Shown: piece after piece, positions 1 to 64,000 of the stretch
Layout: the number at the start of each line of letters is the position of its first letter
Numbering within the stretch: the first letter of the stretch is position 1
Virus record (IMG/VR): IMGVR_UViG_3300021598_001257
Source: an uncultured virus (IMG/VR IMGVR_UViG_3300021598_001257)
Taxonomy: Duplodnaviria; Heunggongvirae; Uroviricota; Caudoviricetes
Reading direction: 5' to 3' (one strand)
Length of the DNA stretch: 64,000 nt
Notes under the pieces: generated by a model
The model's input: only the letters and a program-made list of their open reading frames with translations
Database searches by the model: none
What the model was told of the DNA's origin: nothing
Translations under genes and position numbers: made by a program

Positions 1-26
1 GTTTGATAGTAGCATAAAAATCTTCT

Positions 27-1499
27 TCAATTCCCATTTTTCTTAAGTTGTACGGTGATTATTTCATAGTTAAAATTTTCTTCATTATAAATTTTAATTC
101 TTTCAATGAGATGATTTAAAGTATAATTTTTCTTTGAATTTGAAGTGCAATCATCAGCAATGTCATAAAGGGTTGCTTTTACTTTATTTTTTCCCTTTCT
201 AAGAACTCTTCCAATGCTTTGAAGATTTCTGATTCTTGATTTACTGGGTGAAGCGAAGATAACGTTATGGAGATTTTTAATATTGATGCCAGTAGAAAAA
301 GTTCCATAAGAAGCAACAATAATTGCGTTGTTTTCTCTCTCTGTAATTTCTCTAACTAATTCTCTTTCTTCAGTATCAACTCCACCGTGAATGAAAAATA
401 CTTTTCTATCATCTCGCTTATTGCTATTTATCTTCTCATAAAGAATAGCTCCATGAGTTTCTACTCTTGAAAATAAAACAAGAGTATTCCCTTTCATATC
501 TAAAGAAAGATTGGTTATGAATTTATTTCTTTGTTCGTGGGAAATCAGATATTGTATCTCATCCTCATAAGTTTCAAACTTTTGTGGAGTGTGCTTAAGA
601 ACAATACATTGGATATCAAGTTGAGAAAGATGTCCCTGCTTCATCAATTCATCGGTTCTGGTTACTTTGTATGATGGACCAAACAATCCTTCCAAAACCC
701 ATTTGTGAGTTTGAGTTCCATCAAGAGTTCCTGTAAAACCAAATCTATACTTTGCATGATGAAGTTTAGTCATAATTTCAATGAGCGATTTGCTCTTGAA
801 AAGATGTGCTTCATCCCCTATAATTACTTCATACTCCTCAAAAAATGAACGTTCAAGTTTATAAACTGATTGCCATGTAGTAATCGTTACTGAGTATTCA
901 TTTGTTTTTTCCCTACCAGAATAGATACGGTGACAATATGACTCAGCATCCCAACCATAGTCTTGGAAATCCTTGTACATCTGCTCTACAAGGGATGTCG
1001 TTGGAACAACTAGAAGAATTTTTTTCCCTTTATCTACATAATACCTTACAAGGGAATAAATCATTAAGGATTTACCTGAGGCTGTGGGTGATATCAATAA
1101 TTTTCTATTATGTCGTAGAGCACCGTATACTCCCTCTATCTGATATTCCCTCGGAGAATGGGAACAAATAGATTTCATATAGTCTTTTACGCCTTCGTAT
1201 GAGATGCCTTCATTAACTTCAAAAGGCATTCCATAAAACTTATTTTCTTTAAACTCATATTTGTACTTGTGGAGAGATAGTTTGTCAATAACTTTATCTA
1301 ACAAACCAGCGTAAATTTCTCCCGTATGAGTACTTAACAGGCGAATCTTACCGTCCCAATGCCTACTTCTATATTGGGACATGAATTTTGCAGATTCAAC
1401 TTCAAAAGTAAAGTACGGTTGCAGTTCATATAAAATATGAGGTTCGCAATTGAGTTTGATGCAAACCTCATTCTTCTTTTCAATAATTACGTCACTCAT
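27..1499 (-). CDS. uvsW: UvsW RNA-DNA/DNA-DNA SF2 helicase
   Basis: Walker A SPTASGKS, DEAH, motif VI QSIGRVLR, N-terminal WDGKIRL; follows uvsY as in T4-like phages. Confidence 0.95.
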   Translation of the reverse strand: MSDVIIEKKNEVCIKLNCEPHILYELQPYFTFEVESAKFMSQYRSRHWDGKIRLLSTHTGEIYAGLLDKVIDKLSLHKYKYEFKENKFYGMPFEVNEGISYEGVKDYMKSICSHSPREYQIEGVYGALRHNRKLLISPTASGKSLMIYSLVRYYVDKGKKILLVVPTTSLVEQMYKDFQDYGWDAESYCHRIYSGREKTNEYSVTITTWQSVYKLERSFFEEYEVIIGDEAHLFKSKSLIEIMTKLHHAKYRFGFTGTLDGTQTHKWVLEGLFGPSYKVTRTDELMKQGHLSQLDIQCIVLKHTPQKFETYEDEIQYLISHEQRNKFITNLSLDMKGNTLVLFSRVETHGAILYEKINSNKRDDRKVFFIHGGVDTEERELVREITERENNAIIVASYGTFSTGINIKNLHNVIFASPSKSRIRNLQSIGRVLRKGKNKVKATLYDIADDCTSNSKKNYTLNHLIERIKIYNEENFNYEIITVQLKKNGN

Positions 1500-1527
1500 A
1501 GCATCATAATTGCTATGAGTATTTATT
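1494..1527 (-). promoter_or_regulatory. Late promoter AATAAATA plus 10-bp hairpin covering the uvsW start codon
   Basis: + strand actcatagca(1494-1503)/tgctatgagt(1511-1520) inverted repeat; tatttatt at 1520-1527. Confidence 0.65.
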
Positions 1528-1964
1528 TACCCTAATCCAGACTGAAAACGCATAAACTCAATTGCATTTTTAATTTGATATGTTCTATTTTGTATCATCT
1601 TTAAAATGCTTTCAATATACGTCAACATTGTATCATAATAATCAATTTTTAAACATACTGTCGAAAGATTCTCATCCGCATCAAGATATTTTTGCATCGT
1701 ATCTTTATCGCGAATCTTTTTAGGAAATGGATTTTCCGTATAAACTTCTGGGTCTGCTTTACCAGAATAATATTCGTATCTTTCGTGTCTGATATTTCTT
1801 TTTTGCTGCTCTGCTTTTTTCCTTAGGAGAAAAATAGTATTATAAAGTTCAAAGTATTTTGCGTGAAGACCTGGGATATTTGTTGATTCTGTATGAAGAT
1901 TATCCATATCAATTTTAGAATCTTGTTCCCACATCTTTTGAATCATATCAAGATCAAAACTCAT
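1527..1964 (-). CDS. uvsY: UvsY recombination mediator
   Basis: 145 aa with YYSGKA and C-terminal R-YQIKNAIE-RF motifs; between gp3 and uvsW. Confidence 0.9.
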   Translation of the reverse strand: MSFDLDMIQKMWEQDSKIDMDNLHTESTNIPGLHAKYFELYNTIFLLRKKAEQQKRNIRHERYEYYSGKADPEVYTENPFPKKIRDKDTMQKYLDADENLSTVCLKIDYYDTMLTYIESILKMIQNRTYQIKNAIEFMRFQSGLG

Positions 1965-2509
1965 AATAAGTTTCCTTGCAAATCTGTTATATTGTAAATA
2001 GTATACTTGAAACTTACATCAGCCGTAAAGTATTGTATGTCTGTATTTGTGGCATCAAACATTATCGTTGATAATGAATATGGAAATAAATCCTGGAAAG
2101 TTACTTCAAAATTAGGAATCTGACTACTTGTTAATATTTGTAAGGTTCCGTCAGAATATATGTTTTGTCTATCTTTTACATAATTTCCTTGAATTAATCC
2201 AGATTCCTGAAGTTCTGCAAACTGTTCTAATCTTTCTGGAAATCCAAGACCACGAATCCAATTTTGTATTTCCATGTAGTTTTTGAGGTCTTCGTCAACT
2301 AAAAACCTTATGCTTAAATCTCCAAATTCTATTGTGTCTCCTGGTGTTGGTAGCGCCTTCAGATAAGATGGTTGGTTCGCAACACCAAGATTTAACTCAG
2401 GTATGTTTGCTTGGTTGCAGAAAAATGCAACTTGTGGTGTTCTGGTCAGAGTGAATTTAAATCCTGTTGGAGATAAAAAATTTCTATTATCAATCTGAGC
2501 TCTTGTCAT
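1961..2509 (-). CDS. gp3: Tail completion/tube terminator protein gp3
   Basis: NFLSPTGF, FLVDEDLKNY and FPYSLS motifs; position downstream of gp23. Confidence 0.85.
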   Translation of the reverse strand: MTRAQIDNRNFLSPTGFKFTLTRTPQVAFFCNQANIPELNLGVANQPSYLKALPTPGDTIEFGDLSIRFLVDEDLKNYMEIQNWIRGLGFPERLEQFAELQESGLIQGNYVKDRQNIYSDGTLQILTSSQIPNFEVTFQDLFPYSLSTIMFDATNTDIQYFTADVSFKYTIYNITDLQGNLL

Positions 2510-2529
2510 CTTTTTTTAAATATTTAGAT

Positions 2530-2556
2530 AAAAAAAGAGGGTCCGAAGACCCTCTT
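2530..2556 (-). terminator. Intrinsic terminator after gp23
   Basis: Minus strand AAGAGGGTC-TTCG-GACCCTCTT followed by a T-run; late-promoter-like CTAAATA follows at 2521-2527. Confidence 0.9.
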
Positions 2557-2575
2557 GAAATTTATGTGAAGCGGA

Positions 2576-4003
2576 TCACATAAGGTTCTTAACAGCAACT
2601 CTTCTGTAGTAGCGGTTGGTGTTAACGTTGAGTCTACCCTCACCTCTGCTGAGACCCTCAGCGAATGGGTTAGCAACAAGACCATAACGAGTCTTGAAGC
2701 CAATCTTGGGCTGGAAGGTGTCTTCGCCAACGGCACGCACCATCTGGAGAGGAACGTAAGGGCAATAGAACAGACCTGCATCATAAGGTGAAGAACCCTT
2801 ATAACCAACAACGTAGTACTGGTTACCAGGAGTTGCATTACCTGCAGTCAGGTTTGCTGAATATGGGTCAATGTATACGCGGAACTTGCCCATCAGAGTA
2901 CCAGCAAAGGTGTTGCCAGTATCATCAACGTTCAGGTTAGCGTTTAGTGCAGGGGTGTAATCAAGAACACCAGCCATGGTTAGTGCTGAAGCAACGTCAG
3001 CAGAACACATGATGATGTTGCCCTTTCCGCGACGAGTTCTTTGTGCGATTGCGTTAGCGTCGCGCTCGATTTGGAACAGAAGACCCTTGAACTTCTCAAC
3101 AGACCAACGACCGTTTGAATCAACGTCGAGGTCGAATACGCCAGCGGTAGCAACGTTTTGTGCTGCACCCTTTTCAGCGGTCATGTAGATGGTACGAATA
3201 ACTTCGCGGTTGATTTCAGCAAGAATCTCAGTTGAGAGAATGTTTGCTAATTCCGCTTCAGCATTCAGACCGTGGATTGCCTTGAGGTCTTGAGCGAGCT
3301 CGAGTGAGTACTCAGCCTTCAGGGCGCGTGACTTTGCAGTAACAGTAACTTTCTCGATTGAGAAAGCCATCTGGTTGAACTGGTTACCTGCAGCATCGCC
3401 AAGTGCTTCTGAATCGCCAGTTGGCATACCTTGACCGACGTTATAATCGGTAGCAGCAACTGAAGCAGCGTTCAGAAGAGCTGGGTTACTACCAGACTGT
3501 GCGGTAGTACCAATACCAGAACCTACTTGCGAATGAGCGCCAGTAAGAGTGGTATCGAAACCTGAGTCTGTACCAGAGAATGCAGTATCTACTTCATTGA
3601 AGAAGGTTTCTGCACCACTCTGATTGGTGTAGCGGGAGCGCATTGCGAAGATGAGTCCAGTAGGACCACTCATTGGTTGAACGCCAGCGAGGTCATAAGC
3701 GACCAGGTTAGGCATTGAACGACGAATAAGTGAGATCAGAACTGGATCGAAACCAGCAACGCTTTGGCTACCACCACTACCAAAAGCGCCGCTAGCGCCA
3801 GCGGCATTGCCACTGTTGGTTGGTGATTCCATGAGCATACTCATGGAGCCATTGTCGAAAGCAGATTGCTCTCTAACAAATCTTTCTTGGTTTTCGAGCA
3901 GGACAGCGGTTACGGCTCTACGATGAGAATCTTTGATTGGATCAAGACCCTGATAGTCTAAGAGGGGTGCCCACTTTTCCTGCAGATGCTCGGATTGGAA
4001 CAT
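2576..4003 (-). CDS. gp23: Major capsid protein gp23
   Basis: GVQPMSGPTGLIFAMRSRY, KSRALKAEYSLELAQDLKAIHGL and FQPKIGFKTRYG motifs. Confidence 0.98.
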   Translation of the reverse strand: MFQSEHLQEKWAPLLDYQGLDPIKDSHRRAVTAVLLENQERFVREQSAFDNGSMSMLMESPTNSGNAAGASGAFGSGGSQSVAGFDPVLISLIRRSMPNLVAYDLAGVQPMSGPTGLIFAMRSRYTNQSGAETFFNEVDTAFSGTDSGFDTTLTGAHSQVGSGIGTTAQSGSNPALLNAASVAATDYNVGQGMPTGDSEALGDAAGNQFNQMAFSIEKVTVTAKSRALKAEYSLELAQDLKAIHGLNAEAELANILSTEILAEINREVIRTIYMTAEKGAAQNVATAGVFDLDVDSNGRWSVEKFKGLLFQIERDANAIAQRTRRGKGNIIMCSADVASALTMAGVLDYTPALNANLNVDDTGNTFAGTLMGKFRVYIDPYSANLTAGNATPGNQYYVVGYKGSSPYDAGLFYCPYVPLQMVRAVGEDTFQPKIGFKTRYGLVANPFAEGLSRGEGRLNVNTNRYYRRVAVKNLM

Positions 4004-4061
4004 TTGCTTTTACCTTTTTACTAAGTGTTTGTTTTTTGGGTTTGAATTATATTAAATTCAA

Positions 4062-5231
4062 TTATTTGCTGAATGCTGAAAGAGTCTTCAGATATGCAGC
4101 CATTGAACCTGAAATTAATTCGGGTGCATTGTCTACACCTTCTGACAGAGATTCAGTTTTAGCTGAAGGAGAAATTACTCTTGAAGGGAAATATGATTCC
4201 TTCAAAGTCTCCAGTTTTTCACGATATTCTTCTTCACTTTCAAACTCAACACTTTCGGCAAGTGAAGCGAGCTTGTCCTTCTGAGTGTCTGCAAGACCTT
4301 CAGCGACTTGATCAAAGATTCCATCAGCAACCGACTCTGCGAGACGCTTGTTAAGGGAAACGTTTTTCTCGATTTGCTCGTTGAGTTTTGTCTCCATTTC
4401 ATCAAGTTTTTCTACCATGCTCTCAAGCACATCATATTTATCTTCAGGGATTGATACATAATGTTCTTCAAAAAGACCTCTCATTCCTTGGAGGAATGAT
4501 TCGGTCATCTCGGTCTTAAGACCTTGTTCGATAACGAGTGCATTTTCTTCCATCCACTCGCCAGCAACATACTCAAGGTATGCATCTACACGCTCAGAAA
4601 GTGCTTCTTTAATTTCTTCAACTTCTTCTGCAAGTGCAACTGCATACTGCTCTTCAAGTGCTTCTTGAATAGAAGCAACTTTTGAACGAAGAGCAGCCTC
4701 GAAGATGGTGCGTGCTTTCTCTTGGAATTCCTCAGAAAGCTCTTCACCTTCAAGAAGAGCATTGACATCTTCCTCAATATCAAACTCTTCTTTTACGTCC
4801 TCTTCTTCTTCGTCCTCTTCTTCTTCGTTCTCTTCTTCTTTCTTTGCCTTTTTCTTAGGTGCTTCTTCCTCTTCTTCAGCAGCCTCTTCGATTACATCTT
4901 CATCACTCTCTTCTTCAATCATATCCTCATTATCAAGTTCTTCTTCCTCTTTATGAAGACCCTTCATTGGATCAGCAGAACCTGCGCCTTTATTTACAAC
5001 ATCTCTAACTTGCTTGAGTGTTGCTCCAGGAGTTTTCAGTTTTGCTGAATCATCCGTTGAACGATAGTTTGAAGGATCAGGTCCACCAAGATCTTCCCAA
5101 CCTGCAGTTTGGCCGTCAGGAATACCTGTAGTTAGTTTTGACATCGGATCCGCCGCTTTAGCATTTGCATTAACAGCGGTTCTGGATGGTTTAGTGCCTA
5201 CTTCCATTTCTTGTAAATCTCCACGAGACAT
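4062..5231 (-). CDS. gp22: Prohead core/scaffold protein gp22
   Basis: Highly acidic; ELSEEF-KA-TIFEAA and VDAYLEYV-EW motifs; between gp21 and gp23. Confidence 0.9.
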   Translation of the reverse strand: MSRGDLQEMEVGTKPSRTAVNANAKAADPMSKLTTGIPDGQTAGWEDLGGPDPSNYRSTDDSAKLKTPGATLKQVRDVVNKGAGSADPMKGLHKEEEELDNEDMIEEESDEDVIEEAAEEEEEAPKKKAKKEEENEEEEDEEEEDVKEEFDIEEDVNALLEGEELSEEFQEKARTIFEAALRSKVASIQEALEEQYAVALAEEVEEIKEALSERVDAYLEYVAGEWMEENALVIEQGLKTEMTESFLQGMRGLFEEHYVSIPEDKYDVLESMVEKLDEMETKLNEQIEKNVSLNKRLAESVADGIFDQVAEGLADTQKDKLASLAESVEFESEEEYREKLETLKESYFPSRVISPSAKTESLSEGVDNAPELISGSMAAYLKTLSAFSK

Positions 5232-5269
5232 TTGAACTCTCCGTTTAACCTTTAGTTATAAACTATATT

Positions 5270-5277
5270 TATTTATA
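5270..5277 (-). promoter_or_regulatory. T4-type late promoter TATAAATA upstream of gp22
   Basis: Exact T4 gp55 consensus. Similar boxes at 6513-6520, 8328-8335, 10059-10066, 12963-12970, 18370-18377, 20665-20672, 31590-31597, 33461-33468 and 48173-48180, each just upstream of a structural gene. Confidence 0.85.
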
Positions 5278-5287
5278 ATTTAATAAA

Positions 5288-5938
5288 TTACAATGAGTTT
5301 AAAAACTCATTGAATAATGATAACTTATATTCTTCAAGAATACCTTGGTCTACAAGGGTATTAATTTTATTCTTAGTATTTTCTGCCATTTTTTCTCTAA
5401 GGATGCCACCATCCCAAATCCACTCCTTTCCTTCCATAATTCCCTGAACAAATGCGTCGGGAGCTGAGGGATCTGCTACAATATCAGCAGCAGTTGCAAG
5501 CATAAAGTCTTCACCAACTTCTTTATATCCCTTATTATTCTCTCTTAAAGACCCAATACCACGAGAAGAAACGCCAAGAGTTACTCCATCTTTAAGAAGA
5601 GACTCCGCAATCTTACCCATTGGTGTGGATAAAATTTGTGCCTTTCCGATAAAGTTATTTCCGCTGCGATAAAGTTCTGTAATTTTATGAGAAACTCTAT
5701 CTAAATTAACAGTAGGTCCGTCTGGATGTCCTAGTTCGCCAAGAGCACGTCCCTTTTGAACGTATTGTTCGTTATAACGATTTACTTCACGTTCCATAAT
5801 CTGCATAGGATACATTCTTCCATTGCGATTCACGCATTCTGCTTGCAAGAATGGTCCTTTAATGTAGAGTTTTGCTTGCTTACCAGTTCCTTCGGTAATA
5901 ACCTCTACTCTTTCGATTTCTTCTCTAATTAGTTTCAT
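5288..5938 (-). CDS. gp21: Prohead protease gp21
   Basis: NRNGRMY, ALGELGHP, GVSSRGIGS and DIVADPSAPDAFV motifs. Confidence 0.96.
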   Translation of the reverse strand: MKLIREEIERVEVITEGTGKQAKLYIKGPFLQAECVNRNGRMYPMQIMEREVNRYNEQYVQKGRALGELGHPDGPTVNLDRVSHKITELYRSGNNFIGKAQILSTPMGKIAESLLKDGVTLGVSSRGIGSLRENNKGYKEVGEDFMLATAADIVADPSAPDAFVQGIMEGKEWIWDGGILREKMAENTKNKINTLVDQGILEEYKLSLFNEFLNSL

Positions 5939-6489
5939 TAGGCATCTCCTGAAATTTGTACTTGTTGGTAATACAGAGTTCCTGCACCTACACCGTATGC
6001 AGAAACTTTATTTGAATTAATTACAGTAGCATCTGTTGAAGAGAATGCTGTGACAATTCCACTTGAATTATAATTAACAGTCATTCGTGTCTGATAGTAA
6101 CCACCTACCCCAGAAGAAATATCTACAGATAAAACTTGCTGGTGTGTGAAGTTGTAATATGATTGTCCTGTTGCAGTTAGTGTAACATAATCACCAACAC
6201 CAAAAGGAACTTGAGTTCCTTCTGGAACTGTAACAATTGTTGTTGTGCCGGTAGTTATGCCTACAACTTTATTTGAAGCTTTTGTTAAACCTAGAGTGGC
6301 AGATTCTCCAGATGAAACATAGTAATCTGCAGAAGTTGCTGATGGATTTCCGCCTACAGAAATATGCGCTGCACCACCGACTGCAACCACTCTCAAAACA
6401 CTAGATTGTACCGAAAAGGCAGATGATGTTGTTGCAGCACCTGCAGTAAATGTAAATGAGGAACCCGCCCCAACTGGTCTATGAGCCAT
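5938..6489 (-). CDS. Probable virion structural protein (hypothetical)
   Basis: 183 aa, S/T/G/V-rich; has a late promoter and lies in the head gene cluster. Confidence 0.6.
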   Translation of the reverse strand: MAHRPVGAGSSFTFTAGAATTSSAFSVQSSVLRVVAVGGAAHISVGGNPSATSADYYVSSGESATLGLTKASNKVVGITTGTTTIVTVPEGTQVPFGVGDYVTLTATGQSYYNFTHQQVLSVDISSGVGGYYQTRMTVNYNSSGIVTAFSSTDATVINSNKVSAYGVGAGTLYYQQVQISGDA

Positions 6490-6543
6490 TATTTTTATAG
6501 TACACTTTTAGTTATTTATTATTTAATCAAGTTATGATTTAAA

Positions 6544-7818
6544 TTACCTCTGTTCAATCCAGTTCAGAACTGCAAGTGCTGCTTTGTTAGTATTAGGACT
6601 TGCACAAGCAAGAGTATAAGTATCACTAATTGTTCCAATACCACTTCTACCTAACTGAAGTGCCGCTTTATCATCAAGATTAACTAGAGACCCACCACCA
6701 CCAATCACAAAACCACTCAAAAGATCAGTTCCACCAGATACTGCAGTTTGAGTAATATTGTACTGCATAAAGGAGTTTGGGTCTGGATGGTCTACCCAAG
6801 TTCCTCCAGTTAGTGTTGCATTTTCTAAAAGTTGCCAATAAACATTAGTATTATCATCAGTTGCTGCTTGCAATGATCTCAAAAGCATCACCGCACCTAG
6901 ATTACTAGATTTTAGACGAATGCTTATAATTGGATAAAATGTATTTGCATTTGCCATCGTTGTCCCTGCGATGGTATTTGATATACTCTCAAGAGTTCCA
7001 AGTTTCTCTGGTTCTCCTTCTTGAATCAGAGAATTAGAACCCTGATACATGTAATGAGTTCCTGCAACACCTGTTACATTTTCTATCTCAAGTCTAATTG
7101 GTAAGAATGGAGTAGAACACCACACTCCTGGATTTGTATTTGAGTTCTCAAAAGTATGGGATGCAATGGTCTCATTCTTCATCAACCAATTGAACTGAAC
7201 CATTCCTGCACCATACCATTCATAATTGATGGAAATCATTTGTTGTTTTGTTGGGTCTGCAGTCACTCCAGTCCAACCATTTCCATCAAACTTTTCACCA
7301 TTCCAATCATCTCTGTATACTCTGGTTTCTGTAACAATTCCAGTTACACTACTACGGAGTACATAAGAATATGTTCCCCCATTATCCTCAAAATAAACAC
7401 CGTTGTTTTCATCAAACAATCCAAATCTTCTGCGAATACCTACCTGTGGATTATCAAGACGAATCGCAAATGCAAGAGTTGCACCTCTACCGGGAATGTA
7501 TCTCATCACATTCTTGGTTTGGCGAACAACTTTACTTCCAAGAGTGGACCCAACTTGCATCACAATATTACTGGCATTTGCATTAAATGTTGCAGTTCCA
7601 ACTCCAACTACTCTTTCATCCCATACATCAGTCTCTTTACCATACTGGAAAGTGTTAAAGAATACTGTTTGATATGGAGATATTTTAAATCTGTTGTTGT
7701 TGGTAAATTGAGGTCTCCAGTCAGTCTGGTTTCCCCAGTGATCTGCAATATTATAAACTTCAAAGAGACTTCTCTCTTGATTTAGAAAGTCTTGTGTAGT
7801 CTTATTCCACTGAGCCAT
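6544..7818 (-). CDS. Hypothetical protein, probably a beta-rich virion protein
   Basis: 424-aa ORF in the head cluster, rich in W/Y/G/N; no motif I can name. Confidence 0.6.
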   Translation of the reverse strand: MAQWNKTTQDFLNQERSLFEVYNIADHWGNQTDWRPQFTNNNRFKISPYQTVFFNTFQYGKETDVWDERVVGVGTATFNANASNIVMQVGSTLGSKVVRQTKNVMRYIPGRGATLAFAIRLDNPQVGIRRRFGLFDENNGVYFEDNGGTYSYVLRSSVTGIVTETRVYRDDWNGEKFDGNGWTGVTADPTKQQMISINYEWYGAGMVQFNWLMKNETIASHTFENSNTNPGVWCSTPFLPIRLEIENVTGVAGTHYMYQGSNSLIQEGEPEKLGTLESISNTIAGTTMANANTFYPIISIRLKSSNLGAVMLLRSLQAATDDNTNVYWQLLENATLTGGTWVDHPDPNSFMQYNITQTAVSGGTDLLSGFVIGGGGSLVNLDDKAALQLGRSGIGTISDTYTLACASPNTNKAALAVLNWIEQR

Positions 7819-7820
7819 TA

Positions 7821-8141
7821 TTAATCAATCCATTCCAACTTTGATGGGTGGTATCTTTTTGCGTTTCTAATATTGAAATTCTTTTCAGTTACGGGATAAA
7901 TCTGATGAACGACTGCTCCTGGATAATCTCCCTGAAGTTGTTCTCCTAAATCTCTTTTAGATGGAATTCCACTTTTAGTAACCAATTCCATCCTATACAA
8001 ACTTCCTTGCCACAAAACATCCGCAACATACTCTTCTCCAACCTGTTGTGGTGTTTCTGGTTGGGAGTTAATGTAAAGATTTCCGTTAAAGTCTCCGGAA
8101 ATATTTACTGATTCTGAGATGAATTGTTTGAAGGATTTCAT
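7821..8141 (-). CDS. Putative internal head protein with capsid-targeting-like N-terminus
   Basis: Starts MKSFKQFISE, similar to the T4 IPIII targeting sequence MKTYQEFIAE; shares a W-G--Y...PS...Q--YPG module with the 615-aa ORF. Confidence 0.6.
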   Translation of the reverse strand: MKSFKQFISESVNISGDFNGNLYINSQPETPQQVGEEYVADVLWQGSLYRMELVTKSGIPSKRDLGEQLQGDYPGAVVHQIYPVTEKNFNIRNAKRYHPSKLEWID

Positions 8142-8299
8142 TCTTCCTCTTCTGGTTCGCTATTAAACATCGAATTTGCTACTTCAGGTTTAAATTCATC
8201 AACTTTTTCTGCAGCTTTAGCAAACAAAAGGTCTTTGATTTTATCGCTAATCTGCGAAGGTGATTCTTCAGCAGCAATCATATCCATTAAATCATCCAT
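8138..8299 (-). CDS. Small acidic protein (53 aa) at the gp67/68 position; not in the ORF track
   Basis: Manual translation MDDLMDMIAAEESPSQISDKIKDLLFAKAAEKVDEFKPEVANSMFNSEPEEEE; TATAAATA upstream; ATGA overlap with the next gene. Confidence 0.75.
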   Translation of the reverse strand: MDDLMDMIAAEESPSQISDKIKDLLFAKAAEKVDEFKPEVANSMFNSEPEEEE

Positions 8300-8330
8300 T
8301 GTTATAAATGTAATCAGTAATCGTTTTTAT

Positions 8331-10028
8331 TTATATCTCCCCACCCTTAGGCATTTCTGCTATTTTTCCACTTGCTTCAACTGATTTTCCTTGAGAGTCT
8401 ATATTTGGTTCCATCACTGGTTGCCCCAAATCCATTTGAGAAGTTTGTTGCCCTGGTTCTAGTGGCATACCTGTCATAGGATCTACAGGTATACTGGGGT
8501 CTGGAATAACTCCATCCTTAATTTCTTTTTTAATAATTTTGTCTTGCTCTAAAATTTCTTCATCAGTTTGACGAAGAATCTTACGTCTAACGTAATCTTG
8601 AGAGAAATATTTTCCAACATATGGTTCAGCAATTTGTACCATACCCAATCTTTCATTTAGCAACTCTGCATCTTTAAGTTCTGCAAAATGATTATCATAC
8701 AAGAAGTCATATTGAATGTGTTCGTCCATTCTATTCCAATCTTCTGGGGTAATGATATTTTTTAGGATCAATTGAGTCCTCAACATATCACTAAACATAT
8801 AAGAAAATCTCTTCCTCAGACGAGCAACAAATTTGCTGAATTTAACTTCATCGCGAAGAATCTCTGATGATCTTCCAAGATTAAACCCACCATCTCCACC
8901 AATTCTTGTTGTAGGTACATTTAAAGATCTATAAAGTTTTTCTTGGAAATAATTAATGTCAGTAATCTCTCCAAGGTTTTGTCCGCCAGGAAGTGTTGAT
9001 ATTTCAGTACCTCTTCCACCTTCTCTTCTTGGAAGCCAAAAATCCTCAAGCATTGCCATGAATTTTTTATCATCACGAATCTCACCAGTGCTTGCATCAT
9101 ATACCAACTTGTTACGATAACGCATCATAACATCGCGGAGATATTGTTCTGCTTTTACTTTAGGTAGATTGCCTACATCAATGTAGAAAATTCTTCTTTC
9201 TGGTGCGCGTGATAGTCTGTAGATAACAAGTGAATCTTCAATCATACGAAGTTGATTGAGAGATTTGATTGCCTTATGGAGATATGAAAGCGTTGAACCC
9301 TTATTTCTATCAACGAGTCCTGAAGTACAATATGCCACAGAATCTTTTGTCATTTTGATTCCTGCATTAGAACCTCCAAGAGCTCCAGGTGCTGGAGTTC
9401 CTGTTGGATATGTCATTTTTGGTTGATAGATAAAATATTCTTCAATTTCGGGAAAATCGAAATCCATTGGATTATCGACATTTCTATTTGAAATTTTTAA
9501 TCTATCATTTTCTTTCTTTTTTGCTTGGCGTACATAACGCATTTTCATTGCGTCAATATATCTCAATTCTTGTATACCAGCCTCTGGATTTTTAAAATCT
9601 ATTACTTTGTGGTAGTATAATCTACCATCAATATACCAATTTCTGTAGATTTCGTGTGCTTTTTTATCAAAATCTAGAAGTTCTAAAATATATTTAAATT
9701 CTTCTCTAATTTTTTTCTTAATGCCATCACTAGCATTTAAATTGTCCAAATCAATTTGAACAGGACTATCATTACTATCCGATACGATAGCTTCATTTAC
9801 AATATCTTCAATGGCACTATCACACTCTGGGTGAAGCGCCATTTCACGATATCTTTTAATTAAATCGAATTCTGTTCTATAAACACCTTCAATATCTACA
9901 TACGAACCAAAAAATCCACTAGTTAAATAATGGTCTACCCCGTCCTCCTTATTGGGAGGAACGGGGGACATTACACTTTGCGATAATGGTTCATTATCTT
10001 CAATAGAAAAACCAAAAAGTTTTGCCAT
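8331..10028 (-). CDS. gp20: Portal protein gp20
   Basis: YRLSRAPERRIFYIDVGNLP and EDFWLPRREGGRGTEISTLPGG motifs. Confidence 0.98.
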   Translation of the reverse strand: MAKLFGFSIEDNEPLSQSVMSPVPPNKEDGVDHYLTSGFFGSYVDIEGVYRTEFDLIKRYREMALHPECDSAIEDIVNEAIVSDSNDSPVQIDLDNLNASDGIKKKIREEFKYILELLDFDKKAHEIYRNWYIDGRLYYHKVIDFKNPEAGIQELRYIDAMKMRYVRQAKKKENDRLKISNRNVDNPMDFDFPEIEEYFIYQPKMTYPTGTPAPGALGGSNAGIKMTKDSVAYCTSGLVDRNKGSTLSYLHKAIKSLNQLRMIEDSLVIYRLSRAPERRIFYIDVGNLPKVKAEQYLRDVMMRYRNKLVYDASTGEIRDDKKFMAMLEDFWLPRREGGRGTEISTLPGGQNLGEITDINYFQEKLYRSLNVPTTRIGGDGGFNLGRSSEILRDEVKFSKFVARLRKRFSYMFSDMLRTQLILKNIITPEDWNRMDEHIQYDFLYDNHFAELKDAELLNERLGMVQIAEPYVGKYFSQDYVRRKILRQTDEEILEQDKIIKKEIKDGVIPDPSIPVDPMTGMPLEPGQQTSQMDLGQPVMEPNIDSQGKSVEASGKIAEMPKGGEI

Positions 10029-10079
10029 AATTTATTTGATTACTTTTAATCTTTAGACTATTTATTATTCCTCATTTTA

Positions 10080-10694
10080 TTACTTTTGTTTTTTTGAATC
10101 TTCCTTATCTTTATTTTTGTCTTCTGCACTGTCCTGTGCGGAAACAGGAGCCCAGTACTGAACTTGGAAGTCAACAGTAAACTCTTCAATTGTATCAGAA
10201 CTATCATAAGAAAGATCAATTGCAGAAACACTTGTTGGAAAAATATCAAAGAATTTGTAAGTTGCAGCATGAGAAAGGCCGCCGCCAGTAGGGCTGTTTT
10301 TACCGGCGGTGCTCTTAGATCTCTTAAACTGTTGTACGTATGCATCACACATGTAGTTTGCTGGGTTTGAAAAACCACTAGCATCACCATACTGTGCTAT
10401 AGTTTGCATCCACTTTTCCATAGCCTCACGAATTAGAAAATCTTCATCATTTATAATTGTGACAGTCCAAACATCGAATGTTCTGTCACCTGCAACCTTA
10501 AAGATTCTTCCTCTAAAAGGTACGTCAATGGAACCAACATTTGATGCCGGAAGTGCAGCAGCCTTACAGAGTAATTTGAAATTATCACCTAAAGTTATAT
10601 TGGATGGTGGAGTTGGAATAGTTACCTCGAATAGATTGGGCCTAGCGCCACCGCCTTTGAGTGCTGATTTGAAGTCCTGAATAGTGTTTGCCAT
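10080..10694 (-). CDS. gp19: Tail tube protein gp19 (start reassigned to MANTIQDF)
   Basis: GGGARPNLFEV, FRGR-K-AGDRTF-W and IEEFTVDF motifs; GGGGG upstream of the ATG at 10694. Confidence 0.95.
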   Translation of the reverse strand: MANTIQDFKSALKGGGARPNLFEVTIPTPPSNITLGDNFKLLCKAAALPASNVGSIDVPFRGRIFKVAGDRTFDVWTVTIINDEDFLIREAMEKWMQTIAQYGDASGFSNPANYMCDAYVQQFKRSKSTAGKNSPTGGGLSHAATYKFFDIFPTSVSAIDLSYDSSDTIEEFTVDFQVQYWAPVSAQDSAEDKNKDKEDSKKQK

Positions 10695-10728
10695 TTTTAG
10701 TTCCCCCCTAATTTTTGTTTTATTTAAA

Positions 10729-12930
10729 TCAAATAGTACCAGCAACTTCTTCAAAACTTACTCCAGTTCTTGTGGCAACGAAAGTAAGTGTTACATAGTT
10801 AATTGATTTTGCAGGTTTCAAGTAAATGTCTGCTCGGAATTCATTGTTATCAATAACATCAGGAGTATTGTTGGAAGTATCACAGACAACCAAGAATCCA
10901 TAAAGACCTCTCTTTGCCTGAACATCGCGAAGATAAGGATCGACAATGTTTCTAAAATTGGCTCTAGTAATTTCGTCGTTTAGTTCAAATAGTTGAGCCT
11001 CTGCACTTCTTTGGAGTGATTGTTCGATTGTCAGGAACAGACGACGAACATTGATCCTATCAAAAGCAGATGCATATCCTAAAGCAGTCCTATCTCCAAA
11101 AAGCAGAATACCAAGCCCAGGTTGATTAATAATGGAGTTAATTCTTTGTGGGTATAGTTGGTCTCTCTGCGCTTTATTTGGATTATATGCCAACTTAATT
11201 GCATTATTGAGGATTCCACGTTGTTGACCTGCAGGTGAGAACCAAGGATAGGCAACAATACTAGTTCTAACCATCAATCCAGCAACGTCTGCATTGCAGG
11301 GAATATATCTGAACTTATTGTTGAATCTATCAAAGGTGTACTTATATCCAGAATCAAATACTGCATAAGATGAAGAGGAAAGTGGTGAGAAGAACTCAAG
11401 AATATTATCTGTCTGAGTGTCTGTATTTGTAATGTCAACAACATCAGCACGATGTGGTGAAATTACTGTAACACAATCCTTTCTGGAGTTTGCAATTGAG
11501 ATGAGGTGGTTTGCTTTTGCTTGAGATTCAAACTTATTAGGCATTCCAGGACCCATAATCAAGTAATCAACTTGAATTTCGTCTCTATTTGAGAACAAAT
11601 TGTAAGTAGTAAATAAATCACCTAGGGTTGCTTGCATTCCTGTTCCATTGTCACCATAATCAGAACCACCGGTTAAGTTATAAGTAACATTTCCCAATGC
11701 ACTAAAAGTTATGCCTTGTGAGGGTTTATTCCAGAGACCCTCAGCATTTGTGAATTCGGTAAATGCTGTAGAGAATCCTGTTGCTACAACAGTCTCATTT
11801 ACATTTAACTCATCAGATGGGTTGTCTCCAACATAAACATAATTCGAGAATGTTGCAAGATACTCTTTCCACCAAATTTTCTGTGGAGCACTGACTGCAG
11901 ATACTGCATCAGATGCTTTTGAAAGACCGACATGCTTTTCTACCAAGTTTCCTTGGATTCCAGTAACAGTTCCAGTATCATCAACAATTACGATGTGAAT
12001 TTCATCACTCTTACCATTTCTATTTGTGGCATATTGTGATGTGCCTGGTTTTGGTGCAATTGAACTCCAATAAATCGCAGTATTTGACAATGATAAGGTT
12101 TGCTCGTTGTACCAATCTTTTATTGGTGCAGTTCCAGTGTTAATAGTTGTAGAAGTTGTAGCAACTCCAGCACTAGTAATCAGATTTACTGTTAGGTTTC
12201 CTCCACCAGTTGATGGTCTAAAAGATCTCAGGCGGGAATTTGGAGCGTAAGTTATTTGGGTATTTGTGCCATTTGTAGAAACCAGAGAAGTGATTTTTAC
12301 GTCAACAGTATCAGTTCCTACTCCAGTAATAATACCCTTCAAATATCCATTGAAAAGGGATGTCGTTCCAACACCAGCTGATGGTACATCAGTAAGAGTT
12401 GTGGTAACACCCATACCAACAGAAACTTGTCCAGCAAAATCAGAACCTACTTTAATAATTTGGTCTGCTTTGTCGTCAATAACACAAACTTTTAAATTAT
12501 TTGCCCAACGTCCTGGATTTTTTGCAGCAAAGATGTAGTTTGCAATATCATCTGCATAGTTTGCCTCATAATCATCAAAGTTTTTGATTTTTAGTGTTGG
12601 CTCACCTGCAGTAGAAACTCCAGCAACGTTGCGGATTGCATTCGCATTTACTAGGTTTGCACCATCCACTCTTGCTACCTTAAGAACACCACCATATGAA
12701 AGGAATGATGATGCACTCATCCAATATTCATATTGGGCATCGGTTGAAATTGGTTTTCCAAAGGTTTGAATTAATTCATTCTCTGTTGTAATATCAATTG
12801 CTTCTTCAACTGGACCAATTGCAAAAGGACCAGCAATTGCTCCGATATTATCTAATACATTATCAGCTCTTCCTACAGTTAGATCAACCTCCCTTACAAG
12901 TACGCCGGGAGATAATTGAGGAGTCGCCAT
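10729..12930 (-). CDS. gp18: Tail sheath protein gp18
   Basis: SPGVLVREVDLT, PWFSPAGQQRG and FDRINVRRLF motifs. Confidence 0.97.
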   Translation of the reverse strand: MATPQLSPGVLVREVDLTVGRADNVLDNIGAIAGPFAIGPVEEAIDITTENELIQTFGKPISTDAQYEYWMSASSFLSYGGVLKVARVDGANLVNANAIRNVAGVSTAGEPTLKIKNFDDYEANYADDIANYIFAAKNPGRWANNLKVCVIDDKADQIIKVGSDFAGQVSVGMGVTTTLTDVPSAGVGTTSLFNGYLKGIITGVGTDTVDVKITSLVSTNGTNTQITYAPNSRLRSFRPSTGGGNLTVNLITSAGVATTSTTINTGTAPIKDWYNEQTLSLSNTAIYWSSIAPKPGTSQYATNRNGKSDEIHIVIVDDTGTVTGIQGNLVEKHVGLSKASDAVSAVSAPQKIWWKEYLATFSNYVYVGDNPSDELNVNETVVATGFSTAFTEFTNAEGLWNKPSQGITFSALGNVTYNLTGGSDYGDNGTGMQATLGDLFTTYNLFSNRDEIQVDYLIMGPGMPNKFESQAKANHLISIANSRKDCVTVISPHRADVVDITNTDTQTDNILEFFSPLSSSSYAVFDSGYKYTFDRFNNKFRYIPCNADVAGLMVRTSIVAYPWFSPAGQQRGILNNAIKLAYNPNKAQRDQLYPQRINSIINQPGLGILLFGDRTALGYASAFDRINVRRLFLTIEQSLQRSAEAQLFELNDEITRANFRNIVDPYLRDVQAKRGLYGFLVVCDTSNNTPDVIDNNEFRADIYLKPAKSINYVTLTFVATRTGVSFEEVAGTI

Positions 12931-13013
12931 GTTTTTCTCCGTAATCTCAGTTAACTAAAAATTATTTATTAAAAACTTACTTTACGTGGGAGGAAACACG
13001 ACGTGAATAGCAA

Positions 13014-13262
13014 TCACCAGTCAGGATAATCAAACTCAGATGAATTCTTTATCGATTTTCTACCTTCAGATATTCTTTTTATGGTACATTCTTTGCATTC
13101 ATACGAATATGAGGATGCAACTGGGCCCCTATCTTTACGAGTTCTATAAAATTCTCCAATTAAATTTTTAATTTCGCCACAAACTCTACATTTTCTATCT
13201 GTTAGTAAAAGATGACCTAATCTTATCTGCTTATCTAGTTCCATTATGATAGATATTCCCAC
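13014..13262 (-). CDS. Small Zn-finger protein (CxxC...CxxC)
   Basis: CRVC and CKEC pairs; between gp17 and gp18. Confidence 0.7.
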   Translation of the reverse strand: MGISIIMELDKQIRLGHLLLTDRKCRVCGEIKNLIGEFYRTRKDRGPVASSYSYECKECTIKRISEGRKSIKNSSEFDYPDW

Positions 13263-14890
13263 ATATACGCACGATCGCCATATTCATCCACATACCATCT
13301 ATCACCATCACTGTCTGTAAAACTTGTTTCATCTAGTCCGTCATTAATAAAACCAAATGGTGACATATCCTGCTCTATCTGATTTTTTTGCTCCTCATAT
13401 AGTCTCTTTCTTACATCTTGGTCTGTAAGTTCTTTAAAATAATCTTGAGCTACTAACCAAGCATAAATTACTAAGCACATTGCCAAGTCATCGTTACATC
13501 CTTCTTCAGCCTCGAAAGAGTTGTGCTTCTGGATAAATGTTGTCAACTCCGAAATTATTTCATAGTCGTTAAGAAAAAGTTTACTCTCCTCAATCATTGT
13601 CTTTAGGTTTAGACATCCAACTTTTTTTACAGTTTTGGACATTTTAACTCCAAGTTGAGTTTTCTTTCCAGAAAATCCTTGACCAACAATTTGACCTGCT
13701 CTACCTCTCATAGAACACATGAGAAGATTATTGTATTCTAAGTCATATTGAAGAATGCTTGCTACCTGATCTCCAACGTCATTTACCTCACATAAAATAT
13801 ATGCATTATTATATGCTGTCGCCGCTTCGTGAATTATACTGGGGAAAAGCATAGGTTTAATTTCATTATTTCTATATTTTGCAACTACTTTGTGGGGGAA
13901 TTGTGTAATATCAATAATGGTAAACGCAGAGTAATCATTTCCAACACCTCTAGCAACGTCTACAGTAATGAGATAATCATGATTCTCCTCTGGGTCTACA
14001 TAAACATCTAGACCAGCACTACGGGTCTTGGGGGCATCGTAAACAAGGGTTCTAAGTTTAGATGGTGCAATTAGAGTATCGACAGAACCTAAGAATTCGC
14101 ATTCAAACTCAACCTTAAACTGTTGTTCTGATGTGTTTGCAATTGTTTGCTTTTTCCATTCCTCATCTCTTCCGGGAACTTCACTCCAATGAACGTCTGT
14201 AAAGACATATTCGTTCTTACCCTTTTCCGCATCATGCCACATTCGGTAAAAATGATTCATACCATGTGGAGTAGAAACAATTATAACTTTAGTTTGTTTA
14301 CCTGAAGTAATTGTTGGATAAACTGACGCAAAGAATGAGTCTGCGATATGATTTGGAACGAAAGCAAATTCGTCCAAAAATAGGATATTGAATGACATAC
14401 CACGAACTGCAGAAGCAGAAGTAGAAGCAGCCAAGATTTTACTTCCATTTTCCAATTCCAAAGAACCTTTGTTCCAAGATATAATTCCTTGCTGCATCCA
14501 TTTTGGTAGATTTTCATAAGCGGTTTGTAATCTATCTAATAGTTCCCGTGCCGTTGCTGCTTTGTTTGCAAGAATACCAATATTAACATTATCATTAAAT
14601 ACTGCATAATGTAGTAAAAATGATACTACAGTTGTAGATTTGCCCGTCTGGCGAGGCATCTTGCATATATTGAATCTATGATTGTGAAAGTTATTGATTA
14701 ACTTTTCTTGGAAATGATATGGTTTAAATGTTTGAAGACCATGATCCAGAGTTACAATCTTTACATAATTATTTGCAAAGTAAACGGGATCATCCTTACA
14801 TCTCATAAACTCAAGAATTTGTTCTTGAGTAAACTCAATTGGGGTATTTGCTTTTTTTAAAAGTGGATTGCCAAGATAAACATCAGACAT
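13244..14890 (-). CDS. gp17: Terminase large subunit gp17
   Basis: Walker A PRQTGKST, Walker B LDEFAF, STPHG, nuclease DVARG and DDLAM. Confidence 0.97.
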   Translation of the reverse strand: MSDVYLGNPLLKKANTPIEFTQEQILEFMRCKDDPVYFANNYVKIVTLDHGLQTFKPYHFQEKLINNFHNHRFNICKMPRQTGKSTTVVSFLLHYAVFNDNVNIGILANKAATARELLDRLQTAYENLPKWMQQGIISWNKGSLELENGSKILAASTSASAVRGMSFNILFLDEFAFVPNHIADSFFASVYPTITSGKQTKVIIVSTPHGMNHFYRMWHDAEKGKNEYVFTDVHWSEVPGRDEEWKKQTIANTSEQQFKVEFECEFLGSVDTLIAPSKLRTLVYDAPKTRSAGLDVYVDPEENHDYLITVDVARGVGNDYSAFTIIDITQFPHKVVAKYRNNEIKPMLFPSIIHEAATAYNNAYILCEVNDVGDQVASILQYDLEYNNLLMCSMRGRAGQIVGQGFSGKKTQLGVKMSKTVKKVGCLNLKTMIEESKLFLNDYEIISELTTFIQKHNSFEAEEGCNDDLAMCLVIYAWLVAQDYFKELTDQDVRKRLYEEQKNQIEQDMSPFGFINDGLDETSFTDSDGDRWYVDEYGDRAYMWEYLS

Positions 14891-14906
14891 AATAAAAACC
14901 TACTTA

Positions 14907-16754
14907 TTAGTTACAATTCCAACGGCGAAGTGCTTTATTAATATTGCTATCTGGATCTCTTGCAGTTTCTGCAGAAGTTAGTTTTGATTTCATTCCTTTC
15001 ATTCGACGACAAAATGAAGCACGACGTTTCGCTCTTTTTCCTTCTGGATTTTTTTCAGTTACTGCAGTTTGAAGTTTTGAACCGGGGTTCTCTCTACGAT
15101 ATGCTTTAACTGCCGCTGAACTTAATCCATCAGTTTTATCTTTACGGTTGACTGATTGCCAATCTTCACCAATTTCAACTTCTTCTCCCATTGTCTTTAC
15201 ATAATTCTTATTTGAACCTAACTTTGCGGAACTGCCGCCCTGGGAACTAAAAGTTTGAATAAGTGGTTGTCCTGGTTGAATTTCAGAAACCGAATGGTAT
15301 ACGACTATTGAACCTGGATAAACTTTTTGAATCTCATCGTTGATTTCTTTTCTGGAAGGTGTCTTTACTTGTGGGAAGAACATCTTGAGAGAATAATATT
15401 TTCCTCTCCATGAAAGAGTTACCGCGATGACATTTCCAGTCTGTGCTTGCAGTCTTGTTGCTTCGCTCATTTGAGATTTAAAACCTTTGATTGGTTCTGG
15501 TTTGATTACGTCAACTACTTCCGCAAAAGTATTTCCGTTTAAGTCTTCTATTGTTTGTTCTGGCACACAATTTGGAACTGTTTTTTTGCCCTTTTTCTTC
15601 ATTCCAACTTGCTTATATCCGGACCAACACGCCTCATCAACTTCACTTTCTCCGCCATCAAGATAGTCTGCTGCAGTATCAATATAGTCTGCTGCTTTAG
15701 TGATTTTTGACTGAACCCATGCCTCTAAATTACCTTCACCTTTTCCAACTTTTGCTCGCAATCTTTTTACGGCATTTTCGATAGTTTGAAGTTCGCCGCG
15801 AACCATTGAATATTCTTCATCTTTTGATTCGGGTATAGTAGGCATAGTTATATTATAGTCTTTTTTTCCAGAAACCACTTCTGAAGGTAATGAAAACATA
15901 TCCCAGTATTTTTGTCCGTATTTACACTCATCTCTAGACTCAACTTTTTCGCATTTAGGACAATATCTTCCTGGATTTTCTCTAATTGGTCCATCCCACT
16001 CATAATTTAAAGCATCCGTACTTTCTGATTTAGTTCCCCAGTTGTCAGCACCAACCTTACGGCATTTAACCAAAGCACCTGATGCATACGCACTTGGCCA
16101 AACACTATATCTAGACTTTACTTTATGGTAGCAAGCATCTTTAGTTCCGCTACCTTTACCTTTTTTATCTTTTGCTTCTTGTATATCCATTTCTTCTTTG
16201 ATTTTCTTTCTAGGTGAATCTGTAGAAACATAAGTTGGTTTTGCAGCACCTGATTTCTCTTGTTGACCAGAATCTGCTACCTTTTTTCTTCTTGATGCGG
16301 AACGTCTTTCTGCAGGAGTCATGCTTGCTCTTTTAGAAGAAGACACACATTTTGGAACTCCTTCTCCCTGTTCATCACTTGCACATGTTCCACCTGTAAC
16401 TACATTTACCCAACCAGATTTACCATCCTTTGATTTTGATTTACCAAACCAATCGCGAAGACCCTCTTCTTTTACAGTATCTTCATATGCAATTCTTTTT
16501 TTGCTATGTTCAATTTCTCCTTTTTGCTTAGCAATCAATTTCCTTGACCAAGCGCCAACATTAATATCTTTTGGATTTTCATCTGGCATTCTCTTTTTGG
16601 GATTGTCGAAAACATCGACATCACCATCAGCATCACGATCAACATATTGAACAGCAGCGTGATGCACTAACTGTTTAAGATCAAGATTAGGATCTAACTG
16701 ATGTTGTTTTGCCTTTAAATGTGGCGTTTTGTGGGAAAATTTTGGATATTTCAT
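14907..16754 (-). CDS. Modular basic protein (615 aa); putative protease-processed internal head polyprotein
   Basis: String of short K/R/C-rich modules (e.g. WPSAYASG, RRASFCRRM...ALRRWNC) separated by (I/V/M)-x-E motifs; lies between gp16 and gp17. Confidence 0.6.
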   Translation of the reverse strand: MKYPKFSHKTPHLKAKQHQLDPNLDLKQLVHHAAVQYVDRDADGDVDVFDNPKKRMPDENPKDINVGAWSRKLIAKQKGEIEHSKKRIAYEDTVKEEGLRDWFGKSKSKDGKSGWVNVVTGGTCASDEQGEGVPKCVSSSKRASMTPAERRSASRRKKVADSGQQEKSGAAKPTYVSTDSPRKKIKEEMDIQEAKDKKGKGSGTKDACYHKVKSRYSVWPSAYASGALVKCRKVGADNWGTKSESTDALNYEWDGPIRENPGRYCPKCEKVESRDECKYGQKYWDMFSLPSEVVSGKKDYNITMPTIPESKDEEYSMVRGELQTIENAVKRLRAKVGKGEGNLEAWVQSKITKAADYIDTAADYLDGGESEVDEACWSGYKQVGMKKKGKKTVPNCVPEQTIEDLNGNTFAEVVDVIKPEPIKGFKSQMSEATRLQAQTGNVIAVTLSWRGKYYSLKMFFPQVKTPSRKEINDEIQKVYPGSIVVYHSVSEIQPGQPLIQTFSSQGGSSAKLGSNKNYVKTMGEEVEIGEDWQSVNRKDKTDGLSSAAVKAYRRENPGSKLQTAVTEKNPEGKRAKRRASFCRRMKGMKSKLTSAETARDPDSNINKALRRWNCN

Positions 16755-16906
16755 TCAACTGGTTTTGATTTAGTCTCCTCACCTTTTGCTCTTTTCTTTC
16801 TCGCCGCACAGTGAGCACGTTGAGAAAATCCTTTTGGACTAGAGCAATCAATACTCTTTTTATATTTATCGCTCCAGTCTTCTTGAAACTGTTTAAATGT
16901 CTTCAT
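16751..16906 (-). CDS. Small basic protein (51 aa) with capsid-targeting-like N-terminus; not in the ORF track
   Basis: Manual translation MKTFKQFQEDWSDKYKKSIDCSSPKGFSQRAHCAARKKRAKGEETKSKPVE; overlaps the gp16 end and has an ATGA overlap with the 615-aa ORF. Confidence 0.75.
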   Translation of the reverse strand: MKTFKQFQEDWSDKYKKSIDCSSPKGFSQRAHCAARKKRAKGEETKSKPVE

Positions 16907-17327
16907 TTTGAGTTTGCTGCTTTAAAAGTTTTGCTAACTCGGCAGTAGATCCAACAAAAAGAGCGTTGTTAACTGTAGTGGGTCCTTTACCAACCTTTTC
17001 TTCTTCAATATCTTTGAGTTTCTTTTGAAGATCCATTAACTTATCCGTAGCATCCGCGACATTCTTAATCAGTTGTCCGGCAACCTCATAAGCTCTTGGC
17101 ATTTCACTTTCTTGAGCCAATTCTAAAATTCCGTTAATTGCCTCTTGACCTTTTTCTATAATAGAATAAAGATTTCCTCTTGTATATTCATAATCTTTTT
17201 TAACATCATCCATTGCTGAGGATATCTTCTCAAATTTTTCAATTTCGGATTTATTGTCGATAGGAACTATTTCCCCATCTACATTAAAAGCATCATTTAA
17301 CTTATCGAATTTTTTTGTCATTTTCAT
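16893..17327 (-). CDS. gp16: Terminase small subunit gp16
   Basis: DYEYTR-NL, PRAYEVAGQL and NNALFVGST motifs. Confidence 0.92.
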   Translation of the reverse strand: MKMTKKFDKLNDAFNVDGEIVPIDNKSEIEKFEKISSAMDDVKKDYEYTRGNLYSIIEKGQEAINGILELAQESEMPRAYEVAGQLIKNVADATDKLMDLQKKLKDIEEEKVGKGPTTVNNALFVGSTAELAKLLKQQTQNEDI

Positions 17328-18325
17328 GCTATACTACCACTAAATCCAAAATCATCACCTTGCTCTATTAGATCATCATCTGCGGCAGTAATTGATTTTA
17401 CTGGAGCACCTGCCAAGTGAGAAGTTATGGTTGTATTATCCTTACCCCTTTCAACAGTTATTGTGTTACCGGACTTAGACTTAATGTATAACTCCTCACC
17501 CTCAAGATCGATATAAGTATCGACGGTAATTGTAGATGCATTATTTACTTCAATAACAAGGTCCTCAACTCCAATATCGTTGGTTATGTTTGTTAGAACA
17601 ATTCCAGTATAATTTTTGATCGCTCTAGGTTCGGCAGAATACACCACATCTCTAGATGGAGTTGTTGTATATCCTCCAGCAACATATCCAACCGAAGATT
17701 TTTTGATAATATCCCTGGTTGCAGAAGAAAGTGGTCCGAAGAGATAAGTTTTTGCGGTGAATCTTAGAGTATAAATTAAAACTCTTCTTGTATTAAAATC
17801 TCCCTCATAATCATCTTGCATTGTGATATTCTCAAGAACTACTGGAATATCCCTCTTTTCATTAATAGTATCAACCAAATTAACTGTCATAGTATATGCT
17901 GGTTGAAAGTATGGTAGAATTTGTTCTACAATTTGAAGAGCATCATCATTAAGTTTTGACATAATACTCAATTCAAATTGCATATTATATGGAACTGGTA
18001 AATATCCCTTTTTAATTTCACTACCATCCTGTGTAGACTTCTCTGTAAAATATTGAGTTGTTGTTGATTTTCTACTTGAATCGTATGTCAGGCCAGTAAA
18101 TTCAAAAGACATTCTGGGTAATGTAATTTGAACCGGTTTATTTAAATTTGGCGATTGATTTAATCTTGCTAGAAACTTTTGGGTTGGGCCATATGCCAGA
18201 GGAACTTTAATTATACTGACTACTTGATCCGAATTATTTGTATGCCTGATTTCTATATTATTAAATAAAGAACCAAAAGAAACAACAGTTCTTCTTAATA
18301 TTTCGTGGTAAAAGTATTCAAACAT
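17324..18325 (-). CDS. gp15: Tail sheath stabilizer/completion protein gp15
   Basis: FGSLFNNI, VPLAYGP-QKFL, LPRMSFE and QIVEQILPYFQP motifs. Confidence 0.93.
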   Translation of the reverse strand: MFEYFYHEILRRTVVSFGSLFNNIEIRHTNNSDQVVSIIKVPLAYGPTQKFLARLNQSPNLNKPVQITLPRMSFEFTGLTYDSSRKSTTTQYFTEKSTQDGSEIKKGYLPVPYNMQFELSIMSKLNDDALQIVEQILPYFQPAYTMTVNLVDTINEKRDIPVVLENITMQDDYEGDFNTRRVLIYTLRFTAKTYLFGPLSSATRDIIKKSSVGYVAGGYTTTPSRDVVYSAEPRAIKNYTGIVLTNITNDIGVEDLVIEVNNASTITVDTYIDLEGEELYIKSKSGNTITVERGKDNTTITSHLAGAPVKSITAADDDLIEQGDDFGFSGSIA

Positions 18326-18372
18326 GACACTAATTTATTGTATTACTATTTAACAATTCTATTGAAGACTAT

Positions 18373-19788
18373 TTATGGCATACCAAATGGATTTACTTCG
18401 CTAAAATCTATTATTTGATCTGCTTCATCTTCAATTTCATTATTTGCAGCGTAACCATCATCTGCAATTCTGACATAATCATCAACGGTTTTTAAGTAGT
18501 ATGATGCGCTGGATGCGGCCCCAACTATATTTTCTCCAACTACAAATTTACCAGTAATCTGAGATACTTGAAGAACTCTAGTAATTGAGTTCCACGATTT
18601 CACTCTTGCAGTTGTGCTGCTTGATGAACCAACAACAACTTCGTTTAAAACAAAGTTTCCGGAAGATGTTAAAATTGGATTACCTATCGTGATTGTGGGT
18701 GCAACAGTATATCCAGCTCCCGCATTAGTAATACGAATTGAAGTAATTGAACCACCTGCCGAAACAACGGCTGTTGCTGCTGCAGATACTGTAGAAACCC
18801 CCGTAAAAGTAATAGTCGGTGGGGTTACATATCCAGAACCACTATTAGTTACAGTAATTACTCCAACTACACCATTTCCTATGGATGCAATACCAGTAGA
18901 TCCTTTACCTCCCCCACCAATAAATCTAACTCCGGGTGCAACTGTATACCCAAATCCTGGGTTTGTAATTTCAACACTTTGAACTGATGATGTATTTGGG
19001 GAAACATTCTGATTGCACACAACAATATTATCAATCATTATTGCAATTGCCGATGCAGTTCTTCCTGATGGTGATGATGATATTCCAACAGTTGGGGTAC
19101 TAGTATATCCCCCCCCTCTGTTAGTAACTTGAATATATCTAACTCCACCATTAACTACTGATGCCAATGCGGTTGCAGTGGCTCCTGCACCAACCATTGT
19201 TAAATTAAACACATTTCCAATAGGATTTTTATCACCATCAACTGAATCAGTGCCACTAACAAGATCGTCTATTTCATCAATATCAGTGTCAATAAGTTCA
19301 TCCTCATATCTAAACAGTTCGCACTTAAGTTGATATGTATAAAGACCTTGAAGTTGATAAAATGGTTTTTCGTGCTCTACAAATTTAATTTCAAATAATC
19401 TATTACCAAGAGGAAAATAAATTAAATCACCCTCTTTTGGTCTTGATGATAATTTGATATTTGTTTGGTTTTGAATAAGTGGCGAAATATAGTTTTTAAA
19501 TCTTTCTCTAGATATAATTAAATTAATCTCGTTTAGAGATTGAATTCCAAACTTTGAAAGAATAGTCGTATTATCACCATATCCTTCATAGTTGTCTATG
19601 TAAGCCTCTATTGGATATGCATTATTAAATTCTGATTCTATAACTTCTCTAATGACAGTTTTTTCTGTGATAAAACTTCTTGGAATATAGTGAACGTCAA
19701 TTCCATACATTCTAAGTTGTTCGTTAATCAAATCTTGAATAAGTCCTTGCTCCGATTTTGAGCCTTGTTGAAAAAATGGGTTTAACAT
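18373..19788 (-). CDS. gp14: Neck protein gp14 with inserted GxGY beta-repeats
   Basis: LSKFG, RPKEGDLIYFP, FVEHEKPFYQL and C-terminal DFSE-NPFG motifs. Confidence 0.9.
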   Translation of the reverse strand: MLNPFFQQGSKSEQGLIQDLINEQLRMYGIDVHYIPRSFITEKTVIREVIESEFNNAYPIEAYIDNYEGYGDNTTILSKFGIQSLNEINLIISRERFKNYISPLIQNQTNIKLSSRPKEGDLIYFPLGNRLFEIKFVEHEKPFYQLQGLYTYQLKCELFRYEDELIDTDIDEIDDLVSGTDSVDGDKNPIGNVFNLTMVGAGATATALASVVNGGVRYIQVTNRGGGYTSTPTVGISSSPSGRTASAIAIMIDNIVVCNQNVSPNTSSVQSVEITNPGFGYTVAPGVRFIGGGGKGSTGIASIGNGVVGVITVTNSGSGYVTPPTITFTGVSTVSAAATAVVSAGGSITSIRITNAGAGYTVAPTITIGNPILTSSGNFVLNEVVVGSSSSTTARVKSWNSITRVLQVSQITGKFVVGENIVGAASSASYYLKTVDDYVRIADDGYAANNEIEDEADQIIDFSEVNPFGMP

Positions 19789-19791
19789 ATC

Positions 19792-20646
19792 TTATCCAAT
19801 CATATCAAATGGGGGAAGTTCGTATGTATTCGACATTTTTTCCATCAAAATATCAATTTCTCTTTGGGCATCTTCATACATCTGTCTTCCATTCAATTCG
19901 ACTCCACCTGGGAGCTTAACGCCAGTAAATTTCATCATATTTTGACCCCACTGTTTTTTAATTAATGAGGTTAGGTATGGTTTTAAGAAAGAATCATTCC
20001 AAACTCTTGAATAATCATTTGGATCTAAAGTTGAGTAACAATCAATAATGATAAACTCACCTTCTCTAACCGATGACCAATCAATATCTAAATATAATCT
20101 ATCTTGCCTTTTGTTGAATCTTATTTGCTTCTGAGTGTTTAGTAAAAAATCCAAGTCTTCCAAGTAAGTTTTAACCATTGCATAACTTAATAACTCAACT
20201 GCACCCCAATAATAAACATCGTTTAAAAATAATTGATATTTCACACTAAACATATTGTTAGTTATAGTGTTTGCACCATCAAAAGTAAAAATTTTATTAA
20301 TACCAATTACATTGGGTGGAACTTGAAGATAATTGCTATTTTCATAATAATTGAAAGTTGCTGAAGTTCCCGAAATATTTGTTGTTACACTAGTGCTTGC
20401 TATACCAACACCATTTTCTATTCCACCAGAGTGACCTGCCCTTCCTCTATCTATGTCATTTTGAGTTAATTTGTATTTGTAAAAAGTTGGATATACTCCA
20501 TCAAAATGTCTTTCTTGAAAAAACTGAATTGCATCATCAACTAAATCTTCAATTTGCTCATCAGCAACATTAATCTCTAAAACTGGCGCTCCCAGTTTTC
20601 TTTTACAATAATCTATCAATTCTTGTCTGGTAGATGGTTGCGCCAT
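19792..20646 (-). CDS. gp13: Neck protein gp13
   Basis: LGAPVLEINV and KKQWGQN--KF-G--LPGGV-LNG motifs. Confidence 0.93.
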   Translation of the reverse strand: MAQPSTRQELIDYCKRKLGAPVLEINVADEQIEDLVDDAIQFFQERHFDGVYPTFYKYKLTQNDIDRGRAGHSGGIENGVGIASTSVTTNISGTSATFNYYENSNYLQVPPNVIGINKIFTFDGANTITNNMFSVKYQLFLNDVYYWGAVELLSYAMVKTYLEDLDFLLNTQKQIRFNKRQDRLYLDIDWSSVREGEFIIIDCYSTLDPNDYSRVWNDSFLKPYLTSLIKKQWGQNMMKFTGVKLPGGVELNGRQMYEDAQREIDILMEKMSNTYELPPFDMIG

Positions 20647-20678
20647 TATTCAATCTTTTTTAAATATTTATGAATGTC

Positions 20679-20846
20679 TTAACCCCACTTAGATACAACT
20701 TCTTGTTGTTTCAAATATAATTTTATGTACGCTTTTGAGTATTGTCTTAGGGTTTCTAAATCTTGAATAGTATCAATATCCCTTGCCAACTTTTCATATT
20801 CAAACATCTTGTTAATATCGTCTAAAACTATTTTATTTGGATCCAT
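20679..20846 (-). CDS. 55-aa NblA-like protein (phycobilisome degradation adaptor candidate); not in the ORF track
   Basis: Manual translation MDPNKIVLDDINKMFEYEKLARDIDTIQDLETLRQYSKAYIKLYLKQQEVVSKWG; size and FExE..R.I....D.E.LR...K pattern resemble picocyanobacterial NblA. Confidence 0.55.
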   Translation of the reverse strand: MDPNKIVLDDINKMFEYEKLARDIDTIQDLETLRQYSKAYIKLYLKQQEVVSKWG

Positions 20847-21060
20847 CAATCAAACTCCTAAGTAAATTTTTGATATCATCTAAATCATTTTTTATATCTC
20901 CAACATCATTTTCTAATTTTTTTACTCTATTTGATTCATTTTCTTTTATCTTTTTTAATTTCATGTAGTTATTATATTCATTCATATCTAAATTTAAAAT
21001 AGCTTGGCTGTTTGGATCCCTTATTAAATTGTTATGATCCTTTACTTTTATGTAATCCAT
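20833..21060 (-). CDS. Small coiled-coil hypothetical protein
   Basis: 75 aa with L-RD--S-AILN motif and C-terminal heptads; follows the VrlC-like gene. Confidence 0.75.
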   Translation of the reverse strand: MDYIKVKDHNNLIRDPNSQAILNLDMNEYNNYMKLKKIKENESNRVKKLENDVGDIKNDLDDIKNLLRSLIDGSK

Positions 21061-21061
21061 A

Positions 21062-23569
21062 TCATGCTAAACAAATAACTCTTAAGTCTTTTAATCTTGG
21101 TGGATACGCCTGATTTGTTCCCGCACCAATTAATTTAATACTAAGATATTTAAATGCTGGAAGATTTGAAATAGTAAATTCATGATCTGTAAAAGACAGT
21201 TCATTACTTTTGAATGCTAAAGATTTACTTTTTTCTATCTTATTATCGGAAGTTCCATCACTTAATGCTCTATACAAATCTGGGTCATCTGCACTGGATT
21301 CATTCGAATAACCAGGGAAAGGATAGTAAATCAATTCTTGATTTGGATCATTTTTTATTGCATATAAGCATCTTAAATCACTATATTCATTAATATATGC
21401 AGCTACAATTACCTTTATAGAGGTTGCTGGAATTTCTAATTGTATTGGGTTTGTTGCATAAACAAAGGATGATGGGTCATCTTTTAAAGTGGAAACTCTA
21501 TCATCTGCGGCATAATTTTGGATGGGATTATTAATTCTGTTGGTAACAAAAATCATCGATGCCCTATCTAAGTCAACTACCGGCGAAATAAACCTATTAG
21601 TAGTTTCCAAAAACATGTTCACTGTTAATGATTTATTGCCAAAGAATTCATTATTGGATGATAAAAATTGCTGCTCATTTTCTTTTGAGCATATCAATCT
21701 TGGAGATTCAAAATAGTTAGTTTTATTTAAGTTTATTTCGTCAAATCCCTGATCATAAAAAGAAAATTCCAAACCATCTACACTTGTTCCAGATACAGTT
21801 CTTACTCTTGCAGAAATATCAGTTCCGTTGAGTGTTAATGTCTGAATAACTGGTTTTGCTGATTCAAATTGTATATTTTGAGTCGCTGTAATTTTATCTC
21901 CACCGGTTATTTTTGTTTCATTAATGTATAACTTTGGAAAGGATGTACCAACACTTCTATCTACTTGTCCTTGAGGTAATGGACTCGTATTTCCTCCCGA
22001 TGAAGTGTCAACTTTAATATGATAATAATCAAAGTCTATGGAATCTGTAATTGTAGAATCCTGTAGAGTATGTGTTTTATTGATTCTTCTTAAAGAAATT
22101 CCATTGAGTTCATACTTATAAACGGGAGCTCCTGCAGAATATGTGAAATTTCTAGTTTGATCTATTTGTCTTGTTATTCCTGTAAGAGTGTTTCCTGAAA
22201 TCCCCTGATATGCAATAATTTCTCTACCAATTCGTATATAACCCGGATTAGTGCTACTAATTCCTACGTTTTCAAATGTATCAAATTTTGCTACAGAATC
22301 AACAACAATATTTCCCGTTGATGATGCACTATAATTTTGAGTTAACTTAACTGGTTTGATATCCGGCAATACATCTCTTATTACGACATTATTTTCTTCG
22401 GCGTGCATTGCATGGTTCCTGTGGTTTACCTTTATATGCAATCCATCAGTTTCAGTATCAATTTCTCCATCTACAATCAAAACACCTCCGCCATTTATAT
22501 CTGTTCGGATACCTGAACTATTGATATACTGTAGAGTATTTCCAATTCCAGTTACAAAGTCTCCCTGAACATTATCTAAAATTAATTCATTTATTCCAAA
22601 AAGATTTTGTACAGACATTAGTAAATTAATACCAATATCATCATTACCTAACTGCGATATTGTGACAATATCTCCATCACTATAACCAGTTCCGCCACTG
22701 TTTATTGTTGCTGCTACTGCAACCCCATCAGTAATTGTTACATCAACTGTCCCATTCTTACCCTCACCGGTGATACTGGTTAATGCTATTCCCGTATATG
22801 TTAGACTACCCGATGATGGTGTGTATCCTATTCCGGGATTTACGATTGTTAAACTACCTGTAGCAATACCCGCAGAATCAACATAATTGCCAGAAGCATT
22901 ACTTCCCTGCTGTACTATTGTATTTCCTAATTTTAAAATATTGTCTTGAATTGTTGTACCTAAACCAACACGAATTCTCTTAGAATTAAATTCTAAGGGA
23001 TTGGGTACTAATTCTGCAATCTGATTATTCGCTACGGTTAAATCTGGATTATAAAAATTAAAATCACCAAAAGAAGATGTAAAGTTTGCTCTGTAAAGTG
23101 TAAACTTTAAATCTTCAAATCCACTTTCTGTCCAAGTTTCTCCATTTTGAGATTTAAATAATCCACCAGATAGTGGTTGCTTTGTTACCAATAATTGCTT
23201 TGATTCTAACCCAGCAAGTGTGGTAACATCTACTTCATTTAATCTAGAAACCCAAAGACTATATGTTGGTAAGTTTGCCATAACAACTATGGCATGAAAT
23301 TTTTTACCACTTAAGTATACTGGAGATGGAAAAACAACCCTCGTCGGTAAAGATGCATCATCCGATACTTGTATTTGTTTTGGATTTAATACAACCTCAC
23401 TGAATGGATATACTTTTGGGGTAGGAACTCCCAATTCCATTGGTCTCAGTTGAACTGCTACTGGCAAAGACTTATCTTTTGCTGAAAAATATAAATCTAC
23501 CGAAGTTATAAAAACTCCAGAGTCGTTATCAATATAAAAGGATTGAGCTAATGGATTTACAACTTTCAT
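21062..23569 (-). CDS. VrlC-like virion structural protein, C-terminal part
   Basis: Begins NPLAQSF...ITSVDLYF; LFKSQNG-TW...EDLKFTLYRANF; ends P-LKDLRVICLA. Confidence 0.8.
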   Translation of the reverse strand: MKVVNPLAQSFYIDNDSGVFITSVDLYFSAKDKSLPVAVQLRPMELGVPTPKVYPFSEVVLNPKQIQVSDDASLPTRVVFPSPVYLSGKKFHAIVVMANLPTYSLWVSRLNEVDVTTLAGLESKQLLVTKQPLSGGLFKSQNGETWTESGFEDLKFTLYRANFTSSFGDFNFYNPDLTVANNQIAELVPNPLEFNSKRIRVGLGTTIQDNILKLGNTIVQQGSNASGNYVDSAGIATGSLTIVNPGIGYTPSSGSLTYTGIALTSITGEGKNGTVDVTITDGVAVAATINSGGTGYSDGDIVTISQLGNDDIGINLLMSVQNLFGINELILDNVQGDFVTGIGNTLQYINSSGIRTDINGGGVLIVDGEIDTETDGLHIKVNHRNHAMHAEENNVVIRDVLPDIKPVKLTQNYSASSTGNIVVDSVAKFDTFENVGISSTNPGYIRIGREIIAYQGISGNTLTGITRQIDQTRNFTYSAGAPVYKYELNGISLRRINKTHTLQDSTITDSIDFDYYHIKVDTSSGGNTSPLPQGQVDRSVGTSFPKLYINETKITGGDKITATQNIQFESAKPVIQTLTLNGTDISARVRTVSGTSVDGLEFSFYDQGFDEINLNKTNYFESPRLICSKENEQQFLSSNNEFFGNKSLTVNMFLETTNRFISPVVDLDRASMIFVTNRINNPIQNYAADDRVSTLKDDPSSFVYATNPIQLEIPATSIKVIVAAYINEYSDLRCLYAIKNDPNQELIYYPFPGYSNESSADDPDLYRALSDGTSDNKIEKSKSLAFKSNELSFTDHEFTISNLPAFKYLSIKLIGAGTNQAYPPRLKDLRVICLA

Positions 23570-23586
23570 TTTATTGAGACTTTTTA

Positions 23587-23841
23587 CTATTTATTTTCCT
23601 TTAATAGATCTATTTCTAATTTTAACTCTTTAACAGCTTCTATTAAAACCGGGATTAACTGTATATAGTCCACGGAAAAATATCCAGAGTCATCCACCAT
23701 TACCATCTCAGGAAATTCTCTTTGAATTTCCTGAGCTATTACTCCATAGTCAAATCCACTTTTTCCACTCAAATCTTTCATTTTATCGTTCCACTCATAA
23801 TATTTTCCATTTATATTTGATAATCTATCAAGATATTTCAT
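23587..23841 (-). CDS. Stand-alone C-terminal part of a peptidase S74 intramolecular chaperone domain
   Basis: Y-W...GVIAQE...PE-V...VDY--LIPVLIEAVKEL motif followed by a coiled coil. Confidence 0.8.
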   Translation of the reverse strand: MKYLDRLSNINGKYYEWNDKMKDLSGKSGFDYGVIAQEIQREFPEMVMVDDSGYFSVDYIQLIPVLIEAVKELKLEIDLLKENK

Positions 23842-23844
23842 TTT

Positions 23845-25260
23845 TTAAAAGTTTATATTCATTAATCTTTGTAATGCATTATTTATAGAAATAATATTCT
23901 TCTTAAGGCGTATATCGCTCATTTTTCCGCCGCCGCCACCGCCACCACCGCCGCCACCACCGCCGCCGCCCATTTGGCCTGCAGTTCCTCCACCAACTCT
24001 ACTTCCTTCAACTGCCACTTTTGCCAAATTATTTCCTGGATTTGTTACTGTTTTTTGTCCATGCTTAATATTGCCAGTTCCAACTTGTATATTTGCCGCC
24101 GATGCAAAATCACTGTTGTTTATCTTGTTAACAATTCTATTTTGAGCCTTTGCGCTCATATCTTTATCAATATTTTTAATTTCCTTCTTAGAAAGTCCTG
24201 CATCCTTAGCTAATTCTTTCAATCTACCAGCACCACCATCATAAAGTTGCTTTGTGCCATAGTTGTAGTAAATTGTTGTTGGTGCTGGTTTGGGTGTTGG
24301 TGTTGGTGTTGGTGTTGGTGTTGGTGTTGGTGTTGGTGTTGGTCCTGGTGTTGGTCCTGGTGTTGGTCCTGGTGTTGGTCCTGGTCCCGGTGTTGGAACT
24401 GGTGTTGGGTAATCTATTGGGAAATCAATAAATACATCTTCGTTTCCAGGTCCACCTATGACATTGATTACTTGAGTAATATTGGTTTCTACTCGAACTG
24501 GTCTAGTGACTATGACATTTTCTTGTACGGTATTTATTTTACCTTCGGCATGATAATTTTCTTCTGCTGCCGTTGTAAAAGTTCCAACAACTAGAGAATT
24601 GACTCTACTACTTGTAAGTCTGAAAGCTCTAACACCCGCTTCAAATGTGGGATTTGCATCTACATTTGGGTTTGGAATAAAAAATGATCCAATAACAACC
24701 CCATCATCATTTGTCACTAGTCTTAAATCGGTGACTGTTGCCTCCGCTTTGGTTGTTGACCCCCTAAGTTTCATTCCAACAGCAATATAACCTAAAAAAT
24801 CCGACGCCTTATCGGATAAACTATATGTGTCAACATTCAAAATGGTTGAAGTTGCTGAATAGTTAACAGGAATTGTTTGATTTTGATTGTATGGATTAAT
24901 ATCAAAAATATCTTCTGGATTTGTATAATCGCCATACTTATGATTTTGTACAGCAACTCTAAATCTGCAACTTGGTAATTGTGGATTATCAAAAGAACCA
25001 ACAACAGTTTCTCCGACCTGGAAAACTCCAGATGTCATTCTAATCTCAATTAGTTTTGGAACAACAAATTTGCTAACATCAACTCCACCAAAAAAAGGAT
25101 AAACTCTAGTAAGAGGTTTCATCCTTTTTGCAGTAAATTCAATGTTTCTAGACCTCATATAAGGTAATACTTTAGATGCTAGAACTCTATCGCCAAAAGA
25201 TACCGTTTTTGACTGCGGTTCTTTTGGTGCGGTCATTGATGGTGGAGCTAAAGTAGTCAT
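23845..25260 (-). CDS. VrlC-like virion structural protein, middle part; ends with the S74 autocleavage motif
   Basis: GDRV...[19 protein letters not shown] motif; Pro-Thr linker; Gly15; SDIRLKKNI. Confidence 0.8.
23926..23970 (-). repeat. GGN trinucleotide run encoding Gly15
   Basis: (ccg/cca)n run on the + strand. Confidence 0.9.
24281..24408 (-). repeat. Hexamer/dodecamer tandem repeat encoding a Pro-Thr/Pro-Gly linker
   Basis: (ggtgtt)n and (ggtcctggtgtt)n on the + strand. Confidence 0.9.
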
Positions 25261-25341
25261 TTTTTTCCTTATTTTATATTGTTGATATTTTTATTGAATT
25301 GTCCTATCTAAGTTATTATTTAGGACAAAACTGCATCAATG

Positions 25342-28300
25342 TTAAGAACGTTTTCCCATCCTTAAATTAGTTCCTGGTATTTTTGGAGCCCTATTTTGAC
25401 CCATACCTGCCCCCATAATAGAGCCTGTATTATTTGTGGGTTTACTTAAGATATTTGGATCTTTAATTCTTGGTTTACCCTTGTCATCTCGTTTTACCTG
25501 ACCTGTCCTAATATCTAAGAGTTTATCAACAGTTCCCATTTTACCTTTAAGGACCTGCTTAACATATTTGTTATTGTCTTTTATTAGTTGACCTTCTTTT
25601 TTAGTTCTATCTTCTGGTCTGGTTGCTGGCAATGTTTTCATCGGTGGCATTACAAAAGAACTATTTGCCCCATCTTTTGGTATTCTTGGAGCAACGGAGT
25701 GTGAACCCATGCCCATTCCACCACCGCCCATTCCACCACCGCCGCCACCGCCCATTCCACCACCGCCGCCACCGCCACCCATGTTGGCGTTGATACCACC
25801 TTTAAGTTTTGAAGGAAGAGCGCAAGCTGAAACACCTGGACTTGATACTTTAGGTTTATTAACTTTTGGAACAGTTTTTGGTGGAGCAGAACTAGCGGCA
25901 GTTTGAGCTGCATTAGGTGTTGAAGTGGTTGTTGCAGTGGGTTTAGTTTCTGCTTTTGGTGCATTTGTTGTAGGTGGAGACCAAGTTTCATGAGAATTCC
26001 ATGTCACTGGCGCTAAACCTGTCTGTTGATCATTTTGAGTAGTTCTTGTTTGTAAACTTGTCTCAGTAAATGCATCTCCAATTTCTACAGTGTTTGGTTT
26101 TACTCTTACCTGATCGACCCAAACATCAGATGATGGATATAGTTCTATAGTTCCTGTATAGAACTCTTCTGCAAATGGATTGACATTAACAGATCTAGTT
26201 GCATATGGTTGATTAATTAATCTTACTTCATTGTAGTCTAAAGTAATAAGTTGGCCAGTTCTTCTTACTCCACTTCCTATCAATGATCTATCAACTCTAG
26301 AATCTGCGTTTGGTCTTAATGGTCCAGAATTTCTTGATAGACTTATTTTAGAGGTTGTTCCTAATTGTAAATCTAATGATGTTGTATAGTGGGTTGGTCT
26401 TAGTTCTAAATTTTGGGTATCAATACTATTTTTAACAGTAGTTGATTTATTTTGTGCAATTGTTGTAGAAAAATTATCGACAAAAAATCCAGATTTAAAA
26501 CGATTCAGTCCATTTTCATCAGTTACAGTGAAATTAGAAGTATCAATTTCTAAAGCAGAGAGAGAAGTGTAGTATTCTAAGTTTTCTATCCTATCTTCAA
26601 GTCTGCCAATATCTGCCATAGTATATCTTCTGTGCTCTTTAATTTCAATCTCAGCATCATCAATATTGCAAAGATATGGGGGGAGATATACAGTTGCTAG
26701 TTCTATAGCATCATCATTTGTGAGTGGAACCTGTGGTATTTCTGCAGAAATACCGTACTTAATGTAAAATAAACCAGTTTTATCCAACAAAATTTTATCT
26801 ATTCTAGGTAAATAGAAGGAATATGTTAAGATAATAGACTCATCTGAAGCTAAAATATTAGGTGCAGAATTTCCTGCTGAAGTAAAGTTTCTACCAAAAA
26901 ATTCAAAAGGAGATCTTGAACCGGCAGTAACTTCTATTGAAGAAACTCTAGGTCTAATATCAATAATATCTGTAGAACGAACATCGTCATCAACGGCATC
27001 TACTTCACAATAATCGAATTGTTCATATGAATTTACTGTAGTTATATCCCCGGTATCTGACGGTAAGAAACTTGCCGATTCGTAAACTATTTTTAATTTT
27101 CTCGATAAAGTTTTTGCTTTACTTTGTTTTATTATTTTCGAATAGTCATAAATTGTTGATTTTTGATTTGTATCTAATAGGAACAAAGATGTTACGTCCC
27201 TATCTCCAACGTCAACCAAAGAAATGTTTGCAGTTATACCACTTTCTTTGAATACTATTTCCTCCCCCTCGATAAATTTATTTGAATTTACATATACAAA
27301 CCCTATCTTTAGGTCGTTAATTTTTTCAGAGTATAATCCTATTGCTTTACTAGTTCTTCCAACAAATTCTTCGCCAATCAATAAGTCGCCAACTCTATTT
27401 GTTGGGCCACTTAGAGATGTGAGAACTAGAGATGGTAGGTCTGGATCATTTATATCATTAGATTCAAAAATTCCATAAACTCTTGTTACTTCTGGTTCCA
27501 ATAAGCAAATTTCTTCATCTTGAACTCTGGTGCCATATGGATAATTTCCATATACTAAACCATCATTAAGAGTGGTTCCACCAATTCCTGAGGAGGGTAA
27601 AGATGATTTATTTACTATTAATACATTTGCCCTATTCTTTGTTTTTATTTTAGATTTTATATTTATTTTTCTTAATGTGGTTATTAATTTTGCTCTACCA
27701 CTTCCAGACAATCCTTTTATCTGTAATGATAACGAACCATTTGAAAATACTAAATTATTTGAACTTAATGGTTGAGTGTTACCGTCTTCAGTTATTAAAG
27801 TATATCTTTCTTCATCATAGGGTAAAAACGTCTCATTTGCACCCGCACTTATAATTTCGGTTGAACCCAATACAATTGTTACATCATATTGTTTTTTTAT
27901 TGTTAAATTTGTTTCATTTAAATCTACACTTTCTAAGTTTCTCTTGGGCAATACTGTGTATAAAGTATTATCTGAAGAAGTTGGTACAGGAGTTGATAGA
28001 ATCCTAAAGTCAGTTGGATTTATTGATGATGTGGGCAAAGCTCCATCACATATTCCATGGACGGTTGTTACTCCGCTGATAGTTAAAGTTTTTCCAGAAA
28101 CTGACTCAACAGATGCGAAAGTAACCGTAGAAACTCCTGGATTGGTAAATGCAACTAAATTCCCGGTAGTTACAACTCCGGTAAAGAAATTCTCAACAGA
28201 AGTAACAACCGAAATATTTCCACTTCTAGCACCAATTGTTACCTGACCTATTGGAACAGAAACTGACTGTATAGTGTCTGCAGAAAAAGTGAAGGCGGTT

Positions 28301-30009
28301 CCTACAATTCCATATAAAGATTCAACGTCACTCATTGAGTATTGACGTGTTTTTTTAACAATTCTGTTATTATCTACACCATCAAAAATTAATTTTTCAC
28401 CTAAAGAAAATGCCCCCTGTACATCATAAACAGTTAAAGCAACTCCTGCAGAAACTGGATATCTCAAGAATCCAGAAGCACCACTTTGTCTACCCTTAAT
28501 GTGAGTTGGGGTATTTAGTGTTATTGGTGTGTTAAGGGTTAAATTTGTATATGTTTGTATGTCATATAAAGAAATATCCCATACATTTTCTTGTGGAGAT
28601 GAAGTTGTATAGGAACCAGATTCTAAAGCAAAGTCATATACTCTTGCAACTCCAATTTCATTTCCTGCAGGGACTAGGGAAGAAGTTCCTACTCTAGAAT
28701 CTCTAAGAGTTACATAATAACTAGTGCCAAATCCAATTATTGGCGAACCATAAACTCTATTCAGAGAAAGAGAATACCCAGTAGTGTAATTTACACTTTG
28801 GTCTGCTAGTGTTTTTGTTGTTCTTGGCTTTTGAAAATCAAAAAATCCTGGACTAATAGATTCAATTTCAAACCCCTTTACATATGCTTTAGTTGGAGAA
28901 ATGCTATAAGTTCCTAAATCTTCGCTTGGTTGATTGTTATCATAAGTTAACTGCTCTTCTGTAAAAATACCATTATTTCCCTTTAGATTATTTAAAGTTT
29001 CTCTAGCAGTAATAACGGGAGAATTGACGTAATAATCTCCAGATTCATCGTAAGTTCTTCTTGCCAGTTCTTGGGCAAATACATTATATTCTGGTTTTTT
29101 ATTAAACTTTCTTAATACACCATCTTCTATTTCCATCAAAACGACAAAATTATCTAAATCAGTAGCGTCTAATGGAATTTGGTCTAGTTTTGCAAAAATA
29201 GATAATCTATCTGCTCCAGGTGCGGCAAAATTATTAAATCCCTGAGAATTATCGTTTAGAGTTTCGTCATCAAAAGAATCTACTATTCTTTCAAATATTC
29301 TAAGACCAACTTTTGCACTTGGTGTTGCTGAATATGGCGAAAGATATAAAACACTTGTAGGAACTGTTACAAAAAATCCTCTTATAAAATATACTCCCTC
29401 TTCCAAATATACTGCAGAACCTTTAAAAGTGCTTTTTCCTGTTATTGTTGTTGCAAAAGACTGACCTCGCAACAAACTCAATTCTTTAATATCATCATCA
29501 TTATCTTCTCCAGCTGACTCTAGAGATTGTTTGTCTACAACAATAGTATCGTCATCATTTACTAGTAAAGTTTCTCCGTTTAAAAATGTTAACTGCTCAT
29601 TGCCTGTACCAGAAGCCAAATATTTTACATATAATGTAGTATTCTCTACGCCGCTACCCTGAGGTAAGAATGCTTGAATAGTTGCAGTTACTCCACTGGT
29701 TTGTCCTTTTATCTCCGAACCAATTAGAGTATCTAAGTAATATGATGATGGTTTGCCTTGAAATTGATTTTCTAAGATTACGGCATTTAAATCATTTTTA
29801 TATGTTAAGTTGCCTGGGATTACTACAGAACCCTCTTTAAAAAAATGATTTCCAAACTGCTCAATTTGATTTTGCAGCATAGACTGCAAAGTAGTTAATT
29901 CCCTAGCTTGTACCGGAAATCCTGGTTTAAACAGTACTCTGAAAAAGTTTTTATCTCGGTCATAGTCATCATAATATGGGGATATATTGAGATTAAGTTC
30001 TTGTGCCAT
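25342..30009 (-). CDS. VrlC-like virion structural protein, N-terminal part (1555 aa)
   Basis: PYYDDY...LFKPG-PVQARELT-LQS-LQNQ, APGADRL, LARRTYDESGDY and RFKSGFFVDNF motifs; low-complexity Gly/Met tail. Confidence 0.85.
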   Translation of the reverse strand: MAQELNLNISPYYDDYDRDKNFFRVLFKPGFPVQARELTTLQSMLQNQIEQFGNHFFKEGSVVIPGNLTYKNDLNAVILENQFQGKPSSYYLDTLIGSEIKGQTSGVTATIQAFLPQGSGVENTTLYVKYLASGTGNEQLTFLNGETLLVNDDDTIVVDKQSLESAGEDNDDDIKELSLLRGQSFATTITGKSTFKGSAVYLEEGVYFIRGFFVTVPTSVLYLSPYSATPSAKVGLRIFERIVDSFDDETLNDNSQGFNNFAAPGADRLSIFAKLDQIPLDATDLDNFVVLMEIEDGVLRKFNKKPEYNVFAQELARRTYDESGDYYVNSPVITARETLNNLKGNNGIFTEEQLTYDNNQPSEDLGTYSISPTKAYVKGFEIESISPGFFDFQKPRTTKTLADQSVNYTTGYSLSLNRVYGSPIIGFGTSYYVTLRDSRVGTSSLVPAGNEIGVARVYDFALESGSYTTSSPQENVWDISLYDIQTYTNLTLNTPITLNTPTHIKGRQSGASGFLRYPVSAGVALTVYDVQGAFSLGEKLIFDGVDNNRIVKKTRQYSMSDVESLYGIVGTAFTFSADTIQSVSVPIGQVTIGARSGNISVVTSVENFFTGVVTTGNLVAFTNPGVSTVTFASVESVSGKTLTISGVTTVHGICDGALPTSSINPTDFRILSTPVPTSSDNTLYTVLPKRNLESVDLNETNLTIKKQYDVTIVLGSTEIISAGANETFLPYDEERYTLITEDGNTQPLSSNNLVFSNGSLSLQIKGLSGSGRAKLITTLRKINIKSKIKTKNRANVLIVNKSSLPSSGIGGTTLNDGLVYGNYPYGTRVQDEEICLLEPEVTRVYGIFESNDINDPDLPSLVLTSLSGPTNRVGDLLIGEEFVGRTSKAIGLYSEKINDLKIGFVYVNSNKFIEGEEIVFKESGITANISLVDVGDRDVTSLFLLDTNQKSTIYDYSKIIKQSKAKTLSRKLKIVYESASFLPSDTGDITTVNSYEQFDYCEVDAVDDDVRSTDIIDIRPRVSSIEVTAGSRSPFEFFGRNFTSAGNSAPNILASDESIILTYSFYLPRIDKILLDKTGLFYIKYGISAEIPQVPLTNDDAIELATVYLPPYLCNIDDAEIEIKEHRRYTMADIGRLEDRIENLEYYTSLSALEIDTSNFTVTDENGLNRFKSGFFVDNFSTTIAQNKSTTVKNSIDTQNLELRPTHYTTSLDLQLGTTSKISLSRNSGPLRPNADSRVDRSLIGSGVRRTGQLITLDYNEVRLINQPYATRSVNVNPFAEEFYTGTIELYPSSDVWVDQVRVKPNTVEIGDAFTETSLQTRTTQNDQQTGLAPVTWNSHETWSPPTTNAPKAETKPTATTTSTPNAAQTAASSAPPKTVPKVNKPKVSSPGVSACALPSKLKGGINANMGGGGGGGGMGGGGGGGMGGGGMGMGSHSVAPRIPKDGANSSFVMPPMKTLPATRPEDRTKKEGQLIKDNNKYVKQVLKGKMGTVDKLLDIRTGQVKRDDKGKPRIKDPNILSKPTNNTGSIMGAGMGQNRAPKIPGTNLRMGKRS
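25706..25782 (-). repeat. Low-complexity repeat encoding (MGn) units
   Basis: Repeated cccattccaccaccgcc units. Confidence 0.85.
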
Positions 30010-30015
30010 AATTCT

Positions 30016-31572
30016 TTAAAACTGCAAAATAATCTTAATGTCTTCTTTTTGATTAGATGACCTCGTTATTGAGGGTCTATTGTCAACATAAAGTATATCT
30101 CCAGAGTATTTTTTAACGTCTGGATTTGATACTCCATTGACAAAAACTTGACCAAGATAATATGTCTTACTATTTAGGATAGTGGAAATACCGCTAAAAC
30201 TTGTGTCTATACCCAAATTTGTGTTTCCACCTTCGATGAGTAAAGAACCACCACTTGATGGGTTTGACGTAAACCTATTCATTCCAAATCCATATATGGC
30301 AGATGATGGATTTGAAGTTCCGTCCGAATTAAACCCAACTAAAGATTTATCCTGCCAATACTTTAAAACACCTGTTATTTTATCATAGGAAACAACTCTA
30401 CCAACTGCAGTTGATCCTAAACCAACTGTCTGTTTAATTGTAGAATCTGGAAGAAAAATTGCGTTACTATATCCAACCCCAACTAATTTTAATGCGTATA
30501 CTGCGCTGGCCTTGTCTACAATTAAATTTGTATCTGAATTTGCATTTTTTGGATTTCTAACTATCCCAACTCTAGCAATTTGATTTCCTGTAGTAAAAAT
30601 TGTGTTTTGAATACTATTTTCTAACCTAGAGTAAAGTAATACGTTAGTTGCTCCAAGTTCTTTATAAACATTTGCTCCATGACCACCATCGGGAGGAATA
30701 ATGACATCAAACGTTGGTGAAATCGTAGCATCAGGAACACCTCCGGATTTTAAATCCACCGTACCATAAGTATATCCAGAACCACCGTTAGATATGGTTA
30801 TTGAAGAAACCTTTGAGTCTCCATTAATAACAATAGTAGCCTTTGCATCACTACCATCTCCTTTAATTGGTACATTTGAGTAAACTGCATTTGCAGTTCC
30901 AACCCCCACTCCCCTATTTTTTATTGTTGCAATCTTTATTTGTCCACTTGTTGCTGCATTATTTCTTACTGCAGAATTTTCTGTGTTTGTTAACCAGTTT
31001 TTTGGAACAGGTATATAATTAGTAGATTCGAATTTTATAATATCACTTGGTTTAATAGTAAACAAATATTTCCATATATATCCATCTCCACTATCTCCCG
31101 CAGTTCTTGGTTCTAAATCAGTAAAAATTGGTTGGTCAATAGATGGTTTTCCTACAGGATTTTCTGGGTCAACACCATTGTATAAGCAAATATAAACTTT
31201 ATAATCATCATTTACTACGTAGTAATTTGCATTATATAAATTTGTAGCTTCTGATGGTTTTGATAAATTTGTCCTACTTATATCATGCCTATACATGTCA
31301 TAAGTAGTGCCGGAGGTCCAAGTATTTCTTTTTATGACTTGCCTAACATCATCACTAAAAATTCTTTTTAATGCTATCATTGTGTCCCAATAATCATCTT
31401 CTTGCTCAAAACTATCTTTTGGAGATGGAGGACTAAAATCCCAATTTTCATTATAATTTGTAGGATTTGGTAGGCCAACAAAAGCATAATAACTATTTTC
31501 TTCCGATTCTACATCAGATATAAAGGAGTTAGCATTTAAAATTCTGAATTGATTAGTTATAATTGCAGACAT
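30016..31572 (-). CDS. gp8: Baseplate wedge protein gp8
   Basis: W-SGT-YDMY, YKVY-CL-N, DGYIWKYLF and C-terminal ED-KIILQF motifs. Confidence 0.9.
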   Translation of the reverse strand: MSAIITNQFRILNANSFISDVESEENSYYAFVGLPNPTNYNENWDFSPPSPKDSFEQEDDYWDTMIALKRIFSDDVRQVIKRNTWTSGTTYDMYRHDISRTNLSKPSEATNLYNANYYVVNDDYKVYICLYNGVDPENPVGKPSIDQPIFTDLEPRTAGDSGDGYIWKYLFTIKPSDIIKFESTNYIPVPKNWLTNTENSAVRNNAATSGQIKIATIKNRGVGVGTANAVYSNVPIKGDGSDAKATIVINGDSKVSSITISNGGSGYTYGTVDLKSGGVPDATISPTFDVIIPPDGGHGANVYKELGATNVLLYSRLENSIQNTIFTTGNQIARVGIVRNPKNANSDTNLIVDKASAVYALKLVGVGYSNAIFLPDSTIKQTVGLGSTAVGRVVSYDKITGVLKYWQDKSLVGFNSDGTSNPSSAIYGFGMNRFTSNPSSGGSLLIEGGNTNLGIDTSFSGISTILNSKTYYLGQVFVNGVSNPDVKKYSGDILYVDNRPSITRSSNQKEDIKIILQF

Positions 31573-31599
31573 TTTTATAGTTTTTTATTTATTTATCTG

Positions 31600-33438
31600 T
31601 TAAATTGCAATTGTATCTAGAGTTCCATCATCCATAACGATTATTCTATATCTAGTTCCATTGGGAGAACTTAAAATTATACCAACAGAGGTGTCTACAC
31701 CAACATTTACATCACTCGAATATGTTGAAATTCCTGAGACATTTAACTGATTTGAAGATACAGTTCCACTAACTGATAACCCCCCAGTGCTTGCAACAGA
31801 GTACTCTATTAGTCCAGTTTCATCAGTCAACTTAACTTCTTTAGCCCCAAGAATTAATGGGAAACTACCAGAAATATCTCTAACTTGACTACTTTGGCCT
31901 CCAGCAAATTCACTAGATGCGTGATAAACTCTGAATGAATTTGGAGAACCTAAATTAATATACTTATCATCATCAAAATTTATATTATCTTTAAAAGTTA
32001 CAGTACTTTCAAATGTAGAAATACCGGATATACTAACTTCTTGTGCAAATAATGTTCCATTACTCACTGTAGTAATACCACTTAAAGTAGAAACACCAAT
32101 TACATTTAATGAATTTGAATTTAAAGTAGAAACTATACAATCTGTCGAGTTTAGGGTAGTGATTGTGCTTAGAGTACCTACTAAATTATCTGTCGTTACA
32201 CTTGAACAATTTAAAGATGTTATGGTTGAAGATGTTCCTGTAAGACTTGCAATATTTGCATTTTGAGTAGTTAAATCTGTGCTGTTTAGTGTTGAAATTG
32301 TACCAATTCCAATAGATGAAATATTTGTAATCGTCAATTGGTCCGAACTTAATATTTCAGAATCACCAATTTTATAACTTTTACCTGAGTTTAAATTCAG
32401 ATTCTCACTCAATTTCCAAGAATCGCTTGAAAAATGATAAAGTATTGTTTTTGTAATATTTGTCGAACCTATGCCAATACCAGCACCGTCTAGTAATAAG
32501 TTAGTACCAACTGAAGTTGCTATTCCGACATTAAAATCCGCTAACTCAATATTTGATGAACTGACAATAAATTGATCTCCATCAACATATAAATCTCCTT
32601 TTATTCTTATAATTCCAACATTATCACCTATAGTTTCTGGATCAATAATAATTGTTGATGGACCTGTAATAGAATTTGCAGTAATATTAATTGCGGTTCC
32701 TGTTGCTCCTGTAGAGAAACTTGTTGCAGTTATAATCCCCGTAGAGAAAATATTATCATTAATAATATTGGGGAGAGTTGAAATTCCGGAGCAATTAATA
32801 TTTGATGAAATTAAATCATTAACATTCGAATTTGTTACAGTTAAATTTGTTATTGTGCAAGATGTGCCAGTTAAAGTATCTGTAGTGATAATATTAGAAG
32901 ATACTGAACTAATAGTTGCAGAAGAACCCACAATATTAGTAATATTTGCATTAGTAATATTGGAATTTGTATTATTTGAATTTGTAATAGTACTGGCAGA
33001 ACCTATGATAGAAATTGCATTTAAATTCGTTGTAGTTGTATTTGTTACCGTTAGATCTGTTCCAAAATAAGTTGTAATTGTTGCTGCAGTACCAGTCAAA
33101 TTTGTAATATTACTATTAGTATTTGTAAAATCACTTATTGTACCAAAACCAGAATTAATCTGGCCATTAAAAGTTGTAGCTGTGACTATTCCTGTAAATT
33201 TGCCATCCCCAGAAACAGTAAGTCTGCTAGTTACATTTGTTGTACCTATACCAACACTTAACGTTGTAGTAATTCCAGTACTACGTTTATCCCATATTGC
33301 AACATCAAGATTTACGCCATCACCCAAAAAGTTATATATTTCATCAAAGTTTTCATTAATTTTAATTGCACCAACCAGCAATGTATCGCCATCACCGGCA
33401 TTAGGAGTTGAACCAGTATTTATTCCTAATTTAGACAT
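31600..33438 (-). CDS. Fibre/baseplate protein with a gp9/gp10-like N-terminus
   Basis: G--PN-GDGD-L--GA-KIN-NF-EIY N-terminus, then T/I/N/S-rich fibre-like repeats. Confidence 0.7.
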   Translation of the reverse strand: MSKLGINTGSTPNAGDGDTLLVGAIKINENFDEIYNFLGDGVNLDVAIWDKRSTGITTTLSVGIGTTNVTSRLTVSGDGKFTGIVTATTFNGQINSGFGTISDFTNTNSNITNLTGTAATITTYFGTDLTVTNTTTTNLNAISIIGSASTITNSNNTNSNITNANITNIVGSSATISSVSSNIITTDTLTGTSCTITNLTVTNSNVNDLISSNINCSGISTLPNIINDNIFSTGIITATSFSTGATGTAINITANSITGPSTIIIDPETIGDNVGIIRIKGDLYVDGDQFIVSSSNIELADFNVGIATSVGTNLLLDGAGIGIGSTNITKTILYHFSSDSWKLSENLNLNSGKSYKIGDSEILSSDQLTITNISSIGIGTISTLNSTDLTTQNANIASLTGTSSTITSLNCSSVTTDNLVGTLSTITTLNSTDCIVSTLNSNSLNVIGVSTLSGITTVSNGTLFAQEVSISGISTFESTVTFKDNINFDDDKYINLGSPNSFRVYHASSEFAGGQSSQVRDISGSFPLILGAKEVKLTDETGLIEYSVASTGGLSVSGTVSSNQLNVSGISTYSSDVNVGVDTSVGIILSSPNGTRYRIIVMDDGTLDTIAI

Positions 33439-33470
33439 TGATAGATATTACCTTTTTACATATTTATGAA

Positions 33471-36400
33471 CTAACTATAGTTATTATATTTTAATGGATT
33501 AACTCTAATAACACTCGCGGATGTGGTGATTCCATTAATTCCATAAGAATTAAACTGCTTTGGATTTATTCTATTAATATCTGTCAGTTTACCCCAAGTG
33601 TATTCGCCACCATAATATATTGTACTATACGAAGTTAATGAACTAGTGTCAAAATAGTCCCAAGTATAATATGTGGAATCAAATGTTATAGTTGAAGAAC
33701 CTAATCCAATTGTACTCAATCCTACACTAGATGAATCATCTGATTTTACAAAGACTCTCTTAATATATGTTGTTCCAATTCCAATAATATTTGAATTTAG
33801 TATTTGAATGTTGCTAACTTGATATATTGAATCTATAAATTGAGTTGAAATGCCAATTAAAGAACCATCATTCCTGTAAGATGGATAAGAATCTGTGGAA
33901 ATACTCACAACAGAGTCTTTTATTACAAAATAATCTCCAACTTCAATTTGACTGATTGTTATTGCTATTCCTACAATTGATTGGTCTCGTAAAGTGGAAT
34001 CATCTGGGATATACAAATCAAATATTTTATACTTTTGAATACCAACCATAGTTTGTCCATATCCAACAATAGTTCCAAAATCTCCTTTATATGTGATGTT
34101 ATCAATAACCTCTGTTACTGGTGATGGTGGTTCAATTAAAACTATTGGAGGTTTTGTGGTCGTATACCCACTACCAACAAAATCAATATTTACTGAAGAA
34201 ACAGTTCCTGCGGCAGAAACAATAGTTCTGACTCTTGGTGCAAATTCAGAACCAAAACCTATTGGATTTTGAATTGTGATATCAGGAACTGCTTGTGGAT
34301 CATATCCAGAACCACCCTCAGTTATTAATATTGAAGAAACAATACCAACTGGAGAAATAATAGCTGTGGCGGCAGCAGAAATTATATTGTCTTGAGATAC
34401 TATTATAATTTTATTTTGTGGTTCAGAACCAGTTATATATTCTTTTTTGCTATCAAAAAATGTCCTTACAGATTCTACATGTATTTCTGTAGATGCTAAA
34501 CTGACGGTTTGAATTATATTTGTAGTTGGTTGTATTAACGGTTCAATTTGAATTCTATCTTTTGTAACCTCTTTTCCATTGACAAATATATCCTCCCTCT
34601 GCCTATATAACGTCATTGGTCTTAATAAAGACTCATTTTCAGTTATTCCGGGTCCACCATAATTATTTGTTCTTATCGAATCTACTGATAATATGTCAGT
34701 TACGGTTCTTGAATCTTGAGATAAGAAATTAAAAGTATCATCATTTATTTGAACAGAATCTCCAATCTTTATTTTTTGTATCGGAGTCACTGGGACAACA
34801 TCAACACTAGAGGTTCCTTCGTAGAATAGTATGGTACAAATGTCGCCAACTTTAGGGGGCTCACTGAAAGAAATTGAACTTCCTCCATCAAATGTATAAC
34901 TATTTCCTGGAACTTGTAAGACATTATTTAAAAATACCAATAGGCATGATTGAATGTCAATAGGAGAACCTAGTTTTGATTTTATAGAAACAATAGAATT
35001 GTTAACTTTTAGAGAGAAAATTCTTCTGCTACCATTAAATAAATCATCTATAGAATCAAAAAGTTTTAAATCTCCAAAACTCCATCCAGAAAAAGTGTCA
35101 GAAAGTGTTTTTTCAATTGTGATATTAAATTCTGAAAATTGATTACTTGTGGGTATACCTGTAATGTTATTTGTATCTACAGTTAAAATTTCTCCTTGAC
35201 CATATCCATAACCAAAGTTTTTGATTTCAAAATCTATTATACTTGAACCCTGACCTACAACAATATCAATCGTTGCTCCAGTGCCAAATCCTAGAGATGA
35301 TGCGTTACTGTAAACTAATGGAATGTTTGAATATGAAATAGGATTATCAAAAATGACAGTAGGTAAGTTTGATGTGGTATATCCAAATCCCACATTTGTT
35401 ATCTCTATTGGACCAACAATACTTCCATTACTTATAGTTGCAAATCCAATATGTGTAACTGTAGAAATTCCACTAGAACTGCTTGCAATTCCAACATTAA
35501 CAAACCCAATAGATGGATTATTAACTTTTATTGATACTTGGGTTTCTTGTGGTATTTGATATTGTGAGGTGCTGCCAATACCTATAGTAACAAAAGAAGA
35601 ACCTATAGAAACTATATTTGCATTTGTAATATATGTTCCAATCCCTATCTCAAAATTTGATTGATTGCTTAACTTTTCAAGGATTTTAAATATGCTATTT
35701 TTATTTTCAATATAAATCAATGTACTTCCAATACTAATATTTGAATTAGTAAAGGATTCTATATTGTAATAAGATTTTGCTCTATAACCCGAACCAGAAT
35801 TTCCGATTGATATAGATTGTATAGTTCCTCCCACAGAAATTATAGGTGTTCCTCCTGCAGAAACTAGAGGTTGATAACCAAATCCTTTGGTTGAGCCTAC
35901 AGAAACTATTATTCCACCTTTGGGAACATTTGATGAGTTAATATCATAAGTTGAATTGAGTTCTCCATCATTAAATTTAATGGTAGTTATTCCAGCACTC
36001 TCTTCCAACAAATAGTTTCCGACTATTGGATTTGGGAATGTTAATCTTTGTGGAGTTTGGAAAACTTGGTTAATTAATAAAATTCCATTACTTGTAACAA
36101 TTCCCGATACATCATTTCCATTGGATTTTAAAATAAAATCAGTTTTAATCCCATTAAATCCACTTGAGATGTCATCCAAAATATAGTTAGTAGAATATGC
36201 TTCCTCAGATGTTCCTTGGAACCCAGACCTGAGGAATATTCTTCCACCGAAAGAAGAATATGTTGTTATACCAACCCAATCAACTTCATTTGGTTTATTG
36301 CTAGTAAAAGGTGTTGGGCCAAATGGAGGATCTATAAAATTAATAGTATTATTAACTATATTATAAGAACCAAAAAGTTTAGTTGCCAGAGTTCCTTGTG

Positions 36401-39400
36401 AGTGGGATGAAATGCCCGTACCCATCCAAGCTCTGTTTACTAGAACAGAGTTTGTTTGTCCATATCCAACGGTTTTAATCTTTACTATTTCATTATCTAT
36501 TTTTAGAATGTCCCCTGCAAATATTGAAGATACCCCAGAAAGTCTAATAATATCATCGGATATTAATATCTGTGCAGTAGTACTTGCAGTAATTGCAGTA
36601 GAAACAACCGGAGATTGGATGACATTATCTAAAGTTATTAGAGATTTTGTATTTTGATTTGTAGAAGTCAATTTGTGTGCAGAACCAACTCCAACTGATA
36701 ATATGTTTATTGGATTTGGAACTTCTTTTAATGCATTCTCTGCTGAAGACGCTAATTTAATTGTAGAATCATTAATTTTTATGATATAAAGTTCGGTACT
36801 TAGTTTATCTGTAGCTCCAACACCAACAAAAGAAGTTTCTGCTATTCCTATGGGACTTGATAATTCTCCTTCGTAGGTATAATTGACTTTTTCGCCAGTA
36901 ACAAAAAAGTGATTTGGTATTTTAATTGTATTATCTAATAAATTTACTATATTTGGGTTATCCGCTTCAAACTCTCTTTGGAATATTGGTAGACGATTGT
37001 ATTCGAGGTTAAATTGTCTTTTTACAGTAGATGATGTCGAATTATATATTGAACTTCCTACATTTAGTGAAGCAGCACCGAGATTTATTGGAGAAGAACT
37101 TCCTGGGTTCGTAATTCCCAAACCCAAAGTAGTTTCAAAAACTCTTATTTCTAAAGAAGTATTTGCTAATGGAGTTGCACAAAGTTCAACATTATCTCCA
37201 GTAATTTTGCTACTTATTTGACATAAATTTTCATCAGTTATAATTCTTCCATATTCTAGAATATGAGAATCTGTAGTGTTACTTACTACAATAACTTCAG
37301 ACATCTGCTTTCTATTATTATTTCTATCAGAAACGCAAACGATATAATATGATGAATCAAAATCTCTTTTGTCGTAACTAGAAACTACTTTTTCTTGAGG
37401 CGAAGGGGTGGATGCAATTGAAACTGATGATGATTTAAGTAGATTTGTATTTAATTTTATAGAATCAGTACTAGTAACAGAATCCGACAATGAAAATACC
37501 AAAGCATTTGTGATATACTCGGAATTTAAATCATTATTTGGCGTAAATGATAATATTAAAGTAGAACCAGAATATGAAATTCCATAAGTTCCTAATCCAA
37601 CAGAAGACTCTGCTTCTGCACTATTATTAAATTGACCATATTCTAAGAATTCAAATTGATTGCCATTGTTTATTAAACTTATTTCATTGTATTCGTAGTA
37701 ATTATCAGTCTTTGATGAGATTTGCAGCAGAATTTTTGCAAAAGAATATGAGGTTGAAATAGATACTATTTCAGTTTCTCCAATTGTAGTTGGTAAAATA
37801 GTCGATTCTACCGATTCAATCTTAACAGAATCTCCAAAAGAAAGTGTTGAGATGCCTAATGACGAATCAATTAGATCGTAAGAAACAAAGTTTATATTAA
37901 AATCATTCGTTTGATATTGATTTGGGTAAAATAGTAGATTCGCCTCGTCACCTATAAAAGAGATATCAAAAGAACCCAAGTCACTCACCGTTGCAACTTT
38001 TGCATATTGATTTAACAGTGCAAAATTATCATCATGCAAAATTGTTACCAATGAAGTTTGCTTTTCTCCAGAAAATCTCCTATCATATGCATTAACAATA
38101 TATTTTTTACTTCTATTTGAGTTCCTTTTAAAAGTATTTGTTACAGAGAAGACAGTACTTCTTTCTTCACTATTGAATTGATCGCTAATATTATCAACCG
38201 CCAATACTCTATTATTAACTGATTGAAGATAATTTGAAGCTTCAACATTTTTCAATATCAATTCACTCGATAGAACTTGTGAATTTATTTTTATAGTTTT
38301 TTCCTTAGCAAAATCAAAGTCATTAACAGTTTCAAAATCTATTGTTTCACTATAATCAGAAATACCTACAAAGTCTCCAAAATCTTGTTCTGTAGAAATC
38401 CCAGAAAAAGAATCTGTTGAAGATTCTACTATCAAATCTCCAAATTTTTTAAATCCTAAAGTGTGATTTTGACTAGTTACTACGTCATCCCATTGGTTAT
38501 AGTCAATTTTTGTTTTAATTGAATATGAGAAAAATTGATAATAGTCACTATCATGTATTTTTTGATAATTATTATTTAAGAATCCAGTTTCATTTTTAGA
38601 ACCTTCTTTTACTATTGATGATGCTCCTATAGTGTAGTCGCCAACATAATTGTCTACTGATTTAATAATTCCATGCGTATTTGATGAAGATCCTTTTATA
38701 ATATCCCCAACTTTAAAATTTCCATTCCCATAAACTTTTAAAATTTTAGAACTAAAATTCCAATCAAAAATAGTAGCCTTTACACTATCCGATGTTATTT
38801 CTTCATTAGTGAAGAAATTATTATATAGTAAATCCATATTAAAGGTTGGGAAAAACTTTTTAGGAACGATATTTCCATAAGAAGTCGATGCATCAAAAAT
38901 TCCGGGCAATTCATTTGAAGATAACTTATCTGCCAAATTGTAAGTTACCGTCGAAGTTCCTCCTAGATTTGGATTAACTGAAGTCAACTTAAATAATGAA
39001 TAGTTATATGCCGACGAATTATAGCCCTTTAATGTCGATGCGGTTCCTACATTAGTACCTTCTATTAAAACTTCATCGCCAACTTCAAATGGATAATCTG
39101 ATAAACTAGTATAAGTTGTTGCCAAAGAAACGGTGACATCCTTAGTAGTCTCGTTAAATGTTATTGAATTAATCCCTATTCCATTTGAATTATTAATTGG
39201 CAATATTATTGGGTAACTATCGCTTAATTTTGCAGTATCTCTAACTACGGTGATACTCTTATCTTCTAAATTATATCTCAAATCTACATCATCTATTACT
39301 TCACCTCTAACAGAATCTATTACTATTAAGTCTGGAGACTTTGTATAATTCTTTCCAAAAGAAGATATGCCTATAAAATTAAACGAAAGTAAAGTATCTA

Positions 39401-42400
39401 CTTTTAAAACTTGAGGTAGTTTTACAGTGGGTCTTATTGTTTTATCCGCAGAATAATCAAAACCAACATCTTCAATTTCAGAAACAACTATTTTTCCAAT
39501 ATTATCCGAATATGGACTTATAATTGCCTGCTTACCCTCTGATGATGAAATTGAAACTATTTTTGGCAGACTTTTATACTGACTTCCTCTGGACAATGCT
39601 CTAAAAGAATCTATTGGACCTTTTGCTGTAAAAGAATTAGTTACATATGATAATACTGCTTCTGAAGATAGATAGGACGAAACTTCTGGTCTTTTTGCTA
39701 TATTGAATGAGAAAGTGGTAGAAGTTATTCCTGAAATAATATTATTTCCAGAAAAACCGCTTTCTTCAACTGAAATATGATTATTTGATAATATATTTAC
39801 CGAATCTGCTATAATTTTTATATTATTTTCAATGTTCGTATTCGATGATACTGGTTTTAGTGTATAATATAATGATTTTGGAATGTTGTCAGAAACATAT
39901 AAAGTGACTTTTGCATCTGTGGATATTCCAATTCTTCCACTTTTTTTAATTTCAAATGAATTTGTAAATTTTGAGGTATTGAAAATATTTTTAAAATCAG
40001 AATCTGTATAGAAATCAAAGTCAAATGAAGATGAGGGGATTGAATTGATTAAATGGCTTAAAGAACTGTCAGAAAGATCGAATTCAACTACTTGATTTCT
40101 AAATACGGAAATTTTGGGATTTACTGCCGACAAAACACCAAAACTTTGACTCGTTAAGTCTATACAAATAGGTTCCGATAGTTTGGAATCGTAAAACGTT
40201 TTTGATAATTTGATATTATTACCATCAATAACAACCGCATAATATATTTCATTATCCACCAAACCACCAACAGGTGCATTTGAAGTGTAAATAAGTTTCT
40301 GGCCGTTTTCGTATCCATGGGATAGAATTGTAATCGTATCTGTTGCTATATCTACATCAGAAGACAAAAATTCCTTAGGATTTGCAACTAATCTCTTATT
40401 GTAAGAATTATATTTTATAATATGAGTTACTGTATTTTTGGAAAGACATGTTAGCGAAATACTATTATTAGTTTCTAGCCCATGAGTGGATGAAGTTGAT
40501 ACTGTTACTAAATTTTTTTCAATCTTACCCAAAATAATATCATTATAATTTGTTTTAAAACTATGTAATACTCCGGTTCCAATTCCAGTAAAATATAAAG
40601 TACTTGTTGTAACTTCACTGTTTATTCCTACAAAATTTCCATTAGAACCAATACCAATAGGATTAGTTGCAATACCTATTAAATTATCATTCACTACGGC
40701 TGCATATACTACTTGATTATTTTCTAATTGAAATGAAGATGTACCATCTGTTGAAATTGAAATAGATGTATCACCACCATTAGAATATATTAGAGAATCT
40801 CCTGTATATAAATTGTGGTCTGGGAGAAAAATTGTTTTTGTTGGAATAAAGAGTGATGTTCTTCCTGTTCCCGGATTACTAAAAGATAATGTATAACCTA
40901 TACCAACTCCGGCAACTGTCCCCAATCCTATGGAATCATTGGGGTTAAAATAAATTTGTCTGTTATATGATGGACTGTATATGGAAGATATTATTCCAAC
41001 TCGGAATTCGAATTTTCTAGATTCTTGCTTGATAAGAGAAGATATTGTATGAGCAGAACCAACAGAATTGTCATATTCCCTAAGAACTCTTATTCTAGTT
41101 AATTCTGGTTCTATATTCAATACCTTTACTTTTTCGGAACCAATTCCTAAAATATCATTTTCTCTTAGATATGGGTAGAATATAGCTCCACCAACATCAA
41201 AATAAGTTACTATTCCGGTAGAAGATGGAGTATCAACTGAAGAAATAAGAGTTAGAATATCAGTTCTCACTCCTACTCGATATGAACCATTTAAAAAACT
41301 ACCGAAAGTGTTTATACCCGTAACGTTAATTATGTCAAAATCGGAAAGACCATGTGGATTTTCAGAAAATCCTACAATCAAACCTCTCTCTATAAAATTG
41401 CTGGGAATAAATTCTACATTTGTAATTGAAGTTGTACTGGAAGAAACTTGATTAATTTCTTTTCCTTTTAATAATGAAACTTCATAAGATGCCCCTTGCC
41501 CACCTCCAGTTAGTGTGTTATCAAAGATTATTCTATCACCTACTCTATAGTCAATTCCTGAAGAGTTAATTCCAATAAAATCTATCTCTCCCCTCTTTAT
41601 TCTTTTTACTGAAGAATTTTGGGGTTTTATTTTATTACTATCTAATATGAAATCGTATCTACTGCGAGAACTTTTCAACTTATATGGGTAAGTATTTCTT
41701 AAATATTTCCCAGTATTTAAATCAAAAGTATCTTGATTTATTTTTTTGGAGAAATTATCTTCTATTGGTAATGATTTGAACTCATTTCCAATAAAATATG
41801 GGAAAATTGGTTTTCTATAATTTCGTAAATTGTCAAAAAATTCAATAGAAGAATCATTTATAGTTGAAAAATATGCATAAACTCCATTAGGATATTCTGG
41901 AGTAATACAGAATCTACCATTGAATTGATCCAAATCTCCTGAGTTTGTATACTCATAATCTTCGCAGAAAAATCCAAGCGGATAATCTGATTTATTGGGT
42001 CTATTAGATTTTTCTATCAGTGAATATCCAGATTTTAATAACTTTATTGGACCACCCTCATTCGAAGAGTAACCATATGGGCCATAAATTGGATTTCCAT
42101 CATAAGCCCATCCTATTATTGGAGAGTGTATATTTGATAATATTTCTTGTCCAGAATTTAATATTAGGTCTGGGATAAAGGATTCTACCGAGTTTATATT
42201 ACTTCCTCTTCCAACAATTCTTCTCAAACTCCTTGGCGGATATGTGTGAGTATACTGCAATCCATTATCCGAATCAATAATAATACCGTCATCATCTGAG
42301 ATAGAATTTAAAGTAATATCTCTTTCTACTAAATTTATTTTCCAAGTTTTGGTAACAGATTGTAGGTTACATCCAGAACCAGATGGAATAACATTTATTG

Positions 42401-45400
42401 TTATTGAAGTCGAAAATCCTGTTCCTCCATCAATAACTTTTACTTCCTTAATTTGGCCATCAGAAACAATAGGGGTTAATATTGCTCCAGATCCTTTTCC
42501 ATCACTTACAATTTCCAATGAAGGTGGAGAATTGTATTCTGTGCCTCCGTTAAAAACTAGAACCTGGCTAATTTTACCAGAAGAAACAATAGGGAATAAC
42601 TGTGCATTTTTTCCAGTTTTTAAAGTAAAATTGGGTTGCCTATTAAAGTTTATAATATCTTCTGAACCATAATTAAATCCTCCAGTTTCTATGAATACTG
42701 ACTTAATTTCTCCTTTAAAAATTGGTTGTAAAGTGGCATCTAATTTGTGCGAAGTTAATGTCGATACTCCAATAACTCCAGTTATGTTTACTGTAATTGG
42801 TTCATAATTAAAAGTATGTTTTCCAGACCCAGTTGTTTTGAAATTTTCATACTGATTAGTAGCAAAATAAAAGTCATTATTTGTAGATAATCCAACTACA
42901 GCTGATCCTATACCTATAGTTGAAGAAGTTCCAACTCTAGATAACTTAAAAGAATTTTCATCTACTTCTGTAACGTAATATGATTTTCCTGAGGAAAGAC
43001 CTACTATCTCTTGTTCTGTTGCGTTATATACTACAATCTCCCCAGTTTTATATCCATGCTCTGGTGCATAAACCGTGTTGGAACTAGTAATAATACCTGT
43101 TGGGAATACAGAAATTTTTCTATTCTTATATCCAGTTCCTTTATCAATAACTTTTACCAGACCTATTTTTTTCTTGAAGATTGCTGAAGAGAATTCATGA
43201 ATACCTACTCCATAAGAAGTTAAAGTAACCGTATTAATCCCCGCAAAAGCATCATCTGAGGTGGTATGTAACTTTATTGTACTGTCATCTAAGATAGAAG
43301 CATAATATGTTGATTCTGTAGTTAGTCCACCTATTGCCTGTTGATTTTTTGTTTTATAAACAATCGCTTCAGAATCTTGGAAATTGTGGAATGTTGAAAA
43401 TCCTATGGTATTATTAGTTAAGTTGACTAAACCTGAAAAATCGGTAGAATCAAAAGGTATTTTATATTCGTAAGAAATTAATTCAGATTCTACTTTTGCT
43501 CCACTTCCTCCGCCACCAGATATTGTTATTGTTGGTGGTTGTAAATAATTAAATCCACCATTAATAATCTGAATACTATCTAAATCCCCCTCAATACCAC
43601 AATAACCATTAGCACCCACTCCAACCGAATCCTCAATGGACAGAACTGGTGGAGAAATAATATCGTAATCATTTTCTGATGACAATACGTTTATTTTTTC
43701 TATAGGTCCATAAAAAATATTATTTTTTGATTTGTAATTTAAAATTTCAACACCATTTATCAGTATTCCTGTAGTTCCTGGTTTAGTTTCATATTTTTCT
43801 ACAGTATCTTGTGGTTCTTTAATAGTTTTTAATAACTTCTGAGATTGTAAATCTTTATTATAAAACTCAGAATCTATAATTACATTATCTATCGCTGTAC
43901 CAGAAACTTTTATATAACTATTTTTATATAAATTTTCTCTACTTCTCGCTAATTTTATTTTTGTAGAACTAATCTTTCTTACAAAATAAATTCTTTCTTC
44001 CAGTTCTTTATTAAAGTCTGCATCAAATAAATTATTTTCGATAAGCTCTGAATTTGGGACATATATAACAGAATTTCCTGTTAAAAAATAATGTGTTCCT
44101 ATTTCCAATTCTTCTTGTTGTTTGTAACTTCCACTGAAAACATTTTTTCCATTAGTTGTTTCTAAATCCAAATCAAAGTAATTTGGAAGAGATGATGCAG
44201 ATATTAAATATGTACCTTTTCTGTCTCCATAAACATTTTGAACATCTGAAGTGTAAATTTTAGAATTTGGAAAATTTTTAAATTTACTTTTAGATAAAAT
44301 CTTTTCGACACTGTATACTCTAGAAGCATCTATTTGCCCCTGACCACTCACGTTAAATGATTTTGAATTTATAATCGATATAACTGAAGAATTTATAGAA
44401 GGACCATTCGTTAAATGTATGACAATTTTATCCCCTATTCTTAAAAAATTATCTTCAAAAGTCTTAAATGTATAAGAAAATGAAGAAATATCAACTAAAG
44501 ATACTGATTCCACATCATAATTTATTGGAATATTAAAAAACCAATTATTTGCAGCAAATTGGGTTTCATCTTCACCGAGAGTATCTATTTTTATAATGTC
44601 ATTTTCGGAAAAAAGTTTTGTGTTTGAGTTAATATTTAAATCAGATAAAACACCAGTTACTCTAAATTTTACGATATTACTCGTCCCAACACCTGCATAG
44701 GAATATGCATAAGAATCTATTCTTATATCCTGTTTTGGTGGAATAGTTTGCGAAATTCCACTACATTCATAGAATTGAGTAAGAGATTTTGATTTATAAG
44801 TGATAACTAGAGAACTACCATTTTTTAATTTTGCAACTAAAGTTCCTTGATCAGGAAATCCTATAGTGGAATCGACATCTATTACGCTTGAACCTATAGA
44901 TACTTGGGAGGTTACTTTTGTTATTGGGTGTATTGAAAATTCTCCTTGTTCAGATGTTTCTGAATCTGGAGTATAGTCTAAACTAATAGAATAGTATTCT
45001 TTTTCACCACGAAGAATTTTTTCAATATTGTTTATTGAACCAAATGCTTTTTGGGATGTTTGAGTTTCATCTTGATATATTGTTCTATTTAAAACATCAT
45101 TGACAAATTCCTCATTTTCTAATACCTCAACAACTAATCTTTTTACAACTCTATAATCAGAGTTTGATGGTATAAAAAGATAGTCTCTTGGCTTAATTAC
45201 TTTTATTTCGTCGCCATAAAGTGCTTTAAATAAAATTTTAAAAGACTGGTCTGTTCCTTTCGATGAATAGAAATCTTTGGCTTGTTTAATGAAAAGATTT
45301 TCATTTAAACCCGAATATAAAGTTCTATTTTCAAATCCTGGTGTGAATTGAGATTTTACCTTATTAAAAAATTCACCCAAAAGTAAAGAACTGAGATTTA

Positions 45401-45839
45401 CAACTTTAGATTGCTCTAAATGCTCAGTTATATTTGTTGATGAAAAAATTAGATTTCCTGAATCATAAGATGAAACTCCACTAAATCCTCTGACACACTC
45501 TTCAAAAGTTGTATTAGTTTTTGACTTATATGTGATTATTTCGTCATCAATTTTTAAAAGTCCATACGAATCCGGAAATCCTTTGGTTGATACAACTTCG
45601 ATACTAGTATCAATCAGAGTGGTTTTTGATGTTGTAACGGTACTTGTTGTTAAATTAGTTAAATTATCAAGTTTTATATATTGATCTATATTATTAAGTA
45701 TGTCAAATGCCTCACCTTTATTTTCTTGTGAAAGGTAATATGTAGATAAAAACTCTTCAACCAGAGGAAATTCTTCCTTAATAAAATCTGGTAATTGATT
45801 TTCGATTACAGAACTAATTTTAACTCTTGTCTTTACCAT
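33471..45839 (-). CDS. Giant baseplate wedge initiator, gp7-like (4122 aa)
   Basis: DFYSSKGT--SFKILFKALY, HSPIIGWAYDGNPIYGPY and DSDYYQ-FSY motifs; between gp6 and gp8. Confidence 0.8.
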   Translation of the reverse strand: MVKTRVKISSVIENQLPDFIKEEFPLVEEFLSTYYLSQENKGEAFDILNNIDQYIKLDNLTNLTTSTVTTSKTTLIDTSIEVVSTKGFPDSYGLLKIDDEIITYKSKTNTTFEECVRGFSGVSSYDSGNLIFSSTNITEHLEQSKVVNLSSLLLGEFFNKVKSQFTPGFENRTLYSGLNENLFIKQAKDFYSSKGTDQSFKILFKALYGDEIKVIKPRDYLFIPSNSDYRVVKRLVVEVLENEEFVNDVLNRTIYQDETQTSQKAFGSINNIEKILRGEKEYYSISLDYTPDSETSEQGEFSIHPITKVTSQVSIGSSVIDVDSTIGFPDQGTLVAKLKNGSSLVITYKSKSLTQFYECSGISQTIPPKQDIRIDSYAYSYAGVGTSNIVKFRVTGVLSDLNINSNTKLFSENDIIKIDTLGEDETQFAANNWFFNIPINYDVESVSLVDISSFSYTFKTFEDNFLRIGDKIVIHLTNGPSINSSVISIINSKSFNVSGQGQIDASRVYSVEKILSKSKFKNFPNSKIYTSDVQNVYGDRKGTYLISASSLPNYFDLDLETTNGKNVFSGSYKQQEELEIGTHYFLTGNSVIYVPNSELIENNLFDADFNKELEERIYFVRKISSTKIKLARSRENLYKNSYIKVSGTAIDNVIIDSEFYNKDLQSQKLLKTIKEPQDTVEKYETKPGTTGILINGVEILNYKSKNNIFYGPIEKINVLSSENDYDIISPPVLSIEDSVGVGANGYCGIEGDLDSIQIINGGFNYLQPPTITISGGGGSGAKVESELISYEYKIPFDSTDFSGLVNLTNNTIGFSTFHNFQDSEAIVYKTKNQQAIGGLTTESTYYASILDDSTIKLHTTSDDAFAGINTVTLTSYGVGIHEFSSAIFKKKIGLVKVIDKGTGYKNRKISVFPTGIITSSNTVYAPEHGYKTGEIVVYNATEQEIVGLSSGKSYYVTEVDENSFKLSRVGTSSTIGIGSAVVGLSTNNDFYFATNQYENFKTTGSGKHTFNYEPITVNITGVIGVSTLTSHKLDATLQPIFKGEIKSVFIETGGFNYGSEDIINFNRQPNFTLKTGKNAQLFPIVSSGKISQVLVFNGGTEYNSPPSLEIVSDGKGSGAILTPIVSDGQIKEVKVIDGGTGFSTSITINVIPSGSGCNLQSVTKTWKINLVERDITLNSISDDDGIIIDSDNGLQYTHTYPPRSLRRIVGRGSNINSVESFIPDLILNSGQEILSNIHSPIIGWAYDGNPIYGPYGYSSNEGGPIKLLKSGYSLIEKSNRPNKSDYPLGFFCEDYEYTNSGDLDQFNGRFCITPEYPNGVYAYFSTINDSSIEFFDNLRNYRKPIFPYFIGNEFKSLPIEDNFSKKINQDTFDLNTGKYLRNTYPYKLKSSRSRYDFILDSNKIKPQNSSVKRIKRGEIDFIGINSSGIDYRVGDRIIFDNTLTGGGQGASYEVSLLKGKEINQVSSSTTSITNVEFIPSNFIERGLIVGFSENPHGLSDFDIINVTGINTFGSFLNGSYRVGVRTDILTLISSVDTPSSTGIVTYFDVGGAIFYPYLRENDILGIGSEKVKVLNIEPELTRIRVLREYDNSVGSAHTISSLIKQESRKFEFRVGIISSIYSPSYNRQIYFNPNDSIGLGTVAGVGIGYTLSFSNPGTGRTSLFIPTKTIFLPDHNLYTGDSLIYSNGGDTSISISTDGTSSFQLENNQVVYAAVVNDNLIGIATNPIGIGSNGNFVGINSEVTTSTLYFTGIGTGVLHSFKTNYNDIILGKIEKNLVTVSTSSTHGLETNNSISLTCLSKNTVTHIIKYNSYNKRLVANPKEFLSSDVDIATDTITILSHGYENGQKLIYTSNAPVGGLVDNEIYYAVVIDGNNIKLSKTFYDSKLSEPICIDLTSQSFGVLSAVNPKISVFRNQVVEFDLSDSSLSHLINSIPSSSFDFDFYTDSDFKNIFNTSKFTNSFEIKKSGRIGISTDAKVTLYVSDNIPKSLYYTLKPVSSNTNIENNIKIIADSVNILSNNHISVEESGFSGNNIISGITSTTFSFNIAKRPEVSSYLSSEAVLSYVTNSFTAKGPIDSFRALSRGSQYKSLPKIVSISSSEGKQAIISPYSDNIGKIVVSEIEDVGFDYSADKTIRPTVKLPQVLKVDTLLSFNFIGISSFGKNYTKSPDLIVIDSVRGEVIDDVDLRYNLEDKSITVVRDTAKLSDSYPIILPINNSNGIGINSITFNETTKDVTVSLATTYTSLSDYPFEVGDEVLIEGTNVGTASTLKGYNSSAYNYSLFKLTSVNPNLGGTSTVTYNLADKLSSNELPGIFDASTSYGNIVPKKFFPTFNMDLLYNNFFTNEEITSDSVKATIFDWNFSSKILKVYGNGNFKVGDIIKGSSSNTHGIIKSVDNYVGDYTIGASSIVKEGSKNETGFLNNNYQKIHDSDYYQFFSYSIKTKIDYNQWDDVVTSQNHTLGFKKFGDLIVESSTDSFSGISTEQDFGDFVGISDYSETIDFETVNDFDFAKEKTIKINSQVLSSELILKNVEASNYLQSVNNRVLAVDNISDQFNSEERSTVFSVTNTFKRNSNRSKKYIVNAYDRRFSGEKQTSLVTILHDDNFALLNQYAKVATVSDLGSFDISFIGDEANLLFYPNQYQTNDFNINFVSYDLIDSSLGISTLSFGDSVKIESVESTILPTTIGETEIVSISTSYSFAKILLQISSKTDNYYEYNEISLINNGNQFEFLEYGQFNNSAEAESSVGLGTYGISYSGSTLILSFTPNNDLNSEYITNALVFSLSDSVTSTDSIKLNTNLLKSSSVSIASTPSPQEKVVSSYDKRDFDSSYYIVCVSDRNNNRKQMSEVIVVSNTTDSHILEYGRIITDENLCQISSKITGDNVELCATPLANTSLEIRVFETTLGLGITNPGSSSPINLGAASLNVGSSIYNSTSSTVKRQFNLEYNRLPIFQREFEADNPNIVNLLDNTIKIPNHFFVTGEKVNYTYEGELSSPIGIAETSFVGVGATDKLSTELYIIKINDSTIKLASSAENALKEVPNPINILSVGVGSAHKLTSTNQNTKSLITLDNVIQSPVVSTAITASTTAQILISDDIIRLSGVSSIFAGDILKIDNEIVKIKTVGYGQTNSVLVNRAWMGTGISSHSQGTLATKLFGSYNIVNNTINFIDPPFGPTPFTSNKPNEVDWVGITTYSSFGGRIFLRSGFQGTSEEAYSTNYILDDISSGFNGIKTDFILKSNGNDVSGIVTSNGILLINQVFQTPQRLTFPNPIVGNYLLEESAGITTIKFNDGELNSTYDINSSNVPKGGIIVSVGSTKGFGYQPLVSAGGTPIISVGGTIQSISIGNSGSGYRAKSYYNIESFTNSNISIGSTLIYIENKNSIFKILEKLSNQSNFEIGIGTYITNANIVSIGSSFVTIGIGSTSQYQIPQETQVSIKVNNPSIGFVNVGIASSSSGISTVTHIGFATISNGSIVGPIEITNVGFGYTTSNLPTVIFDNPISYSNIPLVYSNASSLGFGTGATIDIVVGQGSSIIDFEIKNFGYGYGQGEILTVDTNNITGIPTSNQFSEFNITIEKTLSDTFSGWSFGDLKLFDSIDDLFNGSRRIFSLKVNNSIVSIKSKLGSPIDIQSCLLVFLNNVLQVPGNSYTFDGGSSISFSEPPKVGDICTILFYEGTSSVDVVPVTPIQKIKIGDSVQINDDTFNFLSQDSRTVTDILSVDSIRTNNYGGPGITENESLLRPMTLYRQREDIFVNGKEVTKDRIQIEPLIQPTTNIIQTVSLASTEIHVESVRTFFDSKKEYITGSEPQNKIIIVSQDNIISAAATAIISPVGIVSSILITEGGSGYDPQAVPDITIQNPIGFGSEFAPRVRTIVSAAGTVSSVNIDFVGSGYTTTKPPIVLIEPPSPVTEVIDNITYKGDFGTIVGYGQTMVGIQKYKIFDLYIPDDSTLRDQSIVGIAITISQIEVGDYFVIKDSVVSISTDSYPSYRNDGSLIGISTQFIDSIYQVSNIQILNSNIIGIGTTYIKRVFVKSDDSSSVGLSTIGLGSSTITFDSTYYTWDYFDTSSLTSYSTIYYGGEYTWGKLTDINRINPKQFNSYGINGITTSASVIRVNPLKYNNYS

Positions 45840-45840
45840 T

Positions 45841-47748
45841 TTATTTTCTTATGAGACTTCCGTTAGTGTAACTTGTAGATGGGGTGTATAAAGAAGCAGA
45901 ACTATCATATCCAGTTTCAATTTCATCCAACTTCATTTTTAAGTTTACCTTACTAATATCTAGTTGCAAATAAAGATCCTGTTTTCCAATAACATCATTT
46001 GAAAGAGGTATTGCAGAAATTTCAATTACTGGTTTTTGATTTACTTTTTTTGCAGTAGATAGTATGTTTATTGGTGATAAATTAATTTCTCCTTTGACAT
46101 AATCAATCGTACCAACAGATCTTTTTGCAATGATAGAATCTGTTCCATTTATAGTAGCAAAAAGAAAAATAGTACCAGTTTGATTGTCCGCATTTGGAAA
46201 ATCTCCAAGATAAACTAAATCTTGAATTCCCAAAACATTAAATCCCGAAGACTTAATGTTATATCCTTGTGGATTTTTTATGTAAAAACTATTACCAAAA
46301 CAAATTTCATACTCAGCTAACTGGTTTGTGAGAACATTCAAATCTCTTCTAATATTAATTAGAGTAATGTTTGAGGTTATTGACTGGTGACTATCATCTA
46401 TAATTTTTTGAAATTTACTGTATTTGAACTTGGCACCATACCTATTTAATTCTGTTGAATTTGCATATAAATTTATATTGTTTGATATAATAGAACTAAC
46501 AAAATTTGCATCGGGTGCTAAGTTTGCATTGTAATTTGCTGTAATATCTGCTTCAACATAAACGTATTTTAAATCTATAAATTCAACAACAATTCCAGCA
46601 ACACTATAATCGCGTAATTTCACCTTTAAATTATTTTTTATAGATTGTGGTACAAAAGTACCATTATATGGTTTTATGCTAATAAATATTTTTCCAAATT
46701 CTGGAGGGTCTAAGGTTTCTCCACCATACACTGATATTGATTGAGTTTCTGGATATAATCTTGGAACTATAACCTCATAATCAGATGCAGTAACAGCTCT
46801 ATTTTGCGATGCATAAAATCGAGATGCATATTTTTTAATTGAGTTTACTGATTCTATTTCTTGCCCACCACTAGATGCGGTGTTAGTGGTTATTAAAGAA
46901 ATTCCTGAAGTAACGGATAACCCAGAATTATCGAGTATTCTTCCATTAAATGTAAATGAAGATACCCCATTTGCAGATTCTGCATTAGTTATTATGCAAG
47001 AAACTTCAATATAATTTGAATTTTCTAATTTTTCGCCAAAAATTCCATCACCAAAAATTAGTTCATATCTCTCATCTTCAACTTCTTGAACAAAGAATAT
47101 TCTTGATGATGAAGAAACTGAAAATAAATTATTGGATTGGACAAATTTTCTTGAGACGGTGCTAGTTTGATTATTTCTTACTGATACTGATATTAAAGAT
47201 GTATCAACATTTGGGTTTGACAAGATAAATCTTTGATTTGCAATGTCGGCCGAAACCGTAAATGTATCTACTACATAATTCCCTTCATAAATTTCAATAT
47301 CTTCAAATAAAGCAATCCCATTTATCACAGGGACTGTAACATCATTTAAAATACAAAAAGAGTATCCTTGGTCTCCTATTGTTGGAGTAGTTGCAACTAC
47401 CCCTTTTTTTAAAGTTAATGTTAGAGGATTTGTGTTAAAATCCGTGGTATCTACGAAAAATGAAATATTAGCTCTAGAAGCAGTTCTTGACTTTGGCACA
47501 TAACCAACGTTTCTTGCAAGAGAAACAACATTTTCTCTTAATGTTGCACTATCAATAAAAACCTCATTGCTAAGCATGTTAGCATTATATGAGGATATGT
47601 ATGTATTATATGCTAAAGTATCAATTAATACTGATAAATTTGAACCCTCAAAATTATAATCAGTAAAATTTGAGTTCGATCTTAGATAATCTTTAATCGA
47701 AGTTTTTATCTGATCAAAATCTAAATTTGTAAAGTTTGCTAATGGCAT
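45841..47748 (-). CDS. gp6: Baseplate wedge protein gp6
   Basis: LDFDQIK, FTDYNFEGS-LS-L-D-LAYNT, FGDG-FG and QNRAVT--DY motifs. Confidence 0.93.
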   Translation of the reverse strand: MPLANFTNLDFDQIKTSIKDYLRSNSNFTDYNFEGSNLSVLIDTLAYNTYISSYNANMLSNEVFIDSATLRENVVSLARNVGYVPKSRTASRANISFFVDTTDFNTNPLTLTLKKGVVATTPTIGDQGYSFCILNDVTVPVINGIALFEDIEIYEGNYVVDTFTVSADIANQRFILSNPNVDTSLISVSVRNNQTSTVSRKFVQSNNLFSVSSSSRIFFVQEVEDERYELIFGDGIFGEKLENSNYIEVSCIITNAESANGVSSFTFNGRILDNSGLSVTSGISLITTNTASSGGQEIESVNSIKKYASRFYASQNRAVTASDYEVIVPRLYPETQSISVYGGETLDPPEFGKIFISIKPYNGTFVPQSIKNNLKVKLRDYSVAGIVVEFIDLKYVYVEADITANYNANLAPDANFVSSIISNNINLYANSTELNRYGAKFKYSKFQKIIDDSHQSITSNITLINIRRDLNVLTNQLAEYEICFGNSFYIKNPQGYNIKSSGFNVLGIQDLVYLGDFPNADNQTGTIFLFATINGTDSIIAKRSVGTIDYVKGEINLSPINILSTAKKVNQKPVIEISAIPLSNDVIGKQDLYLQLDISKVNLKMKLDEIETGYDSSASLYTPSTSYTNGSLIRK

Positions 47749-48149
47749 TATCGTGTAGGTTCTAGAGCGAACGTTAGTTGTTGTGATGGCACATCAATGC
47801 CTATAATGTTGTATATAATAGTGACATTGAATTCATTATTGTCATAATTGGGAACAATAATGGTATCGAGCAACTCAACTCTTGGTTCAAAGTTTACGAT
47901 AGTGTATTCAATTTCATCCTTCAATGCAATTGCAGTATTTTCATCAATATTTTCAAATAAAAATCTAGATACTCTGGAACCAAGATTTTGATTATAAATT
48001 CTCTCTCCATTTACTGTAAAAATCAAATTTCTTATGGAACGAGAAATCGCTGTTTCATTATTAAGTGCAATTAGATCATAATTCAATGGATTTGTAAGAA
48101 AAGACATACTCAAATCCTTAAAGCCTTGACTTGTCCTTTCTAAAGGCAT
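47748..48149 (-). CDS. gp25: Baseplate wedge subunit gp25
   Basis: AI-RSIRNL--T--GER and I--FEPRV motifs. Confidence 0.9.
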   Translation of the reverse strand: MPLERTSQGFKDLSMSFLTNPLNYDLIALNNETAISRSIRNLIFTVNGERIYNQNLGSRVSRFLFENIDENTAIALKDEIEYTIVNFEPRVELLDTIIVPNYDNNEFNVTIIYNIIGIDVPSQQLTFALEPTR

Positions 48150-48178
48150 AAGAATAAAAAATAAATCTATCTTATTTA

Positions 48179-48430
48179 TTAAGGTTTTACTTCATATACG
48201 GGTTCTGTACCATAACTCCAGTCATCATAATCTTCATCATTTCGTATTTTTGAGTGAATTTCATTTTGGTAGAAAAAATCATGCTTTTTGGGAGTTATTT
48301 CGTCGTTTGCAATCTCACGAAGCATTTTTTGCTTCTCTATTTTGGTCTCCCAACCATATTCACTAGCTAAAAATTGAGTTCCCCACTCATTTTTCATGAA
48401 ATTTTGGTCTTTATCAACTTTTTTAGTCAT
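48179..48430 (-). CDS. Hypothetical protein
   Basis: 83-aa ORF with AGGAG Shine-Dalgarno. Confidence 0.7.
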   Translation of the reverse strand: MTKKVDKDQNFMKNEWGTQFLASEYGWETKIEKQKMLREIANDEITPKKHDFFYQNEIHSKIRNDEDYDDWSYGTEPVYEVKP

Positions 48431-49106
48431 TTTTTGCTCCTGATTCGTTAAAATCAGAACTTTTTACGGGGTTGCTATCCCGAATTTTTGTAATTTCGTA
48501 CATAAAATCGTCTGAAGTTTCAATTTTGCGACGATTTTCGACTGAATATTCGGTTAAATCAATTTCGTATCCTGGATTTTTGGTAATTCTGTTCTTAGTC
48601 CATGCATCATCATACCATAAAATTTTATTATTTGGGTATGCATAAAAATTACCATCGTCCATCTTAAAAAAATGAGCGCATTTATGCTCTGGAGTCTCAC
48701 TAAAGTTAGTGTTCAGAGTTGATTTTGATTCCCATGACCAATCAAGAGTGAACATATACGTTCCTTCATTCTTTTCTCCTCTATAATTAATAAGTTCCGC
48801 ACGTAAGTTAGCAAGTCTTGAACGTACTTGAACATCAATATAAGGAGAAAAGCAATCCCACCACATACATTCTTCCAATTTTGGAACTGGTGCGTCTGGC
48901 TTCCAACAAAATGCATGAATAGGTCTTCGAGTCCAGTTCACCCCATTCTCTAAAAATGCCTCAAAGAGGGGTACGTGCTTCTCTAAGGACGCTACGGAAT
49001 GCATGTCGCATAAAGTTACCTCCCCATAACCTTTTTTATGATTATAAAGAAATTCATTACGAATGTAACAAGTAATTGTGGGAAGATTGTGATTTAAATA
49101 TGCCAT
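48423..49106 (-). CDS. Hypothetical protein (227 aa)
   Basis: Long ORF with W/C/H-rich motifs (PIHAF, WDCFS, EHKCAH, YPNN). Confidence 0.75.
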   Translation of the reverse strand: MAYLNHNLPTITCYIRNEFLYNHKKGYGEVTLCDMHSVASLEKHVPLFEAFLENGVNWTRRPIHAFCWKPDAPVPKLEECMWWDCFSPYIDVQVRSRLANLRAELINYRGEKNEGTYMFTLDWSWESKSTLNTNFSETPEHKCAHFFKMDDGNFYAYPNNKILWYDDAWTKNRITKNPGYEIDLTEYSVENRRKIETSDDFMYEITKIRDSNPVKSSDFNESGAKND

Positions 49107-49117
49107 AAATTTATAAT

Positions 49118-49142
49118 AAAAAAGCAGGAATTTCTTCCTGCT
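49118..49142 (-). terminator. Intrinsic terminator
   Basis: AGCAGGAA-GAAA-TTCCTGCT followed by TTTTT on the minus strand. Confidence 0.8.
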
Positions 49143-49151
49143 CTATCTATA

Positions 49152-49292
49152 TTATTTTCCTTGTCCGCGATACCTTTTCTTACGTCCATTACGAGAGGTT
49201 GCACTGAGTAGTGTACGAGAAGAACGACCTTGACGAGTCTTCTTCGGTGCTCCGGCTTCGAACACAGTCTTATTACTTCCACCTTTAGCCAT
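49152..49292 (-). CDS. Small very basic protein (46 aa); not in the ORF track
   Basis: Manual translation MAKGGSNKTVFEAGAPKKTRQGRSSRTLLSATSRNGRKKRYRGQGK; GGAGG Shine-Dalgarno. Confidence 0.75.
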   Translation of the reverse strand: MAKGGSNKTVFEAGAPKKTRQGRSSRTLLSATSRNGRKKRYRGQGK

Positions 49293-49440
49293 CGTTAATT
49301 TCCTCCAGTTCAATTAAATTAGGATCAACATCTTCATCCGAGTAAAAACGCTCAGATAAGTCTTGAATAACCTCAGTACATTCTTCTGCACTGAGGTCTG
49401 TATAAATTTTACGTCCTTTGTAAAGTACGTTGTATTTCAT
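49285..49440 (-). CDS. Small acidic hypothetical protein (51 aa)
   Basis: Manual translation MKYNVLYKGRKIYTDLSAEEC...; overlaps both neighbouring genes. Confidence 0.65.
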   Translation of the reverse strand: MKYNVLYKGRKIYTDLSAEECTEVIQDLSERFYSDEDVDPNLIELEEINDG

Positions 49441-50207
49441 TAGATTACGCGAGTTTTTTCGTGTCCAACTCTAATACGAGGATCGCACCAGATTTCAAAT
49501 CCCTCTTCCTTTGCATCAAGACAGAATGAAACATCTTCTCCACACATATCTTGAACTGCTCCAGATTCAAAGACTTGCATCTTAGGTGCAAACCAAGGAT
49601 ATTCTAGATTTTCAAAGACACCATTCTTAATCATAACCCATCCAAAACCTGTATAATCAACAGTGAATGGCTTACGACGCTTGCTGATAGATTCTACAGT
49701 TTCATGATTCATCACTCCACCATTCTTACGGAAATCATCTTCCTCTAACCAGTGTGCGACAGAAGTTGTGTGACCATCTTCAGTTGCATACCAACCAGCG
49801 ACAATTTCACGCTCTTCTCCTTCAGCAGGAAGAGCAACATCACAGAGTTGCCAGAATTTTTCAGTTGTAAAAACAATATCACTATCAATCCATAGTTGAT
49901 AATCATATTGTAGTTTTCCATCCCAAGGAATTTGCTTTGGTCCCCTTAGAACATTTGCTCCAAGTACCTTACAACGTGCAAAGTTTACCATTGATGAGTA
50001 ATCTTGAGAAATTTGAATACTCATTCCATTTTGTACTAAATCAAAGCAAAGTTGTACAAATGCTTTGAGAAAAATAAATGAACATCCTCGTCCAGGTAGA
50101 CAGAAGACAATTGATTTACCTTTCATTCGTTCTTTAATTGCATCATAATCCCATTCTTGTTCTTTGGGTTTAGGTGCAGTAGCTTTAACAGTGAATCCTT
50201 TTGCCAT
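49440..50207 (-). CDS. GT-A fold (family-2-like) glycosyltransferase
   Basis: DxD motif WIDSD, TGFG and GEDVSFC motifs, C-terminal GH-K. Confidence 0.7.
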   Translation of the reverse strand: MAKGFTVKATAPKPKEQEWDYDAIKERMKGKSIVFCLPGRGCSFIFLKAFVQLCFDLVQNGMSIQISQDYSSMVNFARCKVLGANVLRGPKQIPWDGKLQYDYQLWIDSDIVFTTEKFWQLCDVALPAEGEEREIVAGWYATEDGHTTSVAHWLEEDDFRKNGGVMNHETVESISKRRKPFTVDYTGFGWVMIKNGVFENLEYPWFAPKMQVFESGAVQDMCGEDVSFCLDAKEEGFEIWCDPRIRVGHEKTRVI

Positions 50208-50231
50208 AAGTTAAAATAACCTTCAACATCA

Positions 50232-50261
50232 ATTTTAACAGTCTATATATGCTTTTGTCAA
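50232..50261 (-). promoter_or_regulatory. Sigma70-type early promoter
   Basis: TTGACA-N18-TAAAAT with extended TG. Confidence 0.7.
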
Positions 50262-50266
50262 TTTAC

Positions 50267-50467
50267 CTAATGCGAAGAATTCAATACAACTTCTTTGCTC
50301 AGAACTAGCTCTTCATACTGCAAATCTTCCCTACAAATATTCATATCAAGAAACTCAACCATTCTGTGCAACATCTCCCAGGTCTCAGAAAATTTTTCCT
50401 CTGATAAACTGTGATAGATGCACCTGTCCTTTGCATATATGTGATATACCTTCTCTTCTTTTCTCAT
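50267..50467 (-). CDS. Hypothetical protein
   Basis: 66-aa ORF in the same orientation as its neighbours. Confidence 0.65.
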   Translation of the reverse strand: MRKEEKVYHIYAKDRCIYHSLSEEKFSETWEMLHRMVEFLDMNICREDLQYEELVLSKEVVLNSSH

Positions 50468-50487
50468 AAAAAAATTTTCCGGAATTT

Positions 50488-50634
50488 TTATTTAACCATC
50501 GCATTATATATCATTACTATCAGTACTCCAAGGGGCACTCCAATGATTCGGAATACCTTCCCCGGATACCGTATTAACCACCCCTCAAAGACAACCTTCC
50601 AAAAATTCCAATAGGGGGTTTTTTGTCTTCTCAT
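50488..50634 (-). CDS. Small membrane peptide (48 aa); not in the ORF track
   Basis: Manual translation MRRQKTPYWNFWKVVFEGWLIRYPGKVFRIIGVPLGVLIVMIYNAMVK. Confidence 0.55.
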   Translation of the reverse strand: MRRQKTPYWNFWKVVFEGWLIRYPGKVFRIIGVPLGVLIVMIYNAMVK

Positions 50635-50783
50635 ACCTTCCGGAAAATTTTTAAGAGATTGATATAGCTCGGTCGATTTGTCACCTCTGTAGGTTAGGGT
50701 AGTTTGGGTTTTTTATAACCGCAACGCCGCCGCGACGATATAAACGAACGGCGCAAAACACTGCCGAACCACTGTCATCACCA

Positions 50784-50823
50784 AGCATAACATAAGTGCC
50801 CCTCAGTGTCAACCAAGGGGCAC
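50784..50823 (-). promoter_or_regulatory. Sigma70-type promoter with a stem-loop around the -35 box
   Basis: GTGCCCCT...AGGGGCAC stem enclosing TTGACA, then N17-TATGCT. Confidence 0.65.
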
Positions 50824-50837
50824 ACAGTTAGACTATA

Positions 50838-51008
50838 TCAGAACGCGATTTCCTCCAGAGTAGGAATACCCAGAGCAGACTCAAGTTGCGGCGACTCGAT
50901 ATAATCAAAACCACTCACATTATCAGCAGTGAGTGCATCCAGAATGGACAGAATCTCGCTGCCAGTGTTACCTTGTGCCAGCAGAGAAAGAAGAACTTGC
51001 TTGGACAT
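50838..51008 (-). CDS. Hypothetical protein (start reassigned to MSKQVLL)
   Basis: Internal ATG after an A/C-rich leader; upstream in-frame part looks non-coding. Confidence 0.55.
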   Translation of the reverse strand: MSKQVLLSLLAQGNTGSEILSILDALTADNVSGFDYIESPQLESALGIPTLEEIAF

Positions 51009-51140
51009 AATAAAGAAGAAAAGTGTTGTGAACTGTGTGTTGGGTGAGAGTGTCCCTAGTCCTCTCATTGTAGCAGTTGTGCTACTTCCTGGAACGTGCC
51101 TAGTTTATACTCATGCGACAGGAGTGAGTGTTACTTAAGA

Positions 51141-51398
51141 CTAGAAATCAAACACGTCAGAGTTAATCTGAATCACGTTAACTTTCGGGTCCTTGAATGA
51201 TACTCCATCAGGCGTCTTTAGTGAGTTGAAAGAACACGCCTCTAGTGCATCTACGAAGTCTTCATAGTTACCTGCTTCCATCGCAAGGTGATACAAACCC
51301 TCATCATTGTTAATCCAGAGAGCAACATTCCAGGTCTCATAATTCTCCCAACCATTATACTCAGTGGAGAGAATGTTGCGTTGATAAGTGGTAGTCAT
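51141..51398 (-). CDS. Hypothetical protein
   Basis: YNGW-NYETWNVALWI-ND motif; downstream of repeat copy 1. Confidence 0.75.
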   Translation of the reverse strand: MTTTYQRNILSTEYNGWENYETWNVALWINNDEGLYHLAMEAGNYEDFVDALEACSFNSLKTPDGVSFKDPKVNVIQINSDVFDF

Positions 51399-51415
51399 CT
51401 GTGAGTGGTTGTCCT

Positions 51416-51446
51416 TACACTATGGGGACAATCTCAGGGGCCCAAT
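51416..51446 (-). repeat. Cassette-boundary repeat, copy 1 of 13
   Basis: tacactatggggacaatctcaggggcccaat. Confidence 0.95.
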
Positions 51447-51469
51447 AATACTCACTCAGTCGGTATGAG

Positions 51470-51643
51470 TTACCACTTATCAGGACGGCTGAGGTCTTCC
51501 ACATAAGCTGACACACGCTCAGCTGGTTCCAATTTGAATACTTTATCCCAGTCAAGTTGATGCGGGTCGAAGTCTTCGAAGACCTCAAGCTCTAGAGTGA
51601 CCCTATAACGCTGCTTCTGGGCTTGGCGATACGCAACCGACAT
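51470..51643 (-). CDS. Hypothetical protein (57 aa); not in the ORF track
   Basis: Manual translation MSVAYRQAQKQRYRVTLELEVFEDFDPHQLDWDKVF...; preceded by a sigma70 promoter. Confidence 0.7.
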   Translation of the reverse strand: MSVAYRQAQKQRYRVTLELEVFEDFDPHQLDWDKVFKLEPAERVSAYVEDLSRPDKW

Positions 51644-51672
51644 AAGTGTGCTCCGTGAGTGTTACTGTGGCT

Positions 51673-51701
51673 ACTATAAGATGCTGGGGGCAATGTGTCA
51701 A
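51673..51701 (-). promoter_or_regulatory. Sigma70-type early promoter
   Basis: TTGACA-N17-TATAGT. Confidence 0.8.
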
Positions 51702-51775
51702 GACCTTGGGTGTATTTATGAGGGGTGTTGATATTTTATGAGGGTGATTGTGGGGATTTGGAAACGTCGGGGTGC

Positions 51776-51804
51776 TTGACATTTTGGAGAGTGTGTGATA
51801 GCTT
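51776..51804 (+). promoter_or_regulatory. Divergent sigma70-type promoter on the + strand
   Basis: TTGACA-N17-TAGCTT with extended TG. Confidence 0.55.
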
Positions 51805-51824
51805 GCACGCAAAGATCACAAGAC

Positions 51825-51875
51825 CTAGAAGGATTTAAAAGGCATAAGTTACGGGGTCTAGAAGGATTTAAAAGG
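51825..51875. repeat. 18-bp direct repeat, two copies, period 33
   Basis: ctagaaggatttaaaagg at 51825-51842 and 51858-51875. Confidence 0.9.
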
Positions 51876-51879
51876 GCTT

Positions 51880-51922
51880 TATTCCACAGATTCCACAAGC
51901 TTTTCCACAAGGCTGTTGAAAA
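51880..51922. promoter_or_regulatory. Cluster of DnaA-box-like 9-mers
   Basis: tattccaca, gattccaca, ttttccaca and inverted tgttgaaaa, followed by an AT-rich stretch. Confidence 0.45.
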
Positions 51923-51996
51923 CTCAGCTATATTTAAAAAAGGCTTTATTAAACGTTTTAATACATTTTTGACACTAAATCACGTTTTTAGGCATT

Positions 51997-52021
51997 AAAA
52001 AAGAGGGGTTAGATCCCCTCT
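51997..52021 (-). terminator. Intrinsic terminator
   Basis: AGAGGGG-N6-CCCCTCT followed by a T-run on the minus strand. Confidence 0.75.
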
Positions 52022-52031
52022 CTATGTGTAT

Positions 52032-52268
52032 TCAATCAAGTGCTAATCGGTAACGAGCATAATCCTCTGCATCGCTACGTTTGCGGAATCGTGCTTCTTC
52101 ACCTTCAAATCGTAGAGGCAAATACCTATACTTCTTGCCTTCCTTCGTCATAACAATTCGGGAGAATAGGTGCAGTGAGTAACTACCATCCTCACTTCTT
52201 TCCTTCTCTTTCTTTACAATGAAGGGGAGAACTTGTTGATCGTTGAATGATGCTTTGGAGAGTAACAT
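52032..52268 (-). CDS. Hypothetical basic protein
   Basis: 78-aa ORF followed by a terminator. Confidence 0.7.
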   Translation of the reverse strand: MLLSKASFNDQQVLPFIVKKEKERSEDGSYSLHLFSRIVMTKEGKKYRYLPLRFEGEEARFRKRSDAEDYARYRLALD

Positions 52269-52299
52269 TTTGGAAAAAAGTATAATGAACTGGAGTGAA

Positions 52300-52437
52300 T
52301 CAGTATGTCATAATGGTTGCAATCGTTCCTGCTCGTGTATAGAAATCAACCATTCTTTCTGCTTCATTGTAGGTACTGAAACCTTGAAACTTCCATCCTT
52401 GAGAGTAAGGACAAAACCAGCGAATCGTTGTTCTCAT
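52300..52437 (-). CDS. Small hypothetical protein (45 aa), tandem paralog B
   Basis: Manual translation MRTTIRWFCPYSQGWKFQGFSTYNEAERMVDFY... Confidence 0.7.
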   Translation of the reverse strand: MRTTIRWFCPYSQGWKFQGFSTYNEAERMVDFYTRAGTIATIMTY

Positions 52438-52568
52438 TGTGTTACTAATTCAGCAGGACTACCACACGATTTATAGAACTCTATCATGCGTTGTGCTTCA
52501 TCAAGTGTAGAGAATGATTGCGTTCTCCATTGTTGTTGATAAGGCGTAAAGTAGCGAATGGTGAACAT
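52434..52568 (-). CDS. Small hypothetical protein (44 aa), tandem paralog A
   Basis: Manual translation MFTIRYFTPYQQQWRTQSFSTLDEAQRMIEFY... Confidence 0.7.
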   Translation of the reverse strand: MFTIRYFTPYQQQWRTQSFSTLDEAQRMIEFYKSCGSPAELVTQ

Positions 52569-52840
52569 CAGAACTTATCCATCCATTGTTGAATCTTTTG
52601 CAGTGCAGTTGGCTCATCATTGCACTTACACTTGCGGAACTTGGTTGTATTCAAACCTTTTGAAATCAGTTCCAGTTTGCCATCAGCAAGACAGAAGATT
52701 CCATATCGTGAGTTATGGAAAATGTTGTTAATCCAGGAATCTTGAGTATCAGCACTGACCTTAAAAAAGATCGAAGTGTGATTAGCAAGAGTGCTATTGT
52801 CGATGTGGAGATAAGGGAAAGACATTTGGGAAGTGCTCAT
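52568..52840 (-). CDS. Hypothetical protein (alternative start 52825)
   Basis: W-NNIFHNSRY motif; first ATG lies inside repeat copy 2. Confidence 0.7.
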   Translation of the reverse strand: MSTSQMSFPYLHIDNSTLANHTSIFFKVSADTQDSWINNIFHNSRYGIFCLADGKLELISKGLNTTKFRKCKCNDEPTALQKIQQWMDKF

Positions 52841-52868
52841 ACTACTAGGACAATCTCAGGGGCCCAGT
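52838..52868 (-). repeat. Cassette-boundary repeat, copy 2
   Basis: catactactaggacaatctcaggggcccagt. Confidence 0.95.
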
Positions 52869-52878
52869 ATTTGTTAGG

Positions 52879-53052
52879 TCAGTCGTTTGAAGTGTGAAGA
52901 ATGGAGATCATCTTTTGGTAATAGTTGTCTGCTTCTACCTCACATTGATGAGATTCGTTTGCATCTTCAATCTCATATTGTTTCATATTAAGACGATGAA
53001 TAACGCTTTCTAGAAGATCAGTCAGTGCTTCAATCTTTTGTGCTTCAGTCAT
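52879..53052 (-). CDS. Hypothetical protein (57 aa)
   Basis: Manual translation MTEAQKIEALTDLLESVIHRL...; TAATG coupling with the upstream gene. Confidence 0.65.
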   Translation of the reverse strand: MTEAQKIEALTDLLESVIHRLNMKQYEIEDANESHQCEVEADNYYQKMISILHTSND

Positions 53053-53369
53053 TAGTTAAGCACCATACCTTCAGTGAAAGGAACTGTGTTGCCATTATCA
53101 ATCACAAACCATTCAAAGTCACGTTGAAAGATACGGGCATCATTTCCGTGAACTTTCAGAATAGCATTGAGACGTGATTTGGTGGTAACAGTCTTATACC
53201 CACAGGTGTAAAGTTCAAGGAAGGTATCACCAATCGTTGCGATATGATTGCCATGAAGCATAACATATGAAGCATCACGTTCGGGCGAATAAGTTACCTC
53301 AGTGTTGTCATTTTTCCAGTCTTTGCAATCACAGATTGCTTTGTTCATTTGGAGTTCAATCTTACGCAT
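53052..53369 (-). CDS. Hypothetical protein
   Basis: 105 aa with LHGNHIA and T-TTKSRLNAIL motifs. Confidence 0.75.
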   Translation of the reverse strand: MRKIELQMNKAICDCKDWKNDNTEVTYSPERDASYVMLHGNHIATIGDTFLELYTCGYKTVTTKSRLNAILKVHGNDARIFQRDFEWFVIDNGNTVPFTEGMVLN

Positions 53370-53387
53370 GGTTGGAAGTTCAGTGGT

Positions 53388-53418
53388 TATACTACAGGGA
53401 CAATCTCAGGGGCCCAGT
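53388..53418 (-). repeat. Cassette-boundary repeat, copy 3
   Basis: tatactacagggacaatctcaggggcccagt. Confidence 0.95.
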
Positions 53419-53423
53419 TTCTA

Positions 53424-53624
53424 TCAGGCAGCGATTGCAGACTCCAGACATACCTCACGGGTTTCGAGAAGTACATAATCGAACTCAGATTCTAACTGCT
53501 TCAGGTAAGCATCTGCAGCGGAGAAGCAATCAAACAAGCGGAGAGATTTGAAGTCTTCACCTTCATAATCAATGCCACCAATTACAGCATAAACTTTAGA
53601 CATTTGGAAAGCGTTGGTGTTCAT
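53424..53624 (-). CDS. Hypothetical protein (alternative start 53603)
   Basis: Single ORF filling the module between repeats 3 and 4. Confidence 0.7.
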   Translation of the reverse strand: MNTNAFQMSKVYAVIGGIDYEGEDFKSLRLFDCFSAADAYLKQLESEFDYVLLETREVCLESAIAA

Positions 53625-53652
53625 ACTATAGGGACAATCTCAGGGGCCCAGT
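53622..53652 (-). repeat. Cassette-boundary repeat, copy 4
   Basis: catactatagggacaatctcaggggcccagt. Confidence 0.95.
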
Positions 53653-54040
53653 TTTTATCAACTTTTGATTTATTCTTCAGATATATGACAAAACTCCATC
53701 AAATAGTAATCAATACTGATGCCAAGTTCGATTGCTTCGTCTTTGATTTCCTCGTAAATGTTTTCAGGAATTGTATGATATTCAGTCTCAATCATGGTCA
53801 ATTTCTCCTCCTTTGATTTCAACATTTTCAAGAATAGTGACGATAGAATTGTTTGGGGTAAGATACTGAACTTGTAAAACATTCGGTGCAATTTCAGTCG
53901 CTCCGATAATGGTTGATGCAATCAGAAGTTCAATCATTGTGGCGAAATAATGTCTGCTACAGTGTGCAATGCGCTTGCAGTAGTGTTGCGAACTCCAGGT
54001 GATAAAATACTCGCAACGATGAAGATTAACAGAATTGTCT

Positions 54041-54238
54041 TCAATTTACTACGTCGTAGCGAAGTGATTTTATGCACCATCCTGTATTGTTTGTGATAAC
54101 ATCTGCAAGACAATCCTCACCATCAGGTGAATCCCACAGACAATTCTTTGCATCATTTACAATCTCATCTTTCTCTTCTTCAGTGAGATCTTCGTAGTCA
54201 AAATCAAACTCAATTTCAGTTACTTTGTAGAAGTTCAT
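54041..54238 (-). CDS. Acidic hypothetical protein
   Basis: 65 aa with TGWCI motif; first gene after repeat 5, followed by further very short ORFs down to 53670. Confidence 0.7.
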   Translation of the reverse strand: MNFYKVTEIEFDFDYEDLTEEEKDEIVNDAKNCLWDSPDGEDCLADVITNNTGWCIKSLRYDVVN

Positions 54239-54255
54239 TGTGGTTTCTCAGTGCT

Positions 54256-54286
54256 TATACTACTAGGACAATCTCAGGGGCCCAGT
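54256..54286 (-). repeat. Cassette-boundary repeat, copy 5
   Basis: tatactactaggacaatctcaggggcccagt. Confidence 0.95.
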
Positions 54287-54291
54287 TTCTA

Positions 54292-54882
54292 TCAGAACAG
54301 ATTGCGACCAAAAGATCCACACAAATAAAACGCCATTCCCTTATCCTTAAGCGTCACACCTGCAAATGTCAGAGGTACATAGCGGCCGTTGGTTTTAGAT
54401 GCTTTCGTGCGAATCTGCAGCAATCCGTTAGGTCCAGTGATGGTTCCTAGTTGTTTACCAGCATCGAAAAGTGTGCGAATGCTGTTACAAATGAACTCAT
54501 AATCCTCACGCAATTCTTGATAGTGCTCCGCATGAGTTTCCTCATTCAGAATAGCGGAACCCATATAATCGTTCTCACGAGTGAATCCAACATACAGAGT
54601 TTGCTTTAGTTTCTGCCCGACTTTGCTATCATCAAACGAGACAGAATCTTCGATGATTTCAGATAGACAATGCTTCAACTGTGTGGCAGCAATCGACTCT
54701 CCAACTGTGAAAGTCTTAATTTCCCCATCTTCCAGATCTTGCAGGTCAGAAGAGTTAGGAACTCCCAGTGCAATTTCTAACAGTTGCCCACGAGCACCTT
54801 TGTTCTTTCCTGGTTTATCAAATGCACTGAAGTCAGTAACATTCAGTTTCGCAAATACTTCGTTCGTTGTCAGTTTTGGCAT
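54292..54882 (-). CDS. MutH/Sau3AI-family PD-(D/E)xK endonuclease
   Basis: NKG--GQLLE--LG...D...GEIKT and LQIRTKA motifs typical of MutH/Sau3AI. Confidence 0.7.
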   Translation of the reverse strand: MPKLTTNEVFAKLNVTDFSAFDKPGKNKGARGQLLEIALGVPNSSDLQDLEDGEIKTFTVGESIAATQLKHCLSEIIEDSVSFDDSKVGQKLKQTLYVGFTRENDYMGSAILNEETHAEHYQELREDYEFICNSIRTLFDAGKQLGTITGPNGLLQIRTKASKTNGRYVPLTFAGVTLKDKGMAFYLCGSFGRNLF

Positions 54883-54896
54883 CGTGGTTGTGCTCT

Positions 54897-54927
54897 TATA
54901 CTACAAGGACAATCTCAGGGGCCCAGT
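54897..54927 (-). repeat. Cassette-boundary repeat, copy 6
   Basis: tatactacaaggacaatctcaggggcccagt. Confidence 0.95.
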
Positions 54928-54929
54928 TT

Positions 54930-55169
54930 CTATTGCCCAACAAGATCGTTTGCAACTTCATCATCATAGATTTCGCGGATTTCTTCAATCAACTCATCTA
55001 CAGTTTCAAACTGTTTCGTGAGGTTATCAATGAGAGTATCAAGTGCAAACTGTTCGAGAGATTTGTAATCCATACCATCCAAAATCATCTGAGCATAGTT
55101 CTCAACAACAGTGCTAAAATCAGGAGTCATTTCAGTCATTTTGTTTGTGGGATTAGGAAGGGAAATCAT
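54930..55169 (-). CDS. Acidic hypothetical protein
   Basis: ORF ends immediately before repeat 6; start uncertain. Confidence 0.7.
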   Translation of the reverse strand: MISLPNPTNKMTEMTPDFSTVVENYAQMILDGMDYKSLEQFALDTLIDNLTKQFETVDELIEEIREIYDDEVANDLVGQ

Positions 55170-55393
55170 TGAATAACAGTGTTCACATCAGGATTGAAAG
55201 TAACCTCATGGAGCACATCAAAATCATCACTCATCTTGACATAATTCCAGAGAGTGTCAGTCTCATCATCCACATTTTCCTGATAAAGGTGAATGAAACC
55301 GTCATCATCTTGTTTTACATAACAACCATCATAATTTTCATCATCAAATACATAACCAGATGCAATCAGTGCGTCAGTAAAAGTCATAATCAA
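55166..55393 (-). CDS. Acidic hypothetical protein
   Basis: About 73-75 aa; overlaps its neighbours. Confidence 0.7.
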   Translation of the reverse strand: MIMTFTDALIASGYVFDDENYDGCYVKQDDDGFIHLYQENVDDETDTLWNYVKMSDDFDVLHEVTFNPDVNTVIQ

Positions 55394-55563
55394 TCAACAA
55401 CAGAGTAACAGGCAACCCAGGAAGGAATACCCGAAAGTGCTAAAGAACCGTTGCGGTCGTCGCAATACTCTTGGGCATCATCTTCACTGTAGAAAGGTCC
55501 AACATACTCAGGAGAATTGAGTGCATTGGAATCGAATCGAACTGTGAAAGTGGTTTGTGTCAT
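55390..55563 (-). CDS. Hypothetical protein (57 aa); ATG inside repeat 7
   Basis: Manual translation MTQTTFTVRFDSNALNSPEYVGPFYSEDDAQEYC... Confidence 0.7.
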   Translation of the reverse strand: MTQTTFTVRFDSNALNSPEYVGPFYSEDDAQEYCDDRNGSLALSGIPSWVACYSVVD

Positions 55564-55591
55564 ACTACAGGGACAATCTCAGGGGCCCAGT
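55561..55591 (-). repeat. Cassette-boundary repeat, copy 7
   Basis: catactacagggacaatctcaggggcccagt. Confidence 0.95.
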
Positions 55592-55592
55592 T

Positions 55593-55766
55593 TCAATAAC
55601 CGTTCAGAAAGTCAGCAAGTGCTTCCTGATACTCAGCTTCAGTCTCAAAGGTACGATAACCAATCGTGCAAGGAAAGGTACGCTTTGAAGCAGAAGCTTT
55701 AGGCAGGTCACGACACTTATCGAGAACCTGTTGCTTGTAAGGATTGGCGTTGTAGTTAGTGTTCAT
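55593..55766 (-). CDS. Hypothetical protein (57 aa) exactly filling the module between repeats 7 and 8
   Basis: Manual translation MNTNYNANPYKQQVLDKCRDLP...FETEAEYQEALADFLNGY. Confidence 0.7.
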   Translation of the reverse strand: MNTNYNANPYKQQVLDKCRDLPKASASKRTFPCTIGYRTFETEAEYQEALADFLNGY

Positions 55767-55794
55767 ACTATAGGGACAATCTCAAGGGCCCAAT
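55764..55794 (-). repeat. Cassette-boundary repeat, copy 8
   Basis: catactatagggacaatctcaagggcccaat. Confidence 0.95.
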
Positions 55795-55937
55795 TACTTA
55801 AACGTTGCATTGACACCAATCACCTTTGCTGTAGGATTTCGTGCTGTTGCTGTTTCGCGGGCATCTTTTGGGGAGTTAGCATACACTTCCTCTTTGAAGA
55901 CTTTACCACCAACGTAGAGTTGAACTTCGTATTTCAT
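55794..55937 (-). CDS. Hypothetical protein (47 aa)
   Basis: Manual translation MKYEVQLYVGGKVFKEEVYANSQKDARETATARNPTAKVIGVNATFK. Confidence 0.7.
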   Translation of the reverse strand: MKYEVQLYVGGKVFKEEVYANSPKDARETATARNPTAKVIGVNATFK

Positions 55938-56128
55938 AGTGTTTGAAACTCCTGTGCTTCTTTGATGTTAGAATTGAAAAACTTTTGGAAGATGGAATCA
56001 ATCACAGGATACCATTCTTCGTTACCACTTGGGTATCCACATTCTCGTGCTTGATTGAGAAACTTTAAGATGCAAGTTTCCTCATTAGCAGTGAACTCAA
56101 CGCGATTGAAAGTGTAACCGTCAGTCAT
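55934..56128 (-). CDS. Hypothetical protein
   Basis: 64-aa ORF in a tightly packed operon. Confidence 0.65.
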   Translation of the reverse strand: MTDGYTFNRVEFTANEETCILKFLNQARECGYPSGNEEWYPVIDSIFQKFFNSNIKEAQEFQTL

Positions 56129-56130
56129 AA

Positions 56131-56406
56131 TCAGTTCACCGATTCTTGGTAGATTGACATACCCTTACGCATAGAAATGTAGTCATCAATCATCTCACCA
56201 ATCTGTTCATAAACGTAGGAAGAACCTCCTACATCACAGAGCACATCTTCAGTGAGTTGTTTAGAGAAACGCACTTCCTTATCATTAGCATCAAACTCAA
56301 AGACATCCTCTTGAGTGTATATAAACGCAGCACAACCTGCGTCTTCACCTTGTTGCTCAATCAGTTGGTTGATTGAATCACGGAGTTGGGAAAGTGTGCG
56401 GAACAT
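56131..56406 (-). CDS. Hypothetical protein (start reassigned to MFRTLSQL)
   Basis: Packs 2 nt from the upstream stop. Confidence 0.65.
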   Translation of the reverse strand: MFRTLSQLRDSINQLIEQQGEDAGCAAFIYTQEDVFEFDANDKEVRFSKQLTEDVLCDVGGSSYVYEQIGEMIDDYISMRKGMSIYQESVN

Positions 56407-56408
56407 AA

Positions 56409-56573
56409 TCAGGAATAAACAGGAATAGAGGTGATTTCTTTCCACTCTCGTGGGAAGATTTCGTTGGCAATTTTTTCGTTCAGTTTGACACAGTTGAGAG
56501 GTTTGATGTTACTTTTGCGTTGGAACTTCTCAACAGTTCCATCTCTAAACTCAACGCGAATGTTGTAAAGCAT
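56409..56573 (-). CDS. Hypothetical protein (start reassigned to MLYNIRV)
   Basis: Packs 2 nt from the upstream stop. Confidence 0.6.
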   Translation of the reverse strand: MLYNIRVEFRDGTVEKFQRKSNIKPLNCVKLNEKIANEIFPREWKEITSIPVYS

Positions 56574-56575
56574 AA

Positions 56576-56815
56576 TCAAGCAGGAAGGATACAGAAAGTG
56601 CCACACCAACCGCGAACCCAGTTTAGAGTTTCATGGTAAGATGTGCGAGGATTGCTCATCTCCATCTTGGAACCGTTGCTAGGATTGTATGCAACAGCGA
56701 CATAGAGATTGTCGCACTCTTTATCAGTGATTTGCTCAATCCACATTTGATTGACTTTACCTTCCTTCCAATTTGTGTGGTAGGAGTAGACTTCGGAAAC
56801 GATGGTGTTGCTCAT
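56576..56815 (-). CDS. Hypothetical protein; ATG inside repeat 9
   Basis: 79-aa ORF. Confidence 0.7.
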   Translation of the reverse strand: MSNTIVSEVYSYHTNWKEGKVNQMWIEQITDKECDNLYVAVAYNPSNGSKMEMSNPRTSYHETLNWVRGWCGTFCILPA

Positions 56816-56843
56816 ACTATAGGGACAATCTCAAGGGCCCAGT
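56813..56843 (-). repeat. Cassette-boundary repeat, copy 9
   Basis: catactatagggacaatctcaagggcccagt. Confidence 0.95.
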
Positions 56844-56848
56844 TTCAA

Positions 56849-57103
56849 TCACCAGCGGCCTTGTTGAATGAGAATCTTTTTTATCTCAGTATAAATGAAC
56901 TGACGAAGTTTAGCGTCTGTGGTGTTATCAAGAGCATAATACAGTCGATTCAGATACTCATTCTGCGTAAGACCTATGTTACCATCACCACCAATCTCAT
57001 TGAGTGATGAACCTGCTTTAGCTTTGGGGCGTCCAAAGTTACCTGTGACGTTGCCAGATGTCCTCAGTTTGGGACGAATCTTTGAGAGGTTAGAGTAAGT
57101 CAT
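56849..57103 (-). CDS. Basic hypothetical protein
   Basis: 84-aa ORF. Confidence 0.7.
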   Translation of the reverse strand: MTYSNLSKIRPKLRTSGNVTGNFGRPKAKAGSSLNEIGGDGNIGLTQNEYLNRLYYALDNTTDAKLRQFIYTEIKKILIQQGRW

Positions 57104-57282
57104 TCATCTTCCTCATAAGGGAACATTTCGTCATACTCTTCGTCTGTGAGAGTAAGATACTGAACGTTAGCATTTTTGTGCTCTTCAGCATACACCAACT
57201 GATAATGTGCGAAAGAAGAAGGGTCAGAACTAGCAAACTCTAGCAGACCATCAACAAAACAAAGGTAATTCATGTTACTCAT
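57100..57282 (-). CDS. Acidic hypothetical protein
   Basis: About 60 aa; start uncertain. Confidence 0.6.
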   Translation of the reverse strand: MSNMNYLCFVDGLLEFASSDPSSFAHYQLVYAEEHKNANVQYLTLTDEEYDEMFPYEEDE

Positions 57283-57710
57283 TTTGCGTACAGATAACCA
57301 CCAGACCAATCAGCATTTTCCAGCAGATATTCACGATCCTTTATCAATCGCAAATCATAACGAACACCTTTCGCAGGAGATTTCCAGGAGGCAGACTTAT
57401 ACATTTCACCAGTGTTCTTATCAATGAAGCAATGAACAGAGCGAGACATACCACTGGTAATCATAATCACTTTATGATACTTTTTACCAGTTTCAATCTC
57501 ATACTCAATAGGACAAAATCCACTCTTGAGTTCATCAATACAGCGCAGATGATACTCTACACTTTCACCACGCTCCGCAGAACGCTGATGCCCACGAATA
57601 GCGTACTGACGATAATTGTCTTTCAGTGCTTCAATCAGCAGCAGAGTATTCTTAAGGACGCTTTCTGCGATAGTTTGTTGTGCTTGTGCTTGCATCGTAG
57701 GAGTGCTCAT
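57279..57710 (-). CDS. Phage hypothetical protein (alternative start 57695)
   Basis: KY-KV...SVHCFID--TG--YK-ASW-SPAK-VR motif. Confidence 0.75.
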   Translation of the reverse strand: MSTPTMQAQAQQTIAESVLKNTLLLIEALKDNYRQYAIRGHQRSAERGESVEYHLRCIDELKSGFCPIEYEIETGKKYHKVIMITSGMSRSVHCFIDKNTGEMYKSASWKSPAKGVRYDLRLIKDREYLLENADWSGGYLYAK

Positions 57711-57738
57711 ACTATAGGGACAATCTCAAGGGCCCAGT
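57708..57738 (-). repeat. Cassette-boundary repeat, copy 10
   Basis: catactatagggacaatctcaagggcccagt. Confidence 0.95.
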
Positions 57739-58640
57739 TACCAACTCTTTGCAAGAGTGAAGTTCAACCTGCTAAACTCTTCACGATTCACAATCTTGTA
57801 AGACCCAAACTTGTTGTGCATTACGAATCCTTCGTGATCGCTGAGTTCACCATCAATCTCACAAGTAATGTCAGTGTCAGACTCAATGAAGCAGAACAAA
57901 TCCATCTTGATAGACTCAACCAACTTCCAAAGCCGCATCAGGTTGATGTCAACATCATAATTTTCTGCAATTTCATGCTCATCCACCTCCTTACCCTCAC
58001 GAACGTAGGAATTGATGATTTTTTTGAGTTCTGCTGCTTGCTTTACATTCACGAACTCACAAAGTGTGCTCATTTGCTTGGCAAACTTGCAGAAGTCTTC
58101 AATATCATCACGGAAGGGACAAATAGACACACTAGGTTGCACAAACAAGCATTTTTTAGTGCTTGCAAACTTACCCACGATAGGATGAGCTACCATCTCA
58201 GGCAGACGCTCACCAGTGTAATATGTGTGAGGGGCAATGATAATCTCCTGACGAACAATCTCAGGGAAGCGATAGGTAATTGTATTGGGTTTGAATGTAT
58301 CCAATCCACTACCAAAACCAATCCAATCCCCCTGATACACGTTCTTAGTGCGAGGAAGAAAATCCAGGCAGAAGATAAGAATTTGCGTTACGCGAGGTTG
58401 ACCACCAAAGTGCGTAAAGATGTCGTCTTCGGTATAGCAAAGGCGAATCTTTTTCTTGTTAAATGCTGCTTTGGTGCAGACAAAGAACTTACCATTCTCA
58501 GGATTAGTGCCCCAAACAATAGCAGGAGCACCATCCATCTTGGTGCTGATGGTAGAATCTACCTCAGAAAACCAGTCAAGAACAGATAGATTACCCGTTA
58601 GGATTTCGTCTTCAGGATGCTCTAGGTGCTTGTTTTGCAT
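57738..58640 (-). CDS. Ligase/nucleotidyltransferase-superfamily-like protein (about 300 aa)
   Basis: HLEHPED, KMDGAP (KxDG motif I), YQGD, EGFV and KIVNR motifs. Confidence 0.55.
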   Translation of the reverse strand: MQNKHLEHPEDEILTGNLSVLDWFSEVDSTISTKMDGAPAIVWGTNPENGKFFVCTKAAFNKKKIRLCYTEDDIFTHFGGQPRVTQILIFCLDFLPRTKNVYQGDWIGFGSGLDTFKPNTITYRFPEIVRQEIIIAPHTYYTGERLPEMVAHPIVGKFASTKKCLFVQPSVSICPFRDDIEDFCKFAKQMSTLCEFVNVKQAAELKKIINSYVREGKEVDEHEIAENYDVDINLMRLWKLVESIKMDLFCFIESDTDITCEIDGELSDHEGFVMHNKFGSYKIVNREEFSRLNFTLAKSW

Positions 58641-58652
58641 TGGTTGCTTACT

Positions 58653-58683
58653 CATACTACTAGGACAATCCCAAGGGCCCAAT
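58653..58683 (-). repeat. Cassette-boundary repeat, copy 11
   Basis: catactactaggacaatcccaagggcccaat. Confidence 0.95.
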
Positions 58684-58863
58684 TTAGTCTATTGGTAGTT
58701 GTGCCACACTTTTACCCCTCTTATGGTCTGTAATGTATTTTCGCGCAGAAGCTTCTGTTCTACAGACTTTCTCAAGTTGTTGGCCATTATGAATGATAAG
58801 ATACTGCTTGCCATAAGGAATAGCAGCATAAGTATCGTTGAACATCGTAAATCCTTCTTTCAT
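58684..58863 (-). CDS. Hypothetical protein (59 aa)
   Basis: Manual translation MKEGFTMFNDTYAAIPYGKQYLIIHNGQQL...; stop codon abuts repeat 11. Confidence 0.7.
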   Translation of the reverse strand: MKEGFTMFNDTYAAIPYGKQYLIIHNGQQLEKVCRTEASARKYITDHKRGKSVAQLPID

Positions 58864-59682
58864 TCAATACACCGCAATGAGTTCGCTTGCTTTCTTCCTA
58901 CTGCCACTTTTTGCAGCAATAGTTCTTGTTACTTGAATCGGGTAGATTGTAGCATTTTTGTAGAGTTCTCGTGTGATAGGAACATCATGATTAGACACAA
59001 TCACTTTGATACCCTTCGCTGCAAGAGATTCTGTAAGTTGTGCTAATTGAACCTGCTGGTCGGAGGTGAATCCATCAGTAGCATAACTTGTGAAGTTTGC
59101 AGTGGCTGATGCAGGAACATATGGTGGGTCGAAGTAGACAACATCACCTGCTTCCAAGTCTTCATAGAGAGATGAATCTTCAAAAGAAAGTGATGTGAAT
59201 CTCACAAGTTGTTTGGATAAGAAATACATCCTGAAGTTCATCATTTCCTCCGATGGACAAGATGGTTTGTCATACTTACCAAAGGGGACATTAAATCCAC
59301 CTTTACTATTATATCTTGACAAACCATTAAAGCAGTGACGATTCAAGTAAATGAACAGTCGTGCTCTCTCTACAGTATCTGTTGCTTGATTAAAATGCTC
59401 TCGCAACTCTAGATATGCTTCTTTGGTGTTATTCTCTGAAGTGAATAGTTCCTCACAATACTTGATGAAGTTATCATCATTTGGATTCACCAGATTCTGA
59501 TAGATTGCTACCAAATCTTTATTCACATCGTTGAGAATGTATTGTTCTGCTGGTGTATTTAAAGCAACAGCAAGACTACCACCAAATGGTTCACAATAAC
59601 GCTTTGGACTTCCGATGTGAGGAATAAGATGTGGCAGAACTCTCGTTTTGTTTCCTGCCCATTTCAGAAAAGTTTTGTTCAT
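58864..59682 (-). CDS. dam: DNA adenine methyltransferase (Dam/D12 family)
   Basis: LKWAGNK, EPF-GS-AV, LNDVN, FNGL-RYN-KG-FNVPFG and DPPY motifs. Confidence 0.92.
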   Translation of the reverse strand: MNKTFLKWAGNKTRVLPHLIPHIGSPKRYCEPFGGSLAVALNTPAEQYILNDVNKDLVAIYQNLVNPNDDNFIKYCEELFTSENNTKEAYLELREHFNQATDTVERARLFIYLNRHCFNGLSRYNSKGGFNVPFGKYDKPSCPSEEMMNFRMYFLSKQLVRFTSLSFEDSSLYEDLEAGDVVYFDPPYVPASATANFTSYATDGFTSDQQVQLAQLTESLAAKGIKVIVSNHDVPITRELYKNATIYPIQVTRTIAAKSGSRKKASELIAVY

Positions 59683-59688
59683 TTAACC

Positions 59689-60219
59689 TCAGACAAGAAA
59701 TTTCTTTTCATACTCCAACAAATCTGATGGAGCTGGAATAATGTTGTCATCATATTCTACAGCATTTTCCCATCTTGCACCACTCTTTCGATACAACTTG
59801 ATGTCAAGATGCTGGTACTTGAGATTAGTTGGAACGTGTACTTTATAGTCGATACCATTATTCTCTGTGAGCATACTCAACCGCTTGTTCTCATCCTTTG
59901 TGACTGTGATTGTGGAGCAAGATAACCAAAACAGGTTCTCAAATATATCATAATCTGTCAGGTATTTGTCTGGGTTATCCATAATCATTCGACCAATGAA
60001 TTGTGGTGACAAACAGTGGTCATAAGTTCGCTCTTTTCGATTATTCTTCGCTCCTTCACTTATCAATCCAAGATGATTTACCTGAGCACAATCAAACACA
60101 CCAATGTAGTAAATGCGTGTGATGGGTCGGAAGAAATCAGGTTCACCCCAGTTGTCTACATTTGCCTGCAATGAGTTGAATGTTGTTTTGCAGTAGGCTT
60201 TCCAGTTCTTCGGGTTCAT
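59689..60219 (-). CDS. Hypothetical protein, possible His-Me/HNH-like nuclease
   Basis: T-DH--SP ... VTK-EN--L pattern; weak. Confidence 0.5.
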   Translation of the reverse strand: MNPKNWKAYCKTTFNSLQANVDNWGEPDFFRPITRIYYIGVFDCAQVNHLGLISEGAKNNRKERTYDHCLSPQFIGRMIMDNPDKYLTDYDIFENLFWLSCSTITVTKDENKRLSMLTENNGIDYKVHVPTNLKYQHLDIKLYRKSGARWENAVEYDDNIIPAPSDLLEYEKKFLV

Positions 60220-60332
60220 TTTGAGAAAAATCGGTGATTTTGTTGCGGTTGATGGGTTCTAGGTCGGTTGCAGTGAAATTGCAGAAAAATCAGGTTTTTA
60301 CACCTGATGGCCACTTGAGTCTTGAGTGAGAC

Positions 60333-61580
60333 TCACCGCCTCACCACCGACACGGCAGGTTCACCTTTTTCAAAGATGGTATCAACAACCGACTGCACAG
60401 CTTTGGCAGTGCTGATACCAACCTTGCTGTAGACAGGAATACACACAAGACCAAAGCTCTTGGTGTATTGCGACAGGTTGCCAGGTTGGATGCTACCATC
60501 ACGGAGACCTTTTGCATCGTCATGATGTAGACGGATGCAGCGACCAATAGTTTGGCTGATACCGATAAAGTCCATGTTGCGAAGGAACAGAACTGCCTCA
60601 AGTCCAGAGACATTGATGCCTTCAGCTAGGATGCTATGGTGCAGAACAACAAACTTCTTATCGTTATCCTTACCCCATGCGCTCAGAGTGTCAAAGAACA
60701 CCTCACGATTGACCTTCTTGCCGTCAATAACTGCGCCAGTCTTAGCAGTAATATACATCCAGGAATAACCGCGACACTCCAACTGGAAGCAGAAATCAGT
60801 TTCAGTCACCAGAGACACGATTTGCTTGGTTGCCTTAGCACAAATCAGAATCTTACCAACCTTGTTCTCATCAATCGTTTCCAGCAGATTCTCCGAATCG
60901 CGGTCGAAGTTGGTCTGCTTGCCAGTCACCATAGCCAGTTGCTTGACAATAACTTTGGGAGGCACAATGTAACCACCTTCAACCAACTCAGGAGCAGGAA
61001 CTTTGCAGATTACCTGACCATAAACAGCAGCATCATTCATGCCAGGTTTGCCAACTGCCAGAGAATGTTTGGGAGTTGCAGTGAAGAAGTAGCAACGACG
61101 TGCATTAGCAGCAAAGTGCTCAGTTGCAGGAAAGAAGTGACGCTGAACAGAATTATGTGCCTCATCAAAGTAGATCGTATCCACATCAATTCCTGCCACT
61201 TGAAGACGCGACAGAGAGTTGTAGGTAGTGAAGATCAGTTGGTGACGATTAGCAGCAGCACACATACCAGCATGAACAAGAATGTCAGCAGGTTTGGTAG
61301 TGCTAACGTGATGAGTCTCGCCACTGTGAACGTGAAGAACTTCAGCGTTGGTGATAAACTCCAGAAACTCAGCAGAGAGTTGCTCAGCAAGCAAGATGCG
61401 GGGAGCAACAACAACAATGGTCTGGGGAGTTTCAGACTGCAACTCACGCAGACAATCGTAAATCATTTTGAGAGTCTTACCACCGCCAGTAGGAACAATG
61501 ATTTGCCCTTTGTCGTGCTTCTGCATAGCAGCAACACCACGTTCTTGATGAGGGCGAAGATTGATCAGATGAGGAATCAT
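60333..61580 (-). CDS. SF2 DEAH helicase (ResIII-like)
   Basis: LRPHQ, PTGGGKT, DEAH, TATP, EGIN and QTIGRCIR motifs. Confidence 0.88.
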   Translation of the reverse strand: MIPHLINLRPHQERGVAAMQKHDKGQIIVPTGGGKTLKMIYDCLRELQSETPQTIVVVAPRILLAEQLSAEFLEFITNAEVLHVHSGETHHVSTTKPADILVHAGMCAAANRHQLIFTTYNSLSRLQVAGIDVDTIYFDEAHNSVQRHFFPATEHFAANARRCYFFTATPKHSLAVGKPGMNDAAVYGQVICKVPAPELVEGGYIVPPKVIVKQLAMVTGKQTNFDRDSENLLETIDENKVGKILICAKATKQIVSLVTETDFCFQLECRGYSWMYITAKTGAVIDGKKVNREVFFDTLSAWGKDNDKKFVVLHHSILAEGINVSGLEAVLFLRNMDFIGISQTIGRCIRLHHDDAKGLRDGSIQPGNLSQYTKSFGLVCIPVYSKVGISTAKAVQSVVDTIFEKGEPAVSVVRR

Positions 61581-61621
61581 TACGAATTACAGAGTTTCGG
61601 GTGGTTTGGTATCTAAAAAGC

Positions 61622-61657
61622 ATTATAGCACCCTTCCTGACGCTTGTGAAGGGTGCT
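61622..61657 (-). promoter_or_regulatory. Sigma70-type promoter embedded in a 10-bp stem-loop
   Basis: TTCACA-N17-TATAAT; AGCACCCTTC/GAAGGGTGCT inverted repeat. Confidence 0.7.
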
Positions 61658-61669
61658 GATGGCAGTTAA

Positions 61670-61825
61670 TCAACCACCAAACATTTCATCAAACAACCAA
61701 TCACCAGAACGTTCTTTTTCTTCCCAGACTTTGTTAGCGTTTGCTTCAATCATTGCCCGTTCGATTTGAATATCGAGGGTAGATTTGGTGCTGAACCAGT
61801 TACCGTTGCGGTCTTGCCAGAGCAT
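61670..61825 (-). CDS. Hypothetical protein (51 aa)
   Basis: Manual translation MLWQDRNGNWFSTKSTLDIQIERAM...FDEMFGG; follows repeat 12. Confidence 0.65.
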   Translation of the reverse strand: MLWQDRNGNWFSTKSTLDIQIERAMIEANANKVWEEKERSGDWLFDEMFGG

Positions 61826-61847
61826 AGTGTCGTTTGAGTGTTGTCCT

Positions 61848-61878
61848 TATATTACAAGGACAATCTCAGGGGCCCGAT
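61848..61878 (-). repeat. Cassette-boundary repeat, copy 12
   Basis: tatattacaaggacaatctcaggggcccgat. Confidence 0.95.
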
Positions 61879-62505
61879 TCAAGTATCAGGACCAGTGTAC
61901 TTGTGCTTCAATTCACTTTCCTTCTTCTTACCTGTCGCTTTGAGAACCAAATCGCGCAGTTTTTGCTTACCTGCTCTTACCATTTGTTTCTTTTCTGCTT
62001 TGGTATATTTGCCTTTAATCATGTGCTCTTCAGGTTTTCTTGAGCTTGAGAATCTAGAATCTTTGGGTGCTGCCGATGATTTAGGTGCTGCTTTCTTTCT
62101 CAGCAGTTCAGTTGCTTTTGCTTTTAATTCTTTCTCTTTTGGTTTTGCTGCTTCTGGTTTTGCTCCTGCCTTTTTCGCAGCAATTCTTGCCTGTGCAGCT
62201 TTTCTTCTCTCTTCCTTTGCAGCTGCTAGTTGTGCTTCTCTTGCGGACCCACGTTCTTGCTTTGGTGCTTCAATCGTAGACTCACGCTTCTTGCCAATAT
62301 CTTTGCGTGGTTTCTGAACTACAGGTGCAGTCTTTCCACCACCAACTCTCTTTGTTCTACGAATCTCAGGAGTTGTCTTTCTGCGAAGTCTTCCAGTTCT
62401 TCCACCTTCTCCAGTCTTAATGACTTGAGCACCAGAGCGAAACTCTGCATCATAGGTGTCACCAGTTGCTTCGCAAATAGACATAAACTCCTGAAAGGTT
62501 TTCAT
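61879..62505 (-). CDS. Lys/Arg/Ala-rich putative internal head protein
   Basis: Starts MKTFQEFMSICE; own late-promoter-like CTAAATA at 62530-62536. Confidence 0.65.
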   Translation of the reverse strand: MKTFQEFMSICEATGDTYDAEFRSGAQVIKTGEGGRTGRLRRKTTPEIRRTKRVGGGKTAPVVQKPRKDIGKKRESTIEAPKQERGSAREAQLAAAKEERRKAAQARIAAKKAGAKPEAAKPKEKELKAKATELLRKKAAPKSSAAPKDSRFSSSRKPEEHMIKGKYTKAEKKQMVRAGKQKLRDLVLKATGKKKESELKHKYTGPDT

Positions 62506-62532
62506 TGCTATCTAAACACTACTTTTTAGTAT

Positions 62533-62733
62533 TTAGAACTCCACTTCCTTTGCTTTATATGAACCTTTGAATACACGTCCTTCTGCATAGAATTGCTTCA
62601 CACGTTCGCGGCGAGTAGCAAGAAGCAAATCATATTCTTCTTGTTGTTGCTTAGTGAACGTGAAATCTTGCCGCCTCCAAGTATCTTTCAGTTCTTGGAT
62701 GTGGGGAAGCACGTTAGGGATGTGTTCAGTCAT
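62533..62733 (-). CDS. Hypothetical protein
   Basis: 66-aa ORF. Confidence 0.7.
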   Translation of the reverse strand: MTEHIPNVLPHIQELKDTWRRQDFTFTKQQQEEYDLLLATRRERVKQFYAEGRVFKGSYKAKEVEF

Positions 62734-62793
62734 TTGAGTATAATAAAGAATGAAGGGTCAGTATGGGATATTTGGTGGACAGTTTAAAATCTG

Positions 62794-62928
62794 TCAGTAG
62801 TCAATGTTAGAGTTAAGATACTCATTCATATTAAAGTTGTTTTTCTCTTCAATCAATTCGGAGAGATCCTCTTCAATAAAATCAAAATTTTCAAGTTCCT
62901 CAATTTGATTGTCGTCGAACCAGTCCAT
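62794..62928 (-). CDS. Small acidic protein (44 aa)
   Basis: Manual translation MDWFDDNQIEELENFDFIEEDLSELIEEKNNFNMNEYLNSNIDY; follows repeat 13. Confidence 0.65.
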   Translation of the reverse strand: MDWFDDNQIEELENFDFIEEDLSELIEEKNNFNMNEYLNSNIDY

Positions 62929-62942
62929 AATGCTTGGGTGAT

Positions 62943-62973
62943 TACACTATAGAGACAATCCCAGGGGCCCAAT
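62943..62973 (-). repeat. Cassette-boundary repeat, copy 13
   Basis: tacactatagagacaatcccaggggcccaat. Confidence 0.93.
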
Positions 62974-62978
62974 TAAAA

Positions 62979-63359
62979 TCAAAGAGGAGATAGCATCGTA
63001 CTTCCAACCATTCTCTTCACAAATCTATCAGTATTACTCTGATGTTTCGGTTTTGGTGCTGTTGGCTTCATTGGAGAAGGACCAGCTGGAGTTGCTGCAG
63101 ATTTAAGGTTTTTCTGATGAACAGGATCACTCAACTTAAACACACTATTAGGACTGATTGGATCACCAACAGCCTCTCTTATCTTTTTTAAAGGCATATT
63201 CATGCGTTCTTTATATGAACCCTTATCTATAGTCTTAAATCCAGGATTGAACCTTGGTTGACGATTATCAGGAACACCAGGATCTTTTCCAAGCGAATAA
63301 AATGCCTGGACAAGAGATGGTTTTTGCGTTTGTTCTATAAACTGTTTAAAGGTTTTCAT
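62979..63359 (-). CDS. Putative internal head protein
   Basis: Starts MKTFKQFIE; basic; internal IREA possible cleavage site. Confidence 0.6.
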   Translation of the reverse strand: MKTFKQFIEQTQKPSLVQAFYSLGKDPGVPDNRQPRFNPGFKTIDKGSYKERMNMPLKKIREAVGDPISPNSVFKLSDPVHQKNLKSAATPAGPSPMKPTAPKPKHQSNTDRFVKRMVGSTMLSPL

Positions 63360-63366
63360 AGATTAC

Positions 63367-63801
63367 TCATTTTTTAGGGAATGTTCCAGGAATATCTTTA
63401 AATGTTTTTATTTTGTAGTAAGGGTCTTGGTCCTGCTTCTTTCTATACGTATTAAATTCTTTTTCTCTTTGTTGAGCAAGTTCTCTCCTTCTCAATCCAA
63501 CTGGACTCGTTCCTTGTGCCATAGCATCTGTTACTCTTGAACGATATGCTCTTCTATCATCCAATCTATCTCTAACAACATCTGATGGTGTAGATCCAAC
63601 CACAGATCTTGGCGACTCAACAATACTATCTCTCCACTCTTCACTCATATTTGCCATAATAGCAATTGCTGCTTCATTTGTGTCAGCATATCCTTCTGCA
63701 ACCAGATATTCAAGAATGTGGTCAAACAAATCATTATTTTCTTCAACTTGATGAACTTGGTTATATGCTTCTTGAAGATTTCGAAGTTCTTGGGAGTCCA
63801 T
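63367..63801 (-). CDS. Putative virion-packaged protein
   Basis: LQEAY-QV and EYLVAEGYA...IM-NMSEEW--SIVE leader followed by a basic C-terminus; CTAAATA at 63823-63829. Confidence 0.6.
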   Translation of the reverse strand: MDSQELRNLQEAYNQVHQVEENNDLFDHILEYLVAEGYADTNEAAIAIMANMSEEWRDSIVESPRSVVGSTPSDVVRDRLDDRRAYRSRVTDAMAQGTSPVGLRRRELAQQREKEFNTYRKKQDQDPYYKIKTFKDIPGTFPKK

Positions 63802-63831
63802 TGTTACAAATACTTTTTTAGGTATTTAGTA

Positions 63832-64000
63832 TTATTCAAACTCAAGTGGTTTGTTAAGTGGTCTGGGGGGTGGTGTTTGGTAATCAGGCAACATAGAACC
63901 ATCAATCACAACCTGCACTGTTGTTTTATCATTCCAATGCCTCACAGCATTTGCTACAATAAAGCAGTTAGTAATAAAAATAGACAGAAACATCACAAGG
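63832..64000 (-). CDS. Partial small membrane protein (5' end outside the window)
   Basis: Manual translation ...LVMFLSIFITNCFIVANAVRHWNDK...PLEFE*. Confidence 0.55.
   Translation of the reverse strand, partial: LVMFLSIFITNCFIVANAVRHWNDKTTVQVVIDGSMLPDYQTPPPRPLNKPLEFE

Follow-up and report, generated by a model that had tools for sequence, protein, structure and literature searches.

What is the function of a repeat that recurs thirteen times, always in the same orientation, among the small genes of a T4-like cyanophage (Kyanoviridae)? The window analyzed here, a stretch of 64,000 nucleotides, contains such an array, and the original prediction had read it as a promoter and/or recombination site that defines mobile gene cassettes, possibly as an integron-like acquisition and shuffling system. 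Orientation, placement between stop and start codons, a TAnnnT-type hexamer and gene linkage agree with the promoter half of this proposal; the recombination system was not upheld. The repeats are most likely the phage's own gene-start (promoter) signals, placed before groups of small genes.

The core GACAATCYCARGGGCCC was searched on both strands of the 64-kb window and the chance level was estimated from 100 shuffles. Thirteen matches without a single mismatch were obtained, all on the plus strand (51427, 52849, 53399, 53633, 54267, 54908, 55572, 55775, 56824, 57719, 58664, 61859 and 62954); the shuffle expectation was 0.01 copies and none of the 100 shuffles contained 13. The core varied only at position 8 (T/C) and position 11 (G/A). 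The thirteen exact matches bear out the same-orientation copies and a core invariant at 15 of 17 positions, the core starts being equal to the predicted copy starts plus 11. Relaxing the search to two mismatches yielded no additional copies in the window. A 42-nt weight matrix, also when its downstream half was used alone, detected no further coding-strand site in the 64 kb; its other matches were two weak ones on the opposite strand (12.5 and 15.5 bits), adjoining the copies at 51427 and 61859. Neither search placed a copy in the structural block of the window, as had been observed originally. The count of thirteen is exact within the window, and a 14th copy lies ~2.6 kb past its end (L058:2016); a near-identical 121.9-kb record (G001) has 14 copies.

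All genes of the array region lie on the minus strand and the element is therefore read as the reverse complement. On this coding strand it has the form AAACT-GGGCCCYTGRGATTGTCC-nnn-TAGTAT-GAGCAC. What had been described as a ~31-bp plus-strand repeat is indeed a repeat, but the conserved unit spans ~42 bp, includes the TAGTAT hexamer and often an ATG, and is read from the minus strand like the genes. TAnTrT was present in 13/13 window copies. The element has no -35-like hexamer and no TTGACA, and conservation runs through the normally free spacer; the original prediction was correct on both counts. In all thirteen copies the element lay in gene orientation between the upstream stop codon and the start codon that follows, filling the gap. 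The modules between copies measured 203 to 3195 bp and four internal modules held a single ORF (305 aa, 57 aa, 196 aa and 66 aa), again as observed originally. In transcription order, the copies and neighboring signals are as follows.

62935..62976, minus strand: element copy 1, variant TAGTGT, no ATG; heads 44-, 66- and 208-aa ORFs
61840..61881, minus strand: element copy 2, variant TAATAT, no ATG; module with a 51-aa ORF, a UvsW-type helicase, a 176-aa ORF, a Dam-type methyltransferase and a 59-aa ORF
61622..61650, minus strand: host-type promoter match, TTCACA-17-TATAAT with TG, 11/12; ~40 nt before the helicase start at 61580
58645..58686, minus strand: element copy 3, in-frame ATG and a second ATG 15 nt downstream; heads a DUF6267 protein (305 aa) alone
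57700..57741, minus strand: element copy 4, in-frame ATG; heads DUF7717 (143 aa), a 60-aa ORF and an 84-aa ORF
56805..56846, minus strand: element copy 5, its ATG the sole start of a 79-aa ORF; module with five ORFs
55756..55797, minus strand: element copy 6, its ATG the sole start of a 57-aa ORF; 203-bp single-gene module
55553..55594, minus strand: element copy 7, its ATG the sole start of a 57-aa ORF (MTQTTFTVRF...); module with three ORFs
54889..54930, minus strand: element copy 8, no ATG, start codon 17 nt on; heads a 196-aa protein (phrog_15364) alone
54248..54289, minus strand: element copy 9, no ATG; heads 65-aa and 70-aa ORFs
53614..53655, minus strand: element copy 10, in-frame ATG; heads a 66-aa ORF alone
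53380..53421, minus strand: element copy 11, no ATG; heads a Kyano_Gp96-family protein (105 aa) and a 57-aa ORF
52830..52871, minus strand: element copy 12, in-frame ATG; heads five small ORFs
51408..51449, minus strand: element copy 13 (last), variant TAGTGT, no ATG; heads DUF7249 (85 aa) and the genes up to the terminators
50796..50823, minus strand: terminator-like hairpin 1, downstream of the array, 12 pairs
49121..49144, minus strand: terminator-like hairpin 2, downstream of the array, with a T-run

No intergenic terminator-like site was found inside the array. The canonical match before the helicase shows that ordinary sigma70-type sites are probably used by the phage as well. The names 'MutH-like' and 'ligase-like' given earlier to two of the single-ORF products were not confirmed by Pfam or solved-structure sequence searches: the 305-aa protein matched only DUF6267 in Pfam, the 196-aa protein had no Pfam match, and neither had a match among solved structures. 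When folding was compared with shuffles, 12 of the 13 window copies were no better and most were less structured (z -0.2 to +2.1); a strong hairpin (z -4.5) was seen in copy 2 only. A conserved hairpin or attC-like inverted repeat was not found in the element copies by this test.

Relatives were found to carry the same element upstream of the same gene families, and the cultured phages SynMITS9220M01, S-SM2 and S-B05 are among the carriers of the family. They have in common the half between about -24 and the -10-like TAGTAT, and the box around -30 was private to each genome, being GGGCCCYTG, centered near -30, in the phage described here. With the hexamer start set at -12, our own count placed dyads at about -30.5 in four box types (GGGCCC, GGGGGAGCCCCC, ACGATCGT and GATC); the commonest AT-rich type (TTACTCACCTCC) had none. 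Inside each genome the box was nearly uniform (13/13, 15/15 and so on). In 40/44 gene families the nearest relative was of the same box type in less than half of the cases, and the DUF6267 tree needed 26 box-type changes, with a minimum of 12. On a factor-dependent reading, a box that is uniform per genome while the genes are mosaic between box types suggests selection for a match to a genome-level factor. Box type was not followed cleanly by any protein family of the region; a basic 208-aa protein came closest (24/31), the pattern being broken by SynMITS9220M01 and L067. The copies were restricted to one ~15-kb region, within 10.1-25.3 kb in G001 (14 copies), 36.3-50.0 kb in the 190-kb SynMITS9220M01 (12 copies) and 45.4-60.9 kb in a complete 222.6-kb relative (14 same-strand copies), where one opposite-strand match with 1 mismatch at 44.7 kb is likely due to chance.

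Adjacency and gene families were analyzed in 19 related loci comprising 884 ORFs and 237 element copies. The element stood upstream of families 12 (14/14), 13 (14/14), 16 (13/13), 18 (12/12), 23 (10/10), 4 (18/19) and 3 (16/19), and never upstream of families 6 (0/17), 10 (0/15), 9 (0/14) and 11 (0/14). It is thus bound to the downstream gene and not to the 3' end of a cassette. Gene order, proposed to break at the repeat, did not do so preferentially: adjacency was kept at 494/812 junctions with the element (0.61) and at 736/1162 without it (0.63), with no excess of synteny breaks where the element stands.

A recognizable hexamer was present in 232/237 copies from these loci. In 119 of the 232 an ATG overlapped the putative -10 hexamer, in frame with the downstream ORF in 113/119; in the window copies at 55572, 55775 and 56824 it is the only start codon of the ORF. 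Copies without the embedded ATG were followed by a start codon 15-49 nt further on, at variable distance, and such copies took the first two to five places in 12/12 loci that extend to the array's 5' end. In the ATG-less copies, where the downstream sequence is non-coding, information content was high for 6-8 nt past the hexamer and then dropped to background, which is about where transcription start would fall. The sequence occurred in none of the listed RNA runs.

With somewhat better than even probability, the element would be a promoter cassette specific to the phage and placed at the head of transcription units in the early/accessory region. Each copy begins a few bases past the upstream stop on the coding (minus) strand and runs from a short A-rich lead through the private box GGGCCCYTG and the lineage-shared core RAKTGTCC-nnn to the -10-like TAGTAT and GAGCAC. 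TAGTAT would be recognized by the host RNA polymerase with a sigma70-family factor, the upstream 25 bp would stand in for the missing -35 contact, directly or via a factor, and transcription would start ~7 nt downstream of TAGTAT, where conservation stops. Since the 14 copies are co-directional without terminators between them, each copy would add transcripts to everything downstream. Where the sole ATG of a gene lies within the TAGTATGA box, translation would rely on read-through transcripts begun at upstream copies, which requires the ATG-less first copies seen in 12/12 loci. Some features sit uneasily with this promoter model. As there is no -35-like hexamer and the spacer is conserved, the host polymerase might be unable to act on its own. 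The sole-ATG proteins cannot be encoded by a transcript that begins 7 nt past TAGTAT, so single-gene modules such as that at 55775 would gain nothing from their own copy. Nor does the model account for the ATG found within roughly half of the hexamers, or for the private box that is uniform despite mosaic genes.

In an alternative reading, a phage-encoded, possibly virion-delivered, protein would bind the private box near -30 and recruit or remodel the host polymerase; the start would perhaps lie just upstream of the embedded ATG, so that leaderless or near-leaderless mRNAs may result. This appears unlikely, even though the box at -30 and the -10 TAnnnT repeat the architecture of a T4 middle promoter, the box takes the place of the absent -35 hexamer where sigma region 4 would bind, the dyads of four box types coincide in position, the box is near-uniform in genomes with mosaic genes, and most embedded ATGs are in frame. 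Leaderless initiation does not predict the ATG-less first copies of every array, and a genome-specific factor is hard to reconcile with intact foreign-type copies beside the resident type in seven genomes, with the dyad-less AT-rich type and with the lack of a protein family that tracks box type. Searches for MotA, an extra sigma factor or a single-subunit polymerase found none, the MotA and polymerase controls likewise giving no match; their sole match was a gp55-like sigma region 2, and the extra sigma factor or activator proposed to accompany the motif did not emerge. An embedded start codon in about half of the copies, together with 12/13 copies no more structured than shuffles, as an open initiation region would be, could also point to a function at the RNA level, the core being a translation-initiation region that loads ribosomes without a Shine-Dalgarno sequence on a long polycistronic early transcript instead of a promoter. 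RegA, the translational repressor of the phage, might also use it as an operator, or the RNA might be processed there. The near-identical record and two relatives encode a RegA homologue (E 1e-44 to 1e-45). We regard this as highly improbable: the form of the element is fixed where the start codon lies at a variable distance, conservation stops at a fixed distance past TAGTAT whether the sequence is coding or not, no function in RNA is apparent for the GC-rich private box, and most array genes start without an element.

A PeSL is made up of a near-consensus sigma70 promoter (TTGACA-N17-TATAAT or variants) and a terminator stem-loop, and these cassettes are proposed to shuffle modules in the T4-type phages RB49/phi1, T4/PST and KVP40/nt-1 (PMC2839356; PMC4122927). 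Homologous recombination between repeats could similarly shuffle, delete and import promoter-plus-gene modules here. The array occupies a hyperplastic small-ORF region, the stop-to-ATG gap is filled as in PeSLs, and the G-run/C-run boxes recall the GGGG...CCCC stems of PeSLs. Relatives differ in the presence or place of entire modules, examples being the single-gene modules 15, 54 and 30 and families 3 and 5, which have exchanged their order in L069/L078. Intact foreign-type copies stand beside the resident type in seven genomes (L062-L064, L080, L103, L104 and L131), heading genes within otherwise uniform genomes; passive exchange of promoter-plus-gene modules thus does occur, and a passive, PeSL-like role as recombination seam is possible. 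As the main role it is quite unlikely, with adjacency kept equally with and without the element and the indels of the near-identical pairs L110/L111 and L115/L123 lying away from elements. For 8734 bp L090 and L091 match exactly, after which one gene and a foreign-type element set them apart, but this difference lies in the last 367 bp of the contig and may be an assembly chimera. The predicted absence of a PeSL-style stem-loop held in 12/13 window copies, copy 2 being the exception; those twelve lack a terminator as well, and there is no TTGACA -35. To attC-like sites of a dedicated recombinase we assign next to no probability. Same-orientation repeats do bound short modules, four of them single-gene, but searches of G001 (121.9 kb, 57% complete), G002 (complete) and SynMITS9220M01 detected neither a tyrosine nor a serine recombinase, with controls positive in 14/14 and 13/14 genomes. 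As the inverted-repeat hairpin is also absent, breakpoints are not enriched, and the element resembles a promoter and goes with its downstream gene, at the 5' end of units, the integron-like cassette system is largely refuted.

Integron cassettes are mostly promoterless and carry attC at the 3' end. The array shares with them same-orientation repeats between short gene modules, but has no integrase and no attC-type fold, and its promoter-like element is at the 5' end of the units. T4 middle promoters combine a MotA box at -30 with a -10 TAnnnT and depend on sigma appropriation by AsiA/MotA. The -10 TAnnnT, the lack of a -35 and a conserved box ~30 bp upstream are common to both, whereas here the box varies by genome, conservation is unbroken from about -40 to -1, and no MotA homologue was found, the control also giving no match. 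The motA and asiA genes are absent from cyanomyoviruses (PMC2984593). PeSLs are likewise repeated intergenic cassettes of hyperplastic regions that reach from the stop codon to the next ATG, with G/C runs, a consensus that differs by phage group and modules that vary among relatives; unlike them, the element has no -35, lacks a stem-loop in 12/13 copies and shows no enrichment of breakpoints. In the homologous region of Syn9 and Syn9-like contigs, another repeated element stands before orthologous genes, which we take to be the Syn9 early-gene regulatory element of Doron and colleagues (2016). This novel element reportedly drives the Syn9 early genes, host-like promoters driving the middle genes, and its timing and start sites are reportedly mapped for Syn9. 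The Syn9 element differs in sequence (...GTGTATTCT-TAAGAGTCAAAGGG...ATG) and has a leader and no embedded ATG; the present family consists of a private box and a shared core, and about half of its copies carry an ATG within the hexamer. Both belong to the same virus family and occupy the same genome region between the tail-fiber and baseplate blocks, both are repeated, depart from the sigma70 consensus and precede small genes, among them orthologues such as the Kyano_Gp96-family gene, and in both cases canonical host-type promoters occur separately.

The repeat named in the original prediction is a real feature, and the observation was confirmed. The 17-nt core was matched 13 times in the window, always on the + strand and with 0 mismatches (0.01 matches are expected from shuffled sequences), and its variation was confined to positions 8 and 11. 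No further copies were found in the window at up to 2 mismatches to this core. A 42-nt weight matrix was made from the 13 window copies and applied to the 64 kb, and its downstream half was also run separately. Neither search added a match on the coding strand, and hence no copy lies in the 50-kb structural block, as had been proposed. The remaining matrix matches were two weak ones on the opposite strand, adjoining copies 51427 and 61859 (copies are named by the start of their core). The geometry described for the array also held, with module lengths of 203–3195 bp, an upstream stop codon no more than 8 nt away in 10 of the 13 copies, and four internal modules containing a single ORF.

All plausible genes at 48–64 kb lie on the minus strand, on which the element begins 2–26 nt past the stop codon of the preceding gene. 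Read on this strand, it consists of an A-rich lead, GGGCCCYTGRGATTGTCC, three variable bases, the −10-like hexamer TAGTAT (TAGTGT in two copies and TAATAT in one) and GAGCAC or a sequence close to it. The start of the following gene is either an ATG overlapping the hexamer (TAGTATGA) or lies 17–25 nt beyond it. The reported absence of TTGACA was upheld: the sequence 17–18 bp upstream of the hexamer reads CTGGGC/ACTGGG and no −35-like hexamer is present at 16–18 bp. A sigma70 consensus scan of the window listed 0 of the 13 element copies. Near-consensus host-type promoters (11/12 matches), distinct from the element, were observed in intergenic positions at 61622–61650, 51673–51701 and 50232–50261 (all minus strand); the one at 61622–61650 reads TTCACA-17-TATAAT and precedes the UvsW-type helicase. 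A 14th copy was observed about 2.6 kb past window position 64000 on a related contig (L058:2016–2057). It carries the variants GAGAGTGTCC and TAATGT and heads a gene for a 137-aa protein, and the same gene leads the array in relatives.

The lack of a stem-loop was likewise borne out, as 12 of the 13 copies in the window show no more folding than shuffled sequence (z −0.2 to +2.1) and a strong hairpin (z −4.5) occurs in copy 61859 alone. In the copies at 61840–61881 and 51408–51449 (both minus strand), TTGTCC of the core can pair, across the hexamer, with GGACAA further downstream. A hexamer-spanning hairpin was rejected as a feature of the family because, among 189 distinct copies, pair frequencies equalled those of shuffled columns at 9/9 tested pairs. 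The sole Rfam match was below threshold and attributable to chance (24.7 bits, where the gathering score is 75). Terminator-like hairpins were present beyond the last copy and none was intergenic between copies. The copy in front of the DUF6267 gene is immediately preceded, in several relatives, by a terminator-like hairpin with a T-run (L067:5330–5400, L100:3936, L112:2596 and L069:6798), forming a terminator-plus-promoter composite; the window has no such composite.

The products of the region include a UvsW-type helicase, a Dam-class methyltransferase, DUF6267, DUF7717, DUF7326 and DUF7249 proteins and a Kyanoviridae Gp96-family protein. Among named genomes, those of Synechococcus myoviruses are nearest, the closest cultured phage being SynMITS9220M01 (Kyanoviridae). 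The small-gene array (48000–64000) has a G+C content of 39–46%, and much of the structural block (20000–48000) one of about 29–35%. The structural block contains a single ORF of 4122 aa (33471–45839, minus strand), presumably a giant fibre or baseplate protein like those annotated in SynMITS9220M01 and Syn9.

Exact core matches were found in 56 stretches of IMG/VR contigs. With the DUF6267 protein as query, 80 related loci were retrieved, most of which have an intergenic element that recurs 4–16 times on the coding strand, with repeated words that vary by locus. When aligned on the hexamer, these elements have AAAGTGTCC-nnn-TAGTATGAGCA in common, covering about −24 to +8, and further upstream each genome has one box of its own (hereafter the private box), for example GGGCCCCTGA, CTCTGGGGCCTTGA, TGGGGGCCTTGA, GGGGGAGCCCCC, TTAAAGTTAGGATCGTCT, TTAAAGTTACTCACCTCC or TTAAAGTTACGATCGTCC. 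The family also occurs in the cultured marine phages SynMITS9220M01, S-SM2, S-B05, S-B43, RN05-S and RB11-B and in many uncultured freshwater and estuarine phages. Its distribution was determined in three longer records, of which G001 served as a stand-in for the genome of the window.

Copies of the element in three genome records
G001 (near-identical to the window), 121.9 kb: 14 copies at 10.1–25.3 kb, one strand
Complete relative, 222.6 kb: 14 copies at 45.4–60.9 kb
SynMITS9220M01, 190 kb: 12 copies at 36.3–50.0 kb

The clustering of copies in all three records indicates that the signal belongs to one small-gene block of ~15 kb and not to the whole genome. The 222.6-kb relative has an extra match with 1 mismatch on the opposite strand at 44.7 kb, which is probably due to chance. 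Promoter-like elements in cyanophage early regions are of a known kind, and the anatomy of this element family is undescribed in the literature searched. Three strings of 9–14 nt from the shared core, none of them specific to the window's own GATTGTCC variant, were used for this search: the 13- and 14-nt strings did not occur in the literature searched, and the 9-mer occurred there in unrelated papers only.

For 19 loci of different lineages, ORFs were called and clustered, and each locus was written as a string of gene families and elements. A recognisable hexamer was present in 232 of the 237 copies at these loci. An ATG occupies a fixed place in 119 of the 232, and in 113 of these 119 it leads into an ORF of 30 codons or more; whether the ATG is present is a stable property of each gene family. 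In several families the N-terminus is conserved, which shows that the ATG of the element is the real and only start. In L100, for example, MTETFTVR is read from the element's ATG, and in L091 from an ATG located 15 nt downstream. DUF6267 proteins have their conserved start at the second ATG, and L066, which has no element before this gene, starts at that codon. Twelve loci extend to the 5' end of the array, and in all of them the embedded ATG is missing from the first two to five copies. The reading we favour is that ribosomes meet the embedded ATG on read-through transcripts from upstream copies, and selection would then hold it in frame or remove it; alternatively, transcription could start upstream of the embedded ATG.

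The original prediction had interpreted the repeat as a promoter and/or recombination site that bounds mobile gene cassettes, possibly within an integron-like system of acquisition and shuffling. In integrons the tyrosine recombinase IntI is adjacent to the array, attC hairpins form from imperfect inverted repeats, the cassettes are mostly promoterless, and genes are gained and lost at the repeat. The element goes with its downstream gene, preceding family 12 in 14/14, family 13 in 14/14, family 16 in 13/13, family 18 in 12/12, family 23 in 10/10, family 4 in 18/19 and family 3 in 16/19 cases, and it was never found before families 6 (0/17), 9 (0/14), 10 (0/15) or 11 (0/14). Gene order did not break preferentially at the repeat, as adjacency was kept in 494/812 cases (0.61) with an element and in 736/1162 (0.63) without one; these descriptive counts pool related loci and leave out ten multi-copy families. 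The 19-locus adjacency counts thus show no excess of gene-order breaks at the element. Among near-identical contig pairs four were informative, and L062, L063 and L064 differ by no indel. In L110/L111 and L115/L123 the indels lie away from the elements, and in one of the four informative pairs, L090/L091, a replacement ends inside an element within the last 367 bp of the contig. The latter two contigs are identical over 8734 bp, after which one small gene differs (L090:8734–9101 versus L091:9561–10012), and the divergent end of L090 carries an element of another lineage's type. Recombination would account for this difference, and so would a chimeric assembly at the end of the contig. Between L066 and L067 the element itself is present or absent between two genes. 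Mapping of breakpoints at the nucleotide level between the window and L104, L059, L106, L067 and L092 was blurred by identities of 70–89%.

No tyrosine recombinase (PF00589; control 14/14 genomes) or serine recombinase (PF00239) was found in the three records searched, namely G001 (121.9 kb, 57% complete), the complete relative G002 and SynMITS9220M01. With no recombinase in these records, no attC-type hairpin, no enrichment of breaks at the element and a promoter-like element tied to specific downstream genes, the integron-like interpretation (an attC cassette array) was rejected. Modules do vary and move between lineages in the 19-locus strings, and each of seven genomes contains one or two intact, mid-contig copies with a foreign private box, one case of which recurs in three independent assemblies. 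It follows that promoter-plus-gene units are exchanged; nothing points to dedicated machinery for this exchange.

The private box is nearly uniform within each genome. On a tree of DUF6267 (57 distinct proteins of 82) the box types are scattered, requiring 26 changes where the minimum is 12 and the shuffled mean 38, and for 40 of 44 gene families fewer than half of the closest relatives belong to genomes with a matching box type. A uniform box in such mosaic genomes therefore requires either that the copies be homogenised rapidly or that selection match them to something genome-wide. We searched for a factor by asking which of the 44 gene families tracks box type, and no candidate for a specificity factor was accepted among them. 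One of the two best-tracking families (24/31) is represented in the window by a very basic, K/R/A-rich protein of 208 aa (61879–62505, minus strand) without a Pfam or PHROG match, whose C-terminal ~60 residues occur in discrete versions. It was rejected as the specificity factor, as the versions of this C-terminal module do not follow box type in SynMITS9220M01, L067 and L104. The sole sigma-like match was gp55-like, in sigma region 2. MotA (PF09114), which with AsiA marks T4 middle promoters and sigma appropriation, and a single-subunit RNA polymerase (PF00940), which T7-type promoters call for, were each found in 0/3 records, in searches whose controls were silent everywhere. A homologue of the translational repressor RegA was observed in G001 (C1:89567–89929) and in both relatives searched, and since RegA is present the shared core could possibly be a translational operator. 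A further reading, in our estimate rather unlikely, is that the private box docks a phage-encoded, perhaps virion-delivered factor that redirects host RNA polymerase. Box–factor pairs would then diversify like immunity groups, and transcription would start just before the embedded ATG to give leaderless early mRNAs.

Cyanomyoviruses have neither MotA nor AsiA according to PMC2984593, which also names as an open point the means by which T4-like cyanophages, lacking the T4 proteins Alt, ModA/ModB, MotA and AsiA, turn on the genes expressed first. The element family provides a concrete handle on this step, being a 42-bp signal of which one half is shared and the other private to the genome, and the cultured carriers SynMITS9220M01, S-SM2 and S-B05/S-B43 make it testable. 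If a docking factor exists, its function would correspond to that of MotA/AsiA in T4, which are thought to be missing from cyanophages. A start codon inside a putative −10 box and a uniform private box in otherwise mosaic genomes both go beyond textbook promoter models. Should the element be an ordinary promoter family only, it would still help to annotate transcription units and to correct start codons in such phages.

When compared with known promoters, a T7-like reading was rejected because TATAG before the hexamer is not conserved and is replaced by CTAGTAG, CTGTAG and CAGTAG variants. A T4 late-promoter reading was also dismissed, as TATAGTAT, read directly, agrees with TATAAATA in the first four bases only. 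In form and setting the promoter early stem-loops (PeSLs) are the closest described class, and the element lacks their defining −35 and stem-loop terminator (PMC2839356, PMC4122927). Like PeSLs, the element sits in a hyperplastic region and fills the space from a stop codon to the next ATG. PeSLs have a strong sigma70-like promoter with −35 and −10, whereas the element has only the −10-like TAGTAT, and the adjacent terminator stem-loop of PeSLs is absent in 12/13 window copies, with no intergenic terminator inside the array. PeSLs are further marked by mini-circles and by indels and replacements that stop at them when close relatives are compared; for the element, gene order gave no enrichment of breaks, and one of the four informative pairs (L090/L091) has such a break, at the end of a contig. 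The closest system in biology is the early-gene element of Syn9, reportedly described by Doron et al. in 2016. An element of this type would be recognized from primary transcription start sites of early-class genes just downstream of it. The intergenic repeats of Syn9 read differently from the element, and Syn9-type contigs formed a separate 'S' class. In Syn9 and Syn9-like contigs another repeated element takes the corresponding positions; at 43–54 kb of Syn9 (L139) this was observed in at least 6 gaps of the homologous region, with a AAGGTGGCAC/AGTGTCCAC box upstream and then ...GTGTATTCT-TAAGAGTCAAAGGG ahead of the ATG.
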